Assembly (NCBI GenBank): GCA_015075165.1 | Contig: JABTUY010000002.1 | Location: 875,868-907,867, forward strand | Direction: 5' to 3' | Origin: Ideonella sp. | GTDB taxonomy: Bacteria > Pseudomonadota > Gammaproteobacteria > Burkholderiales > Burkholderiaceae_C | DNA length: 32,000 nt | In this document: positions 1-32,000 of the stretch, in pieces | Layout: each line of letters begins with the position of its first letter | How positions within the stretch are numbered: position 1 is the first letter of the stretch | Program-made: the position numbers and the translations under genes | The notes under the pieces: model-generated | The model's database searches: none | Seen by the model: only the letters and a program-made list of their open reading frames with translations | Told to the model about the DNA's origin: nothing

Positions 1-1001
1 GCACCTCGACGCCCAAGCACTGGACCGGCGAGCCGCATGCCACGGTGCAGCTGCGGCTCGATTTCGACGGCGGCGTCACGCTGCTCACCGGCGCGGCCGA
101 CATCGGGCAGGGCTCGAACACGATGGCCGCGCAGTGTGCCGCCGAGGTGCTCGACGTTGCGCTCGCGCGCATCCGCGTGATCTCGGCCGACAGCGCCGTG
201 ACGCCCAAGGACAACGGCAGCTACTCGTCGCGCGTGACCTTCATGGTCGGCCGCGCGACGATCGCTGCCGCCACCGAGCTGCGCGAGCTGCTGCGCAAGG
301 CGGCGGCCGGCCGGCTCGAGGCCGACGCGGCCGACATCGAGGTGCGCGACGAGATGTTCTGCGTGCGCGGCACCGACCACGGCCTGAGCTGGATCGAGAC
401 GGTGCGCGCGGCGATGGTCAACAGCGGCGCCGTGACGGTCAAGGGCACCTACACCTGCCCGATCGAGTTCCAGGGCGACAAGAAGATCCGCGGCAGCGCG
501 ATCGGCGCCACGATGGGCTTCTGCTACGCGGCGCAGGTGGTCGAGGCGTCGGTCGACGAGCTCACCGGCAAGGTCACGGCGCACAAGGTGTGGGTGGCGG
601 TGGACGTCGGCCGCGCGCTCAACCCGCTGGCCGTCGAGGGCCAGACACAGGGCGGCGTGTGGATGGGCATGGGCCAGGCGCTGTCGGAGGCGACCGAGTA
701 CGACGACGGCCGCATGCTGCACGGCAACCTGCTCGACTACCGCGTGCCGACCATCGTCGAGAGCCCCGATATCGAGGTGCTGATCGTCGAGAGCGTCGAC
801 CCGAACGGACCGTTCGGTGCCAAGGAGGCATCCGAGGGCATGCTCGCGGGCTTCCTGCCGGCGCTGCGCGAGGCGGTGCAGGAGGCCGCCGGCGTCAGCT
901 GCGACGTGTTTCCGCTCAGCCCCGATCGCATCGTCGAGCTGCTCGACAAGCGCGACGCAGCGAAGAAGGTGCCCGCGCGCCGCGCCGAGGAGGTTCGATG
1001 A
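1..1001 (+). CDS. hcrA: 4-hydroxybenzoyl-CoA reductase alpha (molybdopterin) subunit, C-terminal part; the gene starts upstream of the window
   Basis: The frame of ORF 45..1001 is open back to base 3 (TSTPKHWTGEPHAT...). It shows xanthine-dehydrogenase-family Mo-cofactor domain motifs (GAADIGQGS, VDVGRALNP, GQTQGGVWMGMG, PFGAKEASE). Its stop overlaps the hcrB start (ATGA at 998-1001). Calling it Hcr rather than a generic Mo-hydroxylase rests on the diagnostic neighbour hcrB and the phenol-pathway context. Confidence 0.8.
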   Translation, partial: TSTPKHWTGEPHATVQLRLDFDGGVTLLTGAADIGQGSNTMAAQCAAEVLDVALARIRVISADSAVTPKDNGSYSSRVTFMVGRATIAAATELRELLRKAAAGRLEADAADIEVRDEMFCVRGTDHGLSWIETVRAAMVNSGAVTVKGTYTCPIEFQGDKKIRGSAIGATMGFCYAAQVVEASVDELTGKVTAHKVWVAVDVGRALNPLAVEGQTQGGVWMGMGQALSEATEYDDGRMLHGNLLDYRVPTIVESPDIEVLIVESVDPNGPFGAKEASEGMLAGFLPALREAVQEAAGVSCDVFPLSPDRIVELLDKRDAAKKVPARRAEEVR

Positions 1002-1972
1002 ACGCGTTGCACGAATTGCGCACCGTGCGCCCGGCGAGCGTCGACGACGCGACGCGCGCGCTGGTCGAAGGCGGCGCGCAGCCGCTGGCCGGCGGTACCG
1101 ACCTGCTGCCCAACCTGCGCCGCGGCATCGGCACGCCGCGCACGCTGGTCGACCTGACCGCCGTGGCGGCGCTCGACACCATCGCGCCGCTGCCCGACGG
1201 CAGCGTGCGCCTGGGCGCCGCGACCACGCTGGCCGCGCTGGCGCGTGATGCCGCGGTGTGTGCCGGCTGGCCGGTGTTGGCCAAGGCCGCCGGCCTGGTT
1301 GCCGGCCCGACGCACCGCGAGGCCGCCACGCTCGGCGGCAACCTGTGCCAGGACACGCGCTGCGTGTTCTACAACCAGAGCGACTGGTGGCGTGCCGGCA
1401 ATGGCTACTGCCTGAAGTACCGCGGCGACAAATGCCATGTGGTCGTCAAGAGCGACCGCTGCTATGCCACCTACCACGGCGACGTGGCGCCGGCGCTGAT
1501 CGTGCTCGACGCGCGCGCCGAGATCGCCGGCCCCGGCGGCGCGCGCACGCTGCCGCTGGCGGCGCTGTTCGTCGAGGACGGCAAGGCGCGGCTGACGCTC
1601 GCGGCCGGCGAGTGGCTGACGCGAATCGTCGTGCCACCGGCCGCCGGCTGGCGCGCCGACTGCGCCAAGGCGCGCGTGCGCGACGCAGTCGACTTCGCGC
1701 TCGCCGGCGCCGCGGTGGCGCTGCGCCGCGACGGCGACCGGATGGCCGGCCTGCGCGTGGCGATCACCGGCACCAACTCGGCGCCGTTGGCCGTGCCGAC
1801 CGGCGACGTCATCGGTCGGCCGTGGGATGCCGATGCCGCGCAGGCGCTGGCCAAGGCGGTGCAGGCCACCGGCAACGTGCTGGCCACCACCGTCGCGCCG
1901 GTGAAGTACCGGCGCCGCATGCTGCAGGCGCTGGTGCGCCGGCTCGTCGACGACCTCTGGAAGCAGCCCTAG
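998..1972 (+). CDS. hcrB: 4-hydroxybenzoyl-CoA reductase beta (FAD) subunit with [4Fe-4S]-binding insertion loop, 324 aa
   Basis: It starts at ATG 998 in the frame of track ORF 134..1972 (MNALHELRTV...). It has a CO-dehydrogenase-type FAD-binding fold (AGGTDLLPNL) plus an inserted Cys loop, CVFYNQSDWWRAGNGYCLKYRGDKCHVVVKSDRC. The cysteines fall at residues 122, 138, 146 and 155, which is the spacing I recall for the Thauera aromatica HcrB [4Fe-4S] ligands. Confidence 0.9.
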   Translation: MNALHELRTVRPASVDDATRALVEGGAQPLAGGTDLLPNLRRGIGTPRTLVDLTAVAALDTIAPLPDGSVRLGAATTLAALARDAAVCAGWPVLAKAAGLVAGPTHREAATLGGNLCQDTRCVFYNQSDWWRAGNGYCLKYRGDKCHVVVKSDRCYATYHGDVAPALIVLDARAEIAGPGGARTLPLAALFVEDGKARLTLAAGEWLTRIVVPPAAGWRADCAKARVRDAVDFALAGAAVALRRDGDRMAGLRVAITGTNSAPLAVPTGDVIGRPWDADAAQALAKAVQATGNVLATTVAPVKYRRRMLQALVRRLVDDLWKQP

Positions 1973-1993
1973 GGCCAGCAAAGGGAAGACCGC

Positions 1994-4333
1994 ATGACCC
2001 GCATCGCGCGCCGCGAACAGTTCTCGCCGCAGACCTTTCTGTGGGAGATCGACGCACCCGATGTCGCCGAGGCCGCCGAGGCCGGCCACTTCGTGATGCT
2101 GCGCCTGGACGACGCCGGCGAGCGCATTCCGCTCACCGTGGCCGACTACGACCGCACGCGCGGCACCATCACCGTGGTGGTGCAGTCGCTCGGCCGCACC
2201 ACGCGCGAGATGCGCGACAACTACCGCGAGGGCGACGAGTTCGCCGATTTCGTCGGCCCGCTCGGCCTGCCGCAGCACATCGACAAGGTGGGCCACGTCG
2301 TGCTGGTGGGCGGCGGGCTCGGTGTGGCGCCGGTGTTCCCGCAGCTGCGCGCGTTCAAGCAGGCCGGCAACCGCACCACCTGCATCGTCGGCTTTCGCAG
2401 CGCCGAGCTGGTGTTCTGGGACGACAAGCTGCGCGAGTTCGCCGACGAGCTGATCATCTGCACCGACGACGGCAGCAGCGGCCGCCCCGGGTTCGTCACC
2501 GGCGCGCTGCAGGCGCTGCTCGAGCGCGAGCGGCCCGACCTGGTGGTGGCGATCGGCCCGATGCCGATGATGCAGGCCTGCACCGAGACCACGCGCCCGT
2601 TCGGCGTGCCGACCAAGGTGTCGCTGAACACCATCATGGTCGACGGCACCGGCATGTGCGGCTCGTGCCGCGTCACGGTGGGCGGCGAGGTCAAGTTCGC
2701 CTGCGTCGACGGCCCCGATTTCGACGCGCACCAGATCGACTTCAAGGAGCTGCTGGCGCGGCAGAAGCGCTTCAAGGCGCAGGAGCAGCAGGCCAACGCC
2801 GACCTCGATCACGTGTGCAGCCTCGAAGAGCTGCTGGTCAAGCAGGGCAAGCGCACCTACAAGAAATACTCGGCGCTCGAGCGCACGCAGGTGCCGATGC
2901 CCGAGCGCGAGCCGGCCGAGCGCGCGCAGACCTTCGACGAGGTGAACCTGGGCTACGACTGGGCCGCCGCGCTGCGCGAATCCGAGCGCTGCATCCAGTG
3001 CCTGAAGCCCACCTGCATCGAAGGCTGCCCGGTGCGCATCGACATCCCGCGCTTCATCCGCCACCTGATGCTGCGTGACGTGGAGGGCGCGGTCGACGCC
3101 ATCCACGATTCGAGCCCGTTCCCGTCGGTGTGCGGCCGCGTCTGCCCGCAAGAGAGCCAGTGCGAGGCGCAGTGCGTGCTGGTCAAGGCCAAGATGCAGC
3201 CGGTGGCGATCGGCCGGCTCGAGCGTTTCGTGGGCGACCATGCGGCACAGCGCCCGGTGGCGCCGGTGCAGTTCGAGCGCGACGCCGGGCGCGTGGCGAT
3301 CGTCGGCTCGGGCCCCGGCGGCCTCGCGTGCGCGGCCGACCTGATCAAACTCGGCGTCGAAGTCACCGTGTACGAGGCGCTGCACGTCGTCGGCGGCGTG
3401 CTGCGCTACGGCATCCCGGCGTTCCGCCTGCCGCGCGACATCATCGACCGCGAGGTCAACCGCCTGCGCGACGCCGGCGTGAAGTTCGAGACCAACAAGG
3501 TCATCGGCAAGACGTTCACGATCGACCGGTTGACCGGTGCGATGGGGTTCGACGCCGTGTTCGTCGCCGCCGGCGCCGGCGCGCCGTCGTTCCTCGGCAT
3601 TCCGGGCGAATCGGCCGGCCAGGTCTATTCGGCCAACGAATTCCTGACGCGCGTGAACCTGATGGGCGGCGACCGCTTCCCGTACCGCGACACGCCGGTG
3701 GGCGCCGGCCAGCGCGTGATCGTGATCGGCGCCGGCAACACCGCGATGGACTGCCTGCGCACCGCGCGCCGGCTCGGCGCGGCCGAGGTGCGCTGCGTCT
3801 ACCGCCGCTCCGAGGCCGAGGCACCGGCGCGCGTGGAGGAGCTGCGCCACGCCAAGGAGGAGGGCGTGGTGTTCTCGTTTCTGCATGGGCCGTCGGCCGT
3901 GCTGCTCGACGACGCCGGCGACGTGCGCGGCCTGCGCGCGCAGCGCATGACGCTCGGCGAGCCCGACGCGCGTGGCCGCCGCTCGCCGGTGCCGGTGGAG
4001 GGCGACTTCGTCGAGTGGCCGTGCGACACCGTGATCTACGCGCTCGGCACCAAGGCCAACCCGATCGTCGGCCGCTCCACGCCGGGCCTGGCGCTCGACC
4101 GCCGCGGCTACATCGCGGCCGACGACACCACGCAGGCCACGTCGCTGCGCGGCGTGTTTGCCGGCGGCGACATCGTGACCGGCGGCGCCACCGTGATCCT
4201 GGCGATGGCCGCCGGCCGCCGCGCCGCGCGCGCGATCGGCGCCTGGCTGCACGGCGGTCGCGCCGACTGGCCGCCGTCGCCCGAGCAGGTGACGGCGTTC
4301 GAACCGCCGCAGCCGACCATCGTTGCGCCATGA
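1994..4333 (+). CDS. Fused NfnA-like (FAD/[2Fe-2S], PyrK-type) plus NfnB/GltD-like (2x[4Fe-4S], FAD, NAD(P)H) oxidoreductase, 779 aa
   Basis: It starts at ATG 1994 with AAGGGAAG upstream. The N-terminal ~280 aa are colinear with NfnA/sulfide dehydrogenase beta (GERIPLTVADYD, GGGLGVAP, IMVDGTGMCGSCRVTVGGEVKFACVDGPDFD). The C-terminal ~470 aa resemble the glutamate synthase small chain/NfnB (CIQCLKPTCIEGCP, CGRVCPQESQCEAQC, VAIVGSGPGGLACA, VIVIGAGNTAMDC). It is a single uninterrupted ORF. Confidence 0.85.
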   Translation: MTRIARREQFSPQTFLWEIDAPDVAEAAEAGHFVMLRLDDAGERIPLTVADYDRTRGTITVVVQSLGRTTREMRDNYREGDEFADFVGPLGLPQHIDKVGHVVLVGGGLGVAPVFPQLRAFKQAGNRTTCIVGFRSAELVFWDDKLREFADELIICTDDGSSGRPGFVTGALQALLERERPDLVVAIGPMPMMQACTETTRPFGVPTKVSLNTIMVDGTGMCGSCRVTVGGEVKFACVDGPDFDAHQIDFKELLARQKRFKAQEQQANADLDHVCSLEELLVKQGKRTYKKYSALERTQVPMPEREPAERAQTFDEVNLGYDWAAALRESERCIQCLKPTCIEGCPVRIDIPRFIRHLMLRDVEGAVDAIHDSSPFPSVCGRVCPQESQCEAQCVLVKAKMQPVAIGRLERFVGDHAAQRPVAPVQFERDAGRVAIVGSGPGGLACAADLIKLGVEVTVYEALHVVGGVLRYGIPAFRLPRDIIDREVNRLRDAGVKFETNKVIGKTFTIDRLTGAMGFDAVFVAAGAGAPSFLGIPGESAGQVYSANEFLTRVNLMGGDRFPYRDTPVGAGQRVIVIGAGNTAMDCLRTARRLGAAEVRCVYRRSEAEAPARVEELRHAKEEGVVFSFLHGPSAVLLDDAGDVRGLRAQRMTLGEPDARGRRSPVPVEGDFVEWPCDTVIYALGTKANPIVGRSTPGLALDRRGYIAADDTTQATSLRGVFAGGDIVTGGATVILAMAAGRRAARAIGAWLHGGRADWPPSPEQVTAFEPPQPTIVAP

Positions 4334-4361
4334 TGGCGCAGCGCCCACGAGGAGCCGCCCG

Positions 4362-6497
4362 ATGATGCTGTGCCCCAAGTGCCACCAGCCGCTGGCCGAC
4401 GAAGACGACGAGCCCTACATCTGCTGTGCCGGCGCGCCGATGCAGTGGCACTGCACCGGTTGCGGCAAGGTCAGCGAGGGCTTCGCGTTTCCGTATGGCC
4501 GCTGCCCGCTGTGCGCCGGTGCGCTCGAGTTGTACGGCGAGCAGCCGGCGATCGCGCACGATGAAGCCGCGTCGCTCGCTGCGGTGCGCACCGCGTTCGA
4601 GATCGAGCTCGGTGGCCGCGCGTTCTATCAGCGCGCCGCGGTGGCCTGCGACGACCCCGAGCTGCGCGCGCTGTTCGGCCGCTTCGCGGTGATGGAAGGC
4701 GAGCACATGGAGACGCTGGCGCGTCGCTATCACCTCGATCTGCCCGATCCGTCGCCGCAGCTCCACCTGGAGACTGCGGCGGTCTATGTCGGCACCGGCG
4801 AGGCGCCGCGCGACGCGGCAGGCTTGTTCAAGGTGGCCATCGGCCTCGAGAAGCGCGCGGTGGCGTTCTTCAGCGAGCGCGCCGGCCGCTGCGCGCCCGG
4901 CTCGGCCGAGCACCGGCTGTATGACGAACTGGCCGCCGAGGAGCGCGAGCACGCCAACATCCTGAGCACCGAGTTCGCGCGCTGGCGCGATCGCATGCCC
5001 GGCCTGTTCGGTGCGGCGCCGCGCCCCGCGTCATCACCCGACGCCGCGCCGCTCAACGCCGCCGAGCTGCTGCTGGCGGGGCACGACGACGACCGCATCG
5101 CGATCGAGTGCGGCGACGAGCGGCTCACCTACGCCGAGCTGCGCGACCGCGTGGCGCGCGCTGCCGCGGTCTGGCGTGCGAAAGGCCTGCGCCCGGGCGA
5201 TCGCGTGGCGGTCAAGCTGCCCGACGGGCTCGACTGGGTCGTCTGCTGGCTCGGCACCATCTGGGCCGGCGGTGTTGCGGTGGGCGTGAACCCGCGCGTG
5301 CCGGCACCCGAGTGGCACTACATCCTCGACGAGGCCGGCTTCAACGTCATCGTCGCCGAGTCCGATGCCGACACGCCCGAGCCGTGGCGCTCGCGCGTGC
5401 ACACGCTGGCCGATGGCCGCCACGCGGTGGCGGCGGCGCAGCCGGTGGCACCGGCGCAGGTCGACCCCGACACGCCAGCGTTCTGGCTGCACACCTCGGG
5501 CACGTCGGGCAAACCGAAGGCGGTGGTGCATGCGCACCGCTGCGTGCGCGAGGTGGGCCGCATCTCGGCCGAGCGCATGGGCATCCGCGCGAGCGACCGG
5601 CTGTACGCCAGCTCGAAGCTGTTCTTCGCCTACCCGCTGACCAACCTGCTGCTGGCCGGCCTGCGCATCGGCGCCACGCTGATCGTCGACCCGCAGTGGC
5701 CAACTCCGGAGTCGGTGGCCACTGCGGTGACCACGCGCCGCCCGAGCGTGCTGTTCAGCGTGCCGTCGCTGTACCGCACGCTGCTGCACGATGGCCGCGC
5801 GCGCGCGATCGCCGAGGCCGGCGTGCGCGTGTGCATCTCCGCTGGCGAGGCGCTGCCGGCCAGCCTGCGCCAGGCCTGGCGCGAGGCCACCGGGTTGCCG
5901 ATGATCGACGGCTACGGCGCCTCCGAGGTGCTGGTGCTGGTGCTCACCGCGGTCGACGGCGACGACGCGCTGTGCCTGTCGCCGGGCACGCAGGCCGAGC
6001 CGCTCGATGCCGCCGCGGCCGCCGCCGGCACGCCAACGCGGCTGTTGATCAGCAGCCCGATGCAGGCGCTGGGCTACCTCGACCGCCCGGCCGCGCAGGC
6101 CGACAGCTTCCGCGACGGGCGCTTCTGCCCGGCCGACCTGTTCGTGCCCACGGCCACCGGTGGCTGGCGCTTCGCCGGCCGCGAGGATTCGATGGTCAAG
6201 GTCAAGGGCCGCTGGGTGAACCTGGTCGATCTCGAGGAGCGCCTCGGCGCCGGCGTGCCCGGCCTGCGCGAGGGCGCAGCGGTGCTGATGCCCGATGCCG
6301 ACGGCATGGGCACGGTGGCGTACTTCTACGCCGCCGGCGCGAGCGATGCGGCGGTGAAGGCCGAACTCGAACGCCGCATCGCCGCGCTGCCGCCGTACCA
6401 GCGCCCGACGCGGCTGCAAGCGATCGACGCGCTGCCACGCACGGCCACCGGCAAGCTGCTGCGGCGCAAGCTGCTGGAGGGGCAAGGGGCGGGGTGA
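4362..6497 (+). CDS. Three-domain protein, 711 aa: N-terminal Cys-rich Zn-ribbon/rubredoxin-like domain, ferritin-like diiron (rubrerythrin-type) domain, and C-terminal benzoate/4-hydroxybenzoate-CoA ligase family adenylate-forming domain
   Basis: It starts at ATG 4362 with GGAG at 4351-4354. Cys motifs are CPKC, CC, CTGC and CPLC. The diiron ligand pattern E...ExxH...E...ExxH is present (EIELGGRAFY, MEGEHMETL, GLEKRAVAFF, AEEREHANIL). The AMP-binding core includes TSGTSGKPKAVVH, SKLFFAYPLTN, DGYGASE and PRTATGKLLRRKL. Pathway context points to 4-hydroxybenzoate-CoA ligase, but substrate specificity is not provable from sequence. Confidence 0.85.
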   Translation: MMLCPKCHQPLADEDDEPYICCAGAPMQWHCTGCGKVSEGFAFPYGRCPLCAGALELYGEQPAIAHDEAASLAAVRTAFEIELGGRAFYQRAAVACDDPELRALFGRFAVMEGEHMETLARRYHLDLPDPSPQLHLETAAVYVGTGEAPRDAAGLFKVAIGLEKRAVAFFSERAGRCAPGSAEHRLYDELAAEEREHANILSTEFARWRDRMPGLFGAAPRPASSPDAAPLNAAELLLAGHDDDRIAIECGDERLTYAELRDRVARAAAVWRAKGLRPGDRVAVKLPDGLDWVVCWLGTIWAGGVAVGVNPRVPAPEWHYILDEAGFNVIVAESDADTPEPWRSRVHTLADGRHAVAAAQPVAPAQVDPDTPAFWLHTSGTSGKPKAVVHAHRCVREVGRISAERMGIRASDRLYASSKLFFAYPLTNLLLAGLRIGATLIVDPQWPTPESVATAVTTRRPSVLFSVPSLYRTLLHDGRARAIAEAGVRVCISAGEALPASLRQAWREATGLPMIDGYGASEVLVLVLTAVDGDDALCLSPGTQAEPLDAAAAAAGTPTRLLISSPMQALGYLDRPAAQADSFRDGRFCPADLFVPTATGGWRFAGREDSMVKVKGRWVNLVDLEERLGAGVPGLREGAAVLMPDADGMGTVAYFYAAGASDAAVKAELERRIAALPPYQRPTRLQAIDALPRTATGKLLRRKLLEGQGAG

Positions 6498-6555
6498 GCT
6501 GTCTGCCGGCACTCGGTCGGCATGGGCGTTCGGTTCTCGATTCCTGATCGTTGGT

Positions 6556-6717
6556 TCTTCGGCGCTCGGCCTTCCGCGAGTGGCGCGTCCGCGCCGCGCC
6601 AGGCTGGCCCGTTGCGCTTCGTGTCCCCCGGCCCGGGCTCCCGCCCGGGCCTCCTCCTTCTACCTGCGCGCAACGGGCCGGCCTGTCACGGCGCTCGTGA
6701 GACAGCGAAGCACGCCC
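6556..6717. repeat. Copy A of a ~160 bp GC-rich structured intergenic repeat
   Basis: It aligns by eye at roughly 80% identity with 7447..7617 in direct orientation. It contains a nested inverted repeat: outer arms GGCCCGTTGCGC / GCGCAACGGGCC and inner arms GGCCCGGGC / GCCCGGGCC. Confidence 0.75.
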
Positions 6718-6745
6718 TTGCTATGGCTTGGATACACTCTTCGCC

Positions 6746-7030
6746 ATGCACCCGCTGATCGAAGCCCATCGCGCTGACCTGCTGGCAATCGCTCGGCGGC
6801 GGGGCATTGCGCGTGTGCGCGTGTTCGGCTCGATGAGCCGTGGCGACGCGCGTGACGACAGTGATGTCGACCTGTTGGTGACGCTCCTGCCGGGCACGAG
6901 TGCGCTGGCCATGGGTGGGCTGCTGCTGGACGCGCAGGAGTTGCTGGGCCGCCGTGTCGACGTCGTCACCGAAGCGAGCCTGCACCCGGCGCTCCGTGAG
7001 CGCGTGCTGGCAGACGCCGTGCCGCTGTGA
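6746..7030 (+). CDS. mntA: MNT-type nucleotidyltransferase antitoxin (MntA family)
   Basis: ATG 6746 is preferred; the track ORF starts at TTG 6728. It carries the nucleotidyltransferase motif FGSMSRGDARDDSDVDLLV (GS..G..D.D). Its end shares a 4-nt GTGA overlap with the downstream HEPN gene. Confidence 0.8.
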   Translation: MHPLIEAHRADLLAIARRRGIARVRVFGSMSRGDARDDSDVDLLVTLLPGTSALAMGGLLLDAQELLGRRVDVVTEASLHPALRERVLADAVPL

Positions 7031-7383
7031 ACGCTGGCCCCGACGCAGATCGGGTGTTGCTGGCGCACATGCTCGACTGTCTGGGCCGCATCCACGAGTA
7101 CACAAACGGCGACCGCGCCGGTTTCGACGCGTCGCGCCTGGTGCAGGACGCGGTCATCCGCAATCTGCAGACCCTGACCGAATCGAGCCAGCGCCTGTCC
7201 AGTGAGATCAAGGCAACCGAGCCGCAGATCCCGTGGCGCGAACTCGCGGGCTTCCGGAACATCATCGTTCACGGCCATCTTGGCGTCGATCTGCCGGCAG
7301 TCTGGCTGGTGGTCGAGCAGGATCTGCCCGCGCTGGCCGCCGCCGTGAACCGGATGATCACGCGAGCCGGCAGACCGGGCTGA
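7027..7383 (+). CDS. hepT: HEPN-domain (DUF86) toxin, HepT family
   Basis: The GTG start overlaps the mntA stop. The R-x4-H HEPN motif is present in FRNIIVHGH. The size (118 aa) and gene order (MNT then HEPN) are typical of this pair. Confidence 0.8.
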   Translation: MNAGPDADRVLLAHMLDCLGRIHEYTNGDRAGFDASRLVQDAVIRNLQTLTESSQRLSSEIKATEPQIPWRELAGFRNIIVHGHLGVDLPAVWLVVEQDLPALAAAVNRMITRAGRPG

Positions 7384-7446
7384 TGCCTTCGACTGCGACG
7401 GCTTGGTCGTACCCAAGGCGCGTTGCTGTGGGGTCACGAGCAATCT

Positions 7447-7617
7447 CTTCCGTGGGCGCTCGATGTCGGCATCTTCCGGTTGGCGAGTCCGCGCCGCGCC
7501 AGGCTGGCCTGTTGCGCCACCTGTCCCCCGGCCCGGGCTGCGCCCGGACCTCCTCCTTTGCTTTGCGCGCAACTGGCCAGCCGGTCACGGCACTCGTGAA
7601 TCACCGTGGCACGCCCC
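7447..7617. repeat. Copy B of the ~160 bp structured intergenic repeat
   Basis: It is a direct repeat of 6556..6717 and shares the core GTCCGCGCCGCGCCAGGCTGGCC.GTTGCGC....TGTCCCCCGGCCCGGGC. Its outer stem is GGCCTGTTGCGC / GCGCAACTGGCC, with one mismatch. Confidence 0.75.
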
Positions 7618-7713
7618 GTCTTCAGCGAGGTTCGTACGCGACGCAGGCACAGATGAAGTTGGCTCGCGCGAACATCTTCCTGCGCCTTGTACGTCACCGC
7701 CATACACTGCCGC

Positions 7714-7863
7714 GTGCTGACCATCTGGGAGACGCCAACCTTTTTGTCCGAGGCGGCGCGAGTCTGGTCCGATGATGGGCGCTTGAAATCTTCTCATCGA
7801 TCGCCAAGAACGAACCTTGAAGATGCCCGCACGCAAGTCAGTCGAGACGCCATCCTCGGGTGA
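7714..7863 (+). pseudogene. Possible remnant of a RelE/HigB-like (COG4737-type) toxin gene, apparently internally deleted
   Basis: A 49-codon frame (GTG 7714 to TGA 7861-7863) begins MLTIWETPTFLSEAARVWSDD. This resembles the conserved N-terminus I recall for toxins partnered with COG2944-type XRE antitoxins. The rest is unrelated sequence and runs into the antitoxin start. Confidence 0.3.
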
Positions 7864-8128
7864 GGCGTTGGGCCGCAAGTTGCTGCAGTCGGTCGGCGAG
7901 ATGAAGGCTCACAAGTTCGCGCGCGTCACCGAGGTGCAGCTCAATGAGGTGGTCGAAGCAAGGCAGAGCACCGGTATGTCGCAGGCGGAGTTCGCTTCTG
8001 CGCTCAGCATCTCCAAGCGCACCCTCCAAGAATGGGAGCAGGGCCGACGGGCACCGTCCGGGGCGGCGCAGGCGCTCATTCGCATCGCGCGCAAGCATCC
8101 GCGCATTGTTCGTGAAGCACTTGCGTAA
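7823..8128 (+). CDS. XRE-family HTH antitoxin (COG2944/HigA-like)
   Basis: ATG 7823 is preferred; the track ORF starts at TTG 7817. It contains a typical HTH and C-terminal signature (MSQAEFASALSISKRTLQEWEQGRRAPSGAAQALIRIARKHP). Confidence 0.75.
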   Translation: MPARKSVETPSSGEALGRKLLQSVGEMKAHKFARVTEVQLNEVVEARQSTGMSQAEFASALSISKRTLQEWEQGRRAPSGAAQALIRIARKHPRIVREALA

Positions 8129-8215
8129 GCGGCCATCGCCTTATCACGGTCGAGGCGTTGCTGCCGGCTATGCCGTCTGCAGCCCTCGGGTGAACGAACG
8201 TTAGTTGGCCGTCTG

Positions 8216-8998
8216 ATGCCAGCGCTCTACGACTCCCTCGGCGCCACGTATGCACGGACTCGCTGCGCTGACCCAGCCATCGTCGACGCCTTGGCCGGGA
8301 AACTGCGCCTCGCGGCCGCCGGAGCCTATTTGGACTTGGCGTGCGGAACGGGCAACTACACAGTTGCTCTCAGCACGCTGGGTGGGGCCTGGAGCGGGGT
8401 TGACGCATCGGAGGTCATGCTCGCACAAGCCCGCAGCAAGGCCAGCTCAGTCGCTTGGTGTCTGGCGAGTGCCGATTCGCTCCCGTTCGCCGACGCCACG
8501 TTCGACGGTGCGATCTGCACGCTCGCCATCCACCACTTCCCAGCGCTCGAATCCTCATTCGCGGAAATTCGTAGAACGTTGCGCTCCGGGTGCTTCGCCA
8601 TCTTCACAGGGTTGGCCGAGCAGATGCACCGCTACTGGCTCTGCCACTACTTCCCGCAGATGATGGCTCGCTCAATCGAGAAGATGCCATCCGAGTCAGA
8701 GATCCGAGCTGCCCTTTCACGGGCTGGGTTCAGGTCGGTCGCGGTTACCCCGTTCTTCGTCACGCCAAAGCTTCAAGATCTCTTTCTCTACTCGGGCAAG
8801 CATCGGCCCGAGCTGTATCTGGATTCGGCGATTCGCGCAAACATCAGCTCTTTCTCCGGCCTCGCCCCAACCACAGAGCTCCGAGAAGGGCTCGCCCAGT
8901 TGACCGCAGACTTGCAGAGTGGAGCATTCGCTTCCGTCAAGGCTCGCTACTTCAACGAGCTCGGAGACTATGCCTATGTCACTGCGCGAGCGGGCTAG
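8216..8998 (+). CDS. Class I SAM-dependent methyltransferase (Methyltransf_11-like), small-molecule type
   Basis: It starts at ATG 8216. SAM motif I is present (YLDLACGTGNYT), followed by the post-I acidic residue (GVDASEVM) and DGAICTLAIHHF. Many A/T-ending codons set it apart from neighbouring genes. Confidence 0.85.
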   Translation: MPALYDSLGATYARTRCADPAIVDALAGKLRLAAAGAYLDLACGTGNYTVALSTLGGAWSGVDASEVMLAQARSKASSVAWCLASADSLPFADATFDGAICTLAIHHFPALESSFAEIRRTLRSGCFAIFTGLAEQMHRYWLCHYFPQMMARSIEKMPSESEIRAALSRAGFRSVAVTPFFVTPKLQDLFLYSGKHRPELYLDSAIRANISSFSGLAPTTELREGLAQLTADLQSGAFASVKARYFNELGDYAYVTARAG

Positions 8999-9255
8999 CC
9001 CATCGTTGCGCCCGACGGCCTGCAGGGGCCCGCGCCCGCTCCCGGCCGCATCGATCGACACCGCGGTACGCACCGTGTGGTGGCAAGTCGCGGTGCTCGC
9101 CGGGCCGAGGACGCCGGGTGATCGGATGGCGCAGGTAAAGGGGGAGCGGTCGGGCTGCGACAGCAGGCCGACCGCGGAGGACACGGAGCCAGCCGGTCAC
9201 CCGGTGGCCTCGGCCTCGCTCCGCCGCAGCAAGGATTGGATCGATCGCAGACCGC

Positions 9256-9710
9256 TCAACCGTGCCCGCAATCCAGCTCGTCGCGGTGGCCGAAGCCGAG
9301 CGAGTTGTCGATCAGGTACAGCCGCCGGGGCCTGAAGCGGTACCAGCTCACCTGCGCCAGCGCCTGCGCGATCGCCGCCGGCGCGCCGCGGCCCACCAGC
9401 GGGAAGCGCTGGCCGTACAGCTCGCGCGCGCGCTCGCGCGCGGCGCCTTGCAGCTCGTTGACCAGGCCCTCGGCCTGCAGGCCGGTGATCTGCGGCCAGT
9501 CGGCGTAGTCGCGCTGGATCGTCACCGCGCAGCGCGCGTCGTGCGCCACGTCCTGCACGTGGCGGCTGCGCGGCTTGGACAGAAAGACCAGGTCGAGCCC
9601 GTCGGGCGCGTAGAACACCGCCGCCGCCCACGGCGCGTGGCCGTGCGTGGCCAGCGTCATCACGTGGTGCTGTTGCAGCAGGCGCTGCACGCGCTCGCGT
9701 AGCGCGGCGT

Positions 9711-9714
<4 letters not shown>
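9256..9714 (-). CDS. YhbP/UPF0306-like split-barrel FMN-binding protein (pyridoxamine 5'-phosphate oxidase superfamily)
   Basis: Only the C-terminal part of track ORF 9256..11190 is credible. The proposed start is TTG at 9714, overlapping the regulator stop (TTGA). The sequence LLQQHHVMTLATHG...RFPLVGRG...LIDNSLGFGHRDEL resembles E. coli YhbP as I recall it (RFPVAR...FTDNTLGFGKK). Confidence 0.65.
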
Positions 9715-11444
<1,730 letters not shown>

Positions 11445-11502
11445 CGGGCGGCTCCTTCGCAACGCGAGTCAGCGTTGTACGCCGGCGCGGGGTGGTCGGG
11501 AC

Positions 11503-11516
11503 TTGAACGAAATCAA
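11503..11516. promoter_or_regulatory. FNR/CRP-family-like box TTGA-N6-TCAA (TTGAACGAAATCAA)
   Basis: It matches the outer TTGA/TCAA arms of the FNR consensus TTGAT-N4-ATCAA. It is centred about 65 bp upstream of the regulator ATG on the minus strand, within the divergent control region. Confidence 0.3.
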
Positions 11517-11597
11517 GACTCGCGACGACGTGGCCCCGGGGAATACCAGGGGCGCCGCCACGCTGCCCCACCGCCGCGCGCGCGGCCACGGCAACAG

Positions 11598-11609
11598 TTG
11601 ATCAATTGG
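11598..11609. promoter_or_regulatory. Candidate upstream activating sequence for the XylR/DmpR-type activator (TTGATCAATTGG)
   Basis: It is an AT-richer palindromic core (TTGATCAA) in otherwise GC-rich DNA, about 145 bp upstream of the -24 element. It resembles the TTGATCAA-type half-sites I recall for XylR/DmpR UAS. Confidence 0.3.
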
Positions 11610-11745
11610 TGGGCAGCGGCCCTCGGCGCGGCGCGATTTCACCAAATGCGCAAGTGTCGCCGGCGCCGCTGCGCGGCCATCACGCGCCGTGCCAGCCGTG
11701 TCGGCCACGCGCTTCCCAGGTGAACGGGCGCGGGCAGCAGACCCC

Positions 11746-11761
11746 TGGCACGAACCGTGCA
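11746..11761 (+). promoter_or_regulatory. Sigma54 (-24/-12) promoter of the pps-ppc operon
   Basis: The sequence TGGCAC-GAACC-GTGCA has exact GG-N10-GC spacing. It lies about 68 bp upstream of the ppsA ATG, next to a divergent sigma54 activator gene. Confidence 0.7.
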
Positions 11762-11828
11762 ACAGACACCGGGTACGGCCCGGCCGGGCCCGACGATGCC
11801 GACCCCACACACGAACAGGAGACAGGCG

Positions 11829-13664
11829 ATGAAATTTCCGGTTCCGCACGACGTCAAGGCCAAGACCATTCCCGGTACCGAAGGCTGGGAGCGGATGTAT
11901 CCGTACCAGTATCAATTCGTCACCGACGACGCGGTGCGCAACCAGTACGAGAAGGAGACGTTCTGGTTCTACGACGGGCTGCACTACCCCGAGCCGCTGT
12001 ACCCGTTCGACACCATCTGGGACGAGGCCTGGTACCTCGCGCTGAGCCAGTACAACAACCGCATCTTCATGGTCCCGCCGGTGCGCGGCGTCGACCACCG
12101 CGTGATCAACGGCTACGTCTACATCTCGCCGGTGCCGGTGAAGGACGGCAACGAGATCGGCTCGCGGGTGCCGCACTTCATGGAGCGCGCCGGCCACTAC
12201 TACAAGAACTGGGACGCGCTCGAGGCCAAGTGGAAGGTCAAGATGGAAGCGACCATCCGCGAACTCGAGGCGCTGAAGATCCCGCCGCTGCCCGAGATGG
12301 AAGACAGCCGCGTCGTCACCGAAGCGCTCGGCGAGTCCACCGGCTTTCATCTGCTGAAGGCCTACGACGACCTGATCAACCTCGGCATCAAGTGCTGGCA
12401 GTACCACTTCGAGTTCCTGAACCTGGGCTATGCGGCCTACGTGTTCTTCCTCGACTTCGTGCAGAAGCAGTTCCCGAGCATCCCGGCGCAGCGGGTGACG
12501 CAGATGATCTCGGGCATCGACGTGATCATGTACCAGCCCGACGAGGAGCTGAAGAAGCTCGCGGCGAAGGCGATCGAGCTCGGCGTCGGCGATCTGGTGA
12601 AGTCCAGCCCCGAGTGGGCCAAGGTCGAGGCGTCGCTCAAGGCCGATGGCAAGGGCCGCGAGTGGCTCAGCGCACTGAGCCTGGCCAAGGAGCCGTGGTT
12701 CAACGTCTCCACCGGCACCGGCTGGTTCCACCACGACCGCTCGTGGAACGATCAGATGAACGTGCCGCTGCTCGGCATCCAGACCTACATCGACAAGATC
12801 CGCGCCGGCGTGTCGATCGAGCGGCCGACCGCGAAGGTGCGCGCCGAGCGCGACCGCATCACCGCCGAGTACCGCGACCTGATCACCAACGAGGCCGACC
12901 GCAAGCAGTTCGACGAGCTGCTCGGCTGCGCGAAGACGGTGTTCCCGTACGTCGAGAACCACCTGTTCTACGTGGAGCACTGGTTCCACTCGGTGTTCTG
13001 GAACAAGATGCGCGAGGTGGCGGCGATCCTGAAGACGCACGGCGTGATCGCCGACGTCGAAGACGTCTGGCTGCTGCGCCGCGACGAGATCAAGCAGGCG
13101 CTGTGGGACGTGGTCACCGCCTGGGCCACCGGCGTGACGCCGCGCGGCACCAAGACCTGGCCGCCCGAGATCGAATGGCGCAAGGGCGTGATGGCCAAGT
13201 TCAAGGCCTGGGCGCCGCCGCCGGCGATCGGCACCGCGCCCGAGGTGATCCAGGAGCCGTTCACCATCGTGCTGTGGGGCGTGACGAACAAGTCGCTGGC
13301 CGACTGGGCCGCGGTGCAGGAAGTCGGCGACCCCGACAAGATCTCCGAGCTCAAGGGCTTTGCCGGCAGCCCCGGCATCGTCGAGGGCAAGGCGCGCGTG
13401 TGCCGCACGGTGGCCGAGGTGGGCGAGCTGAAGGAGGGCGAGATCCTGGTCGCGCCCACCACCTCGCCGTCGTGGGCACCGGCGTTCGCCAAGATCGGCG
13501 CCTGCGTCACCGACGTCGGCGGCGTGATGAGCCATGCCGCGATCGTCTGCCGCGAGTACGGCATGCCGGCGGTGGTGGGTACCGGCCACGCCACCAAGGT
13601 GATCAAGAGCGGCATGATGCTGCGCGTCGACGGCTCGACGGGCGCGGTGAGCATCGCGCGCTGA
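11829..13664 (+). CDS. ppsA: Phenylphosphate synthase protein 1 (PEP-synthase-like central/phosphohistidine swivel part), 611 aa, about 70 kDa
   Basis: It starts at ATG 11829 with AGGAG 7 nt upstream, in the frame of track ORF 11757..13664. The PEP-utilising mobile domain carries the phosphohistidine motif GGVMSHAAIVCREYGMPAVVG. Size and order (70, 40 and 24 kDa proteins) match the described Thauera system. Confidence 0.9.
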   Translation: MKFPVPHDVKAKTIPGTEGWERMYPYQYQFVTDDAVRNQYEKETFWFYDGLHYPEPLYPFDTIWDEAWYLALSQYNNRIFMVPPVRGVDHRVINGYVYISPVPVKDGNEIGSRVPHFMERAGHYYKNWDALEAKWKVKMEATIRELEALKIPPLPEMEDSRVVTEALGESTGFHLLKAYDDLINLGIKCWQYHFEFLNLGYAAYVFFLDFVQKQFPSIPAQRVTQMISGIDVIMYQPDEELKKLAAKAIELGVGDLVKSSPEWAKVEASLKADGKGREWLSALSLAKEPWFNVSTGTGWFHHDRSWNDQMNVPLLGIQTYIDKIRAGVSIERPTAKVRAERDRITAEYRDLITNEADRKQFDELLGCAKTVFPYVENHLFYVEHWFHSVFWNKMREVAAILKTHGVIADVEDVWLLRRDEIKQALWDVVTAWATGVTPRGTKTWPPEIEWRKGVMAKFKAWAPPPAIGTAPEVIQEPFTIVLWGVTNKSLADWAAVQEVGDPDKISELKGFAGSPGIVEGKARVCRTVAEVGELKEGEILVAPTTSPSWAPAFAKIGACVTDVGGVMSHAAIVCREYGMPAVVGTGHATKVIKSGMMLRVDGSTGAVSIAR

Positions 13665-13666
13665 TC

Positions 13667-14788
13667 ATGCTGGCGGCCGTGCAGTCGACACCGCAGCGCG
13701 CGGCGCCCGGCGCCGCGCCCACCGTGCGCTGGTTCGAGGACTGCGACAAGTCCTCGTTGCCCGAGGTGGGCGGCAAGTGCGCCTCGCTCGGCGAGCTGAT
13801 CCACGCCCAGGTGCGCGTGCCGCCGGGCTTCGCCGTCACCACGCACGGCTGTACGCGCTTCCTGCGCGAGGCCGGCATCCTGCCGGAGATCGCCGGCCTG
13901 CTGCAGGGCCTGCCGCACGACGACATCGTGCGGCTGGAGCAGGCGTCGGCGGCGATCCGCCAGATGATCGAATCGCGCCCGATGGCCATCGAGCTCGAAG
14001 ACGAGATCGCCGAGGCCTACCGGCGCCTCGCGCTGCGCTGCGGCCTGCCGGCCGCGCCGGTGGCGGTGCGCTCCAGCGCCACCGCCGAAGACCTGCCCGG
14101 CGCCAGCTTCGCGGGCCAGCAGGACACCTTCCTGTGGATCCGCGGCGCCGACGAGCTGCTGCACCACGTGCGGCGCTGCATCTCGAGCCTGTACACCGCG
14201 CGCGCCATCGGCTACCGGCAGAAGATGGGCTTCGATCATGCGCAGGTGGCGATCAGCGTCGGCGTGCAGAAGATGGCCAACGCGTTCACCGCCGGCGTGA
14301 TGTTCACCGTGCACCCGGCCAACGGCGACCGCTCGGTGATCGTGATCGACTCCAACTTCGGCTTCGGCGAGTCGGTGGTGTCGGGCGAGGTCACGCCGGA
14401 TCACTTCGTCGTCAACAAGGTGACGCTCGACATCACCGAGCGCACCATCTCGCGCAAGGAGCGCTGCTACACGGTCGACCTCAAGTCGCAGTGCAGCCGC
14501 GCGATCGACGTGCCGCTCGAGCGCCAGACCGTGCAGTCGCTGATCGACGACGAGATCTGCGAGCTGGCCTGGATGGGCAAGCAGATCGAGAAGCACTACG
14601 GCTGCCCGATGGACATCGAGTGGGCGGTCGACAAGGACGTGCCCTCGGGCGGCAACATCTTCATCCTGCAGGCGCGCCCCGAGACGGTGTGGAGCGCGAA
14701 GGCCAAGGCGGCCAGCGCGGCCCCGGCCGAAACCTCGGCGATGAACTACATCGTGTCGGGCCTGCTGTCGGGCCGCAGGCTCGGCTGA
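13667..14788 (+). CDS. ppsB: Phenylphosphate synthase protein 2 (PEP-synthase N-terminal ATP-grasp/nucleotide-binding part), 373 aa
   Basis: It starts at ATG 13667, 2 nt after the ppsA stop, in the frame of track ORF 11606..14788. PPDK_N-type motifs are present (VGGKCASLGEL, VAVRSSATAEDLPGASFAGQQDT, MDIEWAVD). Confidence 0.9.
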   Translation: MLAAVQSTPQRAAPGAAPTVRWFEDCDKSSLPEVGGKCASLGELIHAQVRVPPGFAVTTHGCTRFLREAGILPEIAGLLQGLPHDDIVRLEQASAAIRQMIESRPMAIELEDEIAEAYRRLALRCGLPAAPVAVRSSATAEDLPGASFAGQQDTFLWIRGADELLHHVRRCISSLYTARAIGYRQKMGFDHAQVAISVGVQKMANAFTAGVMFTVHPANGDRSVIVIDSNFGFGESVVSGEVTPDHFVVNKVTLDITERTISRKERCYTVDLKSQCSRAIDVPLERQTVQSLIDDEICELAWMGKQIEKHYGCPMDIEWAVDKDVPSGGNIFILQARPETVWSAKAKAASAAPAETSAMNYIVSGLLSGRRLG

Positions 14789-14810
14789 CCACGAACAAGG
14801 AGACCGCTGC

Positions 14811-15485
14811 GTGATCGTGCGCAACTGGATGAAGCCGACACCGACCACGGTAACCGGCGACACGCTGCTCAGCGAGGCCAACCAGATCTTCGCCGACAGC
14901 AACTTGCATGGACTGCCGGTGGTCGAGGGCGGCCGGCTGCGCGGGCTGATCACGCGCGCCAACTGCCTGCGCGCGGCGCACCACGTGGCGCGCACGCAGA
15001 GCCCCGACGAGTTCGCCTACTTCTCGAGCCGGCTGCGCGTGCGCGACCTGATGGTGCGCAACCCGGCCACTGTCGACGCCGACGAGACGATGGAGGCCTG
15101 CCTGCAAAAAGGCCAGGAGCTGCGCATCGGCCAGTTCCCGGTGATGAGCCAGGGCGCGGTGGTCGGCATGATCTCGGCCAACGAGGTGTTCGCGATGGCG
15201 GCGCACTTCCTCGGCGCGTTCGAGCGCCGCAGCGGCGTCACGCTGGCGCCGATGGCGCTGGTGCCGGGCGCGATCGGCCGCGTCACCGATGTCGTCGAGG
15301 CCAGCGGCGCCGAAGTGGTGGCGATCTACCCGATCGGCTCGGGCCGCACGCCATCGCCACTGAAGAAGCTGGTCGTGCGCTTTCACGGCGGCTGTGCGCG
15401 CACGGTGAGCGAAGCGCTCGAGCGCGCCGGCTACGCGGTGATCGAGTCGGTCGAAGACGCGCACGCCGTCGCCCGCGCGGCCTGA
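14811..15485 (+). CDS. ppsC: Phenylphosphate synthase stimulating protein 3 (tandem CBS domains plus ACT-like tail), 224 aa
   Basis: It starts at GTG 14811 with AAGGAG 8 nt upstream. Two CBS repeats are visible (VRNWMKPTPTTV...GLPVVEGGRLRGLIT and VRDLMVRNPATV...FPVMSQGAVVGMIS). The 24 kDa size matches protein 3. Confidence 0.85.
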   Translation: MIVRNWMKPTPTTVTGDTLLSEANQIFADSNLHGLPVVEGGRLRGLITRANCLRAAHHVARTQSPDEFAYFSSRLRVRDLMVRNPATVDADETMEACLQKGQELRIGQFPVMSQGAVVGMISANEVFAMAAHFLGAFERRSGVTLAPMALVPGAIGRVTDVVEASGAEVVAIYPIGSGRTPSPLKKLVVRFHGGCARTVSEALERAGYAVIESVEDAHAVARAA

Positions 15486-15535
15486 AGCGACCACCCACCG
15501 CCACAACCGTCGAACCCCAACAGGAGCACCCGCAG

Positions 15536-16954
15536 ATGGACCTTCGCAGCTACATCGATCAATGCGCACACGCCGGCGAACTCAAGCGCGTGTCGGCGCC
15601 GGTCGACTGGAACCTGGAAATCTCGCACATCTCCAAGCTGGTCGAGGAGCGCAAGGGCCCGGCACTGCTGTTCGAGAACGTCAAAGGCTACTCGACGCCG
15701 GTGTTCACCGGTGCGTTCGCCACCACCAAGCGGCTGGCGATCATGCTCGGGCTGCCGCACGGCAACACGCTGTGCGAGTCGGCGCAGGCGTGGATGAAGA
15801 AGACGATCACCGCCGAAGGCCTGATCAAGGCCAAGCAGGTCAACGACGGCCCGGTGCTCGAGAACGTGTTCGAGGGCGACAAGGTCAATCTCGAGATGTT
15901 CCCGGTGCCGCGCTTCTTTCCGCTCGACGGCGGGCGCTACATCGGCACCACGGTGTTCGTCGTGCTCAAAGACCCCGAGACCGGCGAGACGAACCTCGGC
16001 ACCTATCGCATGCAGATGCTCGACCACAAGAGCTGCGGCGTGCAGATCCTGCCGGGCAAGCGCGGCGAGCGCATCATGAAGAAGTACGCCAAGCTGGGCA
16101 AGAAGATGCCCGCCGCGGCGGTGATCGGCTGCGACCCGCTGCTGTTCATGGCCGGCACGCTGATGCACAAGGGCGCCAGCGACTTCGACATCACCGGCAC
16201 CGTGCGCGGCCAGCAGGCCGAGTACCTGATGGCGCCGCTCACCGGCCTGCCGGTGCCCGCGGGCGCCGAGATCGTGCTCGAGGGCGAGATCGACCCCACG
16301 GCGTTTCGCCCCGAAGGGCCGTTCGCCGAGTACACCGGCTACTACACCGACGAGCTGCACAAGCCGATTCCGAAGCCGGTGCTCGAGGTCAAGCAGATCC
16401 TGCACCGCAACCAGCCCATCCTGTGGGCCACCGGCCAGGGCCGCCCGGTCACCGACGTGCACATGCTGCTGTCGTTCACGCGCACGGCCACGCTGTGGAC
16501 CGAGCTCGAGAAGATGAAGATCCCGGGCATCCACAACGTCTGCGTGCTGCCTGAGTCGGCCGGCCGCTTCTGGGCCGTGGTGTCGGTCAAGCAGGCCTAC
16601 CCGGGCCACTCGCGCCAGGTGGCCGATGCGGTGATCGGCAGCAACACCGGCAGCTACGGCATCAAGGGCGTGATCACGGTCGACGAGGACATCGCCGCCG
16701 ACGACCTGCAGCGCGTGGTGTGGGCGCTGTCGTGCCGCTACGACCCGATGCGCGGCACCGAGCTGATCAAGCGCGGCCGTTCGACGCCGCTCGACCCCGC
16801 ACTCGACCCCAACGGCGACAAGCTGACCACGTCGCGCATCCTGATGGACGCCTGCATCCCCTACGAGTGGAAGCAAAAACCCGTCGAGTCGCGGCTCGAC
16901 GACGAGACGCTCGCGCGACTGCGCGGCCGCTGGGCCGAGTTCGGCCTCGATTGA
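15536..16954 (+). CDS. ppcB: Phenylphosphate carboxylase UbiD-family subunit, 472 aa (probably beta)
   Basis: UbiD-family motifs are present (NLGTYRMQ, EGPFAEYTGYY). It follows ppsC directly. The alpha/beta assignment is by size only (472 aa versus 484 aa). Confidence 0.85.
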   Translation: MDLRSYIDQCAHAGELKRVSAPVDWNLEISHISKLVEERKGPALLFENVKGYSTPVFTGAFATTKRLAIMLGLPHGNTLCESAQAWMKKTITAEGLIKAKQVNDGPVLENVFEGDKVNLEMFPVPRFFPLDGGRYIGTTVFVVLKDPETGETNLGTYRMQMLDHKSCGVQILPGKRGERIMKKYAKLGKKMPAAAVIGCDPLLFMAGTLMHKGASDFDITGTVRGQQAEYLMAPLTGLPVPAGAEIVLEGEIDPTAFRPEGPFAEYTGYYTDELHKPIPKPVLEVKQILHRNQPILWATGQGRPVTDVHMLLSFTRTATLWTELEKMKIPGIHNVCVLPESAGRFWAVVSVKQAYPGHSRQVADAVIGSNTGSYGIKGVITVDEDIAADDLQRVVWALSCRYDPMRGTELIKRGRSTPLDPALDPNGDKLTTSRILMDACIPYEWKQKPVESRLDDETLARLRGRWAEFGLD

Positions 16955-16961
16955 GCAAACC

Positions 16962-17510
16962 ATGAACGACAAGACCGAACGCGCCGGGCGCACACGCTTC
17001 GCCGAGCTGAGCAAACTGCTGTCCAGCCTGCCGTGCCCCGAGACGCTGCTGTGCGTGCGCGCCGGCGAAGTCACCGACGTCGCCGCGGTGACCACGATGT
17101 GGGTGTCGTACGACCCGGTGATCGTCGCCGTCTACCTGCGCCCGGGCATCCGCACGCACAAGCTGGTCAACGAGGGGCGGCAGTTCACGCTCAACGTCGT
17201 CGACGAGGCGCAAAACCCGCAGGCGCTGCTGGCCGGCTCGCTCAAGGGCGACGACCCCGACAAGCTGAAGAAGCTGGCGCTGCAGTTCGAGCCCGCGGCG
17301 TCGATCGACAGCCCGCGCGTGAGCGGCGCGGCGGCGAGCTACGAATGCCGCGTGCTGAAGGTGGCCGCGTGCGGCGACCACGACCTGTTCCTCGGTCTCG
17401 TCACCGGTTGGAACGTGCGCGACGGCGGCAAGCCGGTGGTGCGCTGGGGCGGACACAGCCACGCCATCGGGGCGACGCTCGAAGCCCCCGCCGTCAAGTA
17501 CCCACATTAG
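16962..17510 (+). CDS. Flavin reductase-like (Flavin_Reduct split-barrel) domain protein, 182 aa
   Basis: It starts at ATG 16962. The family pattern is AAVTTMWVSYDPVIVAVYL...GRQFTLNVV...SPRVSGAAASYECRVLKVAACGDHDLFLGLV, which compares with HpaC-type reductases (...PP.v.v....F.vNvl....P.l.ga.a.leC.....GDH.lf.g.V). Confidence 0.75.
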   Translation: MNDKTERAGRTRFAELSKLLSSLPCPETLLCVRAGEVTDVAAVTTMWVSYDPVIVAVYLRPGIRTHKLVNEGRQFTLNVVDEAQNPQALLAGSLKGDDPDKLKKLALQFEPAASIDSPRVSGAAASYECRVLKVAACGDHDLFLGLVTGWNVRDGGKPVVRWGGHSHAIGATLEAPAVKYPH

Positions 17511-17553
17511 GTCCGGCGGTCACGATCGATTGTCAAGACTCTAGGAGAGGCGG

Positions 17554-18063
17554 ATGGACAAGGCCAAGAACGTGAAGCTGGTGATCCTCGACGTCGACGG
17601 CGTGATGACCGACGGCCGCATCGTCATCGACGACAACGGCGTCGAGCAGCGCAATTTCGACATCAAGGACGGCCTGGGCGTCGTCGCGCTGCAGATGTGC
17701 GGTGTCGACGTGGCGATCATCACGTCGAAGAAGTCGGGCTCGGTGCGCCACCGCGCCGAAGAGCTGAAGATCAAGCGCTTCCACGAGGGCATCAAGAAGA
17801 AGACCGAGCCCTACGAGCAGATGCTCGCCGAGATGGGCATCGGCGATGCGCAGGTGGCCTATGTCGGCGACGACCTGGTCGACCTCTCGTTGATGAAGCG
17901 CGTGGGCTTTCCGGTCGCGGTGGCCGATGCAGTGCCCGAGGTGCGCGCCGCCGCCGCCTACGTGACACAGGCACGCGGCGGCCACGGTGCCGTGCGCGAG
18001 GCCGCCGAGGCGATTCTCAAGGCACAGGGCAAGTGGGACGCCATCCTGGCCAAGATCGGCTGA
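17554..18063 (+). CDS. ppcD: Phenylphosphate carboxylase delta subunit (KdsC-like HAD phosphatase), 169 aa, about 18 kDa
   Basis: It starts at ATG 17554 with AGGAGAGG upstream. HAD motif I is present (LVILDVDGVMTDG), and similarity to KdsC runs throughout (YVGDDLVDLSLMKRVGFPVAVADA, GGHGAVREAAEAIL). Confidence 0.85.
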   Translation: MDKAKNVKLVILDVDGVMTDGRIVIDDNGVEQRNFDIKDGLGVVALQMCGVDVAIITSKKSGSVRHRAEELKIKRFHEGIKKKTEPYEQMLAEMGIGDAQVAYVGDDLVDLSLMKRVGFPVAVADAVPEVRAAAAYVTQARGGHGAVREAAEAILKAQGKWDAILAKIG

Positions 18064-18095
18064 ATCTCTCATCCAACCAACAGGAGCACACGCAA

Positions 18096-19550
18096 GTGGC
18101 CGTACCACCGCGCAGCAACCGCGAGTTCGTCGAAGCCTGCATCGCCTCGGGCGATGCGGTGCGCATCGCACAGCAGGTCGACTGGGACAACGAGGCCGGC
18201 GCCATCGTGCGCCGCGTCTGCGAGCTGGCGGCGCCGGCGCCGTTGATGGAGAGCATCAAGGACTATCCCGGTTTCCGCTACTTCGGCGCGCCGCTGTCCA
18301 CCTACCGCCGCATGGCGATCTCGATGGGGCTTGATCCGAAGACCCCGCTGCCCGAGTTGGGCCGCGAGTACCTCAAGCGCACCAACGGCGAGCCGGTGCA
18401 GCCGGTGCTGGTCGACCGCCGCGCCGCGCCGTGCAAGGAGAACATCCTGCGCGGCAACGATGTCGACCTGTGCCGCCTGCCGGTGCCGCTGGTGCACGAC
18501 GGCGACGGTGGCCGCTACGTCGGCACCTGGCACGCGGTGATCACCAGGCACCCGGTGCGCGGCGACGTCAACTGGGGCATGTACCGCCAGATGATGTACG
18601 ACTCGCGCACGATGTCGGGCGCGGTGTTCCCGTTCTCCGACCTCGGCAAGGCGCTGAACGAGTACTACCTGCCGCGCGGCGAGACCTGTCCGTTTGCCAC
18701 CGCGATCGGCCTGTCGCCGCTGGCGGCGATGGCCGCGTGCGCGCCGTCGCCGATCCCCGAGCCCGAGCTGACCGGCATGCTGGCCGGCGAGCCGGTGAAG
18801 CTGGTGAAGTGCGAGACCAACGACCTCGAGGTGCCGGCCGACGCCGAGATCATCCTCGAGGGCGAGATCCTGCCCGACTACACGGTCGAGGAGGGGCCGT
18901 TCGGCGAGTACACCGGCTACCGCACCAGCCCGCGCTCGCCACGCGTCACGTTCCGCGTCAACTGCATTACCTACCGCAACAACGCGACGATGACGATCTC
19001 CAACATGGGCGTGCCGCAGGACGAAGGGCAGCTGCTGCGCTCGTTCTCGCTCGGCCTGGAGCTCGAGAAGCTGCTGAAGAGCCAGGGCATCCCGGTGACC
19101 GGCGTCTACATGCACCCGCGCTCGACGCACCACATGATGATCGTCGGCGTCAAGCCCACCTACGCCGGCATCGCGATGCAGATCGCGCAGCTCGCGTTCG
19201 GCTCCAAGTTGGGGCCGTGGTTCCACATGGTCATGGTGGTCGACGATCAGACCGACATCTACAACTGGGACGAGGTCTATCACGCGTTCTGCACGCGCTG
19301 CAACCCCGAGCGCGGCATCCACGTGTTCAAGAACACCACCGGCACCGCGCTGTACCCGCACGCCAGCCCGCACGACCGCCAGTACTCGATCGGCTCGCAG
19401 GTGCTGTTCGACTGTCTGTGGCCGGTGGACTGGGACAAGATCAACGACGTGCCGTCGCTGGTGTCGTTCCGCAACGTCTACCCGAAGGCAGTACAGGAGA
19501 AGGTGCTCGCCAACTGGACGAACTACGGCTTCGCGCCCACCACACGCTGA
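18096..19550 (+). CDS. ppcA: Phenylphosphate carboxylase UbiD-family subunit, 484 aa (probably alpha)
   Basis: It starts at GTG 18096 with AGGAG 9 nt upstream, in the frame of track ORF 17697..19550 (the 5' part of that ORF overlaps ppcD out of frame). UbiD motifs are present (NWGMYRQM, EGPFGEYTGYR). Confidence 0.85.
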   Translation: MAVPPRSNREFVEACIASGDAVRIAQQVDWDNEAGAIVRRVCELAAPAPLMESIKDYPGFRYFGAPLSTYRRMAISMGLDPKTPLPELGREYLKRTNGEPVQPVLVDRRAAPCKENILRGNDVDLCRLPVPLVHDGDGGRYVGTWHAVITRHPVRGDVNWGMYRQMMYDSRTMSGAVFPFSDLGKALNEYYLPRGETCPFATAIGLSPLAAMAACAPSPIPEPELTGMLAGEPVKLVKCETNDLEVPADAEIILEGEILPDYTVEEGPFGEYTGYRTSPRSPRVTFRVNCITYRNNATMTISNMGVPQDEGQLLRSFSLGLELEKLLKSQGIPVTGVYMHPRSTHHMMIVGVKPTYAGIAMQIAQLAFGSKLGPWFHMVMVVDDQTDIYNWDEVYHAFCTRCNPERGIHVFKNTTGTALYPHASPHDRQYSIGSQVLFDCLWPVDWDKINDVPSLVSFRNVYPKAVQEKVLANWTNYGFAPTTR

Positions 19551-19567
19551 AGCGAAAGGCATTCACG

Positions 19568-19822
19568 ATGAGCCAATGGGAAGTGTTCGTCACCGACCTC
19601 GCCGAGCTGGCCGAGGGGCGCGACCTGGAGCTGACGATCCGCACGCTCGAGCCGGGTATCCACAAATACACCTACAAGCGCGCCAAGGTGCGTGTCTCGG
19701 CCAAGACCGATGCGCTGCCCGACGGTCTGCAGGTGCGCTTCGGCCGTGGCCAGCTGGCGCCGCAGCGCTACTCGCTCAAGCTGCTCGAGGAGGTCGATCG
19801 CCTGCCGCCCAAGTACCGCTGA
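19568..19822 (+). CDS. ppcC: Small (84 aa, about 10 kDa) protein, candidate phenylphosphate carboxylase gamma subunit
   Basis: It starts at ATG 19568, at the tail of track ORF 18431..19822. Its size and position immediately after the large subunit match the described 10 kDa gamma subunit. I recognise no independent motif. Confidence 0.65.
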   Translation: MSQWEVFVTDLAELAEGRDLELTIRTLEPGIHKYTYKRAKVRVSAKTDALPDGLQVRFGRGQLAPQRYSLKLLEEVDRLPPKYR

Positions 19823-19843
19823 ACGCGACAGGGAGTGCTCGAC

Positions 19844-21193
19844 ATGGCGTGGCGCGACCTGCGGGCGTTTCTCGACGGGCTGGGCAGCGGCCTGCGCCGC
19901 GTGCGCGAGCCGTTCTCGCCGCGCTTCGAGATCGCCGCCGCGCTGCGCGAGGCGCGCGCCGATGCACCGGCGCTGCTGTTCGAGTCGGTCACCGGGCACC
20001 CGGGCTGGCGCGTCTGCGGCAACCTGATCGCCAGCCGCGAGCGGCTGGCGCGCGCGTTCCACACCACGCCGGACCGGCTCGCCGAGGAATACCTGCAACG
20101 CCGCCAGCGCGGCATCGAGCCGATCGGCGCTACGCAGGTGCCGGTGAAAGAGGTCGTGCTGACGCACGCCGACGACCTGCTCGGCACGCTGCCGATCCTC
20201 ACGCACCACGAGCGCGACGGCGCGCCGTACATCACCACCGGTGTCGTGCTGTGCAACGAGCCCGGCAGCGGGCGCCGCGGCATGGGAATCCACCGCATGC
20301 AGGTGCATGGTCCGCGCCGGCTCGGCCTGTTCCTGGCCAACCCGCCGCTGACGCTGTTTCACGCCGCCGCCGAGGCGCGCGGCGAGCCGCTCGAAGTGGC
20401 GGTGGCGCTGGGGCTCGAGCCGGCGCTGGTGGTGGCCGCGGTGTGCAAGGTGGGCCCGCTGGTGCCCGACAAGATGGCGATCGCCGGCGCACTGCGCGGC
20501 GAGCCGGTGCCGCTGATCCGCGGCGAGACGGTGGCGGTGGAGGTGCCCGCACGCGCCGAGGTGGTGATCGAAGGCCGCGTGCTGCCCGGCGTGCGCCAGC
20601 ACGAGGGCCCGTTCGGCGAGAACACCGGCGCCTACTTCAGCGCCGACAGCGCGGTAATCGAGGTCACCGCGGTCACGCACCGGCGCGAGCCGATCTACCC
20701 TGGCCTGACGCCGTGGGCGGCCGATGTCGACATGCTGCTGTGGCTGGCCGCCGGCACCGAGCTGCTCGGCCAGTTGCGCGCGCTGGTGGGCGACGTGGCC
20801 GATCTCGAGCTGGTCGGCGGCACCGCGGGCTTCTCGATGGTGGTGTCGGTGTCGGGTACCTCGCGCTCCGAGGTGAGGCGGCTGATCCACCTGGCGCTCG
20901 CGCTCGACAAGCGGTTGAAATGCGTGACCGTGGTCGACGACGACGTCGACATCCGCAACCCGCGCGAGGTGGCCTGGGCGATGGCCACGCGCCACCGGCC
21001 GCAGCACGACACCATCGTCATCGCCGGCACCGATGCCTACGTGATCGACCCGTCGGCCGCCGGCGCGGGCCAAGGCTCGAAAATCGGCTTCGACGCCACG
21101 CGCGGCGGCGGCGGCGCGGCGTTCGACAAGGCGCGGCTCGAGCCGCAGGCGCTGGCCAAGGCGCGCGCGGTGCTCGGCGAGTCGATGGCGTGA
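19844..21193 (+). CDS. Third UbiD-family (prFMN-dependent decarboxylase/carboxylase) paralog, 449 aa, function unknown
   Basis: It starts at ATG 19844 with GGGAG 8 nt upstream. UbiD motifs are present (GMGIHRMQV, EGPFGENTGAY). It is shorter and more divergent than ppcA/ppcB. Confidence 0.85.
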   Translation: MAWRDLRAFLDGLGSGLRRVREPFSPRFEIAAALREARADAPALLFESVTGHPGWRVCGNLIASRERLARAFHTTPDRLAEEYLQRRQRGIEPIGATQVPVKEVVLTHADDLLGTLPILTHHERDGAPYITTGVVLCNEPGSGRRGMGIHRMQVHGPRRLGLFLANPPLTLFHAAAEARGEPLEVAVALGLEPALVVAAVCKVGPLVPDKMAIAGALRGEPVPLIRGETVAVEVPARAEVVIEGRVLPGVRQHEGPFGENTGAYFSADSAVIEVTAVTHRREPIYPGLTPWAADVDMLLWLAAGTELLGQLRALVGDVADLELVGGTAGFSMVVSVSGTSRSEVRRLIHLALALDKRLKCVTVVDDDVDIRNPREVAWAMATRHRPQHDTIVIAGTDAYVIDPSAAGAGQGSKIGFDATRGGGGAAFDKARLEPQALAKARAVLGESMA

Positions 21194-21252
21194 CATGATG
21201 GCGTGAGGTGCCGGGGCAGCCGGCAGGTCTGACGGTCAACAAGAGGGTGACG

Positions 21253-21840
21253 ATGCGACTCGTGGTCGGAATGTCCGGTGCCAGCGGCGCCATCTATGGC
21301 GTGCGCATCCTCGAGGTGCTGAAGCAGCTGCAAGTCGAGACGCACCTGGTGATGTCCGACTCGGCCAAGCGCACCATCGTCTACGAAACCGATCGCAGCA
21401 TCGACGAGGTGAAGGCGCTCGCCAACCACGTGCACGAGCTGGCCGACGTCGGCGCCTGCATCTCCAGCGGCTCGTTCAAGCACGACGGCATGGTGATCGC
21501 GCCGTGCTCGATCAAGACGCTGTCGGCGCTGGCGCATTCGTTCAACACCAACCTGCTGATCCGCGCCGCCGACGTCACGCTCAAAGAGCGCCGCAAGCTC
21601 GTGTTGATGGTGCGCGAGACGCCGCTGCACCTGGGGCACCTGCGGCTGATGACGCAGGTCACCGAGACCGGCGCCGTACTGGTGCCACCGCTGCCGGCGT
21701 TCTACCACCGGCCGAAGACGCTCGACGACATCATCAACCAGTCGGTCAACAAGGCGCTCGACCAGTTCGGCGTCGATTGCAGCCTGTTCAAGCGCTGGAC
21801 CGGCAACGAAGAGCGCGAGCATGCCCGCTCGCGCGCCTGA
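21253..21840 (+). CDS. ubiX: Flavin prenyltransferase UbiX (prFMN synthase), 195 aa
   Basis: It starts at ATG 21253. The canonical UbiX/Pad1 N-terminus is present (MRLVVGMSGASGAIYGVRILEVL), along with MVIAPCSIKTLSA, LVLMVRETPLH and PAFYHRPKT. Confidence 0.9.
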   Translation: MRLVVGMSGASGAIYGVRILEVLKQLQVETHLVMSDSAKRTIVYETDRSIDEVKALANHVHELADVGACISSGSFKHDGMVIAPCSIKTLSALAHSFNTNLLIRAADVTLKERRKLVLMVRETPLHLGHLRLMTQVTETGAVLVPPLPAFYHRPKTLDDIINQSVNKALDQFGVDCSLFKRWTGNEEREHARSRA

Positions 21841-22282
21841 GCCGCCTGCGGTCGCGTCGCCGCAGGCTGCCTCGTCGCCAGCGGTGCCGGGCGCCGCCGC
21901 CTGTTTCACCGGCGTGGTGTGCAGCGGCCTCGGCGAGGGCGCGCGCTTCGTCGCGATCGACTGGGTGCAGCGCGAGATGCGGCGCGCGCTCGGCTTCGAG
22001 CCGTGGCCCGGCACCTTGAACCTGCGCATGGCCGGCACCGCGTGGCAGCGCTGGCGCCGCGCGCTGGCGCAGCGCCCGGGCATCGTGCTGCACCCGGCGG
22101 CCGGGTTTTGCGCCGCGCGCTGCTTCGCCGTGCGCCTCGACGGGCGCACAGCGGCTGCGGCGGTGATCCCCGACGTCGACGGCTACCCCGACGACAAGCT
22201 CGAACTGGTGGCGCCGCTGGCGCTGCGCGAAGCCCTGAACCTGCGCGACGGCAGCCTGGTCCGCGTCAGCTTCGACCGATGA
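21821..22282 (+). CDS. Archaeal-type CTP-dependent riboflavin kinase (DUF120/RibK) homolog
   Basis: The core GVVCSGLGEGARFVAIDWVQREMRRALGFEPWPGTLNLRM ... ELVAPLALREALNLRDGSLVRVSF is colinear with Methanocaldococcus MJ0056 as I recall it (GEVVSGLGEGRYF...LGFEPYEGTLNLKL...[23 protein letters not shown]). ATG 21821 overlaps the ubiX 3' end by 20 nt. The first 28 aa are low-complexity, so an alternative start at GTG 21884 is possible. Confidence 0.7.
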   Translation: MPARAPEPPAVASPQAASSPAVPGAAACFTGVVCSGLGEGARFVAIDWVQREMRRALGFEPWPGTLNLRMAGTAWQRWRRALAQRPGIVLHPAAGFCAARCFAVRLDGRTAAAAVIPDVDGYPDDKLELVAPLALREALNLRDGSLVRVSFDR

Positions 22283-22498
22283 GAATGAACCACTCCCGCA
22301 GCGCCTTCGGCACCTCCCCCTGCAAGGCGGCACCGTCAGCGGCCCGGCAAAGCCGGGCCTGCTGCTGGAGTCTGCAGGCGCTCAAGCCGTCAACGCCGAC
22401 GCCGGTCGGCTTGGAGCCGCGGCCTTCGCTCCGCGACGGCTCTCGGTTGCACCGGTGCAGGCATCGCGGGTCGCGCGAAGCGCTGTGGAGCAACTGAG

Positions 22499-22978
22499 TT
22501 GTCGTCCGCGCGTCCGGCACCCAGCGCTGGCCTGCCGGCCGCGACGCTGCCGCGGCTGGCCGATGGTGCGCCGGTGCTGCTGCTCAGCGCCGACCGCTGG
22601 GGCCGACCGCACGCCACCTACTCGTGGGCGGTGGCGCTCGCGCCGCGGCGGCTGTGCATCGCGGTCGACCGCGGCGGGCGCACCAGCGCCAACTGGCTGC
22701 GCAGCGGGCAGGCGGCGGTGCAGGTGATCGGCGCCGGCGGCTCGAACCTGCTGATCGGCGGCCGCGCCGTGCGTCTGCCGTGGACGCCGGTCTGCGCGCC
22801 GACGATGGAAGCCTGGCAGCTCGCGGTGCGTACCGTGCTCGACCAGGCCTGGCCGGGGGTGGTCACCAGCGCGCTGCGTTACCGCGGCAGCGGCGCTGGC
22901 GGCGCGGCGGCGCTGCGCCGCTTCGAGCGCGCGCTGTGCCGCGAGCTGCGCGACACCCCTGGCGTGGCCCGGGTTTGA
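22499..22978 (+). CDS. Hypothetical protein, 159 aa, with weak resemblance to PNPOx-like split-barrel proteins
   Basis: It starts at TTG 22499 with GGAG 8 nt upstream. It shows the strong GC3 bias typical of host genes. The pattern PVLLLSADRWGRPHATYSWAV...RLCIAVDRGGRTSANWLRSGQAAVQVIG resembles the N-terminal strands of PNPOx-family proteins. No firm motif is present. Confidence 0.45.
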   Translation: MSSARPAPSAGLPAATLPRLADGAPVLLLSADRWGRPHATYSWAVALAPRRLCIAVDRGGRTSANWLRSGQAAVQVIGAGGSNLLIGGRAVRLPWTPVCAPTMEAWQLAVRTVLDQAWPGVVTSALRYRGSGAGGAAALRRFERALCRELRDTPGVARV

Positions 22979-23017
22979 CCTTGAACAGGTTCGCCTACCG
23001 AAGCCGCGGCTATTCTG

Positions 23018-23029
23018 GTATCGCGATAC
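23018..23029. promoter_or_regulatory. Perfect 12-bp palindrome GTATCGCGATAC, a candidate operator
   Basis: It lies about 60 bp upstream of the crotonase ATG (23091), in the locally AT-richer stretch CTATTCTGGTATCGCGATACGCATTTCGG. Confidence 0.25.
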
Positions 23030-23090
23030 GCATTTCGGCCGTGCTGCAGGCCCGCAGCGCCGCCGCGGCGCGTGCAGGAGCGCGGCAACG

Positions 23091-23957
23091 ATGACGGTTT
23101 CGGCAGCATCCCCCGAAGCGGACACCCGAGCGGAGATCCCGGCGGGCAGCCCGGCGGACGCGGGGCGCGTCAGCTGCGAGCGCGTCGGCGCCGCGCTGGT
23201 CGTCACGCTGGCGCGCGGACCGGTCAACGCGATCGACGATCAACTGCTGGCCGGCCTGGACGCCGCGCTCGACGAGGCCGAGTCCGACCAGCGCATCGCG
23301 GTGCTGCACCTGCGCAGCGCGTGCAAGGTCTTCTGCGCCGGCGCCGATCTGGCGCTGATCCGCTCGTCGATCGCCACGCCGCAGGGTCGCAACCGCATGG
23401 TCGCGATCGTGCAGGACATGCAGCGCGTGTTCGCGCGCCTGGAGCGCGTGGGCTGCGTGACGATCGCCGAGCTGGGCGGCGCCAGCGTCGGCGGCGGCTT
23501 CGAGCTGGCGCTGGCGTGCGACTGGCGCATCGCCGCGCACGAAGCGCGCATCGGCCTGCCCGAGGTGGGCCTGGGCCTGCTGGCCGCGGGCGGCGGCACG
23601 CAGCGGCTGACGCGTCTGGTGGGCCCCGGCATCACGCGGCGGCTGGTGCTGGGTGGCGAGACGGTGAACGGCGTCGAAGCCGAGCGCCTCGGCCTGGTGC
23701 AGTGGAGCGTGCCGCGCGAGCAACTGGCCGAGGCGGCACGTGCGCTGGCCGCGCGCGCGGCCACCGTGCCGCGCAGCGCGCTGGCCGAGAACAAGCGTTG
23801 CATCGAGCTGGCCTGCGCGGCGCACGGCGACGGCTACGCGGCCGAGATCGCGGCCACGCGTCGGCTCTACGAACATCCCGAAACCAAGCGCCGTGTCTCG
23901 GCCTTTCTCGACAAGAGCGTCGAGCGCGGCGCTGCCAACCCCAAGGAGAAGCCATGA
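23091..23957 (+). CDS. Enoyl-CoA hydratase/isomerase (crotonase) family protein, 288 aa
   Basis: Crotonase oxyanion-hole motifs are present (KVFCAGADL, GGASVGGGFELALACDWRIA, GLPEVGLGL). Its stop overlaps the next gene's start (ATGA at 23954-23957). Confidence 0.85.
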   Translation: MTVSAASPEADTRAEIPAGSPADAGRVSCERVGAALVVTLARGPVNAIDDQLLAGLDAALDEAESDQRIAVLHLRSACKVFCAGADLALIRSSIATPQGRNRMVAIVQDMQRVFARLERVGCVTIAELGGASVGGGFELALACDWRIAAHEARIGLPEVGLGLLAAGGGTQRLTRLVGPGITRRLVLGGETVNGVEAERLGLVQWSVPREQLAEAARALAARAATVPRSALAENKRCIELACAAHGDGYAAEIAATRRLYEHPETKRRVSAFLDKSVERGAANPKEKP

Positions 23958-24703
23958 ATTCGCTGCAGAAGAAACTCGCCGTCGTGACCGGCGCCGCGTC
24001 GGGCATCGGGGCCGCGATCGCGGCCAAGCTCGCCGCCGCCGGCGCCACGGTGATCGTGGCCGACGTGCAGGCCGACAAGGGCGAAACGCGCGCCGCCACG
24101 CTGCGCGATGCCGGCCATGCGGCGCACTTCGTGCGCGTGGACATGACCGACGCCGCATCGGTCGCCGCGTTCGCGGCCGACGTGCAGTCGCGCTACGGCG
24201 TGCCCGACGTGCTGGTCAACGGCGCCGGCTGGGGCACGACGCACCCGTTCTGGGAGGGCACGCCCGAGCTGTGGGACAAAATCATCGCGTTGAACTTCGT
24301 CGGCCCGATGCGCCTGACGAAGGCGTTCGTGCAGGGCATGGTCCAGCGCGGCAGCGGCCGCATCGTCAACATCGCCAGCGATGCCGGGCGCGTGGGCAGC
24401 CTCGGTGAGACGGTGTACTCCGGCGCCAAGGGTGGCCTGATCGCGTTCACCAAGTCGCTGGCGCGTGAGGTGGCGCGCTACGGCATCAGCGTGAACTGCG
24501 TCTGCCCCGGCCCGACCGATACGCCGCTGATGGCCGCCGTGCCCGAGAAGGTGACCGAGGCGCTGAAGAAGGCGATCCCGCTGCGCCGCCTGGGCAAGCC
24601 CGAGGAGGTGGCCGACGCGGTGGTGTTCTTCTCCGGCGACGGCGCGAGCTATGTCACCGGGCAGGTGCTGAGCGTGAGCGGTGGTCTTACGATGGCCGGG
24701 TGA
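23954..24703 (+). CDS. Short-chain dehydrogenase/reductase, BadH-like (candidate 2-hydroxycyclohexanecarboxyl-CoA dehydrogenase type), 249 aa
   Basis: It starts at ATG 23954 with AAGGAG upstream. SDR motifs are present (TGAASGIG, NGAGW, YSGAKGG, i.e. YxxxK). The C-terminus YVTGQVLSVSGGLTMAG and the block IVNIASDAGRVGS...VNCVCPGPTDTPL match what I recall of the BadH family. Substrate is unproven. Confidence 0.85.
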   Translation: MNSLQKKLAVVTGAASGIGAAIAAKLAAAGATVIVADVQADKGETRAATLRDAGHAAHFVRVDMTDAASVAAFAADVQSRYGVPDVLVNGAGWGTTHPFWEGTPELWDKIIALNFVGPMRLTKAFVQGMVQRGSGRIVNIASDAGRVGSLGETVYSGAKGGLIAFTKSLAREVARYGISVNCVCPGPTDTPLMAAVPEKVTEALKKAIPLRRLGKPEEVADAVVFFSGDGASYVTGQVLSVSGGLTMAG

Positions 24704-24932
24704 GGCTGGGCTTTCGAGATGACACCGCTGCGAAGCGCGCTGAGGTCGGCTGATGGCCTTGCCGCCGTCGGTTGGGCGACTGGCGGGCGGAGCGCTTTGG
24801 TGTGCTTGACTTGTTCGGCGTGCGCAGGTGCGGCGCGGCGCGCTGGGCGATGCTCGGTGTGGGCTCATGATGTCGCGGTCTCCGCTTCGCTCCGACTTCG
24901 CTGCGATGCTCGCGCGACAGGGGCGGCTGCGT

Positions 24933-24958
24933 GCCCTGGCGCTTGCAAGCGCCAGGGC
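24933..24958. repeat. Perfect 26-bp palindrome (GCCCTGGCGC TTGCAA GCGCCAGGGC), a REP-like hairpin
   Basis: Read directly from the sequence. It is not followed by a T-tract, so it is not a canonical intrinsic terminator. Confidence 0.8.
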
Positions 24959-24968
24959 GTTCGCCAGG

Positions 24969-24999
24969 CGTGTGCCAGTCCGCAGGGGACTGGCACACG
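24969..24999. repeat. Perfect 13-bp-stem hairpin (CGTGTGCCAGTCC GCAGG GGACTGGCACACG), REP-like
   Basis: Read directly from the sequence. It lies 10 bp after the previous palindrome. Confidence 0.8.
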
Positions 25000-25195
25000 T
25001 CCGGGCTCACTACCGCCGTCCGCAGCCCTGAACGGGCTGCGAACTTCACGGCGTCCTCGCCGGTCCGTCCGCTGCGCGGCCGGACTTCCCCCTGCCGCGC
25101 TGCGCTGCTCGCCGCGCCAGAAATCGCCCACCCCGGGCACCGCCCACCGCGCAGAACCCCTCAGGCTGTTCGACGACGCATGCCACGGTGGAGCC

Positions 25196-25441
25196 TGCAA
25201 AGCCGCGGGCGGGTGTGCGCCGGCAGCGACATATGCGGCGCCGGGCAGCGCAGAGCGCATGGCCGCGCGCACGCAGTGCGCGCTACGTGTTCTGACTCGC
25301 GGCGACTGTCCGAGCACAGCGAACGAAGTGAGCGCAGCGAGTTTCGCCGCGGGCCATGCGATCGAGCAGCGCAGGGAACCCCTCGCGCAGCGAGGGGCTG
25401 CCGCATTCGAGCGCCGGCGCATACCCGCCCGCGGCTTTGCA
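25196..25441. repeat. Inverted-repeat pair (29 bp arms, 28/29 match) enclosing 188 bp; MITE-like or long-stem structure
   Basis: The left arm is 25196..25224 (TGCAAAGCCGCGGGCGGGTGTGCGCCGGC). The right arm is 25413..25441, whose reverse complement is TGCAAAGCCGCGGGCGGGTATGCGCCGGC. Gapped similarity extends outward to about 25178 and 25461. Confidence 0.7.
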
Positions 25442-25485
25442 CGCGCGGTCCACCGCATGCCAACCGCAAAGCAGGAGCCGCACAA

Positions 25486-25749
25486 GTGAACACCCGCCGC
25501 TGGACCGACGCAGAAGCCGAGCACATCGACGTGCGCGGCCTCTCGCCGCCGCAACCGCTGGTGGAGATCGTGCGCCTGCTCGAGGAGATCACGGCGTCGA
25601 AGCGGCCGCGGGTGGTGATCGCGCACCTCGATCGCGACCCGACGATGCTGTACCCCGAGCTCGCGCAGCGCGGCTGGACGGCGCAGCGCCTGCCGTCGGC
25701 CGACGAGGGTGTACAGCTGCGGCTGGTGCACGAAGGCGCCGACGAATGA
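25486..25749 (+). CDS. DUF2249-like small protein (TusA/SirA-like fold), 87 aa
   Basis: It starts at GTG 25486 with AGGAG 8 nt upstream; only the 3' end of track ORF 24931..25749 is credible. The pattern IDVRGLSPPQPLVEIVRLLEEI...VVIAHLDRDPTMLYPELAQRGW fits the DUF2249 signature (D.RGL.PP.P...). Confidence 0.65.
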   Translation: MNTRRWTDAEAEHIDVRGLSPPQPLVEIVRLLEEITASKRPRVVIAHLDRDPTMLYPELAQRGWTAQRLPSADEGVQLRLVHEGADE

Positions 25750-25798
25750 TCTCGCGCCGACTTCCCATTCGATGACGACCGAACTGAGGGCCAACGCC

Positions 25799-26290
25799 AT
25801 GGACTACACACTGCCGCTGTTCCTCGCCCATGCCATCGCGCTCGAGCGCGAGGCGGCCGAGCGCTACCACGAACTGGCCGACATGATGGAGGCGCATCGC
25901 AACGACGAGGTAGCCGCGCTGTTCCGCGACATGGTGCGCTACTCGCGTCTGCACCACGACTCGATCGTCGAGCGCGCGGCCGGCGTCACGCTGCCTTCGC
26001 TGGGCCCCTGGGACTACGCCTGGCGCTACCCGCCCGAGGCGGCGGGCGAGGAGACGTTCGACCCCGCGCTCAACGCCTACGACGCGCTGCGCTACGCGCG
26101 CGAGAACGAGGCGCGTGCGATGCAGTACTACAGCGACGTCGGCCTCAACTCGAGCGACCCCGAGGTGCGGCGCCTGGCCGCCGAATTCGCCGCCGAGGAG
26201 ACCGAGCACGTCGCCGCGGTCGACGATTGGTTGTCGCGCACCGCGCGGCCGGCGGCGCCGTGGGCCGCCGACCCGCATGTCGACCGCTAG
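25799..26290 (+). CDS. Ferritin-like/rubrerythrin-like four-helix-bundle protein, 163 aa
   Basis: It starts at ATG 25799 with GAGGG 8 nt upstream. Helix signatures are ALEREAAERYHEL, RENEARAMQYY and AEETEHVAAV (ExxH). The second-helix ExxH appears degenerate (VRYSRLHH). Confidence 0.7.
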   Translation: MDYTLPLFLAHAIALEREAAERYHELADMMEAHRNDEVAALFRDMVRYSRLHHDSIVERAAGVTLPSLGPWDYAWRYPPEAAGEETFDPALNAYDALRYARENEARAMQYYSDVGLNSSDPEVRRLAAEFAAEETEHVAAVDDWLSRTARPAAPWAADPHVDR

Positions 26291-26323
26291 CGGCTGTTCA
26301 CCAGGGCGACGCCCGTGCGGCCC

Positions 26324-26743
26324 TCACTCGCAGAGCTTGCGGATGTCCTCGGGCACCGCCACGCCGACGATGCGGCGGCGGTCTTCGGGGTCGCGCTTGC
26401 AGAAGATGCGGGTCTCGACGCTCTCGCAGATCAGATCGTCGCCGCGCGTGATCACGTGCTTCTGCAGGAAGACCTTGTGTCGCCACTCCTGGATGTGGGT
26501 GCTGATCAGGATCTTTTCGCCGTAGGTGGCGCTCTTGACGAAGCGGGCGGTGTGCTCGAGCAGCGGCGTGCCGATGATGCCGTTGGTATGCTCCAGCACA
26601 TGCCACGGCGGCACGCCGTTGGCCATGAAGAACTGCAGCGACGCGGCGTCCATCCAGCGGTGATAGCGCGGAAAGTACACGATGCCCGCGGGGTCGCAGT
26701 CGCCGAATCGGATCTCGACGCTCATCGTCGTGGTCTTGCTCAT
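26324..26743 (-). CDS. 4-hydroxybenzoyl-CoA thioesterase/YbgC-family hotdog acyl-CoA thioesterase, 139 aa
   Basis: It starts at ATG 26743 with GAGGAA upstream. The 4HBT N-terminal signature [24 protein letters not shown] includes the catalytic Asp region. Confidence 0.85.
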
Positions 26744-26811
26744 GCTGTTTCGTTCCTCGCCGCGGCGGGGCATTCTACGTCTCGACATCAACCCCTCAAC
26801 GGAGTCCCACG

Positions 26812-27630
26812 ATGAAGCGCATCACACTGGCCGGCCACAAGGCGCAGCACTTCGGCTTCGCGGTGAGCGGCAAAGTCGCCACCATCACGCTGAACCGCCC
26901 CGAGCGCAAGAACCCGCTCACGTTCGATTCCTACGGCGAGCTGCGCGACCTGTTCCGCGAGATGTCGTACGCCACCGACGTGAAGGCGGTGGTGTTCACC
27001 GGCGCCGGCGGCAACTTCTGCTCGGGCGGCGACGTGCACGAGATCATCGGCCCGCTGGTGAAGATGGAGATGCCCGAGCTGCTCGAGTTCACCCGCATGA
27101 CCGGCGACCTGATCAAGGCGATGCGCGCCTGCCCGCAGCCGATCATCGCGGCGATCGACGGCGTGTGCACCGGCGCCGGCGCGATGATCGCCTGTGCCAG
27201 CGACATGCGGCTGGCCACCGCGCGCAGCAAGCTGGCGTTCCTGTTCGTGCGCGTCGGCCTGGCCGGCGCCGACATGGGCGCGTGCACGCTGCTGCCGCGG
27301 CTGATCGGCCTGTCGCGTGCCGCCGACTGGCTCTACACCGGTCGCGTGGTCAACGGCGAAGAGGCCGAGCGCGTGGGTTTCCACACGCGGCTGGTCGAGC
27401 CCGACAAGCTGATGGCCGAGGCCACCGCGCTGGCCAACGAGCTGGCCGACGGCCCAACCTTCGGCCATGCGATGACCAAGACCATGCTGTGGCAGGAGTG
27501 GAACTCGGGCCTCGGCGAGTGCATCGAGGCCGAGGCGCAGGCGCAGGCGATCTGCATGCAGACGCAGGACTTCGAGCGCGCCTACCACGCGTTTGCCGCC
27601 AAGCGCAAGCCCGTCTTCGAGGGCAACTGA
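26812..27630 (+). CDS. Enoyl-CoA hydratase/isomerase (crotonase) family protein, 272 aa
   Basis: It starts at ATG 26812 with GGAG 7 nt upstream. Motifs include [24 protein letters not shown] and [20 protein letters not shown]. Confidence 0.9.
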
Positions 27631-27655
27631 CCGCACCGCGCGCAGGAGAGCCGCC

Positions 27656-28864
27656 ATGGCCGCCGACCATGCCCACCTCGCGTGGCCGTTCTTCGACGAC
27701 GCGCATCGCGCCTACGCACGCGAGCTCGACGCCTGGTGCGCCGGCGCGCTGCCGGCGCTCGAGCACGGCGTCGGCGACGACGACGAGGCCGCCTGTGCGC
27801 ACGTGAGGCGGCTGGTGCGCGAGCTCGGCCGCGCCGGGCTGCTGCGCGCCTGCGTGCCGGCGGCCTACGGCGGCGCGCGCGAGCAGGTCGACGTGCGCGC
27901 GCTGGCGCTGGCGCGCGAGACCCTGGCTTGCGCGTCGGGCCTGGCCGATTTCGCGCTGGCGATGCAGGGCCTGGGCAGCGTGCCGGTGAGCCTGTACGGC
28001 AGCGAGGCGCACAAGCGCGCGCTGCTGCCGCGCGTGGCTTCGGGCGAGGCGATCGCCGCATTCGCGCTGTCGGAGCCCGATGCCGGCTCCGATGTGGCCG
28101 CGATGAGCGCCACCGCCGTGCGCGACGGCAGCGGCTGGCGCCTGAACGGCGTGAAGACCTGGATCTCCAACGGGCCGATCGCCGATTCGTTCGTCGTCTT
28201 CGCGCGCAGTGGCGAGTCGCCGGGTGCGAAAGGCATCTCGGCGTTCATCGTGCCGGCCGGCACGCCCGGGCTCGACACGCGCGAGAGCATCCCGGTGATT
28301 GCACCGCACCCGCTGGGCATCGTGCGGCTCAGCGATTGCCGCGTCGGCGGCGACGCGCTGCTCGGCGAGCCGGGGCAGGGTTTTCGCATCGCGATGGGCA
28401 CGCTCGATCTGTTTCGCACCACGGTCGGCGCCGCGGGCCTGGGCTTCGCGCGCCGTGCGATGGCCGAGGCGGTGCACCGCGCGCGCGAGCGGCGCATGTT
28501 CGGCCGCACGCTGGCCGAGTTCCAGCTCACGCAGACCAAGCTCGGCGAGATGGCCACCGCGATCGATGCCTCGGCGCTGCTCGTCTACCGCAGCGCCTGG
28601 ACGCGCGACGTGCAGGGCACGCGCGTCACGCGCGAGGCGTCGATGGCCAAGATGTACGCCACCGAGGCCGCGCAGCGCGTGATCGACGCCGCGGTGCAGT
28701 TGTTCGGCGGCCTGGGCGTCGTGCGCGGCATGCCGGTGGAGCGGCTGTACCGCGAGATCCGCGCGCTGCGCATCTACGAAGGCGCCAGCGAGGTGCTGCA
28801 ACTGATCATCGGCGACCAGGTGCTGCGCGCCGCCGCAGCGGGCGGGGCGGCGCCGCGGCCGTGA
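27656..28864 (+). CDS. Acyl-CoA dehydrogenase family protein, 402 aa
   Basis: It starts at ATG 27656 with AGGAG 7 nt upstream, in the frame of track ORF 27593..28864. ACAD motifs are present ([35 protein letters not shown] with the catalytic Glu region). Confidence 0.9.
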
Positions 28865-30384
28865 ACGCGCCGCGCGCAGCCGCACCCGCCAACGCAGCGG
28901 GCACGGGCGCGGGCAGTGACGCAGGCAGTGGCGCAGGCGCAGGGCGTTCGGACGCGGGGCGCGCGAACGAGCGTCACGAGAGCGCGGGCCGAACGGGCGC
29001 AGGCCCCGCGAGCGCAGGCCGATCGAGCGCAGCTCGCACGGGCGCCAAGCCCGATCGACCGTGGCGCAGCGGGCGGCCCGGCGCCGGCGGCTCGTTTGCG
29101 CTCGGCGCCAGCGGACGGCTGCTGCCGCTGTCGATTCCGTTGCGCTTCTTCGGCACCGCCGCCGTGTTCCACGCCTTCGCGTGGCTGGCGTTGGCGTACG
29201 GCGCGCTCGAGGCCCCACGCTGGTCGGGCGGCATTGGCTGGCCGCTGGCCGCGCTGCACGCCATCACACTGGGCGTGCTCGCGATGAGCGCCATCGGCGC
29301 CAGCCTGCAACTGGTGCCGGTGGCCACGCGGCAGGGGCTGCTGTCGCACCGCGCGGTGGCGTTGCTCTGGTGGCTCTACGCCCCGGGCGTGGCCGTGCTC
29401 GTGCTCGCGATGGCGTGGCAGCAGCCGCTGTGGATCGCGCTGGCCGCGCTGCCGGTGGTGAGCGCGCTGCTGCTCTATGGCGCGCTGCTGGCGCGTAACC
29501 TGGTGGGCGCGCGTGGCATGCCCGGTGTGCTGGCGATGGGCTGGCTCGCGGTGGCGGCGCTCGCGGTGGCGTTGGCCAGCGCGGCGGCGATGGTCGCCAC
29601 CTGGACCGGTTGGGCCGCCTGGCCGCGTCACGGCCTGCTGATGCTGCACATCGTGTGTGCCGTGTTCGGCTTCATGGGCCTGCTCGCGCTCGGCCTGTCG
29701 AACATCCTGGTGCCGATGTTCACGCTCGGTTCGGTGCCCGCCGACAAGATCCAGTTCGGCATCGCCGCGCTCGCCGCGACCGCACTGTTGGCGGCGGTGC
29801 CGGTCGCGTTCGGCGCCTGGCCGCAGGCGGCGCTGCTGGTCGCGGTGGCGTGCGCGCTGGCCGCGGCGCTGTGGCACATCGTGTCGATGCGTGCGGTGAT
29901 GCGCGCCGGCATGCGGCGCGAACTCGGCGGCTCGTTTCAGCTCGTGCGGCTGGGCTGGGCCGGCCTGCTCGCGACGCTGGTGCTGGCCGCGTGGTGGGCG
30001 CTCGAACCCGATCGCGCCGGCCTGCTCACCGCGCTGGTCGCGTGCGCCGTCGCCGGCTGGTTGCTGAGCTTCCTGTTCGGCATCCTGCAGCGCATCGTGC
30101 CGTTCCTGGTGTCGATGCATCTGGCCGGCACGATCCGCCGTGCGCCCGCGCCGTCGGCATTGACGCACGAGCGCGCGCTGGCGGTACATCGCGTCTGCCA
30201 TGGCGTCGCGCTGGCGCTGCTGGCGCTGGCGATCGGGTTCGACAGTGCGAGCCTGGCGCTGGTGGCGGCCGCGGTCGGCGGCGCGGGCGCGCTCGCGTTC
30301 GCGCTCTTCTTCGTTGTGGTGGTGCGCCGCGTCGTGCAGACGCGTGCCGCGGCGGCGGCCGCACGCGCGGCCGGCCCGCGCTGA
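28861..30384 (+). CDS. Integral membrane protein with about 12 TM helices and conserved-looking intramembrane His residues (tentatively NnrS-like); the 5' boundary is uncertain
   Basis: Only the 3' part of track ORF 27682..30384 is credible. The hydrophobic core begins near [24 protein letters not shown] (about nt 29115). There is no in-frame ATG before the first TM, so the only evident start is GTG 28861, which overlaps the ACAD stop (GTGA). That start would add an ~85 aa Ala/Gly/Arg low-complexity N-terminus. Confidence 0.6.
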
Positions 30385-30388
30385 GCGG

Positions 30389-31282
30389 CTATGTCGAACG
30401 CAGCACGTCGATCAGCGCATCCTTGCGCTGCCACAGGCCCGATAGCCAGCGCTGCACGCGCTTGCGCAGTGCCGGGTCTTCCAGACCGATGCCGCTGAGC
30501 AGGTCATGTGGAATCGCCAACCGTTCGGCGCGCACCACCACGCGACCCGTGCGGCCGCACAGAAAATCCCAGAAGCCCGGCACGCCGTCGGGGTAGACGA
30601 TCGTCGCGTCGAGCACGGCATCGACGCGATCGGCGAGCGTGGCCAGCGCCACCGCCAGGCCGCCGGCCTTGGGCCGCAGCAGATGGCGAAATGGCGAGTG
30701 CTGTGCGGCGTGCTTGCCGGCGCTGAAGCGGGTGCCTTCGACGAAGTTCATCACGCTGGTGGGCACGCGCGCGAAGCGCGCGCAGGCACGCCGCGCGACC
30801 TCGAGGTCGTCGAAGCGCTTCTTCGGGTGGCGGCGCAGTTCGGCATCGGAGTGGCGGCGCATGAACGGGAAATCGAGCGCCCACCAGGCCAGGCCGATCA
30901 CCGGCACAAAGATCAGCTCGCGCTTGAGAAAGAACTTGAGCATCGGGATGCGGCGGTTGAACACGTGCTGCAGCACGAAGATGTCGGCCCAGCTCTGGTG
31001 GTTGCACACCACCAGGTACCAGCTGCGCACGTCGAGGCCGTCGCAGTCCGGCGTGTCCCAGTGTGTGCGCTGCGTCAGTCGCATCCAGCCGCTGTTGCCG
31101 GCGACCCAGGTGGTGGCGATGCCGTTGAGCAGCGGGTCGAGCGCGCGCAGCACCGCTGGAAACGGCAGCGCCAGCCGCACCAGCGCCAGCACGAACAGCG
31201 GCAGGCACCACCACAGCGTGTTGGCCGTCAGCAGCAGCGCGGCGAGCGCGCCGCGCAGCGGCGCCGGAAGGAAGGCGAACAT
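30389..31282 (-). CDS. Acyltransferase (PlsC/YihG-like 1-acyl-sn-glycerol-3-phosphate acyltransferase family), 297 aa
   Basis: The HX4D acyltransferase motif NHQSWADIF is present, with an N-terminal membrane anchor and the block FVEGTRFS. Its 3' end is 4 bp from the convergent membrane-protein stop. Confidence 0.85.
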   Translation of the reverse strand: MFAFLPAPLRGALAALLLTANTLWWCLPLFVLALVRLALPFPAVLRALDPLLNGIATTWVAGNSGWMRLTQRTHWDTPDCDGLDVRSWYLVVCNHQSWADIFVLQHVFNRRIPMLKFFLKRELIFVPVIGLAWWALDFPFMRRHSDAELRRHPKKRFDDLEVARRACARFARVPTSVMNFVEGTRFSAGKHAAQHSPFRHLLRPKAGGLAVALATLADRVDAVLDATIVYPDGVPGFWDFLCGRTGRVVVRAERLAIPHDLLSGIGLEDPALRKRVQRWLSGLWQRKDALIDVLRST

Positions 31283-31413
31283 CGGCCGAGCGTAGCAGCA
31301 GCGGGGCGCGCCGCGGCACGGGTGGCCGATGCCGACGCGGCGCAGCGGCTTCGGGCCCCGCGTTTGTCCCCGGACAAGCCGGGGCGTTCGCCGGGCGCTT
31401 GCGGGGAGACAAA

Positions 31414-31436
31414 AAGATGCATACCATATGCATCAA
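31414..31436. promoter_or_regulatory. AT-rich 11-1-11 inverted repeat AAGATGCATAC-C-ATATGCATCAA, a candidate Rrf2-family (NsrR/IscR-type) operator upstream of sufB
   Basis: The arms GATGCATA/TATGCATC are perfect 8-bp complements. It is the only AT-rich patch in the divergent region and lies about 58 bp upstream of the sufB ATG. Confidence 0.4.
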
Positions 31437-31493
31437 TTAAGCGACCCCCCTCGATCACCGCCGTGCGGGGCCCATTCGAACCGGAGCGTGCCG

Positions 31494-32000
31494 ATGTCTG
31501 CCACTGAGCAACGCGACCCCCTGGCCAAGGCGCTGGGGCAGCCGTACCGGCATGGTTTCGTCACCGACGTCGAGTCCGATGCGCTGCCGCCCGGGCTCGA
31601 CGAGCAGACGGTGCGCGAGATCTCGCGGCGCAAGCGCGAGCCCGAGTTCCTGCTGCGCTGGCGCCTGGCGGCGTTCGAGCGCTGGCAGTCGATGAGCCCG
31701 CCGCACTGGGCGGCGCTGAACATCGCGCCGATCGATTTCCAGGCGCAGTGCTACTACTCGGCGCCGAAGTCGCTGGCCGATGGGCCCAAGAGCCTCGACG
31801 AGGTCGACCCCAAGCTGCTCGAAACCTACGAGAAGCTCAACGTGCCGCTGCACGAGCGCGCGCGGCTGGCCGGCGTGGCGGTCGACGCGGTGTTCGATTC
31901 GGTCTCGGTCGGCACCACGTTCCGCGAGCAGCTGGCCGCGGTGGGCGTGATCTTCTGTTCGTTCTCGCATGCGGTCGAGCACCATCCGGAGCTGATCGAG
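31494..32000 (+). CDS. sufB: Fe-S cluster assembly protein SufB, N-terminal 169 codons; continues beyond the window
   Basis: It starts at ATG 31494 with GGAG 7 nt upstream. It is absent from the ORF track because it has no stop in the window. My translation is MSATEQRDPLAKALGQPYRHGFVTDVESDALPPGLDEQTVREISRRKREPEFLLRWRLAAFERWQSM...PHWA, a typical SufB N-terminus. Confidence 0.9.
   Translation, partial: MSATEQRDPLAKALGQPYRHGFVTDVESDALPPGLDEQTVREISRRKREPEFLLRWRLAAFERWQSMSPPHWAALNIAPIDFQAQCYYSAPKSLADGPKSLDEVDPKLLETYEKLNVPLHERARLAGVAVDAVFDSVSVGTTFREQLAAVGVIFCSFSHAVEHHPELIE

Follow-up and report, generated by a model that had tools for sequence, protein, structure and literature searches.

We found a 779-residue open reading frame directly downstream of hcrB in an Ideonella sp. 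genome, whose product is best explained as a single-chain Nfn of the AadN/PRK12775 type that most likely serves as a low-potential electron supplier, an explanation that we hold, taken as a whole, with slightly more confidence than doubt. How facultative anaerobes come by electrons of very low potential for reducing and dehydroxylating aromatic rings is settled only for Thauera, where KorAB provides them. For Rhodopseudomonas palustris, AadN has been indicated as the electron source by genetics only (PMC9973337). The original prediction of a ferredoxin-reducing electron supply is partly supported: it remains the best reading of this gene, but the idea had largely been published already, for R. 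palustris AadN (PMC9973337). New are the embedding of nfn in hcrCAB across several Burkholderiales genera, its co-occurrence with the reductase genes in six genomes, the presence of KorAB in the same genome, and the relocation of the AadN tail to the downstream ligase. An AadN-type enzyme is hard-wired into the operon for 4-HBCR (4-hydroxybenzoyl-CoA reductase) in these bacteria, which also have KorAB, and the combination of both systems in one genome allows a clean test of how the work is split between benzoate and phenol or 4-hydroxybenzoate.

The nfn gene and its operon

The gene is part of a tight run that comprises a PaaK-like ligase gene, hcrC, hcrA, hcrB, nfn and a further ligase gene (Table 1). 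While hcrA starts before the window (the whole stretch of 32,000 nucleotides analysed here), hcrC was found just upstream of it, where it had been expected, and overlaps hcrA in an ATGA; hcrB in turn shares 4 bp with hcrA at the hcrA stop and has its own stop codon at 1970-1972. Judged by their sequences, the genes 5' of nfn are true 4-HBCR genes. HcrA (contig 874571-876811) scores 1273.6 bits against TIGR03194 (cut-off 994.55) and HcrB 464 bits against TIGR03195 (cut-off 404). HcrB also aligns without gaps to the Thauera aromatica subunit 1rm6_B (E 6e-133) and retains the extra loop with Cys117, 122, 138, 146 and 155, the last four of which are covered by this alignment. The predicted gaps of 21 bp to hcrB and 28 bp to the ligase gene agree with the coordinates. 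The former is too short for a terminator, no + strand terminator was predicted in the nfn operon region, and GAGGAG precedes the ligase ATG at 4362; nfn is probably co-transcribed with hcrCAB and the CoA ligase. The ligase domain matches two models, those of the benzoate-CoA ligase family and of HbdA, below their cut-offs.

Table 1. Features of the nfn region, in positions of the window
Feature	Position	Strand	Evidence and remarks
hcrA, 3' part (4-hydroxybenzoyl-CoA reductase alpha)	3..1001	+	Pfam MoCoBD_2, TIGR03194
hcrB (4-HBCR beta; FAD and extra [4Fe-4S] loop)	998..1972	+	TIGR03195, 1rm6_B
Spacer hcrB-nfn, 21 bp	1973..1993	+	Shine-Dalgarno-like AAGGGAAG
Fused nfn gene (AadN-type, bipartite form)	1994..4333	+	ORF, Pfam, PDB, NCBIfam, motifs, tree
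NfnA-like module, residues 1-265	1994..2788	+	Motifs and alignments to 5jca_S, 4ylf_A
Linker, residues 266-300	2789..2893	+	Conserved in clade: C275, GKRTYKKY 285-292 (invariant alignment columns)
NfnB-like module, residues 301-760	2894..4273	+	Motifs and PDB alignments
Spacer nfn-ligase, 28 bp	4334..4361	+	GAGGAG ribosome-binding site
Detached AadN-family tail	4362..5009	+	N-terminus of ligase ORF; PRK12775, Pfam Rubrerythrin
Aromatic-acid CoA ligase domain	5091..6497	+	Pfam AMP-binding; one ORF with tail

The nfn reading frame ends with a stop codon at 4331-4333, and its GC content of 0.95 in third and 0.48 in second codon positions fits a real gene, since the genome has a GC content of ~70%. 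A 1213-codon antisense ORF (737-4378) was dismissed as a by-product of the high GC content. Pfam domains cover both halves of the product (DHODB_Fe-S_bind 212-248, Fer4_20 310-419, Pyr_redox_2 433-741), and PDB searches returned matches that span both modules: residues 3-265 align to Thermotoga maritima NfnA 4ylf_A (E 5e-74) and to the small subunit of Pyrococcus furiosus NfnI, 5jca_S (E 5e-93), and residues 298-759 to NfnB 4ylf_B (E 7e-143) and to the large NfnI subunit 5jca_L (E 3e-134). NfnA and NfnB are indeed combined in one chain, as had been predicted; the accompanying view that Nfn normally consists of two subunits needs qualification, because fused enzymes are known as 'pattern B' (PMC6405883).

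With motif definitions taken from PMC6405883, all published Nfn cofactor motifs were confirmed to be intact in the predicted fused product, and the proposed alignment to the Thermotoga and Pyrococcus subunits likewise recovered every cluster and FAD motif. The NfnA module carries the a-FAD strand ERxPxT as ERIPLT (43-48), the NAD site GGGLGVAP (106-113) and an exact [2Fe-2S] motif DGTGMCGxCRx10CV at 217-238 (ligands D217, C222, C225 and C237), and this site with its Asp ligand aligns to 5jca_S and 4ylf_A. In the NfnB module, a first [4Fe-4S] motif, RCx2Cx4Cx3CPV, lies at 332-347 (C333/C336/C341/C345) and a second, GRVCPQExQCx3C...Gx2ER, at 381-411 (C380/C384/E387/C390/C394); the spacer before Gx2ER has 12 residues instead of the 13 of the motif, a length that varies in P. 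furiosus NfnI too. These motifs are followed by the b-FAD Rossmann motif GSGPGG (438-443), FRLP (477-480), the NADPH Rossmann motif GAGNTA (579-584) and YRRS (603-606), the Arg pair for the 2'-phosphate. We take FRLP to provide the Arg at flavin N5.

The same structural searches dispose of a glutamate-synthase-type or dihydropyrimidine-dehydrogenase-type (DPD) reductase, the alternative named in the original prediction, which we reject as highly improbable: although relatives are labelled 'NADPH-dependent glutamate synthase' in databases and TIGR01316 is passed (520 bits, cut-off 472), Nfn structures are the best PDB matches, with GltD (284 bits) and DPD (167 bits) far below, no GltB-like or DHOD/DPD catalytic domain occurs in the nfn ORF or adjoining genes, and separate GltD-like genes with 36-37% identity are found elsewhere in the genome.

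Family placement and the detached tail

AadN was described as a fused Nfn adjoining the hba genes of R. palustris (Lewis, Sarne & Fixen, mBio 2023; PMC9973337). We compared the Ideonella protein with it through the homologue of strain TIE-1 (WP_012494392.1), reached by exact cluster look-up, which is 70% identical over residues 1-769. The TIE-1 and BisB18 proteins share one 90% cluster and AadN is reported at >90% identity in both strains (PMC9973337), from which we infer that AadN itself (RPA0678; CGA009 WP_011156245) belongs to the TIE-1 cluster. In an unrooted tree with three clans only, the Ideonella and Rhodopseudomonas proteins fall into one 29-row clade (SH-aLRT 100). The nfn product matches positions 1-775 of the 1006 positions of PRK12775 (NF009413) with 1395 bits and stays below the equivalog cut-off of 1895, the tail being absent from its ORF; it likewise stays below the cut-off of PRK12778 (994 bits vs 1103). 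Like AadN, it is encoded in an anaerobic aromatic-degradation cluster beside 4-HBCR genes.

The Rhodopseudomonas proteins of this family are tripartite (NCBIfam PRK12775; 994 aa) and end in a zinc-ribbon and di-iron tail. Such a tail, which is normal to AadN-type proteins and had escaped the original prediction, is carried by the downstream ligase in Ideonella and is thus encoded 28 bp beyond nfn, not in the same polypeptide. It consists of a zinc ribbon with 8 invariant Cys and a ferritin/rubrerythrin-like di-iron bundle (invariant residues E82, E112, H115, E163, E194 and H197), scores 272 bits over PRK12775 positions 798-1005 and 27.9 bits against Pfam Rubrerythrin (cut-off 22.8), and shares 55% identity with TIE-1 residues 786-993 (E 3e-71). 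Fusion of the tail to Nfn is seen in many lineages and adjacency of the two in nearly all; the tail sits on Nfn in Rhodopseudomonas, Myxococcota and Acidimicrobiia and on the ligase in Burkholderiales, and it is the most constant partner of the AadN-type clade. Within the literature set searched, full-text queries for the tripartite family, and for rubrerythrin combined with Nfn in the degradation of aromatics, returned nothing relevant. Biochemical work on AadN must reckon with this di-iron module, which the published description leaves out.

Gene neighbourhoods were assessed by tblastn with the Ideonella genome's own proteins, and Pfam domains were sought in 131 neighbouring ORFs taken together. 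The 151-genome family sample has nfn in six genomes, and these are also the only six with genes for 4-HBCR alpha and for BcrB. The adjacency of hcrB and nfn recurs in G117, G052, L011, L013 and L015. The Nfn gene lies 2-4 kb from hcrA-like genes in G294 and G162, two genomes with members of the 90% Rhodopseudomonas cluster, as well as in G261, from the family sample to which these two belong. The pooled scan of the 131 ORFs revealed no common theme outside hcr loci. In G153-G159, mostly incomplete MAGs, the clade gene is adjoined by unrelated genes and class I benzoyl-CoA reductase (BCR) genes were not found; the presence of the clade in such genomes means that its basic role is not specific to aromatics.

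Proposed electron supply and competing readings

The genome also encodes bcrCBAD, a Thauera-type ferredoxin (closest PDB match 1rgv, E 2e-32) and korAB, 18-26 kb upstream of the nfn locus. As noted originally, the window itself holds no ferredoxin gene, the motif CxxCxxCxxxCP being absent in all frames; the suggestion that such a gene might lie upstream with hcrC did not hold, the gene being placed beside bcrD. The presumed departure from the 2-oxoglutarate route of Thauera did not hold, and with korAB and the ferredoxin gene in place, Nfn would supplement that route, not replace it. KorA is also encoded close to bcrB in each of the remaining five genomes of the 151-genome family sample that have Nfn. 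A bzdV-like partner of a second BCR-like gene set (contig 668-673 kb) was not found.

These data are consistent with the following scheme. Most likely, Nfn would take electrons from NADPH, with NAD+ as second, high-potential acceptor, and pass them to ferredoxin, namely the Thauera-type 2[4Fe-4S] protein whose gene sits next to bcrD. From reduced ferredoxin, electrons could go on to HcrB, at its extra [4Fe-4S] cluster, and also to benzoyl-CoA reductase. Working alongside KorAB, Nfn would contribute the two additional low-potential electrons that each ring demands when the substrate is phenol or 4-hydroxybenzoate instead of benzoate.

Several observations count against an electron-supplying role. 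The Nfn reaction toward ferredoxin is uphill by ~20 kJ/mol under standard conditions (PMC6405883), and KorAB adjoins bcr in 6/6 family genomes, so that an extra supplier is not strictly needed. The occurrence of the clade in G153-G159 and its constant partnership with the di-iron tail also speak against such a role. The first two points bear on a first alternative, which we consider unlikely: Nfn could run in its usual direction and form NADPH from KorAB-reduced ferredoxin and NADH, so that cells growing on aromatic compounds would have it as a redox valve or as a source of NADPH. This is the exergonic, in vivo direction of characterised NfnAB (PMC6405883), the consistent company of KorAB would fit it, and a KorA-like gene adjoins nfnAB in 12 of 14 split-NfnAB loci of the alphaproteobacterial family sample. 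However, the R. palustris aadN deletion mutant fails to grow on benzoate or 4-hydroxybenzoate, the substrates of ring reduction, and still grows on cyclohexanecarboxylate (PMC9973337), and nitrogenase can be fed by an AadN variant; these two findings argue for ferredoxin reduction. In addition, aadN and korAB replace each other among R. palustris strains, an indication of equivalent roles, and a formation of NADPH offers no obvious reason for a place inside hcrCAB.

The bifurcation included in our scheme is described as unproven for AadN (PMC9973337), and some Nfn homologues are non-bifurcating (PMC9973337; PMC6405883). A relative comparable to P. furiosus NfnII/Xfn might use NAD(P)H to reduce ferredoxin, or another acceptor such as the di-iron tail, without NAD+ coupling. 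The strong PDB match to Xfn (5vj7) and the conserved extra module, which hints at another third partner, are in line with this. Yet the NfnA module scores 319 bits against NfnI and 185 bits against the small Xfn subunit, and lacks the Xfn insertions, and the protein retains its NAD site (GGGxGxAP) as well as the arginine of FRLP; a non-bifurcating enzyme is improbable in our view.

The tail invites a further explanation, namely that Nfn and the rubrerythrin-like module together reduce peroxide or oxygen at the expense of NAD(P)H. In a facultative anaerobe, this would shield 4-HBCR and BCR, both of which are sensitive to oxygen. The tail does show a rubredoxin-like Cys pattern and 6/6 di-iron ligands, passes the Rubrerythrin cut-off and accompanies Nfn, fused or adjoining, in nearly all lineages. 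We nevertheless regard a protective function of this kind as a poor prospect: the Nfn part has no peroxide-specific features, the Ideonella tail is carried by the ligase and not by Nfn, the R. palustris phenotype stems from anoxic cultures, and a low-potential bifurcating core would be an odd donor to a high-potential acceptor.

A more far-reaching version of the electron-supplier model remains speculative, and we consider it unlikely that all of its parts hold jointly. Here, the AadN-type Nfn would be a second route to reduced ferredoxin, dedicated to the two additional electrons that 4-HBCR requires and running in parallel with KorAB, and the detachable zinc-ribbon/di-iron module would be a docking, redox or oxygen-scavenging adaptor that sits either on the electron supplier or on the substrate-activating ligase. 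If true, CoA activation, electron supply and dehydroxylation would form one physical unit.

Comparison with known systems

Four known systems resemble the Ideonella Nfn. Thauera aromatica KorAB has the same presumed task, the regeneration of reduced ferredoxin for BCR and 4-HBCR, but is an unrelated enzyme with another reductant; in the Ideonella genome it is encoded beside bcr/dch/oah and co-exists with Nfn. Two-subunit Nfn consists of the same two modules, with the motifs for a-FAD, [2Fe-2S] with Asp, two [4Fe-4S] clusters, b-FAD and NADPH. The Ideonella enzyme differs from it as one polypeptide with a conserved linker of ~35 residues, in its association with a di-iron module and probably also in a reversed physiological direction. 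Pattern B enzymes (C. autoethanogenum/ljungdahlii and Bacteroidota; PRK12778) share the single chain, the order of NfnA and then NfnB and a similar length; they are, however, only 46-52% identical to the Ideonella protein, form a separate clade and have no tail module adjoining their genes in the 63 loci examined.

The fourth system is AadN, which belongs to the same clade, has all Nfn motifs and is likewise adjoined by 4-HBCR genes in an anaerobic aromatic cluster. Three differences set the Ideonella system apart: First, the Rhodopseudomonas chain carries the tail, which goes unmentioned in the AadN paper (PMC9973337), whereas the Ideonella tail has been detached from Nfn and joined to the following gene. 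Second, the Ideonella nfn lies inside the hcrCAB operon, 21 bp past hcrB. Third, Ideonella has KorAB in addition to its AadN-type enzyme, whereas among R. palustris strains the two are alternatives.

The fused Nfn protein and its operon

Because the GC content of the window is ~70%, long open frames occur on both of its strands. The codon usage of the nfn frame is nonetheless that of a genuine gene, with a GC of 0.95 at third and 0.48 at second codon positions, and nfn is the only Nfn gene of the genome; the antisense open frame across hcrB and nfn is without coding codon bias and was rejected as a by-product of the high GC content. The N-terminal third of the product resembles the small subunits of P. 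furiosus NfnI (E 5e-93) and T. maritima NfnAB (E 5e-74), and the remainder the large subunits (E 3e-134 and 7e-143) of these solved structures. The Pfam domains agree with these matches, which confirms the original prediction that both Nfn halves reside in one polypeptide, and the matches stand far above glutamate synthase small chain and dihydropyrimidine dehydrogenase, both rejected as identities. Comparison of cluster and FAD ligands with Thermotoga and Pyrococcus Nfn revealed all motifs of the conserved set defined in a review (PMC6405883), and the Nfn-type electron path is complete at the sequence level.

Features of the nfn gene and protein and of associated loci (G000, source genome; C12, its contig)
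Feature	Position	Description
nfn	window 1994-4333 (+)	779 aa
CoA ligase ORF	window 4362-6497	~215 aa N-terminal module, Pro/Ala-rich linker, AMP-binding domain
Antisense open frame	window 737-4378 (-)	1213 codons
Rubrerythrin-family ORF	window 25709-26287	193 aa, Pfam E 5e-9
Molybdoenzyme, 4Fe-4S subunit, PaaK-like CoA ligase	L002:7044-11867 (G000:C12)	ahead of hcrC
BCR-like set, L010	G000:C12:668685-672754	two HGD-D and two BcrAD_BadFG genes
[2Fe-2S] domain, PyrK/NfnA type	nfn residues 212-248	Pfam
DPD-type two-cluster domain	nfn residues 310-419	Pfam
Pyridine-nucleotide oxidoreductase domain	nfn residues 433-741	Pfam
ERIPLT	nfn residues 43-48	a-FAD strand
GGGLGVAP	nfn residues 106-113	
DGTGMCGSCR-x10-CV	nfn residues 217-238	[2Fe-2S], unusual Asp ligand
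RCIQCLKPTCIEGCPV	nfn residues 332-347	[4Fe-4S] cluster motif, one of two
GRVCPQESQCEAQC...GRLER	nfn residues 381-411	[4Fe-4S] cluster motif, one of two
GSGPGG	nfn residues 438-443	
FRLP	nfn residues 477-480	
GAGNTA	nfn residues 579-584	
YRRS	nfn residues 603-606	

Together with its upstream flank, the window makes up a single large anaerobic aromatic region, in which nfn is preceded, in this order, by genes for an ABC transporter, a DMSO-reductase-family molybdoenzyme with its 4Fe-4S subunit, a PaaK-like CoA ligase, and hcrC, hcrA and hcrB of 4-HBCR, the 4-hydroxybenzoyl-CoA reductase. Overlaps connect hcrC with the PaaK-like ligase gene and, as ATGA, hcrA with hcrC and hcrB with hcrA, while the predicted gaps of 21 bp (hcrB stop to nfn ATG, preceded by a AAGGGAAG element) and 28 bp (nfn to ligase ATG, with GAGGAG upstream) proved exact. 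No terminator was predicted on the + strand between hcrA and the ligase end; genes for a XylR-type sigma-54 activator and for phenylphosphate synthase and carboxylase follow downstream. Equivalents of the molybdoenzyme and PaaK-like ligase set (69-88% identity) also lie upstream of hcr or nfn in loci L011, L012, L013 and L015. The T. aromatica beta subunit (1rm6_B, E 6e-133) and HcrB can be aligned residue for residue, and the extra loop of HcrB retains Cys122, 138, 146 and 155, with Cys117 also inside; 4-HBCR owes its 'inverted' electron flow (title of Unciuleac et al. 2004, cited in PMC12771579) to the extra [4Fe-4S] cluster of this loop.

Thauera-type bcrCBAD (benzoyl-CoA reductase, BCR), dch, oah and korAB (2-oxoglutarate:ferredoxin oxidoreductase) are located 18-26 kb upstream. 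A 2[4Fe-4S] ferredoxin gene follows bcrD immediately; among PDB entries, its product best matches 1rgv (E 2e-32), the T. aromatica ferredoxin. A ferredoxin-type Cys motif is absent from every frame of the window, as had been noted, and the gene, which was suggested to lie upstream with hcrC, adjoins bcrD. The second, four-gene BCR-like set adjoins hemerythrin and methionyl-tRNA synthetase genes, and the scanned neighbours included no aromatic-pathway gene.

The AadN-type clade and its zinc-ribbon/di-iron tail

Fused Nfn proteins were listed in 2019 as 'pattern B' (PMC6405883). In an unrooted tree of 61 Nfn sequences, from which the number of fusion events cannot be read, three well-supported groups emerged: fused forms of Clostridium, Bacteroidota and Syntrophorhabdaceae, proteobacterial split NfnAB, and an AadN-type clade of 29 members (SH-aLRT 100) that includes the window's protein. 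Identity to the latter is 68-90% inside the clade and at most 57% for everything outside; the R. palustris TIE-1 protein is 70% identical over residues 1-769. Three 994-aa proteins of a family-level genome sample share one 90% cluster with TIE-1 WP_012494392.1 and BisB18 ABD86576.1, and both strains are reported to carry AadN at >90% identity (PMC9973337). In the Rhodopseudomonas proteins P0251-P0253, the first Cys from the conserved Met start is residue 156 or later, while in longer database versions, of 1007 and 1022 aa, a Cys stands four codons ahead of that Met (...ICAVTM or ...ICAVNM). A 41-residue extension would make this Cys residue 38, within the ribosome-binding region (locus L097, upstream of 1501); speculatively, judging from these relatives, the suppressor change published for AadN, C38W, may fall outside the mature protein.

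The window's Nfn covers positions 1-775 of the 1006 of NCBIfam PRK12775 ('putative trifunctional 2-polyprenylphenol hydroxylase/glutamate synthase subunit beta/ferritin domain-containing protein') and scores 1395 bits against a cut-off of 1895. Residues 3-215 of the CoA ligase, the product of the adjoining downstream ORF, match model positions 798-1005 with 272 bits. This stretch, 55% identical to TIE-1 residues 786-993 (E 3e-71), scores above the Pfam Rubrerythrin cut-off and carries eight invariant Cys in zinc-ribbon or rubredoxin-like pairs and six canonical di-iron ligands (E82, E112, H115, E163, E194, H197). A separate rubrerythrin-family ORF of the window lies amid enoyl-CoA hydratase and acyl-CoA dehydrogenase genes. 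Within the clade, the tail is C-terminal on Nfn (Rhodopseudomonas, Rhodospirillaceae, Myxococcota, Acidimicrobiia), encoded by a separate gene directly downstream, or carried by the ligase (window, L004, L011, L012, L013; all Burkholderiales), and it is the most constant neighbour of nfn, far more so than hcr. Tripartite proteins occupy the branches nearest the root of the clade and bipartite ones the Burkholderiales subclade, which suggests that the tail became detached from Nfn in this subclade.

Co-occurrence with aromatic degradation

The gene hcrB directly precedes nfn in the window, in genomes G117 (89% identity) and G052 (77%), and at L011, L013 and L015; in two Rhodopseudomonas-cluster genomes (G294, G162) and one of the same family sample (G261), nfn is separated by 2-4 kb from an hcrA-type gene and by 15-20 kb from bcrB. 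Among 151 genomes of the window's family, with 4-HBCR alpha and BcrB scored over their cut-offs, Nfn and both reductases were confined to the same six, of which four have fused AadN-type and two split Nfn; the other 145 lack all three and include the unpublished genome G145, which bears on no other result. As these six genomes, though of six genera, are kin, their co-occurrence is a pattern, not a statistic. A KorA orthologue lies close to bcrB in all five other positive genomes, so that Nfn and KorAB occur together in this family, unlike R. palustris strains, which possess either aadN or korAB (PMC9973337). Nfn was originally envisaged as an alternative to the 2-oxoglutarate route, which the korAB genes of this genome and its relatives contradict.

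In an alphaproteobacterial family sample (251 genomes, of which 28 have BcrB and 37 HcrA over the family cut-offs), eight genomes hold the AadN type, five with BcrB and six with HcrA. Ten further genomes with clade members yielded HGD-D/BCR-type genes in three, all betaproteobacterial, and 4-HBCR alpha over its cut-off in two of five tested, although most of the ten are MAGs and gene absence is thus not established. Their nfn neighbourhoods are heterogeneous, and the AadN-type clade is therefore a general redox module, which some lineages have recruited into their aromatic clusters. The split nfnAB of the alphaproteobacterial family of G156 (L100, L102-L112, L114; 50-58% identity to the window's Nfn) immediately adjoins a gene for a KorA-like 2-oxoacid:ferredoxin oxidoreductase in 12 of 14 loci, which looks like a conserved NfnAB-KorAB unit.

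Electron supply to the aromatic-ring reductases

The best-supported reading of these comparisons is that Nfn would reduce ferredoxin for 4-HBCR and BCR. NADPH would reduce b-FAD, where the electron paths would part: NAD+ would receive one electron through the [2Fe-2S] cluster and a-FAD, and the Thauera-type ferredoxin the other through the two [4Fe-4S] clusters, to pass it on to the extra HcrB cluster and BCR. Phenol or 4-hydroxybenzoate demands four low-potential electrons per ring, as opposed to two, an extra demand that could be met by a further route of ferredoxin reduction co-expressed with hcr. The ferredoxin-reducing direction is uphill under standard conditions (PMC6405883), and would depend on high NADPH/NADP+ and low NADH/NAD+ ratios and on the pull of the irreversible reductases. 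The main alternative is the usual Nfn direction, in which reduced ferredoxin from KorAB and NADH would yield NADPH; it is supported by the KorA-NfnAB adjacency in alphaproteobacteria, but R. palustris genetics speak against it and we consider it unlikely. A non-bifurcating, Xfn-like role and a peroxide- or oxygen-reducing role of Nfn with the tail are less probable still.

Ferredoxin reduction by Nfn, a reasonable proposal, is mostly a rediscovery: its central idea has been in print since 2023, when Lewis, Sarne and Fixen described AadN (RPA0678), a fused Nfn homologue adjoining the hba genes of R. palustris, which is needed for growth on benzoate and 4-hydroxybenzoate, dispensable on cyclohexanecarboxylate, and proposed as reductant of the ferredoxin of benzoyl-CoA reductase (PMC9973337). 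New compared with AadN are the operon-embedded, tail-less variant of Burkholderiales, its constant company with KorAB, and the recognition of the di-iron tail as a normal part of the AadN family.

Follow-up and report, generated by a model that had tools for sequence, protein, structure and literature searches.

Rubrerythrin (D. vulgaris Rbr, PDB 1B71/1RYT) and its clostridial counterpart, reverse rubrerythrin, are diiron peroxidases that also carry a rubredoxin-like Fe(Cys)4 domain, in which the cysteines of Rbr are spaced CxxC-x12-CxxC. The benzoate-type CoA ligases BadA of R. palustris (4EAT) and 2V7B of B. xenovorans, as well as HbdA and the TIGR02262 enzymes, align with residues ~240-706 of the protein described here and have all ANL core motifs, but unlike that protein they carry no N-terminal extension. 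A third related system is AadN (RPA0678) of R. palustris, a fused "pattern B" NfnAB homolog that genetics has shown to be needed when benzoate or 4-hydroxybenzoate is used for anaerobic growth (Lewis, Sarne & Fixen 2023, PMC9973337).

The window analyzed here is a stretch of 32,000 nucleotides of Ideonella sp. DNA, in which an AadN-type gene lies beside 4-hydroxybenzoyl-CoA reductase genes, as aadN does in R. palustris. In R. palustris the Nfn protein carries at its C-terminus a module with a Cys-rich region and a ferritin-like bundle, to which the ligase for 4-hydroxybenzoate is not fused, whereas in the window the Nfn protein stops before the module and the module is joined to the ligase.

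A module-ligase fusion downstream of hcrAB and an Nfn gene

The reading of hcrAB and an Nfn-like gene upstream of the fusion, given in an earlier note on this DNA, was confirmed by matches to TIGR03194, TIGR03195 and PRK12775. The features of the upstream genes and of the fusion are as follows.

3-1001, + strand: HcrA, 4-hydroxybenzoyl-CoA reductase alpha, C-terminal part (TIGR03194 504 bits, partial)
~1004-1972, + strand: HcrB, 4-hydroxybenzoyl-CoA reductase beta (TIGR03195 461 bits, cut-off 404)
1994..4333, + strand: AadN-type fused NfnA-NfnB-like core, 779 aa (NF009413/PRK12775 positions 1-775, 1395 bits)
4350..4354, + strand: Shine-Dalgarno AGGAG, 7 nt 5' of ATG 4362, read from the sequence
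4362..6497, + strand: module-ligase fusion CDS, complete, 711 aa, continuous ORF with stop codon 6495-6497
4362..4532, + strand: Cys-rich region, residues 1-57 (CxxC-x13-CC and CxxC-x13-CxxC)
4578..4994, + strand: ferritin-like four-helix bundle, residues 73-211 (Pfam Rubrerythrin, AF2, Foldseek, invariant ligands)
codon 4605-4607, + strand: putative diiron ligand E82 (EIELGG)
codon 4695-4697, + strand: putative diiron ligand E112 (MEGEH)
codon 4704-4706, + strand: putative diiron ligand H115 (MEGEH)
codon 4848-4850, + strand: putative diiron ligand E163 (LEKRA)
codon 4941-4943, + strand: putative diiron ligand E194 (EEREH)
codon 4950-4952, + strand: putative diiron ligand H197 (EEREH)
4995..5057, + strand: variable Pro/Ala/Ser linker, residues 212-232, containing the internal ATG 4995
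5058..6494, + strand: benzoate/hydroxybenzoate-type aryl-CoA ligase domain, residues 233-711 (PF00501, NCBIfam and PDB matches)

HcrB aligns with Thauera 1RM6 chain B (442 bits), and its Cys-containing [4Fe-4S] insertion loop is aligned, identical and thus intact. The Nfn core matches the NfnI small subunit (5jca_S, 316 bits, residues 2-262) and NfnB (4ylf_B, 481 bits, residues 298-759) in the PDB and is without its usual C-terminal module; its stop codon TGA 4331-4333 lies 28 nt before the fusion ATG 4362, and the module is in another frame.

The fusion frame, open from TTG 4323 or the ATG-ATG at 4362 to 6497, is free of stop codons, and the three parts without an intervening stop that had been read from this DNA are found in 114 full-length orthologs as well. 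At 70% GC an open frame is by itself no proof of coding, and a 1213-aa antisense ORF is present as well. The frame 4362-6497 is nevertheless coding, on the evidence of GC at codon positions 1/2/3 (0.74/0.55/0.91), the orthologs, the conservation of ligands, dN/dS and a deposited protein with exactly the same 711-aa sequence (NCBI MCC7456455.1).

The full-length orthologs (n = 114, 690-740 aa, 62-94% identity, Burkholderiales) share the same layout, with the 8 Cys 97-100% and the 6 diiron-type ligands 99-100% conserved. All 14 putative metal ligands are kept in 85/85 modules, of which 51 are ligase-fused, 19 stand-alone and 15 Nfn-fused; in a smaller set the 8 Cys and six ligands were invariant in 25/25 modules. 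Module dN/dS ranges from 0.07 to 0.45, similar to the ligase domain, being 0.07-0.09 for the most closely related pairs that have Nfn next to them and 0.15-0.27 where that gene is no longer adjacent. With 114 orthologs, ligands retained and dN/dS < 1, the module-ligase architecture is genuine, and purifying selection acts on its conserved parts.

A separate assembly carries an identical C-terminal 500 aa as a protein starting at ATG 4995 (NCBI MBE7417909.1), and it could be argued that only this ligase is made, the upstream 633 nt being a decaying, frameshifted remnant of a PRK12775-type Nfn gene. That record annotates precisely the product expected, and the Nfn core and the module do lie in different frames, as in a frameshifted gene. 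However, residue 212, encoded by ATG 4995, is Met in only 5/115 orthologs (K in 59, R in 29), the module has dN/dS far under 1 with every ligand intact, and a good Shine-Dalgarno motif and ATG precede the module, whereas none was seen 5' of ATG 4995 on inspection of the sequence. Moreover, the second NCBI record gives the full 711 aa and JGI labels the fusion orthologs "acyl-CoA synthetase/rubrerythrin". Conservation already contradicts such an artefact, which we regard as extremely improbable; the orthologs and the Shine-Dalgarno motif favour the 711-aa product over the internal start that the earlier note had offered for comparison, and the 500-aa call from ATG 4995 should read 711 aa.

The linker (~20 aa) varies in length, has a mean identity to the window of 0.33 among orthologs and is modelled by AF2 with pLDDT < 60, which points to a flexible segment. 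Stand-alone modules end at the linker position with "...GKPGLL".

Beyond the linker, an intact benzoate-type adenylating enzyme was recognized by Pfam AMP-binding (PF00501; 203.6 bits, cut-off 29.9, residues 243-573) and by its core motifs, in agreement with the first reading, while AMP-binding_C scores slightly under its cut-off (20.1 vs. 24.5 bits). For the ANL motif criteria, namely a P-loop-like T/SSGTTGxPK, a GRxDD/SxxKxxG hinge and a PxxxxGK with the catalytic Lys, the translation contains TSGTSGKPK, GREDSMVKVKGRWV and PRTATGK, and the ANL core adenylation motifs HTSGTSGKPKAV, AGREDSMVKVKGRWV and PRTATGKLLRR occupy invariant or nearly invariant columns in 59 orthologs. Specific models score under their cut-offs (TIGR02262, 264.6 bits against 375.25; HbdA NF053567, 303.4 against 1000) and the best PDB match is BadA 4EAT/4RLF with 194 bits. 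By these similarities the ligase is a divergent branch of the benzoate-CoA ligase family and not an equivalog of a characterised enzyme. The earlier note knew of no characterised CoA ligase with such an architecture, and our literature search found no paper describing a CoA ligase with an N-terminal Cys-rich/diiron module.

With hcr and phenol-carboxylation genes as neighbours, the fusion occupies the place of a 4-hydroxybenzoate-CoA ligase. The genes for conversion of phenol to 4-hydroxybenzoate, which form the context of the fusion (9711..21840, NCBIfam and Pfam matches), are as follows.

9711-11468, - strand: MobR/V4R sigma-54 regulator
11757-13664: ppsA-like gene
~13.7-14.79 kb: ppsB-like gene, PPDK_N
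14811-15485: CBS protein
15536-16954: ppcB
16845-17510: flavin-reductase-like gene
17545-18063: ppcD
~18072-19550: UbiD-type ppcA-like gene
~19575-19822: ppcC gamma
19835-21193: UbiD
21208-21840: UbiX

In one other locus (L085) an orthologous fusion ligase is followed by the same phenol gene set. The suggested 4-hydroxybenzoate-activating role thus fits a locus with hcrAB, ppsABC-like and ppcABCD-like genes, and from this genomic context the ligase domain is probably a 4-hydroxybenzoate-CoA ligase.

The Cys-rich region and the ferritin-like bundle

The Cys-rich segment of ~55 aa described earlier was recovered with Cys at residues 4, 7, 21, 22, 31, 34, 48 and 51 (CPKC..CC..CTGC..CPLC). These probably form two Cys4 knuckle metal sites, rubredoxin- or Zn-ribbon-like, for Zn or Fe. 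The AF2 model shows beta-hairpins in this region (pLDDT 53-77), and the best Pfam hint, RUBY_RBDX, reaches 16.3 bits, under the cut-off of 26.5. The spacing CxxC-x13-CxxC of C31, C34, C48 and C51 resembles that of Rbr, and the region aligns weakly with residues 151-178 of rubrerythrin 1B71 (E=0.13).

The Pfam Rubrerythrin profile (PF02915, cut-off 22.8) is matched with 24.0 bits by the full protein and 28.2 bits by the module alone, so that the N-terminal region does match a ferritin-like profile, although marginally above the cut-off and mainly over residues 76-123. AF2 places four helices at residues 66-95, 99-123, 152-176 and 182-209 (pLDDT 85-93); together with the invariance of E82, E112/H115, E163 and E194/H197 this upholds the six-ligand E/ExxH/E/ExxH pattern on a four-helix bundle that had been deduced from the letters. 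The best Foldseek matches of the module model are 2oh3 and bacterioferritins, all weak (best E 2.8e-3), and a PDB profile search with the module returned 2fzf (E=5e-10) and 2oh3 (E=3e-6), both uncharacterised COG1633 ferritin-like proteins, and no rubrerythrin bundle below E=0.1.

The likeness to reverse rubrerythrins drawn in the earlier note therefore stands in part: there is a Cys-rich region ahead of the bundle, but the module is not close kin of the characterised rubrerythrins (1B71, E=0.13). It shares with rubrerythrin and reverse rubrerythrin the four-helix bundle, the E/ExxH/E/ExxH ligands and a CxxC...CxxC domain, with reverse rubrerythrin also the N-terminal placement of that domain. 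It differs from rubrerythrin in having eight conserved Cys instead of four, and its electron donor would be an Nfn-type flavoprotein, whereas that of rubrerythrin is rubredoxin/NROR. Since the similarity to characterised rubrerythrins is marginal, peroxidase chemistry is ascribed to the module by analogy only; a literature search for biochemistry of the module in any architecture found none.

The module as a probable accessory domain of AadN-type Nfn

Residues 3-215 of the fusion align to positions 798-1005 of the 1006 positions of NF009413/PRK12775 (272-276 bits, E=8e-81); the threshold for a full-length PRK12775 protein is 1895, and here, with the parts spread over two genes, the core by itself reaches 1395 and the module 276. 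The module had been taken for a feature of the ligase, but by this match and by the loci described below it is instead the accessory module that fused Nfn oxidoreductases of the AadN/PRK12775 type normally have, which makes the Nfn-like gene its primary partner. The earlier note had treated this gene as a mere neighbour.

Elsewhere the module is found at the C-terminus of Nfn or as a separate protein of 211 aa, and here as the N-terminus of a ligase. In loci without hcr genes or ligase, stand-alone modules lie directly 3' of a 779-805-aa Nfn gene (L003, L004, L046, L048, L055, L056, L063, L065, L068, L072, L074, L079, L084, L086 and L087), and Nfn-module single proteins are found in Anaeromyxobacter, Telmatospirillum, Magnetospirillum and R. 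palustris. Clustering of neighbouring ORFs recovered Nfn with the module in 30/30 loci without hcr genes or ligase and no other universal neighbour at those 30 loci, and the module follows or is fused to Nfn in all non-ligase loci with readable upstream sequence. Among the ligase-fusion loci, Nfn lies directly upstream in 33/50.

The R. palustris TIE-1 genome encodes a 994-aa protein at the aadN position, five genes after hbaBCD-hbaR. The Nfn core of the window is 70% identical to this protein over 770 aa, and residues 786-987 of the TIE-1 protein are 56% identical to the window's module (E=1e-70). The identification of this protein (P0508) as AadN rests on locus position, on Table 4 of the AadN paper (PMC9973337) and on reconstructed residue numbering. 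The words ferritin and rubrerythrin are absent from the text of that paper, which makes no mention of the module (PMC9973337).

Because the module here makes up the N-terminal part of the protein encoded next in the operon, the AadN holoenzyme appears in the window to be split into an Nfn core (1994-4333) and a module-linker-ligase protein. We consider it reasonably likely that the N-terminus of the fusion serves an AadN-type oxidoreductase as a metal-binding accessory domain, which docks on Nfn, performs rubrerythrin-like chemistry and tethers the 4-hydroxybenzoate ligase.

In the module tree the ligase fusion is essentially monophyletic, the single clear stand-alone case inside the fused clade is that of R. 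monticola (L074), and at least two independent fusions have joined the module to its neighbour on the opposite side. If a single stop codon between neighbours was lost, this might have produced a fusion in which module and ligase are functionally uncoupled and form no complex, since a fusion that arose essentially once could owe its wide distribution to inheritance and not to repeated selection, and fusions of operon neighbours may be selectively neutral. The join is a simple end-to-start one ("...KPGLL", a short low-complexity linker and the ligase N-terminus "NAAxLLL") and the linker is unconserved. On the other hand, the fusion persists to ~62% identity, survives rearrangements of the locus (loss of Nfn, loss of hcr, relocation beside phenol genes) and has that single clear stand-alone case nested within its clade, while the independent fusions to the other-side gene fit a domain working in a complex. 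We therefore regard a neutral origin as rather unlikely, though by no means negligible.

Nfn is not directly upstream in 16/50 ligase-fusion loci, so docking on Nfn is not readable there from gene order, and the module is intact and constrained in them. Furthermore, one MAG (REEB370) combines an hcrAB-fusion locus (L033) with a second locus that has Nfn and a stand-alone module (L079), a hint that the fused module might serve a function specific to the ligase or to hcr. The earlier note had suggested that the module could gate or locally protect the pathway, and either is conceivable. In the gating version the module would be a sensor, the redox state or metal occupancy of the module switching the CoA ligase on only when the O2-sensitive reductase is usable. 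The constraint on the module in fusions without adjacent Nfn and hcr (L007, L011, L013, L020, L085) and the apparently non-redundant copies in the MAG agree with this. Yet a ligase is absent from the setting of the module that is both ancestral and most widespread, the long, variable linker with its low model confidence gives no sign of a fixed regulatory interface, and we know of no ANL ligase with redox, O2 or iron-sensor regulation of such a type. A sensor role thus seems decidedly unlikely.

Proposed coupling of ligase and electron supply

In the accessory-domain reading we infer that the module binds metal, docks on the Nfn core and exchanges electrons with it, reduces peroxide or O2 and tethers the ligase, and that 4-hydroxybenzoate is the substrate. 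According to it, the ligase domain would convert 4-hydroxybenzoate, formed from phenol through the pps/ppc genes of the same cluster, to 4-hydroxybenzoyl-CoA, which HcrABC would dehydroxylate with low-potential electrons entering via the [4Fe-4S] loop of HcrB. The Nfn core would draw on NAD(P)H to provide the reducing power for HcrABC, and the module would dock on this core, as it may when fused to or co-encoded with it, so that electrons could be exchanged between both. Its chemistry, by analogy, would most likely be rubrerythrin-like, with electrons passing from Fe(Cys)4 to the diiron site and on to H2O2 or O2; the module could then scavenge oxidants near an O2-sensitive low-potential chain in facultative bacteria. 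To our knowledge, all named hosts of the module belong to facultative or microaerophilic groups. Being covalently joined to the ligase through a flexible linker, the module would also keep the activating enzyme beside the electron-supply and reductase machinery. That the usual partner domain of Nfn is here carried by the ligase suggests that substrate activation and electron supply are physically linked in the anaerobic breakdown of phenol and 4-hydroxybenzoate.

The Nfn+module unit lies beside nifV/nifW/IscA-like genes in Rhodospirillales and beside PFOR and a 4Fe-4S protein in a betaproteobacterial group, and these nif-like and PFOR contexts are also O2-sensitive users of low-potential electrons. 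No classical 2[4Fe-4S] ferredoxin motif was seen in the whole 32-kb window, and this, together with the intact HcrB loop, was counted in favour of a need for a low-potential donor. It is possible to argue from the same observations that the module itself replaces ferredoxin, as a dedicated carrier that accepts low-potential electrons from Nfn and passes them to the [4Fe-4S] cluster of HcrB, serving nitrogenase or PFOR partners elsewhere, the more so as the module always accompanies Nfn in the readable loci without ligase and all contexts of the unit involve ferredoxin-dependent enzymes. Fusion to the ligase would then build an assembly line of ligase, carrier and reductase. However, the potentials of rubredoxin-type Fe(Cys)4 and carboxylate-bridged diiron sites are hundreds of mV too positive to reduce a cluster at ~-465 mV, and in R. 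palustris the ferredoxin BadB is considered the partner of AadN. In addition, a gene for a small 4Fe-4S protein is present at some of the loci with PFOR, so that a normal ferredoxin can coexist with the module. Such a carrier role is unlikely in our judgement.

Two further proposals extend the accessory-domain reading. It is improbable, but conceivable, that the module is a docking and electron-transfer hub that nucleates a supercomplex of ligase, Nfn and HcrABC, in which 4-hydroxybenzoyl-CoA and low-potential electrons arrive jointly at the reductase. The boldest form of this idea makes the diiron site a possible high-potential outlet of flavin-based bifurcation, with trace O2 or H2O2 driving the other electron to ferredoxin-level potential; if true, this would explain why this Nfn subtype occurs in facultative bacteria beside genes for aryl-CoA reductase, PFOR and nitrogenase-related proteins.

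Among the fused Nfn enzymes, a physiological role has been proposed for AadN alone, namely to supply electrons when aromatic compounds are degraded anaerobically; AadN can also be evolved to provide electrons to nitrogenase. Enzymes of its type have a strictly conserved but overlooked 8-Cys and diiron-type domain, to which no role was found assigned in the literature searched. The occurrence of this domain either on Nfn or, in a large Burkholderiales clade, on a 4-hydroxybenzoate-type CoA ligase is a Rosetta-stone pattern that predicts physical coupling of substrate activation with electron supply in reductive dehydroxylation. The domain may also be one means by which facultative bacteria protect an electron chain of very low potential from oxygen, or poise it against oxygen.

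The module-ligase fusion and its reading frame

The fusion ligase encoded at 4362-6497 is real and conserved. As the earlier note had described, a single stop-free frame carries three parts: in the translation of the window it is open from TTG 4323 or ATG-ATG 4362 up to the stop at 6495-6497, encodes 711 aa when counted from ATG 4362, and comprises the following segments.

Residues 1-57: Cys-rich segment with CPKC, CC, CTGC and CPLC
Residues ~73-211: helical-bundle segment with EIELGG, MEGEH, LEKRA and EEREH
Residues ~233-711: adenylate-forming ligase segment (Pfam AMP-binding, 203.6 bits; AMP-binding_C present), with the motifs TSGTSGKPK, GREDSMVKVKGRWV and PRTATGK in the translation

Among 5.8 billion proteins searched, more than 110 are full-length fusions (690-740 aa, 62-94% identity), mostly from Rubrivivax, Ideonella, Ramlibacter and other Burkholderiales, many of them named 'acyl-CoA synthetase/rubrerythrin' by JGI. 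Across 114 orthologs aligned with the window protein, conservation is 97-100% at the eight Cys and 99-100% at the six putative diiron ligands. In this alignment the mean identity to the window protein stands at 0.71 in the Cys region, 0.65 in the bundle and 0.69 in the ligase, and only 0.22 and 0.33 in the two linkers; the module-ligase linker has a pLDDT below 60 at residues 210-232.

The DNA of the window has 70% G+C, and the opposite strand carries a long open frame:

737-4378, minus strand: antisense ORF of 1213 aa, rich in Arg, Ala and Gly, running opposite hcrB, Nfn and the 5' end of the fusion gene

This ORF has no homologs in its own right and was dismissed as a high-GC artefact. An open frame alone is therefore little evidence in such DNA, and coding status was tested independently. 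The GC content per codon position of the fusion (0.74/0.55/0.91) follows the pattern of coding DNA in this genome, and dN/dS in the module is 0.07-0.45 (Nei-Gojobori), similar to the ligase domain. An AGGAG lies 7 nt 5' of ATG 4362, and inspection of the sequence revealed no comparable Shine-Dalgarno 5' of the internal ATG 4995. Residue 212, encoded by the latter, is Met in 5 of 115 sequences (K in 59, R in 29), so ATG 4995 is no conserved alternative start; with no Shine-Dalgarno and a module under purifying selection, initiation there was rejected.

The exact 711-aa sequence is present at NCBI as MCC7456455.1, from a 54.7-kb contig of a MAG labelled 'Nitrospira sp.', a label that probably stems from faulty binning, given DNA of 70% GC and relatives that all belong to the Burkholderiales. 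The entry MBE7417909.1 (Ideonella sp. MAG, 1.03-Mb contig) annotates the last 500 aa only, which is an annotation error. The converse explanation, that the fusion itself is an annotation artefact, is effectively excluded by the conservation data. The apparent 1500-aa Nfn-module-ligase ORFs in two other module-bearing loci (L015, L022) were rejected as chance frames of high-GC DNA, with the Nfn match in another frame.

Nature and affiliation of the module

The Pfam Rubrerythrin profile matches the module at 24-28 bits, just above the threshold of 22.8. An AF2 model built from 25 sequences yielded the four-helix bundle, with long helices at 66-95, 99-123, 152-176 and 182-209 (pLDDT 85-93) and the Cys region as a beta-hairpin of lower confidence than the helices. 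Foldseek against the PDB returned ferritin-like bundles, headed by 2oh3 (COG1633; E=2.8e-3), with bacterioferritins and Dps-like proteins ranking next. Profile searching of PDB sequences likewise gave the uncharacterised ferritin-like proteins 2fzf (5e-10) and 2oh3 (3e-6), and rubrerythrin 1B71/1RYT only at E=0.13, in an alignment confined to its rubredoxin-like segment and module residues 22-50. For the Cys region, the nearest Pfam candidate was the rubrerythrin rubredoxin-like domain, which at 16 bits stays below threshold. The likeness to reverse rubrerythrins proposed in the earlier note holds for the domain order, with a Cys-metal domain first and a diiron-type bundle second, and for the complete ligand set, but the module differs from rubrerythrins in that it falls in a distinct, uncharacterised branch of the ferritin-like superfamily.

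A second rubrerythrin-family ORF is present in the window:

25619-26287, plus strand: rubrerythrin-family ORF (PF02915, 36 bits) amid enoyl-CoA hydratase and acyl-CoA dehydrogenase genes

It encodes a 2oh3-like COG1633 protein and was rejected as a paralogue of the module, with which it shares marginal local similarity only (BLASTP E=0.007). In another module-bearing locus (L002), ECH and SDR genes precede an analogous ferritin-like gene of 165 aa at 11708-12205.

The earlier note described the module as a part fused to a CoA ligase; the domain belongs to the Nfn-like enzyme. Fusion residues 3-215 align with positions 798-1005 of NF009413/PRK12775 (NCBIfam, E=8e-81), a model of 1006 residues for a 'trifunctional ... 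glutamate synthase subunit beta/ferritin domain' protein, and the gene directly upstream spans positions 1-775 of the same model:

1994-4333: Nfn gene, 779 aa, fused NfnA-NfnB; residues 2-262 match the NfnI small subunit (316 bits), residues 298-759 T. maritima NfnB (481 bits)

Searches with the module only retrieved mostly ~211-aa stand-alone proteins, together with fragments carrying a GltD-like N-terminal part. A profile search over 1.84 billion cluster representatives delimited a compact family (72 representatives at E<=1e-30) with three architectures, namely stand-alone, C-terminal on Nfn proteins of ~975-998 aa, and N-terminal on ligases of ~700 aa. The module occurs in at least 475 genomes in a scan of one genome per species, from which the 80 best loci and four others were classified. 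Fifty are module-ligase fusions, all Burkholderiales-like; the Nfn gene lies directly upstream in 33 of these, usually in the order hcrA-hcrB-Nfn-fusion, hcrA-hcrB without Nfn directly upstream in 11, and neither within 6 kb in five, the last one being without upstream sequence. Fifteen loci encode single Nfn-module proteins (Anaeromyxobacter group, Telmatospirillum), and the remainder encode stand-alone modules, all directly after a 779-805-aa Nfn gene where the upstream region is readable, and without hcr genes or a ligase. Clustering of flanking ORFs recovered Nfn plus module in 30/30 non-ligase loci and no universal third neighbour among them, only lineage-specific ones (PFOR, nifV/IscA-like).

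The module is also found in R. palustris. AadN (RPA0678), a fused Nfn homolog whose gene lies beside the hba genes, is needed for anaerobic growth of R. palustris on benzoate and 4-hydroxybenzoate and has been proposed as the ferredoxin reductant for benzoyl-CoA reductase (Lewis, Sarne and Fixen, PMC9973337); the text of that paper names no ferritin or rubrerythrin domain. A search for homologs of an alphaproteobacterial Nfn turned up a 994-aa R. palustris TIE-1 protein, encoded five genes downstream of hbaBCD and a Crp-type regulator, matching the location of RPA0678; its 90%-identity cluster holds proteins of several R. palustris strains. It is 70% identical to the window Nfn core over 770 residues, and its residues 786-987 are 56% identical to the window module (E=1e-70). 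By synteny, the strain table of the paper and a reconstruction of its numbering, this protein is probably AadN; on that footing, the ligase-borne domain in the window is the C-terminal domain of AadN in R. palustris.

The numbering bears on the published suppressor 'C38W', which does not fit the Leu at residue 38 of the 994-aa protein. Starting at an in-frame GTG 41 codons further upstream, the frame encodes 1035 aa and has a TGT codon exactly at position 38, which reconciles the numbering with the TIE-1 sequence:

TIE-1 locus (L088), 9878-10003: upstream extension of the AadN ortholog, with Cys codon TGT at 9989-9991, 4 codons before the conserved MYRIV start

This stretch before the MYRIV start is absent from Burkholderiales orthologs, and C38W may therefore affect a leader or non-conserved extension and not the Nfn core. 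The gap in the window from the HcrB stop to the Nfn ATG measures only 21 nt.

A neighbour-joining tree built from 85 modules places those fused to ligases on one side, with only three 'stand-alone' sequences nested among them (two ended by a contig edge, and L074 from R. monticola), and fusion of module to Nfn arose at least twice. Module and ligase meet in a plain end-to-start join: 'RMPGLF' in the window is the counterpart of the stand-alone C-terminus '...GKPGLL', and after it come ~15-30 variable Pro/Ala/Ser-rich residues and an ordinary ligase N-terminus, 'NAAxLLL'. The MAG REEB370 holds both an hcrAB-fusion locus (L033) and a locus with Nfn and a stand-alone module (L079).

Pathway context and other loci carrying the unit

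Upstream of the fusion lie a partial HcrA, HcrB and the Nfn gene, in agreement with the earlier note. HcrB matches the Thauera enzyme at 442 bits and conserves its Cys-containing [4Fe-4S] insertion loop, the entry point of low-potential electrons in that enzyme. Downstream are a toxin-antitoxin pair, a methyltransferase and a complete phenol-carboxylation set (MobR-like regulator, ppsA-like, ppsB-like (PPDK_N), CBS, ppcB, ppcD, UbiD-type ppcA-like, ppcC, UbiD/UbiX). An orthologous fusion ligase (77% identical) directly adjoins the same phenol genes in L085, without hcr and without Nfn. The ligase domain is nearest to BadA-type benzoate-CoA ligases (194 bits) and does not reach the curated cut-offs of TIGR02262 or HbdA; the context suggests 4-hydroxybenzoate as its obvious substrate. 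Further features of this region are:

6728-7030: MNT-type nucleotidyltransferase of the toxin-antitoxin pair
7027-7383: HepT-like partner of the pair
16845-17510, plus strand: flavin-reductase-like gene (PF01613, 75 bits) between ppcB and ppcD, also found there in L085

A direct repeat of ~150 nt (6566-6717 and 7466-7616; 76-84% identity, spacing ~900 nt) brackets the MNT-type/HepT-like pair, whose insertion point immediately follows the ligase stop codon.

In Ramlibacter tataouinensis (L001; CP116009, 1422483-1444654), the fusion ligase comes immediately after hcrC-A-B, an Nfn gene being absent. Flanking genes of this cluster encode DUF2249, a hemerythrin, an Fnr/Crp regulator, and UbiD, UbiX, SCP2 and two U32 peptidases; the last group looks like an O2-independent ubiquinone pathway, which gives the region the look of an 'anaerobic lifestyle' island. 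In the Rhodospirillales, Defluviicoccus vanus among them (L087 3719-8645, L046, L055, L065), IscA-like and homocitrate-synthase (NifV-like) genes directly precede Nfn and a stand-alone module, joined in L087 by NifW. This nif-type neighbourhood is of note because an AadN variant is able to feed nitrogenase in R. palustris (PMC9973337). In a betaproteobacterial subgroup (L004 5644-13397, L063, L068, L072, L084), a 1208-aa pyruvate:ferredoxin oxidoreductase follows Nfn and module; in L004 it is succeeded by a DHO_dh-like gene, and a small 4Fe-4S protein is encoded in L063, L068 and L084.

Possible role of the module

Our data support the module as a putatively metal-binding domain that works together with AadN-type Nfn enzymes and that, in this lineage, is covalently joined to the ligase by a flexible linker and is still functional on it. 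The 16 fusions with no Nfn gene beside them keep all 14 ligand residues (eight Cys and six of diiron type), and their modules are under purifying selection (dN/dS 0.15-0.27 in the closest pairs). A neutral fusion of neighbouring genes is one rival explanation. Retention of the module in fusions lacking an adjacent Nfn gene would also suit a redox sensor gating the ligase, a reading opposed by the loose linker and by an ancestral context without any ligase. A third possibility, that the module is a carrier replacing ferredoxin, is in keeping with the window, where no CxxCxxCxxxCP motif occurs in any frame and a ferredoxin gene is thus not found, but the potentials expected of the module are too high.

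We favour a redox accessory role, in which electrons from the Nfn core would pass to the Cys4 site(s) and the diiron site for reduction of H2O2 or O2. In favour of this role are the rubrerythrin-like layout and ligands, the facultative or microaerophilic character of the host groups (Burkholderiales, Rhodospirillales, Rhizobiales and Anaeromyxobacter), and the recurrence of Nfn plus module beside other O2-sensitive enzymes that use low-potential electrons, the neighbours being homocitrate synthase, NifW and IscA-like proteins in the Rhodospirillales including D. vanus, and PFOR with a small 4Fe-4S protein in the betaproteobacterial group.

Databases already contain the protein family, with domain annotation from JGI, and the Nfn-ferritin combination is recorded in PRK12775. 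A literature search found no paper on the module, on how it relates to AadN or on its move onto a CoA ligase, and a review of Nfn mentions neither ferritin nor rubrerythrin; nor did the search find a paper on a CoA ligase of this architecture, of which the earlier note likewise knew no characterised example. The fusion is an ANL ligase with the accessory domain of a bifurcating-type oxidoreductase and not a categorically new system. Fusion to Nfn in one set of lineages and to the ligase in another makes it probable that the domain contacts the Nfn core in the window too, and such contact would tether the ligase to the electron-supply machinery.

Follow-up and report, generated by a model that had tools for sequence, protein, structure and literature searches.

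Small proteins that act as maturases or chaperones of prenylated flavin (prFMN), namely PhdC, YclD and LpdD, have been described since 2024-25 (PMC13040415). PhdC, a small flavin-binding split-barrel protein whose gene lies with those of a UbiD and a UbiX in the phdABC operon of Mycolicibacterium fortuitum (PDB 9SRG, 9NK0-4, 9O5M), has been proven to activate UbiD, as has its distant homolog YclD (PMC13040415). LpdD, from the Lactobacillus gallate decarboxylase system, is a prFMNH2-binding chaperone that is co-transcribed with UbiX and helps activate UbiD (PMC10865409); its fold is related to proteasome-assembly chaperones and differs from split barrels. The view that oxidation of prFMN has been explained only with O2, taken in a preliminary description of the DNA studied here, is outdated, since PhdC matures prFMN anoxically with ferricyanide as oxidant (PMC13040415). 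Synthesis of prFMN in vitro requires FMN, DMAP, NADH, the flavin reductase Fre and UbiX, and E. coli Nudix hydrolases convert DMAPP to DMAP for UbiX (PMC12359138).

The pps-ppc clusters of Thauera aromatica and Aromatoleum have the order regulator(-), YhbP-like gene(-), ppsABC, ppcB, ppcD, ppcA, ppcC, UbiD paralog, UbiX and DUF120 gene, and the Ideonella locus described here has the same order. Most of its helper genes are already present in these textbook clusters, where they have apparently had no assigned role so far. These helper genes most likely make and mature the putative prenylated flavin cofactor of the carboxylase.

The phenol cluster of Ideonella

Positions 15536-22978 of the window, the whole 32,000-nt stretch of DNA that was analysed, belong to an Ideonella MAG and hold the ppcBDAC operon for phenylphosphate carboxylase, an enzyme of the anaerobic phenol pathway, joined to a putative cofactor-provision tail that is kept across ppc clusters. 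The operon genes already named in the preliminary description were all recovered at or near the same positions, on the + strand and with GC3 values of 0.84-0.95, and the intergenic gaps from ppcB to the DUF120 gene range from -20 to +50 nt. Phenylphosphate synthase genes ppsABC (11757..15485, +), assigned by domains and conserved order, precede the operon: ppsA (11757-13664, +) matches NF006152 with 1222 bits and has a PEP-utilizing domain, ppsB (13777-14814, +) is identified by its identity to counterparts in the same order, and ppsC (14811-15485, +) carries a CBS pair. Each of these genes shares 47-94% identity with its counterparts in the loci of Thauera, Aromatoleum and others, with the order unchanged. 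The phenol cluster's sigma-54-dependent activator, which is of the XylR/DmpR type (9711..11462, -; XylR_N, V4R, Sigma54_activat and HTH_8), is kept and divergently transcribed in related loci. Other redox enzymes are encoded nearby, among them a MoCo protein resembling 4-hydroxybenzoyl-CoA reductase and an FeS/FAD oxidoreductase.

The carboxylase is encoded by ppcB (15536..16954, +), the UbiD-family beta subunit (TIGR02724, 1004 bits, cutoff 469); ppcD (17554..18063, +), the KdsC-like HAD phosphatase delta subunit (TIGR02726, 312 bits, cutoff 282); ppcA (18096..19550, +), the UbiD-family alpha subunit (TIGR02723, 1051 bits), whose start was refined to a GTG with an AGGAG ribosome-binding site upstream; and ppcC (19568..19822, +), the gamma subunit (PF09662 Phenyl_P_gamma, E 4.5e-38; TIGR02725, 123 bits, slightly below the 135.6 cutoff), which had been absent from the earlier gene list and is now added. 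Between ppcB and ppcD lies a gene for a class I flavin-reductase/flavoredoxin-type protein (16962..17510, +; PF01613 Flavin_Reduct, E 5e-21). The tail begins with a third UbiD paralog, UbiD3 (19835..21193, +; generic UbiD, TIGR00148, 276 bits), and the flavin prenyltransferase UbiX (21253..21840, +; NF004685, 269 bits, cutoff 188; TIGR00421, 251 bits), whose ATG start has an AAGAGG ribosome-binding site upstream. Overlapping ubiX by 20 nt is the gene for a DUF120, or archaeal-type CTP-dependent riboflavin-kinase, homolog (21821..22282, +; PF01982 (CTP-dep_RFKase), E 1.4e-29), and a conserved ORF with the predicted fold of a PNPOx-like split-barrel protein (family B; 22499..22978, +) follows.

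Profile searches place the accessory ORFs in flavin-handling families, as had been proposed. The label "self-contained" for this module was too strong, because no DMAP-supplying gene is present in the window (in Rhodocyclales a Nudix gene may fill that place) and no oxidant or electron acceptor for prFMN oxidation is identifiable from the window sequence. No LpdD-type gene was seen in the window.

UbiD paralogs

The Arg and E-x4-E motif noted previously is indeed kept in all three UbiD paralogs and in their orthologs, as NLGTYRMQ and EGPFAE in PpcB, NWGMYRQM and EGPFGE in PpcA, and GMGIHRMQ and EGPFGE in UbiD3. UbiD3 occurs in every sufficiently long locus, and Gly replaces Asn five residues before its Arg in 55 of 55 orthologs. 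Its best solved-structure match is HmfF (6h6x, E 4e-77), and it is closest to HmfF-like decarboxylases and not of a Ppc subunit type. For Ppc itself, the activity reported with plain FMN for the related D. anilini carboxylase (PMC7500099) counts against a prFMN reading.

Linkage of the accessory genes

Our synteny set comprises 80 loci. As most of them are closely related, with PpcB identities of at least 84%, locus counts do not equal independent events. The DUF120 gene comes directly after UbiX in 54 of the 55 informative loci, T. aromatica and Aromatoleum included, and the YhbP-like gene adjoins the regulator in 55/59. Directly 3' of DUF120, 37 of 55 related loci have a zinc-ribbon Nudix gene; Rhodocyclales clusters carry it, and family B is likewise widespread in Rhodocyclales. 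Distant DUF120 homologs (43-52% identity) likewise directly follow UbiX in ppc clusters, and the UbiX-DUF120 pair is kept in three loci (L081, L083 and L084) although their PNPOx genes are placed differently; in a Desulfovibrio MAG (L075), DUF120 stands at another place within the cluster. Synteny, the rearranged distant clusters and gene fusions tie the accessory genes to ubiX/ubiD and ppc much more closely than chance would, which supports the earlier interpretation on this point.

The canonical Thauera cluster had been thought to lack these extras. This is wrong for the DUF120 and YhbP-like genes, both of which T. aromatica shares with every Aromatoleum locus. The only lineage-specific extra is the PF01613 flavin reductase gene; 12 of 76 loci carry it, and every one of these is of the Burkholderiales type.

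The DUF120 protein

The DUF120 protein aligns over its full length with the archaeal RibK MJ0056 (2p3m, E 4e-12) and retains the SGLGEG, GTLN and LExxAP motifs. It falls well short of the NCBIfam equivalog cutoffs for RibK (59 vs 168 bits and 79 vs 279), and its subfamily has invariant residues of its own (W48, W75, C97, C101, Y122-P123 and K126); it may therefore act on a substrate other than riboflavin. Fusion partners include HAD, MFS, FMN_dh and both PNPOx-like families. A family B::DUF120 fusion occurs in P0189, where the match to the family B profile has an E of 6e-44; DUF120::family A fusions occur in P0193 and P0205, and family A::DUF120 in P0235. There is also an FMN_dh::DUF120 fusion, and HAD-DUF120 fusions exist in both orders.

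Split-barrel proteins and the flavin reductase

By itself, the family B ORF is below threshold (PNPOx_N, E 0.0065). What had been listed as a possible PNPOx-like ORF is a real gene, given its GC3 of 0.91, the conservation of an ORF of ~150 aa in 41 of 55 informative related loci, the presence of PF01243 in several homologs, and an AlphaFold model (pLDDT 87.5) that is an FMN-binding split barrel. In Foldseek, this model matched 2q9k first and the PhdC entry 9nk4 second (E 7e-6, TM 0.63-0.65), and eight of its 25 best matches were PhdC entries; the predicted fold is PhdC-like. The family B profile matched PhdC structures 9nk3, 9srg and 9nk0 weakly (E 0.1-0.7). In the weak sequence alignment, family B has Arg or Lys in the column of the catalytic Glu47 of PhdC; an equivalent of this residue is apparently not conserved, which counts against a PhdC-like role.

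The YhbP-like PNPOx split-barrel protein (family A; 9256..9714, -) matches PNPOx_N (E 1.6e-9) and, below cutoff, the YhbP family NF002900 (E 3e-17). The proposed coupling to the regulator is seen in its TTG start, which overlaps the regulator's stop codon (TTGA). Its nearest solved relatives are heme- and F420-binding PNPOx proteins and not PhdC, which speaks against the prFMN reading. Orthologs lie elsewhere in L081 and L083, and the L083 copy overlaps a UbiD paralog by 4 nt.

The best solved-structure match of the PF01613 protein by sequence is PH0856 (E 6e-17). Its model (pLDDT 87.6) has FMN-binding proteins and flavin reductases as top Foldseek matches, and PhdC is not among the top 50. 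Sequence and model place it with the canonical class I reductases or flavoredoxins, and it is not PhdC-like. Invariant motifs of the subfamily are LPCP, MWVSYDPVI, CG[DT]HDLFLG and a C-terminal YPH. Deferrisomatales homologs (70% identity) adjoin a DUF120::HAD fusion directly after ppsAB. This adjacency is a further case of linkage kept through rearrangement, but reductase and DUF120 are there beside pps genes and not ubiX, which counts against the prFMN reading.

Discussion

We consider it fairly probable that the ppcBDAC operon has a conserved tail that provides prFMN, including a putative O2-free maturation of PpcA, PpcB and UbiD3. A role in flavin or prFMN handling gains new support from the PhdC-like fold, the DUF120 fusions, the rearranged clusters that keep the set and the Nudix gene of Rhodocyclales. 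The DUF120 kinase, whose gene is translationally coupled to ubiX, would convert riboflavin to FMN locally, the PF01613 reductase would use NAD(P)H to reduce FMN to FMNH2, as E. coli Fre does in vitro, and UbiX would form prFMNH2 from FMNH2 and DMAP. In Rhodocyclales the Nudix hydrolase at the tail is a plausible DMAP supplier; in Ideonella, an enzyme encoded elsewhere in the genome would take this part. Both PNPOx-like split-barrel proteins could bind flavin or prFMN, and at least family B may be a PhdC/YclD-like maturase or chaperone that brings active prFMN to PpcA, PpcB and UbiD3 without O2.

The tail genes (UbiD3, UbiX, DUF120, family B and, if present, Nudix) could instead form a separate, UbiD3-centred decarboxylase system, for example for a hydroxyarylic acid, in which the accessory proteins are subunits or helpers of UbiD3 and not suppliers of Ppc. 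UbiD3 is indeed not of Ppc subunit type, with HmfF- and VdcC-like decarboxylases closest, the tail is a contiguous block 3' of ppcC in all loci, the L083 family A gene overlaps a further UbiD paralog, and the VdcBCD, LpdBCD and PhdABC UbiD systems have small partner proteins. However, the tail block was never apart from ppcBDAC among the loci examined, the cluster has no second UbiX to serve PpcA and PpcB, and the Deferrisomatales reductase and DUF120 are with the pps genes, away from any UbiD3-UbiX block. We regard such a separate system as unlikely, and it would still imply a role in prFMN handling.

It is also conceivable, if quite improbable, that DUF120 is a kinase for a non-riboflavin substrate whose product the split-barrel proteins handle, either prenol/dimethylallyl alcohol, giving DMAP for UbiX, or dephosphorylated prenylated flavin in a salvage reaction. 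The invariant residues missing from archaeal RibK and the scores below the equivalog cutoffs fit this proposal, as do the tight coupling of the gene to ubiX and a window without Nudix or other DMAP source. Yet DUF120 and Nudix co-occur in 37 loci and are therefore not alternatives to each other, the fusions to FMN_dh and FMN-binding split barrels suggest a flavin substrate, and the nucleotide/phosphate motifs are conserved along with the whole RibK alignment. We give least credence to the idea that the flavin genes support the pathway in general or protect against stress, carried within the phenol regulon and unconnected to prFMN, supplying FMN/FAD to other flavoenzymes, reducing quinones or nitro compounds, or handling heme. 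It would accommodate the heme-binding or F420-type PNPOx proteins that are the nearest solved relatives of family A, the flavoredoxins and nitroreductases among PF01613 proteins, and the nearby MoCo 4-hydroxybenzoyl-CoA reductase-like and FeS/FAD redox enzymes, but it leaves unexplained the DUF120-ubiX overlap in nearly every locus, the DUF120 fusions with both PNPOx families and the PhdC-like fold of family B.

The accessory proteins resemble known ones to different degrees. The window reductase shares the PF01613 fold and S-x-x-P and G-D-H type motifs with class I NAD(P)H:flavin reductases (HpaC, PheA2, SMOB), whereas E. coli Fre, which supplies FMNH2 to UbiX in vitro, belongs to another family. 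Its subfamily has three invariant Cys and the invariant C-terminal YPH, and it is most closely related to "FMN-binding proteins" and flavoredoxins of unknown partner. The DUF120 protein resembles archaeal RibK (MJ0056; PDB 2P3M, 2VBU) in its PF01982 domain, along the full-length alignment, and has G14, G16, E17, G42, T43, N45, E107, A110, P111 and R115 in common with it, but represents a bacterial subfamily dedicated to ppc clusters, below the RibK equivalog cutoffs and with invariant Trp, Cys and Tyr-Pro residues peculiar to it. Like E. coli NudJ, NudF and NudB, which make DMAP from DMAPP, the Rhodocyclales Nudix protein could supply the prenyl donor of UbiX; the window, unlike Rhodocyclales clusters, lacks this gene 3' of DUF120. 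Compared with T. aromatica LG356 (L038), with gene identities from 47% to 88%, the window has the extra flavin-reductase gene between ppcB and ppcD, which also sets it apart from Aromatoleum clusters, and a family B PNPOx gene, undetected in LG356. Family B itself can be likened to PhdC/YclD, its model superposing on PhdC over the full length with TM 0.57-0.65 at only 18-20% identity, and the PhdC homologs found by BLAST are all from Actinomycetota. In contrast to the PhdC system, the window holds two unrelated PNPOx-like families together with a putative kinase.

Gene content of the cluster

The flavin-handling genes that surround the carboxylase genes form a real module that is linked to UbiX and UbiD, and this module is a general, mostly conserved feature of ppc clusters and not a peculiarity of the window. 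Genes were called from codon-position GC content together with Pfam and NCBIfam scans, and by its predicted gene content the window (G+C ~70%) is an anaerobic phenol catabolic cluster. The DUF120 protein, the flavin reductase and the protein encoded at 22499 each have a 100% identical counterpart in an 'Ideonella sp.' MAG in NCBI. In the upstream part, 45-1001 encodes the end of a 4-hydroxybenzoyl-CoA reductase-like molybdopterin protein, 1994-4333 an FeS/FAD oxidoreductase and 4323-6497 an aromatic acid-CoA ligase whose N-terminus is a ferritin/rubrerythrin-like domain of ~230 residues. Another ORF, also rubrerythrin-like (25709-26290), lies downstream of the cluster. At ~7000-9000 the G+C is 0.63-0.65, against ~0.70 in the flanks, coding signals are weak or ambiguous, and a class I methyltransferase is encoded (8216-8998); it may have been inserted between the ligase gene and the regulator block. 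The regulator block, on the minus strand, consists of a sigma-54 XylR/DmpR-type activator (9711-11462) and a YhbP-like PNPOx gene (family A, 9256-9714), whose TTG start overlaps the activator stop codon.

On the plus strand, a tightly spaced string is headed by ppsA, ppsB and ppsC and continues with ppcB (15536-16954), a PF01613 flavin-reductase-like gene (16962-17510), ppcD (17554-18063), ppcA (18096-19550), ppcC (19568-19822), the third UbiD paralog UbiD3 (19835-21193), UbiX (21253-21840), a DUF120/CTP-dep_RFKase gene (21821-22282) and, as its last member, the family B ORF (22499-22978), after which come enoyl-CoA hydratase and SDR genes. Every accessory gene listed in the preliminary description is found here, as is ppcC, which that description had missed. 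A sigma-54 -24/-12-like TGGCACGAACCGTGC, with one mismatch, lies at 11746-11760 over the first candidate ppsA start codon, so the true ppsA start is perhaps further downstream; the promoter pattern is not enriched in the window (two matches vs three expected by chance). Searches found no FMN riboswitch or other RNA element in the window, and no terminator on the plus strand between the DUF120 gene and the gene at 22499.

The carboxylase and UbiX

All four subunit types of the phenylphosphate carboxylase PpcABCD are encoded (UbiD-like alpha and beta, gamma, and a KdsC-like HAD delta), accompanied by the phenylphosphate synthase genes ppsABC and the sigma-54 DmpR-type regulator. PpcA, PpcB and PpcD all score above the cutoffs of their family models (TIGR02723, 1051 bits; TIGR02724, 1004 bits; TIGR02726, 312 bits), and the gamma subunit PpcC matches PF09662 (E 4.5e-38) and reaches 123 bits against the TIGR02725 cutoff of 135.6. 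The predicted activity of PpcABCD is carboxylation of phenylphosphate to 4-hydroxybenzoate. UbiX exceeds the cutoffs of both NF004685 (269 bits vs 188) and TIGR00421 (251 vs 109). The Arg and E-x4-E residues of the E(D)-R-E network can be read directly in PpcA, PpcB and UbiD3, as had been stated for all three UbiD paralogs, and are conserved across the 55-76 orthologs of each.

The kinase, the flavin reductase and two split-barrel families

Profile searches place the accessory ORFs in flavin families, with UbiX and UbiD models also matched. The DUF120 protein scores 102.9 bits with PF01982 (cutoff 25), and covers profile positions 1-120 of 121. Aligned end to end with MJ0056, the archaeal riboflavin kinase of known structure (E 4e-12), it retains the glycine-rich loop, GTLN and the Glu of LExxAP, and G36, G38, E39, G64, T65, N67, E128, A131, P132 and R136 are kept in at least 44 of 47 members of its subfamily and are identical in MJ0056. 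The glycine-rich loop, GTxN and the LExxAP Glu are residues to which the MJ0056 structure paper reportedly assigns a functional role. Other invariant residues are specific to the subfamily (W48, W75, C97, C101, Y122-P123 and K126), which has F-C-A-x-C and Y-P as its signature. Judged from these comparisons, DUF120 is probably an active kinase.

The protein encoded at 16962-17510 is assigned to the canonical class I (HpaC-like) flavin reductase type, with NAD(P)H-dependent flavin reduction as its predicted activity. It scores 75.7 bits with PF01613 (cutoff 27), finds its best match in the FMN-binding protein PH0856 (E 6e-17 by sequence and 6e-14 by fold), further matches flavoredoxin and the SMOB, PheA2 and ThdF reductases, and carries S-x-x-P and G-D-H type motifs (MWVSYDPVI and CGDHDLFLG). 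We rejected its identity as a PhdC/YclD-type maturase, since those two motifs are present, no PhdC entry is among its top 50 Foldseek matches, and its nearest relatives are PH0856 and flavoredoxin, not PhdC-like proteins. Members of the ppc-linked flavin-reductase subfamily share invariant C25, C129 and C137 and an invariant Tyr-Pro-His at the extreme C-terminus.

The preliminary description had treated 22499-22978 as a possible PNPOx-like ORF, and on its own it matches PNPOx_N only at E 0.0065. It is nevertheless a real gene, as judged from a GC3 of 0.91, the presence of a ~150-aa ORF in 41 of 55 informative related loci, and PF01243 matches in several homologs. The AlphaFold model of family B is a split barrel (pLDDT 87.5, pTM 0.84). 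Its top fold match is 2q9k, the uncharacterised 'putative oxidoreductase' exig_1997 of Exiguobacterium sibiricum (TM 0.74-0.79), followed at rank 2 by the PhdC entry 9nk4 (E 7e-6, TM 0.63-0.65), and eight PhdC entries are among the top 25 (9nk4, 9nk1, 9o5m, 9nk3, 9nk2, 9srg, 9nk0 and 9srj); 2q9k is also among the weak profile matches of the family. In the sequence profile search three of the top four PDB matches are PhdC sequences, only at E 0.11-0.69. The catalytic residues of PhdC are Glu47 and Glu136 (PhdC numbering); in a short and weak alignment the family B column opposite the probable Glu47 holds Arg or Lys, so that this catalytic Glu appears not to be conserved. Family B has invariant acidic residues at D57, D115 and E143 and is encoded together with UbiD and UbiX. 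Its modelled fold is PhdC-like, and maturase activity is putative. The window protein and its closest relative (P0049) have Gly-Ser or Gly-Thr plus a one-residue insertion at residues ~130-136, in place of the Trp-Pro of an RYRWP motif that is otherwise nearly invariant in the family.

The family A protein is of a generic PNPOx-like type, with Rv2991 and HutZ-type heme-binding proteins as its nearest relatives. We kept families A and B separate because a profile-profile comparison between them gave no significant relation (probability 0.8%). WD40-repeat matches to both proteins in single-sequence PDB searches were discarded as sums of weak repeat matches.

Conservation across ppc loci

A PpcB scan with one genome per species gave 80 loci, onto which all window proteins were mapped; they come from Burkholderiales MAGs, many Rhodocyclales (including Thauera aromatica LG356 and eight Aromatoleum species), Sulfuritalea and one Desulfovibrio MAG. 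Most of these loci are close relatives, so the counts are not independent. Of the 55 loci whose sequence is long enough, 54 have DUF120 immediately downstream of UbiX, and the 55th has it at another place in the cluster; the YhbP-like gene adjoins the regulator in 55 of 59. The T. aromatica cluster, whose content was read from the LG356 DNA itself (locus L038), shares both genes with the window; its DUF120 gene lies at 15755-16258 of that locus (PF01982 E 1e-26). The idea that the canonical Thauera cluster does without the extra genes was therefore wrong for two of the four. A MutT-like ORF, along with several ORFs that had no similarity, was reportedly mentioned in the original Thauera paper.

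Within the set, lineage specificity is confined to the flavin reductase, which stands between ppcB and ppcD in 12 of 76 loci. These are all of Rubrivivax, Ideonella, Ottowia or Azohydromonas type, and in the other loci the space between the two genes measures 13-161 nt. Immediately behind DUF120, 37 of 55 loci, these being Rhodocyclales clusters, have a Nudix gene whose product bears a zinc ribbon at its N-terminus (16297-16845 in T. aromatica L038); this gene is absent from the window and from every flavin-reductase locus mapped, a mutual exclusion that may merely reflect phylogeny. The Nudix hydrolase is a plausible supplier of DMAP from DMAPP for UbiX; Nudix hydrolases of E. coli carry out this conversion (PMC12359138).

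Rearranged clusters and domain fusions

Distant, rearranged clusters and domain fusions are free of the weakness that close relatedness brings to the counts from the 80 loci. DUF120 homologs that are more distant (43-52% identity) likewise follow UbiX directly in ppc clusters. The position of family A varies in such clusters, being antisense after a CoA ligase in one (L081) and in a 4-nt overlap with a fourth UbiD paralog in another (L083); in the latter a HAD domain is fused to the PpsB-like protein and not to DUF120. Deferrisomatales MAGs encode flavin-reductase homologs of ~70% identity, with Thr in place of the Asp of the GDH motif, after ppsA/ppsB-like genes and before a DUF120::HAD fusion; ligase, porin and 4-hydroxybenzoyl-CoA reductase genes adjoin this pair.

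We compared DUF120 with 1.8 billion representative proteins and scanned the multidomain matches. DUF120 is fused to family B in P0189, where the family B profile matches at E 6e-44, and to family A, in both orders, in P0193 (E 8e-71), P0205 and P0235. Further partners are an FMN-dependent dehydrogenase domain and an MFS transporter, and fusions with HAD phosphatases, on either side of DUF120, are very frequent. In one contig (L093) a family B::DUF120 fusion is followed, with a 4-nt overlap, by a family A gene. The observations on DUF120 fusions also draw on the proteins P0124 and P0241, on positions 10619-11671 of L087 and on the contig L092. Through these fusions the kinase is linked with both split-barrel families and with flavin chemistry. 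The predicted linkage of the accessory genes to ubiX and ubiD holds in synteny and in the fusions but not in the Deferrisomatales, where the reductase and the kinase stand beside pps genes and not beside ubiX, which is a caveat to the mechanism discussed below.

Discussion

We consider it reasonably probable that the accessory genes serve the provision of flavin or prFMN for the carboxylase; each individual role is less likely than this general statement. In the scheme we propose, DUF120 would make FMN next to UbiX, and the PF01613 protein, where encoded, would reduce it to FMNH2. UbiX would then prenylate FMNH2 with DMAP. In Rhodocyclales the DMAP would be a product of the Nudix enzyme, in Ideonella of an enzyme encoded in another part of the genome. 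The split-barrel proteins would bind the product, family B especially maturing or chaperoning prFMN for PpcA, PpcB and UbiD3. In vitro, prFMN synthesis uses FMN, DMAP, NADH, the flavin reductase Fre and UbiX. The preliminary description had called the module self-contained, which it is not: the Nudix gene is absent, and no electron acceptor for prFMN oxidation is evident in the window. That prFMN is the cofactor of Ppc is presumed, and a related carboxylase of D. anilini, reported to work with FMN (PMC7500099), counts as a caveat.

Three rival explanations, each of them unlikely, give some of these genes other tasks. The kinase might act on a substrate other than riboflavin: it falls below the RibK equivalog cutoffs (59.5 bits vs 168 for NF040694; 78.8 vs 279 for NF010762) and has invariant residues of its own, though it shares the motif residues of MJ0056; phosphorylation of riboflavin with CTP is thus an uncertain, putative activity. 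The genes might give generic flavin or stress support, a role that would suit the relatives of family A but would leave unexplained the place of DUF120 beside ubiX, its fusions with both PNPOx-like families and the PhdC-like fold of family B.

The string might also hold a separate decarboxylase system centred on UbiD3. This paralog is closest to HmfF (E 4e-77), and its orthologs in the 80 loci keep the catalytic Arg, within a GMGIHRM motif, and EGPFGE. Among residues considered for binding of the prFMN phosphate through Mn2+ and K+, the Asn five residues before the catalytic Arg, which PpcA, PpcB and HmfF keep, is Gly in 55 of 55 UbiD3 orthologs. In AnFdc1 this Asn is reportedly a Mn2+ ligand for the prFMN phosphate; if so, UbiD3 may hold its cofactor in another way and might serve as a carrier or scaffold, not as a decarboxylase.

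With provision of flavin or prFMN as the preferred reading, we also offer a bolder one that, taken as a whole, is rather doubtful. Anaerobic phenol degraders would possess a dedicated O2-independent route for making and maturing prFMN, in which a ppc-specific RibK-like kinase works physically with two PNPOx-like split-barrel proteins, a partnership we propose because some organisms have these proteins as fusions. Family B would take the part of PhdC in anaerobes and oxidise prFMNH2 with a physiological acceptor that is not O2, and the flavin reductase or the Asn-less UbiD3 would be an electron relay or maturation scaffold. If this were true, the accessory genes would encode the activation factors that are still missing for UbiD carboxylases sensitive to oxygen.

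How prFMN can be oxidised to the active cofactor when O2 is absent is a recognised problem in the field, and it is difficult to obtain active preparations of the UbiD carboxylases with which anaerobes act on phenol, benzene, naphthalene and phthalate. The conserved candidates are a RibK-like kinase, two PNPOx-like families, one with a PhdC-like predicted fold, a Nudix hydrolase and a flavin reductase, and they are present beyond the Ideonella MAG in the genetically tractable Thauera and Aromatoleum. If functional, they would improve the heterologous activation of CO2-fixing UbiD enzymes and would give roles to ORFs to which the literature we searched assigns none. In that literature no paper connects DUF120 or riboflavin kinase with UbiX, UbiD, prFMN or a ppc cluster, or the PNPOx-like proteins of families A and B with UbiX/UbiD or a ppc cluster; the search on ppcC and ppcD returned Geobacter cytochrome papers only.

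Among known systems, the PhdC of Mycolicibacterium fortuitum, a split-barrel protein whose gene accompanies those of a UbiD (PhdA) and a UbiX (PhdB), converts the prFMN radical to the active iminium with O2 (PMC13040415). It does so under strict anoxia with ferricyanide, though not with NAD+, so the view that this oxidation had been explained only with O2 no longer stands, and according to the authors of this 2025 study it is not clear which oxidant serves strict anaerobes physiologically (PMC13040415). YclD, a distant PhdC homolog, likewise activates E. coli UbiD (PMC13040415), and LpdD is a chaperone that binds prFMNH2 (PMC10865409). With these reports, accessory proteins for prFMN, a split-barrel maturase among them, have been established since 2024-25, and the concept itself is no longer new; what appears to be new here is a specific list of candidates for anaerobic conditions, along with the evidence from fusions and folds that joins its members.

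What the first reader, a model, noticed from the sequence alone, without database searches (positions are those of the whole stretch)
16962..17510. Flavin-reductase-like gene inserted between phenylphosphate carboxylase subunit genes
A 182 aa Flavin_Reduct-type split-barrel protein sits between ppcB and ppcD, with 7 bp and 43 bp gaps, so it is almost certainly co-transcribed and probably made in comparable amounts. The biochemically described carboxylase has four subunit types (two UbiD-like, a KdsC-like phosphatase, and a 10 kDa protein) and no flavin reductase. The protein could be a fifth, overlooked component or a cofactor-maturation factor.
Basis: partly seen in the sequence, partly recalled or inferred. 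Interest (0 to 1): 0.6.

Follow-up and report, generated by a model that had tools for sequence, protein, structure and literature searches.

The report
Flavin reductase gene inside phenol-carboxylase operon
A small flavin-reductase-type gene really does sit inside this oxygen-free phenol-degradation operon, but most related operons lack it. It is therefore probably an optional helper that prepares the flavin cofactor of the carboxylase, not a missing fifth subunit.

Summary
ORF 16962-17510 (182 aa) scores 75.7 bits on Pfam Flavin_Reduct and lies 7 bp after ppcB and 43 bp before ppcD, in the string ppsABC-ppcB-FR-ppcD-ppcA-ppcC-UbiD3-UbiX-riboflavin kinase.

FR is a canonical class I HpaC-like split-barrel protein. 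It keeps the SxxPP-like (SYDPV) and GDH motifs, and its model matches solved reductases and flavoredoxins at Z about 21.

It belongs to a small, sharply bounded subfamily that I found only in phenol islands:
- 23 Burkholderiales-type loci carry it in this same slot.
- Three Deferrisomatales genomes carry it after ppsB, beside a riboflavin-kinase/HAD fusion.
- More distant Flavin_Reduct genes sit in the same slot in three other Desulfobacterota genomes, and directly after Nudix-UbiX in a fourth.

Most ppc clusters lack any such gene: three of three genomes of a sister genus, and 64 of 71 PpcB-positive Desulfobacterota.

Best reading (about 0.5): an optional, co-regulated flavin oxidoreductase serving prFMN supply, most likely reducing FMN for UbiX. 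A PhdC-like maturase role is the main rival. A general fifth subunit is unlikely.

No activity was tested. Earlier notes of this scan flagged the same association on this window and on other DNA.

The parts
16962..17510 (+). FR: 182-aa Flavin_Reduct (class I HpaC-like split-barrel) protein, the subject of the finding
   Evidence: PF01613 at 75.7 bits. AF2 model pLDDT 84. VIA Z 20-21.6 to SgcE6, PH0856, ThdF and PheA2. Best solved relative by sequence is PH0856/2r6v, E 3.4e-19.
17106..17120 (+). S49-Y-D-P52-V53, the SxxPP-type flavin-binding motif of the family
   Evidence: Aligns with VSFDPF (PH0856), VSIDPP (1eje), LSADPP (1usc) and VSLNPK (PheA2). S49, Y50, P52 and V53 are invariant in 20 family members.
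17142..17159 (+). P61-G-I-R-T-H66 loop at the N-terminus of helix 64-72, the expected FMN-phosphate site
   Evidence: Aligns with KRTTHK of PH0856. The helix lies between strands 53-59 and 74-79 in the model. In this fold the phosphate binds at the N-terminus of that helix (PMC13040415). P61 and H66 are invariant.
17373..17381 (+). G138-D139-H140, the GDH motif of class I flavin reductases
   Evidence: Aligns with the GDH of PH0856, 1eje, 1usc and PheA2. G138 and H140 are invariant. PhdC lacks this motif.
17499..17507 (+). Invariant C-terminal Y180-P181-H182 tail, specific to this subfamily; role unknown
   Evidence: Invariant in all 20 aligned members, including the 41%-identical P0045. Low pLDDT in the model.
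15536..16954 (+). ppcB, UbiD-type beta subunit of phenylphosphate carboxylase
   Evidence: TIGR02724 at 1003.6 bits.
17554..18063 (+). ppcD, KdsC-like HAD phosphatase (delta subunit); strong SD AGGAGAGG upstream
   Evidence: TIGR02726 at 311.9 bits; sequence.
18069..19550 (+). ppcA, UbiD-type alpha subunit (start approximate)
   Evidence: UbiD_N, UbiD and UbiD_C domains.
19568..19822 (+). ppcC, 84-aa gamma subunit
   Evidence: PF09662 Phenyl_P_gamma at 124.6 bits; frame and start.
19835..21193 (+). Third UbiD paralogue (UbiD3)
   Evidence: UbiD_N, UbiD and UbiD_C domains.
21208..21840 (+). UbiX flavin prenyltransferase, the only UbiX in this genome; proposed consumer of FMNH2
   Evidence: NF004685 at 269 bits, TIGR00421 at 251 bits. 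Single copy in G000.
21821..22282 (+). Archaeal-type (DUF120, CTP-dependent) riboflavin kinase homologue
   Evidence: PF01982 at 102.9 bits.
11757..15485 (+). ppsA (11757-13664), ppsB (13667-14788), ppsC/CBS (14811-15485): phenylphosphate synthase
9711..11462 (-). XylR/DmpR-type sigma-54 activator (PheR-like), divergent from the operon
   Evidence: XylR_N, V4R, Sigma54_activat and HTH_8 domains. The PheR role in Aromatoleum is described in PMC10715001.

Best explanation
[quoted passage not shown] It serves the prenylated-flavin (prFMN) cofactor economy of the three UbiD-type proteins of the phenol island. The most likely mechanism is that it binds FMN and reduces it to FMNH2, with NAD(P)H as the expected donor because the GDH motif is kept. 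FMNH2 is the form that the co-transcribed prenyltransferase UbiX needs, together with dimethylallyl phosphate, to make prFMNH2. The riboflavin-kinase homologue in the same operon would supply the FMN. Shown here: gene, family, fold, motifs, operon position and comparative distribution. Inferred: FMN binding, the electron donor, hand-over to UbiX, and benefit under phenol induction.
For: (1) Family, fold and both diagnostic motifs are kept. (2) UbiX uses reduced FMN (PMC7662398). In vitro prFMN synthesis is routinely driven by adding a flavin reductase (Fre) with NADH, FMN, DMAP and UbiX (PMC13040415 methods). FR would be a natural, co-regulated equivalent. (3) The tight subfamily was found only in phenol islands. 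There are 13 genome and 10 metagenome loci with ppcB-FR-ppcD. In three Deferrisomatales genomes it follows ppsB, and in the two with downstream sequence a riboflavin-kinase(DUF120)+HAD fusion comes next, 9 kb from the ppc genes. (4) A second lineage of Flavin_Reduct genes (24-29% identical) occupies the same ppcB|ppcD slot in three other Desulfobacterota genomes. In a fourth genome such a gene directly follows Nudix-UbiX. On a quick tree the window's subfamily is one clade (SH-aLRT 99). The other island copies fall in a different clade (97) together with non-island reductases. (5) The gene is dispensable in many ppc clusters, which fits a helper whose chemistry other cellular reductases can provide. 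(6) The operon holds the genome's only UbiX, so prFMN demand and supply are co-located.
Against: No biochemical data exist. The genome already has three other Flavin_Reduct paralogues, so a dedicated FMN reductase is not obviously needed. The subfamily has invariant features that a generic free-flavin reductase would not need: the C-terminal YPH, LPCPE, and C25/C129. These hint at a specific partner or substrate. Its best solved relatives (PH0856, MTH152, flavoredoxin) are FMN-holding proteins, not proven free-flavin reductases. In Burkholderiales the gene sits among structural ppc genes, not next to UbiX. The second lineage has GDY in place of GDH.
Confidence: 0.5

Rival explanations
1. FR is a prFMN redox maturase or repair enzyme, a functional analogue of PhdC/YclD. 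It would oxidise prFMNH2 or the prFMN radical to the active iminium form without O2, or re-reduce mis-oxidised cofactor, using its bound FMN or NAD(P)+ as the redox partner.
For: PhdC, encoded in a UbiD-UbiX operon, has the same HpaC-like fold and matures prFMN. The physiological oxidant in strict anaerobes is stated to be unknown (PMC13040415). FR sits among UbiD-type genes of an oxygen-free pathway. Subfamily-specific invariant residues suggest a special substrate.
Against: PhdC lacks the SxxPP and GDH motifs and relies on Glu47, Glu136 and a C-terminal ExW motif. FR keeps both reductase motifs and has no ExW anywhere in its sequence. No chain named PhdC appears among the 33 sequences the FR profile matches at E<=10, nor among the 50 best structural matches listed. 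NAD+ did not serve PhdC as oxidant. Most anaerobes with ppc clusters lack FR, so it cannot be the general anaerobic solution.
Confidence: 0.2
2. FR has a redox function unrelated to prFMN. It could be a flavoredoxin-like electron carrier or a quinone/ene/nitro-type reductase that detoxifies reactive by-products of phenolic substrates. It could also feed electrons to another island enzyme.
For: The closest solved relative, PH0856, was crystallised with p-hydroxybenzaldehyde and hydroquinone bound (3zoc and 3zod). Related Desulfobacterota reductases lie in unrelated contexts beside metallo-beta-lactamase-fold, aldo-keto-reductase and nitroreductase genes. The window also encodes parts of the 4-hydroxybenzoyl-CoA reductase electron-supply system.
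Against: This does not explain the repeated adjacency to UbiX, Nudix and the riboflavin-kinase homologue in other layouts. It also does not explain why the tight subfamily was found only in pps/ppc islands.
Confidence: 0.15
3. FR is a stoichiometric fifth subunit of phenylphosphate carboxylase in these lineages.
For: It lies between two structural genes with very short spacers and holds that slot in 23 loci. It has an invariant C-terminal tail.
Against: It is absent from closely related, otherwise syntenic clusters whose PpcB is 89% identical to the window's. It lies next to ppsB, 9 kb from the ppc genes, in Deferrisomatales. Within Burkholderiales it diverges faster (65-85%) than PpcB, PpcA and PpcD (85-95%). 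The window copy has no SD. From my own knowledge (the Thauera paper is not held in the library): the enzyme purified from Thauera has four subunit types.
Confidence: 0.06
4. FR is the reductase component of a two-component flavin monooxygenase.
For: There are weak NCBIfam similarities to HpaC, StyB, HsaB and RutF.
Against: All scores are 17-39 bits against cut-offs of 200-340. No oxygenase partner was seen among the window's ORFs scanned with Pfam. The pathway is oxygen-independent.
Confidence: 0.03

Closest known systems
Class I HpaC-like short-chain flavin reductases and flavoredoxin-like FMN proteins (Pfam PF01613): PH0856/PhENR (2r6v, 3zoc), MTH152 (1eje), TtENR (1usc), flavoredoxin (2d5m), PheA2 (1rz0), SgcE6 (4hx6), ThdF (9fd5)
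   Same: Same fold (Z 20-21.6 over 140-165 residues). Significant sequence similarity (E 3e-19 to 1e-7). SxxPP-type and GDH motifs and the phosphate-loop T-H-K align.
   Different: Only about 30% identity to the best match. FR forms its own tight clade: profile scores drop from 178 to 88 bits outside it, and the quick tree gives SH-aLRT 99. It has its own invariant LPCPE, YEC and C-terminal YPH. Its context is a UbiD/UbiX operon with no monooxygenase partner.
PhdC (Mycolicibacterium fortuitum) and YclD: dedicated prFMN maturases encoded in UbiD-UbiX operons (PMC13040415; PDB 9SRG, 9SRJ)
   Same: A small accessory protein with the HpaC-like split-barrel flavin-binding fold, encoded together with UbiD and UbiX genes.
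   Different: PhdC lacks SxxPP and GDH and uses Glu47, Glu136 and ExW. FR keeps the reductase motifs and has no ExW. No sequence match was detected. PhdC-like sequences are reported only from Actinomycetota.
Fre (E. coli NAD(P)H:flavin reductase) as used to drive UbiX in vitro
   Same: This is the proposed job: make FMNH2 for UbiX.
   Different: From my own knowledge, Fre belongs to a different fold family (the ferredoxin-NADP reductase type); I did not test this here. Fre is not encoded with UbiX.
Reductase components of two-component flavin systems (HpaC, StyB, RutF, HsaB)
   Same: The logic is the same: a small reductase co-transcribed with the enzyme that consumes reduced flavin.
   Different: Here the consumer would be a prenyltransferase that uses up FMNH2 as a substrate. 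FR scores far below every equivalog cut-off.
LpdD, the prFMNH2-binding chaperone of gallate decarboxylase (PMC10865409, listed)
   Same: An accessory protein of a UbiD/UbiX system that improves activation.
   Different: I did not compare it with FR here. It is described as a chaperone without a catalytic role.

Membership tests
Pfam PF01613 Flavin_Reduct / class I HpaC-like flavin reductases | Profile match above the curated cut-off | tested here: met
   75.7 bits against a cut-off of 27, residues 34-168. The same hit appears in the genome-wide search.
Pfam PF01613 Flavin_Reduct / class I HpaC-like flavin reductases | Split-barrel FMN-binding fold | tested here: met
   AF2 pLDDT 84, pTM 0.79. 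Z 20-21.6, rmsd 1.8-2.2 A over about 142 residues to SgcE6, ThdF, CtcQ and 4l82. This is a prediction, not a solved structure.
Pfam PF01613 Flavin_Reduct / class I HpaC-like flavin reductases | SxxPP motif | tested here: met
   S49-Y-D-P-V. The second Pro is Val, as in PH0856 (SFDPF). It aligns with the motif of four solved members.
Pfam PF01613 Flavin_Reduct / class I HpaC-like flavin reductases | GDH motif | tested here: met
   G138-D139-H140 aligns with the GDH of PH0856, 1eje, 1usc and PheA2. G and H are invariant in the subfamily; D is N in P0045.
Pfam PF01613 Flavin_Reduct / class I HpaC-like flavin reductases | NAD(P)H-dependent flavin reduction activity | not testable with these tools
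   Needs an enzyme assay.
PhdC/YclD-type prFMN maturase | Encoded with UbiD and UbiX genes | tested here: met
   Same co-directional gene string as three UbiD paralogues and UbiX.
PhdC/YclD-type prFMN maturase | Loss of the SxxPP and GDH motifs; conserved Glu47, Glu136 and C-terminal ExW | tested here: not met
   FR keeps both reductase motifs. No E-x-W occurs in its sequence. Criteria are from PMC13040415.
PhdC/YclD-type prFMN maturase | Detectable sequence or close structural similarity to PhdC (9SRG/9SRJ) | tested here: inconclusive
   No chain named PhdC appears among the 33 PDB sequences matched by the FR profile at E<=10, nor among the 50 best VIA rows. I could not confirm that the entry is in both libraries.
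Phenylphosphate carboxylase subunits (alpha, beta, gamma, delta) | Match to one of the four subunit equivalog models | tested here: not met
   The beta and delta models (TIGR02724, TIGR02726) match neighbouring genes above cut-off. The gamma model matches 19568-19822 at 118 bits, below its NCBIfam cut-off, but Pfam Phenyl_P_gamma is met at 124.6 bits. The alpha gene was recognised only by its UbiD domains and position. FR matches none of these models.
Phenylphosphate carboxylase subunits (alpha, beta, gamma, delta) | Presence wherever the enzyme is encoded | tested here: not met
   Not found in three of three genomes of the sister genus g108. Not found in the islands of 64 of 71 PpcB-positive Desulfobacterota searched.
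Phenylphosphate carboxylase subunits (alpha, beta, gamma, delta) | Physical association with the complex | not testable with these tools
   Needs co-purification. No multimer prediction is available here.
Two-component monooxygenase reductases (HpaC, StyB, HsaB, RutF equivalogs) | Score above the equivalog cut-off, and an oxygenase partner nearby | tested here: not met
   17-39 bits against cut-offs of 200-340. No oxygenase was seen among the window's ORFs scanned with Pfam.

The most novel reading that the evidence does not exclude
FR is the missing oxygen-independent prFMN maturase of these anaerobic carboxylases. Its bound FMN would take two electrons from UbiX-made prFMNH2 to give the active iminium cofactor. 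The resulting FMNH2 would then pass to UbiX as the substrate for the next prenylation. That would be a redox-neutral cycle needing neither O2 nor an external oxidant. The invariant C-terminal YPH tail and LPCPE segment would be the docking elements for UbiX or a UbiD paralogue.
Probability: 0.12. Interest if true: 0.85.

Novelty: new variant of a known kind. Interest (0 to 1): 0.5.

Why it matters
UbiD-type (de)carboxylases are of wide interest for CO2 fixation and aromatic breakdown, and activating them is often the bottleneck. Two steps remain unassigned in vivo. One is who supplies FMNH2 to UbiX. The other is what oxidises prFMNH2 when there is no oxygen; the 2025 PhdC paper says so explicitly. 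A conserved flavin oxidoreductase subfamily found only in anaerobic phenol-carboxylase islands is a concrete candidate for either step. So is the recurrence of more distant Flavin_Reduct genes beside UbiX, Nudix or riboflavin-kinase genes. The candidate is cheap to test. If it works, it would be a useful co-expression part for producing active Ppc and other oxygen-sensitive UbiD enzymes. If it is only a redundant FMN reductase, the finding is a modest annotation refinement.

Tried and rejected
I obtained contexts through the search for related loci, the genome search and the fetch from genomes instead.
- The classical Thauera papers (PMC438602, PMC94709, PMC529068) and the HpaC motif paper (PMC94324) are not held. 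I could not verify the named reference clusters. The Aromatoleum PheR paper gives no gene order.
- Random sampling for ppcD was inefficient. In the order it gave 2 of 401 over the cut-off, and in the phylum only the window's own genome.
- Same-genus relatives have no close FR homologue; the best is 30% identical.
- The 160-bp ppcB-ppcD spacer of the FR-less cluster holds no remnant of FR, so loss and gain cannot be told apart. On the PpcB tree the FR-less genus is sister to all FR-bearing Burkholderiales clusters, but with only SH-aLRT 84.
- The ESM Atlas search returned only generic Flavin_Reduct clusters.
- A metal site formed by C25, C129, C137 and H140 was considered. C137 is not conserved in P0045, and I could not measure distances in the model, so I dropped it.
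- The careful tree did not finish. The quick tree is used, and g_P0065 sits inside the tight clade on a very long branch, which is unreliable.

Full report
OBSERVATION. The window (70% G+C) carries a co-directional string of genes:
- ppsA 11757-13664
- ppsB 13667-14788
- ppsC 14811-15485
- ppcB 15536-16954
- the ORF in question, 16962-17510 (called FR below)
- ppcD 17554-18063
- ppcA about 18069-19550
- ppcC 19568-19822
- a third UbiD paralogue, 19835-21193
- UbiX 21208-21840
- an archaeal-type (DUF120) riboflavin-kinase homologue, 21821-22282

A divergent XylR-type sigma-54 activator lies at 9711-11462.

FR is 182 aa and matches Pfam Flavin_Reduct at 75.7 bits against a cut-off of 27. The spacers are 7 and 43 bp. 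Its GC3 equals that of its neighbours. Nothing resembling an internal terminator or promoter on the coding strand exceeds chance.

One nuance: the window copy has no Shine-Dalgarno sequence, so translation would depend on coupling to ppcB. Most orthologues have GGGAGG or GAGGAGG before the start codon.

WHAT THE PROTEIN IS. An AlphaFold model built on 19 homologues (pLDDT 84) is a split barrel. It aligns at Z 20-21.6 with many solved class I HpaC-like reductases and flavoredoxin-like FMN proteins, including SgcE6, PH0856, ThdF, CtcQ and PheA2.

By sequence the best solved relative is Pyrococcus PH0856 (E 3e-19, about 30% identity). MTH152, flavoredoxin, the Thermus 1usc protein and PheA2 follow.

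Both family motifs are present and align with those of the solved members:
- S49-Y-D-P-V, the SxxPP type
- G138-D-H140, the GDH motif
- the T-H-K at the N-terminus of helix 64-72, where this fold binds the flavin phosphate

NCBIfam equivalogs for monooxygenase reductases are missed by a wide margin.

A SMALL, SHARPLY BOUNDED SUBFAMILY. A word-indexed search of 5.8 billion proteins found 44 relatives at 60-85% identity. Their sources name Rubrivivax, Burkholderiales and Deferrisomatales MAGs.

A profile search of 1.84 billion cluster representatives found only five clusters at E<=1e-30. The score then falls from 178 to 88 bits.

Invariant in all 20 aligned members, including the 41%-identical P0045:
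- L-P-C-P in the LPCPE segment, just before strand 1
- M-W-x-S-Y-x-P-V-I (MWVSYDPVI in the window)
- Y-x-C (YEC in all but a few members)
- G-x-H
- a C-terminal Y-P-H

WHERE IT OCCURS. All 13 Burkholderiales-type genome loci show the same order as the window: ppcB-FR-ppcD, with the rest of the island wherever the contig allows. Their record names and the origin labels printed place them in Rubrivivax, Azohydromonas, Ottowia and unclassified Burkholderiales or Burkholderiaceae. All 10 informative metagenome loci show the same order.

In three Deferrisomatales genomes the same subfamily (60-70% identical) lies directly after ppsA-ppsB. In the two with downstream sequence, a fusion of the DUF120 kinase domain to a HAD phosphatase follows it. 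In those two, ppcB-ppcD-ppcA-ppcC-UbiD3-UbiX lie about 9 kb downstream with no reductase in the ppcB|ppcD slot; in the third, ppcB is on another contig.

FR is more conserved between the two phyla (67-70%) than any other island protein (33-64%). This suggests that FR moved separately from the rest of the island.

A SECOND LINEAGE IN THE SAME PLACE. A search of 401 genomes of the Deferrisomatales phylum with the family profile found more distant Flavin_Reduct genes (24-29% identical, carrying GDY or GNH).
- In three genomes they lie exactly between ppcB and ppcD, in the order ppcB-FR-ppcD-(ppcD)-ppcA-ppcC-UbiD3-UbiX-kinase.
- In one Geobacter-type operon the order is ppsA-ppsB-ppcB-UPF0261-UPF0261-Nudix-UbiX-FR.

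On a quick tree the window's subfamily is one clade (SH-aLRT 99). These other island copies fall in a different clade (97), together with reductases from unrelated neighbourhoods. So at least two Flavin_Reduct lineages are associated with phenol islands.

WHERE IT IS MISSING. In a sister genus of the same order, three of three genomes have an otherwise syntenic cluster, including UbiX and the kinase homologue in the one I examined in full. Its PpcB is 89% identical to the window's. There, ppcB is followed directly by ppcD, with spacers of 44-160 bp and no remnant of FR. One of these genomes is 98% complete and has no hit to the family profile anywhere.

In the Desulfobacterota sample, 71 of 401 genomes have a PpcB above the curated cut-off, but only 7 carry such a reductase in the island. 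In the 30 best loci, ppcB is usually followed directly by one or two ppcD genes.

The gene is therefore an optional accessory, not a general component of the enzyme.

MECHANISM. Phenylphosphate carboxylation itself involves no net redox chemistry (my own knowledge of the Thauera enzyme). The only flavin chemistry in the operon is the prFMN cofactor of the UbiD-type subunits.

UbiX prenylates reduced FMN. In the test tube this reaction is driven by adding the reductase Fre with NADH. The operon contains the genome's only UbiX and a riboflavin-kinase homologue.

The simplest reading is a supply line: riboflavin to FMN (kinase homologue), FMN to FMNH2 (FR), then FMNH2 to prFMNH2 (UbiX). Two other layouts fit it:
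- Nudix-UbiX-FR, where Nudix would supply dimethylallyl phosphate (inferred)
- FR next to the kinase/HAD fusion

Dispensability also fits, because other reductases can make FMNH2; this genome has three other Flavin_Reduct paralogues. I give this reading about 0.5.

THE MAIN RIVAL. PhdC is an HpaC-like-fold protein of a UbiD-UbiX operon that oxidises the prFMN radical to the active iminium form. The authors state that the physiological oxidant in strict anaerobes is unknown.

FR could be a functional counterpart, but it is not a PhdC family member:
- PhdC has lost SxxPP and GDH and uses Glu47, Glu136 and ExW. FR keeps both motifs and has no ExW.
- No chain named PhdC appears among the sequence-profile matches at E<=10, nor among the best 50 structural matches.

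The subfamily's own invariant residues, especially the terminal YPH, keep this rival alive at about 0.2. They also allow the more novel idea of a redox-neutral exchange between prFMNH2 and FMN.

The remaining rivals are less likely: an unrelated detoxifying or electron-carrier role (about 0.15), a lineage-specific fifth subunit (about 0.06) and a monooxygenase reductase (about 0.03).

LITERATURE AND EARLIER NOTES. Full-text searches found no paper linking a canonical flavin reductase to phenylphosphate carboxylase or to UbiX in vivo.

Earlier notes of this scan had already flagged the reductase together with the kinase/HAD fusion in another genome. They had also flagged a prFMN supply module on this same window. 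I re-derived both contexts independently here.

LIMITS. No experiment was done. Samples are not exhaustive. 

Noticed in passing
window 21208-21840; G000 contig C23: This 99.97%-complete genome has a single UbiX, the one in the sigma-54-controlled phenol island. It nevertheless has five UbiD-family genes, two of them elsewhere on contig C23. How those two get prFMN when phenol is absent is unclear.
   Followed up: partly
L020:10607-11659; L024:10520-11587: In Deferrisomatales the gene after FR is a fusion of a DUF120 riboflavin-kinase domain with a HAD phosphatase. From my own knowledge, this recalls the plant riboflavin kinase/FMN hydrolase fusion, with a different kinase fold and domain order.
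   Followed up: partly
L095 (G1391:C82) 4648-13463: A Geobacter-type phenol operon reads ppsA-ppsB-ppcB-UPF0261-UPF0261-Nudix-UbiX-Flavin_Reduct. Both presumed UbiX substrates would have a dedicated supplier next to UbiX.
   Followed up: partly
L114-L118, L121, L123, L125, L126, L135: Many Desulfobacterota ppc clusters carry two tandem ppcD (KdsC-like) genes directly after ppcB.
   Followed up: no
L106, L108, L110: In three high-scoring Desulfobacterota loci, a 370-440 bp spacer between ppcB and ppcD shows no Flavin_Reduct similarity. It could hold another small ORF.
   Followed up: no
window 16955-16961: The window's FR has no Shine-Dalgarno sequence in the 7-nt spacer after the ppcB stop codon. 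Close orthologues have a 13-nt or longer spacer with GGGAGG. Translation here would depend on coupling to ppcB.
   Followed up: yes
proteins P0046 and P0044 (metagenome): Two database proteins join only the C-terminal half of this FR to an unrelated N-terminus: a DUF772 transposase fragment in one and an acetoacetate-decarboxylase fragment in the other. They are probably disrupted or chimeric copies.
   Followed up: partly
window 9256-9714 (-): A PNPOx-like (PF01243, 38.6 bits) split-barrel ORF abuts the stop codon of the sigma-54 phenol regulator. It is a second small flavin-fold protein in the island.
   Followed up: no
window 3-6497: The left part of the window encodes the C-terminal part of a molybdopterin (MoCoBD_2) protein, a Fer4_20/Pyr_redox_2 NfnB-like protein, and an AMP-ligase with an N-terminal rubrerythrin-like segment. 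These are probably the 4-hydroxybenzoate-CoA ligase and 4-hydroxybenzoyl-CoA reductase electron-supply genes.
   Followed up: no
window vs L020/L062 and L090: FR is 67-70% identical between the window and Deferrisomatales, while every other island protein is 33-64% identical. This suggests FR was exchanged between the phyla separately from the ppc genes.
   Followed up: partly

Follow-up and report, generated by a model that had tools for sequence, protein, structure and literature searches.

The question raised by this locus is what a gene of the archaeal-type CTP-dependent riboflavin kinase family (RibK, DUF120) contributes to a bacterial operon in which it overlaps the end of ubiX. The window, by which we mean the whole stretch of 32,000 nucleotides that was analysed, comes from a Burkholderiales MAG (Ideonella sp.), and its relevant features are collected in Table 1. 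The RibK-like gene sits in a phenylphosphate synthase/carboxylase (pps–ppc) operon, the classic setting of anaerobic phenol metabolism and a context that the initial annotation of the locus had missed. The equivalent of the divergent regulator, PheR, has been described in A. aromaticum (PMC10715001; the same study made in-frame deletions in the genetically tractable strain EbN1), and the prFMN maturase PhdC belongs to the same HpaC-like family as the product of the gene between ppcB and ppcD (PMC13040415). The third UbiD gene is found 5′ of UbiX in nearly all mapped loci. At the other end, orf159 and ‘orf153’, which closes the Rhodocyclales cassette, are homologues (37% identity, E 5e-23); the orf159 homologue in another locus (L001) matches PNPOx_N more strongly (E 4.6e-6). 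A candidate sigma-54 promoter 5′ of ppsA (TGGCAC-N5-GTGC at 11746–11760) is in the right place and was set aside, the pattern being no more frequent than expected by chance.

Table 1. Features of the operon and of the RibK-like gene, in window coordinates
Feature	Position	Strand	Remarks
XylR/PheR-type sigma-54 activator	9711..11462	−	divergent from the pps–ppc operon
Phenylphosphate synthase region	11757..15485	+	ppsA-like (PEP-utilizers domain) and CBS-domain ppsC, with the ppsB interval between
ppcB-like UbiD-family gene	15536..16954	+	candidate phenylphosphate carboxylase beta subunit, from position and the alpha, gamma and delta subunits of the cluster
HpaC-like flavin reductase family gene	16962..17510	+	between ppcB and ppcD; PF01613 E 5e-21
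ppcD, phenylphosphate carboxylase delta subunit	17554..18063	+	KdsC-like HAD; TIGR02726 311.9 bits
ppcA, phenylphosphate carboxylase alpha subunit	18105..19550	+	TIGR02723 1050 bits
ppc gamma subunit	19568..19822	+	PF09662 E 4.5e-38
Third UbiD-family gene of the cluster	19835..21193	+	passes the generic TIGR00148 model only
ubiX, flavin prenyltransferase	21253..21840	+	PF02441; NF004685 269.7 bits (cutoff 188)
ubiX 3′ end/RibK-like 5′ end overlap	21821..21840	+	20 nt; putative translational coupling
RibK-like gene	21821..22282	+	153 aa, ATG start; archaeal-type CTP-dependent riboflavin kinase family (PF01982)
G36-L-G-E-G40 glycine loop	21926..21940	+	SGxGEGR polyphosphate-binding motif; alignment (PMC5397151)
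P63-G-T-L-N67	22007..22021	+	YxGTLN phosphate/metal loop; alignment
F96-C-A-A-R-C101	22106..22123	+	F96 aligns with FMN-binding Phe165 of taRbkR; alignment
P117...Y122...E128 and L135-R136	22169..22228	+	FMN pocket and nucleotide-base helix; alignment
orf159	22499..22978	+	weak PNPOx-like (split-barrel flavin-binding) protein; PNPOx_N E 0.0065

That the ORF begins inside the 3′ end of ubiX, as first annotated, is borne out by the coordinates: ubiX runs from an ATG at 21253, preceded at 7 nt by a Shine–Dalgarno-like AGAGG, to a TGA at 21838–21840, and the overlap is therefore exactly 20 nt. The RibK-like ORF has codon-position GC fractions of 0.77/0.60/0.92, the pattern of a real gene in this window of 70% GC, and its N-terminus, MP(A/S)xA, is common to the homologues. 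Overlaps of 1–35 nt recur among homologous loci; most often (45 of 77 loci) the RibK-like start has an offset of zero or less from the ubiX stop, with modes at −4, −20, −32 and −35. No promoter-like or plus-strand terminator-like site was found between ubiD and the end of the RibK-like ORF. A hairpin around the RibK-like ATG (21813–21834) was considered as a coupling device and dropped, because dinucleotide shuffles fold just as well (z −0.17).

Is the product a member of the riboflavin kinase family? The initial annotation had proposed a RibK/DUF120 homologue with a core colinear with the CTP-dependent enzyme of methanogens, and this identification holds. The protein matches Pfam PF01982 significantly and over nearly the full length of the profile (positions 1–120 of 121; E 1.4e-29, 102.9 bits, cutoff 25), it is colinear with MJ0056 (the CTP-dependent RibK from Methanocaldococcus jannaschii; EC 2.7.1.161; PDB 2VBS/2VBT/2VBU/2VBV, 2P3M and 2OYN), and the motifs quoted earlier are present (GLGEG at residues 36–40, LGFEPWPGTLNL at 57–68 and APLALREALNLRDGSLV at 131–147). 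A phmmer search of the PDB returned MJ0056 (E 4e-12) and RbkR of Thermoplasma acidophilum (E 2e-7). The AF2 model (pLDDT 83.6, pTM 0.75) predicts the MJ0056-type cradle-loop barrel: the best Foldseek matches in the PDB are MJ0056 (2VBU; E 1.4e-9, TM 0.81) and RbkR (5TRD), and the top seven are all one or the other (E 1e-9 to 1e-7, TM at most 0.81). Residues 1–28 are of low complexity, poorly conserved and disordered in the model (pLDDT < 60), leaving residues 29–151 as the catalytic domain. The protein falls below the NCBIfam equivalog cutoffs for NF040694 ribK_Meth (59.5 versus 168 bits) and PRK14165/NF010762 (78.8 versus 279 bits); despite these scores, an identical protein is already named ‘CTP-dependent riboflavin kinase’ at NCBI. 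A sharp score gap between bacterial and archaeal members of PF01982 is absent, an exhaustive search giving a continuum of 1969 representatives.

The binding residues can be compared with those established for RibK and RbkR, in which SGxGEGR and YxGTLN are the polyphosphate-binding motifs, together with an L-R helix (PMC5397151). Equivalents of the CTP-site residues Gly102, Gly104, Gly106, Thr131, Leu132, Asn133, Leu202 and Arg203 (PMC5397151) are all present as G36, G38, G40, T65, L66, N67, L135 and R136. The riboflavin/FMN pocket of taRbkR consists of Tyr115, Phe165, Pro185, Tyr190 and Glu195 (PMC5397151), the last four of which align to F96, P117, Y122 and E128. Conservation of the nucleotide- and flavin-binding residues, a check put forward with the initial annotation, thus stands for the NTP loops and for four of the five pocket residues, but not for the flavin-stacking Tyr115, which aligns to V49 beside an invariant W48. 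Among 83 homologues, on which all conservation counts are based, G36, G64, T65, N67, P117, Y122, E128 and R136 are invariant, F96 is present in 82 and G38 in 81, and position 40 is G or A. Two motif positions deviate in our protein, the Arg of SGxGEGR (Arg107) being A41 and the Tyr of YxGTLN being W62. Because the cytidine-base contacts of taRbkR, K200 and Y201, are not conserved, a preference for a particular NTP cannot be inferred. From the pocket and loops together we infer an NTP-dependent kinase that would release FMN as its product.

A conserved flavin pocket could also serve a protein that merely carries FMN, FMNH2 or prFMNH2 between UbiX and the UbiD subunits, in the manner of LpdD and with no kinase activity. 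Helpers that bind prFMN are known in UbiDX systems, namely the prFMNH2 chaperone LpdD (PMC10865409) and PhdC (PMC13040415), and tight coupling of the gene to UbiX or UbiD and sub-cutoff equivalog scores would suit such a carrier as well. We nevertheless consider this quite unlikely, since the residues predicted to bind the NTP polyphosphate (glycine loop, PGTxN loop and R136) are as invariant as the flavin pocket in the 83 sequences, a pattern that would be difficult to account for if no nucleotide were used. The protein is also unrelated in sequence to the HpaC-like family to which PhdC belongs, and differs from PhdC in fold. What it shares with LpdD and PhdC is that each is the product of a small gene in a UbiD/UbiX operon and presumably helps to provide the cofactor. 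Whereas those two proteins act after UbiX, by binding or oxidizing its product, a riboflavin kinase would act before it, making its substrate.

The protein can also be compared with characterized enzymes. Like MJ0056, the RibK-like protein is a single-domain protein, monofunctional by domain content, and the two have in common the Pfam family, the predicted fold, the GxGEG and PGTLN loops, the L-R helix and the F/P/E residues of the flavin pocket; Tyr122 follows Tyr190 of taRbkR, where MJ0056 has His. The differences are that identity to MJ0056 is only 26–30%, that its β-hairpin insertion (LPIKILIG) is absent, and that our protein has W48, C97 and C101, an Ala for the motif Arg and the extra 28-residue N-terminus. 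It is also encoded in a catabolic operon of a bacterium and is therefore presumably accessory rather than the only riboflavin kinase of the cell. In RbkR (T. acidophilum and other Archaea; PDB 3CTA, 5TRD; PMC5397151) the kinase domain is homologous and the CTP- and FMN-site residues are conserved, but that protein is a bifunctional kinase/regulator with an N-terminal, MarR-like wHTH DNA-binding domain. A profile scan for an HTH family in our protein returned PF01982 only, and it therefore cannot act as an RbkR-type regulator. The reaction we propose, riboflavin to FMN, is also that of the kinase of eukaryotes (1N06, 1NB0) and of RibF (RibCF), the bifunctional ATP-dependent riboflavin kinase/FAD synthetase. 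These are not homologous to the RibK-like protein at the family level (Foldseek marginal, E ∼0.1, TM ∼0.3), and the adenylyltransferase domain with which RibF also converts FMN to FAD is missing from it.

Two questions then bear on function: (i) is the association with ubiX conserved and (ii) does it extend to other genes. For the first, the linkage with UbiX/UbiD is strongly conserved: the RibK-like gene is kept beside them in ∼100 genomes and metagenome contigs, the cultured carriers including Aromatoleum tolulyticum, A. evansii and A. toluclasticum. Ca. Desulfobacillus denitrificans (AP021857) is a further carrier. UbiX lies directly 5′ in 77 of 82 non-redundant genome loci, and in metagenomes sampled independently, from PpcG, the gene occurs in 36 of 40 informative ppc clusters; with these same counts describing a phenol catabolic operon, the setting is not that of a housekeeping riboflavin kinase. 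The conserved association with UbiX/UbiD makes the protein a candidate member of the prFMN accessory proteins, a functional grouping rather than a homologous family. Four of the 40 ppc clusters are without the gene, three of them having the most divergent PpcG sequences, and phenylphosphate carboxylation therefore does not require it in every case. Six metagenomic loci have the gene directly behind UbiD, with UbiX at another place in the cluster; strict coupling to UbiX is therefore not the rule everywhere.

The six loci in which the gene is apart from UbiX would also suit a genuine riboflavin kinase with a general part in FMN homeostasis while aromatics are broken down anaerobically, for instance for other phenol-induced flavoproteins or for riboflavin salvage, its place after ubiX being an accident of packing retained vertically in one clade. 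The carriers are almost all Betaproteobacteria in which the cluster has one and the same conserved layout, and their proteins form a single clade, so that many loci do not mean many independent events. We think this unlikely, however, because the linkage outlasts divergence and rearrangement of the clusters: a homologue with only 43% identity still follows UbiX, with a 4-nt overlap, and on a Methylomirabilia contig, from another phylum, the gene is linked to a different, non-phenol UbiD/UbiX cluster. Moreover, the neighbours (UbiX, Nudix, PNPOx-like and HpaC-like) all point to one cofactor pathway.

The second question concerns these neighbours, through which the association grows into a wider cassette (UbiD, UbiX, RibK-like, Nudix and PNPOx-like genes) that had been overlooked in the initial annotation. 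The usual 3′ neighbour is a Nudix hydrolase (immediately 3′ in 52 of 74 loci), a PNPOx-like homologue of orf159 (54 of 74) or both. Burkholderiales-type clusters such as the one in this window have no Nudix gene; an HpaC-like gene is present in seven of the 74 genome loci, all from Burkholderiales-type or loosely classified proteobacterial MAGs.

Taken with the conserved active site, this neighbourhood leads us to lean, with modest confidence, towards a monofunctional riboflavin kinase, gained by horizontal transfer, which supplies UbiX with FMN as part of an operon-encoded prFMN supply module. A gene for a RibK-fold, NTP-dependent riboflavin kinase would have been acquired from archaea by a bacterial lineage, fixed inside the anaerobic phenol operon, and co-transcribed and translationally coupled with ubiX. 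Induction by phenol would yield three UbiD-family proteins (PpcA, PpcB and the third UbiD), and the kinase would turn riboflavin into FMN on site; after reduction to FMNH2, prenylation by UbiX with dimethylallyl phosphate (DMAP) would give prFMNH2. In Rhodocyclales-type clusters the Nudix hydrolase probably carries out the step from DMAPP to DMAP, as Nudix enzymes do for prFMN in E. coli (PMC12359138). The PNPOx-like protein may also be part of the module, as may, in Burkholderiales-type clusters, the HpaC/PhdC-like flavin reductase-family protein. The accessory genes could plausibly complete a self-contained module for prFMN supply and maturation. More tentatively, the RibK-like, Nudix and UbiX proteins with the PNPOx-like orf153/159 and/or the HpaC/PhdC-like protein may form a dedicated anoxic prFMN module, in which the PNPOx-like and/or HpaC/PhdC-like proteins would be responsible for FMN reduction, O2-independent oxidative maturation or prFMN hand-over. 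In a more radical version, what the RibK-like protein acts on or carries would not be riboflavin but a reduced or prenylated flavin. We also note that plain FMN has been reported to serve a related carboxylase of the UbiD type, found in D. anilini (PMC7500099), an observation that counts against a prFMN-supply role for the RibK-like gene.

How DMAP arises is understood only in part; among its possible sources are prenol kinases such as ThiM (PMC12359138). The RibK-like protein might accordingly be a kinase with another acceptor, either prenol/dimethylallyl alcohol, giving the prenyl phosphate suggested as an alternative in the initial annotation, or a modified flavin (e.g. reduced riboflavin or a riboflavin-level prenylated species). 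Burkholderiales-type clusters, lacking the Nudix gene, encode no obvious DMAP source, and position 49 and C97/C101 differ from MJ0056 near the isoalloxazine site. Several features nonetheless make another acceptor distinctly unlikely, and prenol in particular is disfavoured: the flavin-holding residues F96, P117, Y122 and E128 show little or no variation among the 83 homologues; Pfam and NCBIfam scans give RibK-family models only, with no match to DMAP-forming kinases of the ThiM or isopentenyl phosphate kinase types; and the frequent 3′ Nudix gene would already offer a route from DMAPP to DMAP, one known for Nudix enzymes. Fusions across the family likewise appear, from domain content, to be flavin-related (PNPOx, FMN_dh and HAD phosphatases) and not isoprenoid-related. 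Among the top 150 representatives, 20 multidomain proteins carry HAD, PNPOx, FMN_dh, MFS or glyoxalase domains; a UbiX–RibK Rosetta-stone fusion was sought among these 20, and there is none. Invariant C97 and C101, with W48, were considered as a bacterial or phenol-specific adaptation, an idea that we rejected because they are common to nearly all top-150 representatives, including Bathyarchaeia proteins in housekeeping contexts, and hence mark a broader subfamily rather than adaptation to a new substrate.

Interest in the (de)carboxylases of the UbiD family comes from CO2 fixation and from the anaerobic breakdown of aromatic pollutants. Away from their hosts these enzymes are difficult to activate, prFMN supply and maturation being limiting. 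The sources of FMN and DMAP, and the maturation of prFMNH2 without O2, have been answered only in part. A conserved cassette of predicted monofunctional riboflavin kinase, UbiX, Nudix and small flavin-binding proteins in cultured, genetically tractable Aromatoleum offers concrete candidates. A full-text literature search found no paper joining RibK/DUF120 with prFMN, UbiX or phenylphosphate carboxylase; the family itself is known, and its UbiX/phenol-operon context is apparently undescribed in the searchable literature. Work on the Thauera phenol cluster by Breinig (2000) and by Schühle and Fuchs (2004) reportedly listed these ORFs as unknown. Should the module proposal be true, the ORFs that have stood as ‘unknown’ in the betaproteobacterial phenol cluster for 25 years would become a genetic handle on anoxic prFMN supply and maturation; if the RibK-like protein is an ordinary riboflavin kinase with a supply role only, the advance is modest.

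Finally, the gene bears on the distribution of the family. RibK orthologues have been stated to be absent from Bacteria (PMC5397151), a statement that the RibK-like gene corrects, and it adds a probable case in which a cofactor enzyme passed from archaea to bacteria and into a catabolic operon. Among archaeal relatives with a name, the nearest that were found are Bathyarchaeia DUF120 proteins (e.g. P0070 and P0243; 40% identity), which share the W48/C97/C101 signature. Unlike the RibK-like gene, theirs are not beside UbiX/UbiD; they adjoin exosome, ribosomal and inositol-1-P synthase genes, neighbourhoods that would fit a housekeeping riboflavin kinase. In a crude NJ tree the bacterial proteins form a single clade and the Bathyarchaeia proteins a separate one.

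The 153-aa reading frame that the initial annotation described as starting 20 nt inside the 3′ end of ubiX is present in both the ORF listing and the raw sequence, with its ATG at 21821 and the ubiX TGA at 21838–21840. Its codon-position GC content (0.77/0.60/0.92) is like that of other real genes in this 70% GC window. The upstream gene, whose ATG at 21253 matches the start first annotated, is indeed ubiX in profile scans (PF02441, E 1e-43; NF004685 'UbiX family flavin prenyltransferase', scoring 269.7 bits where the cutoff is 188). Homology of the overlapping ORF to archaeal riboflavin kinases is far beyond chance: nearly the entire Pfam profile PF01982 (CTP-dep_RFKase/DUF120) is covered at E 1.4e-29, and a PDB sequence search returns MJ0056, the CTP-dependent riboflavin kinase (RibK) of Methanocaldococcus jannaschii (E 4e-12), and the T. 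acidophilum kinase and regulator RbkR (taRbkR; E 2e-7). The motifs noted earlier occur at residues 36–40 (GLGEG), 57–68 (LGFEPWPGTLNL) and 131–147 (APLALREALNLRDGSLV). The family assignment is not new, because NCBI already names an identical protein from an Ideonella sp. MAG 'CTP-dependent riboflavin kinase', and databases already annotate such bacterial RibK-like proteins.

An AlphaFold2 model computed with 20 homologues (pLDDT 83.6, pTM 0.75) predicts the corresponding fold. MJ0056 and RbkR entries account for its seven best PDB structure matches (E 1e-9 to 1e-7; TM ≤0.81), and eukaryotic riboflavin kinases appear only at noise level. In taRbkR, the structurally defined CTP-site residues are Gly102, Gly104, Gly106, Thr131, Leu132, Asn133, Leu202 and Arg203, and the FMN site comprises Tyr115, Phe165, Pro185, Tyr190 and Glu195 (PMC5397151). 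HMMER and MAFFT alignments place G36, G38, G40, T65, L66, N67, L135 and R136 of the RibK-like protein at the former positions and V49 (with W48 beside it), F96, P117, Y122 and E128 at the latter; all of the CTP-site residues and four of the FMN-site residues (F96, P117, Y122 and E128) are kept. Among 83 homologues from genome loci, G36, G64, T65, N67, G95, C97, A99, C101, P117, Y122, P123, E128, R136 and G144 are invariant, and F96 and W48 are each found in 82. This invariance points to purifying selection on both the nucleotide and the flavin site. Differences from the archaeal enzymes are also evident: (i) Ala stands in place of the Arg of the RibK/RbkR motif SGxGEGR; (ii) the homologues have W, Y or H at the Tyr position of YxGTLN and (iii) the cytidine-contacting K-Y of taRbkR is not conserved. 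The protein's score also falls far short of both NCBIfam equivalog cutoffs.

The best-supported reading is a monofunctional, NTP-dependent riboflavin kinase. A non-catalytic carrier of flavin or of prenylated FMN (prFMN), the UbiD cofactor made by UbiX from FMN and dimethylallyl phosphate (DMAP), is argued against by the invariant NTP loops. The flavin pocket is likewise invariant, which disfavors a kinase that acts on prenol or on a modified flavin, including the earlier suggestion that the fold makes the prenyl phosphate used by UbiX. Two further points argue against that alternative: Pfam and NCBIfam scans show no homology to DMAP-forming kinases, and the W48/C97/C101 signature is shared by archaeal housekeeping relatives, Bathyarchaeia proteins with 40% identity to the window protein in housekeeping neighborhoods; MJ0056 and taRbkR do not carry it.

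By gene content, the window is a locus for anaerobic phenol degradation, with phenylphosphate synthase (pps) and carboxylase (ppc) genes. By score, the third UbiD-family gene is neither Ppc alpha/beta nor VdcC, passing only a generic profile; almost every mapped locus has it upstream of UbiX. No promoter-like sites or plus-strand terminator-like sites were found between ubiD, ubiX and the RibK-like ORF. An inverted repeat with perfect, GC-rich 8-bp arms (GGCCCGGC-AAA-GCCGGGCC, 22343–22361, plus strand) lies 60 nt past the RibK-like stop, inside the 217-nt gap before orf159, and has no T-tract.

Features of the window and of two homologous loci (L004, a Rhodocyclales cluster; L086, betaproteobacterial)
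Feature	Position	Strand	Profile match or placement
XylR/PheR-type sigma-54 activator	9711-11462	-	
ppsA-like (PEP-utilizers domain) and CBS-domain ppsC, phenylphosphate synthase		+	first in plus-strand gene order
ppcB-like UbiD-family gene		+	after pps genes
HpaC-like flavin reductase-family gene	16962-17510	+	PF01613, E 5e-21; between ppcB and ppcD
ppcD		+	TIGR02726, 312 bits
ppcA		+	TIGR02723, 1050 bits
ppc gamma subunit		+	PF09662
Third UbiD-family gene	19835-21193	+	TIGR00148; between gamma subunit and ubiX
ubiX	21253-21840	+	followed by RibK-like ORF
RibK-like ORF	21821-22282	+	followed by orf159
orf159, 159 aa, weakly PNPOx-like	22499-22978	+	PNPOx_N, E 0.0065 (not significant)
Nudix hydrolase (L004)	3615-4169		directly after RibK-like gene; Rhodocyclales-type clusters
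orf153 (L004)	4166-4627		closes cassette UbiD-UbiX-RibK-Nudix-orf153
RibK-HAD_2 fusion locus (L086)	4388-5527 and 6399-8075		

Linkage to ubiX in other genomes, a check proposed with the initial annotation, proved extensive. Four homologues from a search of 5.8 billion proteins were examined on their own contigs: P0026, P0037 and P0041 (50–65% identity) directly follow UbiX in pps-ppc clusters, and so does P0045 (43% identity), with a 4-nt overlap. Pattern scanning, with one genome taken per GTDB species, turned up relatives in 138 genomes, of which the best 80 were retrieved. Carriers among these are almost all Betaproteobacteria, including cultured Aromatoleum (A. diolicum, A. anaerobium, A. 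toluolicum, A. tolulyticum, A. evansii, A. toluvorans, A. toluclasticum and A. buckelii), Azoarcus sp. Aa7, Sulfuritalea, Ca. Desulfobacillus denitrificans and Rubrivivax/Azohydromonas/Burkholderiaceae MAGs. Mapping the window proteins onto these loci gives one architecture, ppsA-(ppsB)-ppsC-ppcB-(HpaC-like)-ppcD-ppcA-ppcG-UbiD-UbiX-RibK-like. In 77 of the 82 non-redundant loci UbiX immediately precedes the RibK-like gene, and a RibK-like start overlapping or abutting the ubiX stop is the commonest arrangement (offset ≤0 in 45/77). The five exceptions are two contigs ending just upstream, a second A. buckelii copy, a Methylomirabilia contig and a HAD fusion. In the converse test, starting from the phenylphosphate carboxylase gamma subunit PpcG in metagenome contigs, 36 of 40 informative clusters also encode the RibK-like protein, and the most divergent PpcG sequences (34–46% identity) belong to three of the four that do not.

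Gene order is not uniform. Six metagenomic ppc clusters (L131, L150, L153, L155, L158 and L159) have the RibK-like gene directly after UbiD, with UbiX elsewhere in the cluster, and of the two copies in A. buckelii (L073), one directly follows ppcG. A Methylomirabilia MAG (L082, 2965–8772) encodes UbiD, a PF06684 'AA_synth' protein, PNPOx, UbiX, UbiD, a 167-aa ORF with no Pfam match and the RibK-like protein, and this cluster contains no Ppc gamma or delta subunit. Because this cluster is different and non-phenol, the association is with the UbiX/UbiD cofactor system, beyond a single gene order. Both this case and the coherence of the cassette argue against an enzyme of general FMN homeostasis that keeps its position as inherited baggage.

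We propose that the RibK-like protein acts as a riboflavin kinase that would be expressed together with UbiX upon induction of the operon by phenol, and that it would raise the FMN supply for prFMN synthesis while three UbiD-family proteins need loading, its product perhaps being handed over to UbiX. A monofunctional kinase makes sense here; bacterial RibF converts FMN further to FAD. RibF has been described as bifunctional (PMC5397151).

The Nudix, HpaC-like and PNPOx-like neighbors fit one pathway, that of prFMN. A weakly PNPOx-like protein of ~155 aa (orf153/orf159) is encoded downstream in 54 of 74 genome loci; orf159 of the window and the Rhodocyclales orf153 share 37% identity (E 5e-23). 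PNPOx-like proteins bind flavin and have a split-barrel fold, and orf159/orf153 is probably a conserved, uncharacterized flavin-binding partner. A Nudix hydrolase lies downstream in 52/74 loci, with a zinc-ribbon-like N-terminal stretch in the Rhodocyclales-type clusters; this window has none. Nudix enzymes of E. coli produce DMAP from DMAPP for prFMN (PMC12359138), and the cassette enzyme is a candidate for this step or, alternatively, for an FAD pyrophosphatase. The HpaC-like gene occurs in 7/74 loci, and these all come from Burkholderiales-type or loosely classified proteobacterial MAGs. It may encode a maturase or FMN reductase for the carboxylase, because the prFMN maturase PhdC comes from this HpaC-like flavin reductase family (PMC13040415).

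When 1.84 billion representatives were searched exhaustively by HMM (E ≤1e-3), 1969 family members emerged, and their scores show no gap. W48/C97/C101 was ruled out as a bacterial-specific signature, as almost every one of the top 150 representatives carries it. In a crude, non-rigorous NJ tree, all phenol-cluster proteins and the Methylomirabilia protein form a single clade, apart from Bathyarchaeia and from a HAD-phosphatase-fused group, a topology that would fit one archaeal-to-bacterial acquisition. Fusions to HAD_2 phosphatases are common and occur in both orders (P0077, P0084 and others), paralleling the plant FMN hydrolase/riboflavin kinase; fusions to PNPOx, FMN-dependent dehydrogenase (FMN_dh), MFS transporter and glyoxalase domains are rarer. 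No UbiX-RibK fusion was seen among 20 multidomain proteins of the top 150. The L086 fusion is followed by a Nudix/metallo-beta-lactamase fusion, and the 14.9 kb covered at this locus contain no UbiX.

Full-text literature searches gave no link between RibK/DUF120 and phenylphosphate carboxylase, UbiX or prFMN. The phenol gene cluster of Thauera aromatica, published in 2000, reportedly lists uncharacterized ORFs following those that resemble UbiD and UbiX. We thus rate the family as known and the context of the gene as undescribed yet strongly conserved, with relevance chiefly to work on prFMN supply and anaerobic aromatic degradation.

Other elements of the window deserve mention. A sigma-54-type element, TGGCACGAACCGTGC (11746–11760, plus strand), occupies the interval from the PheR-like activator to ppsA; its location is as expected, yet the pattern is not enriched over chance within the window. 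It overlaps the assumed ppsA start codon, and the true start is therefore probably further downstream. A HepT-like ribonuclease toxin gene (PF01934; 7027–7383, plus strand) sits between aromatic-catabolism genes and the regulator. At 4323–6497 (plus strand), a 724-aa AMP-binding (CoA ligase-type) protein has an N-terminal rubrerythrin-like segment (PF02915, E 5e-5), a pairing unusual for an aromatic acid-CoA ligase.
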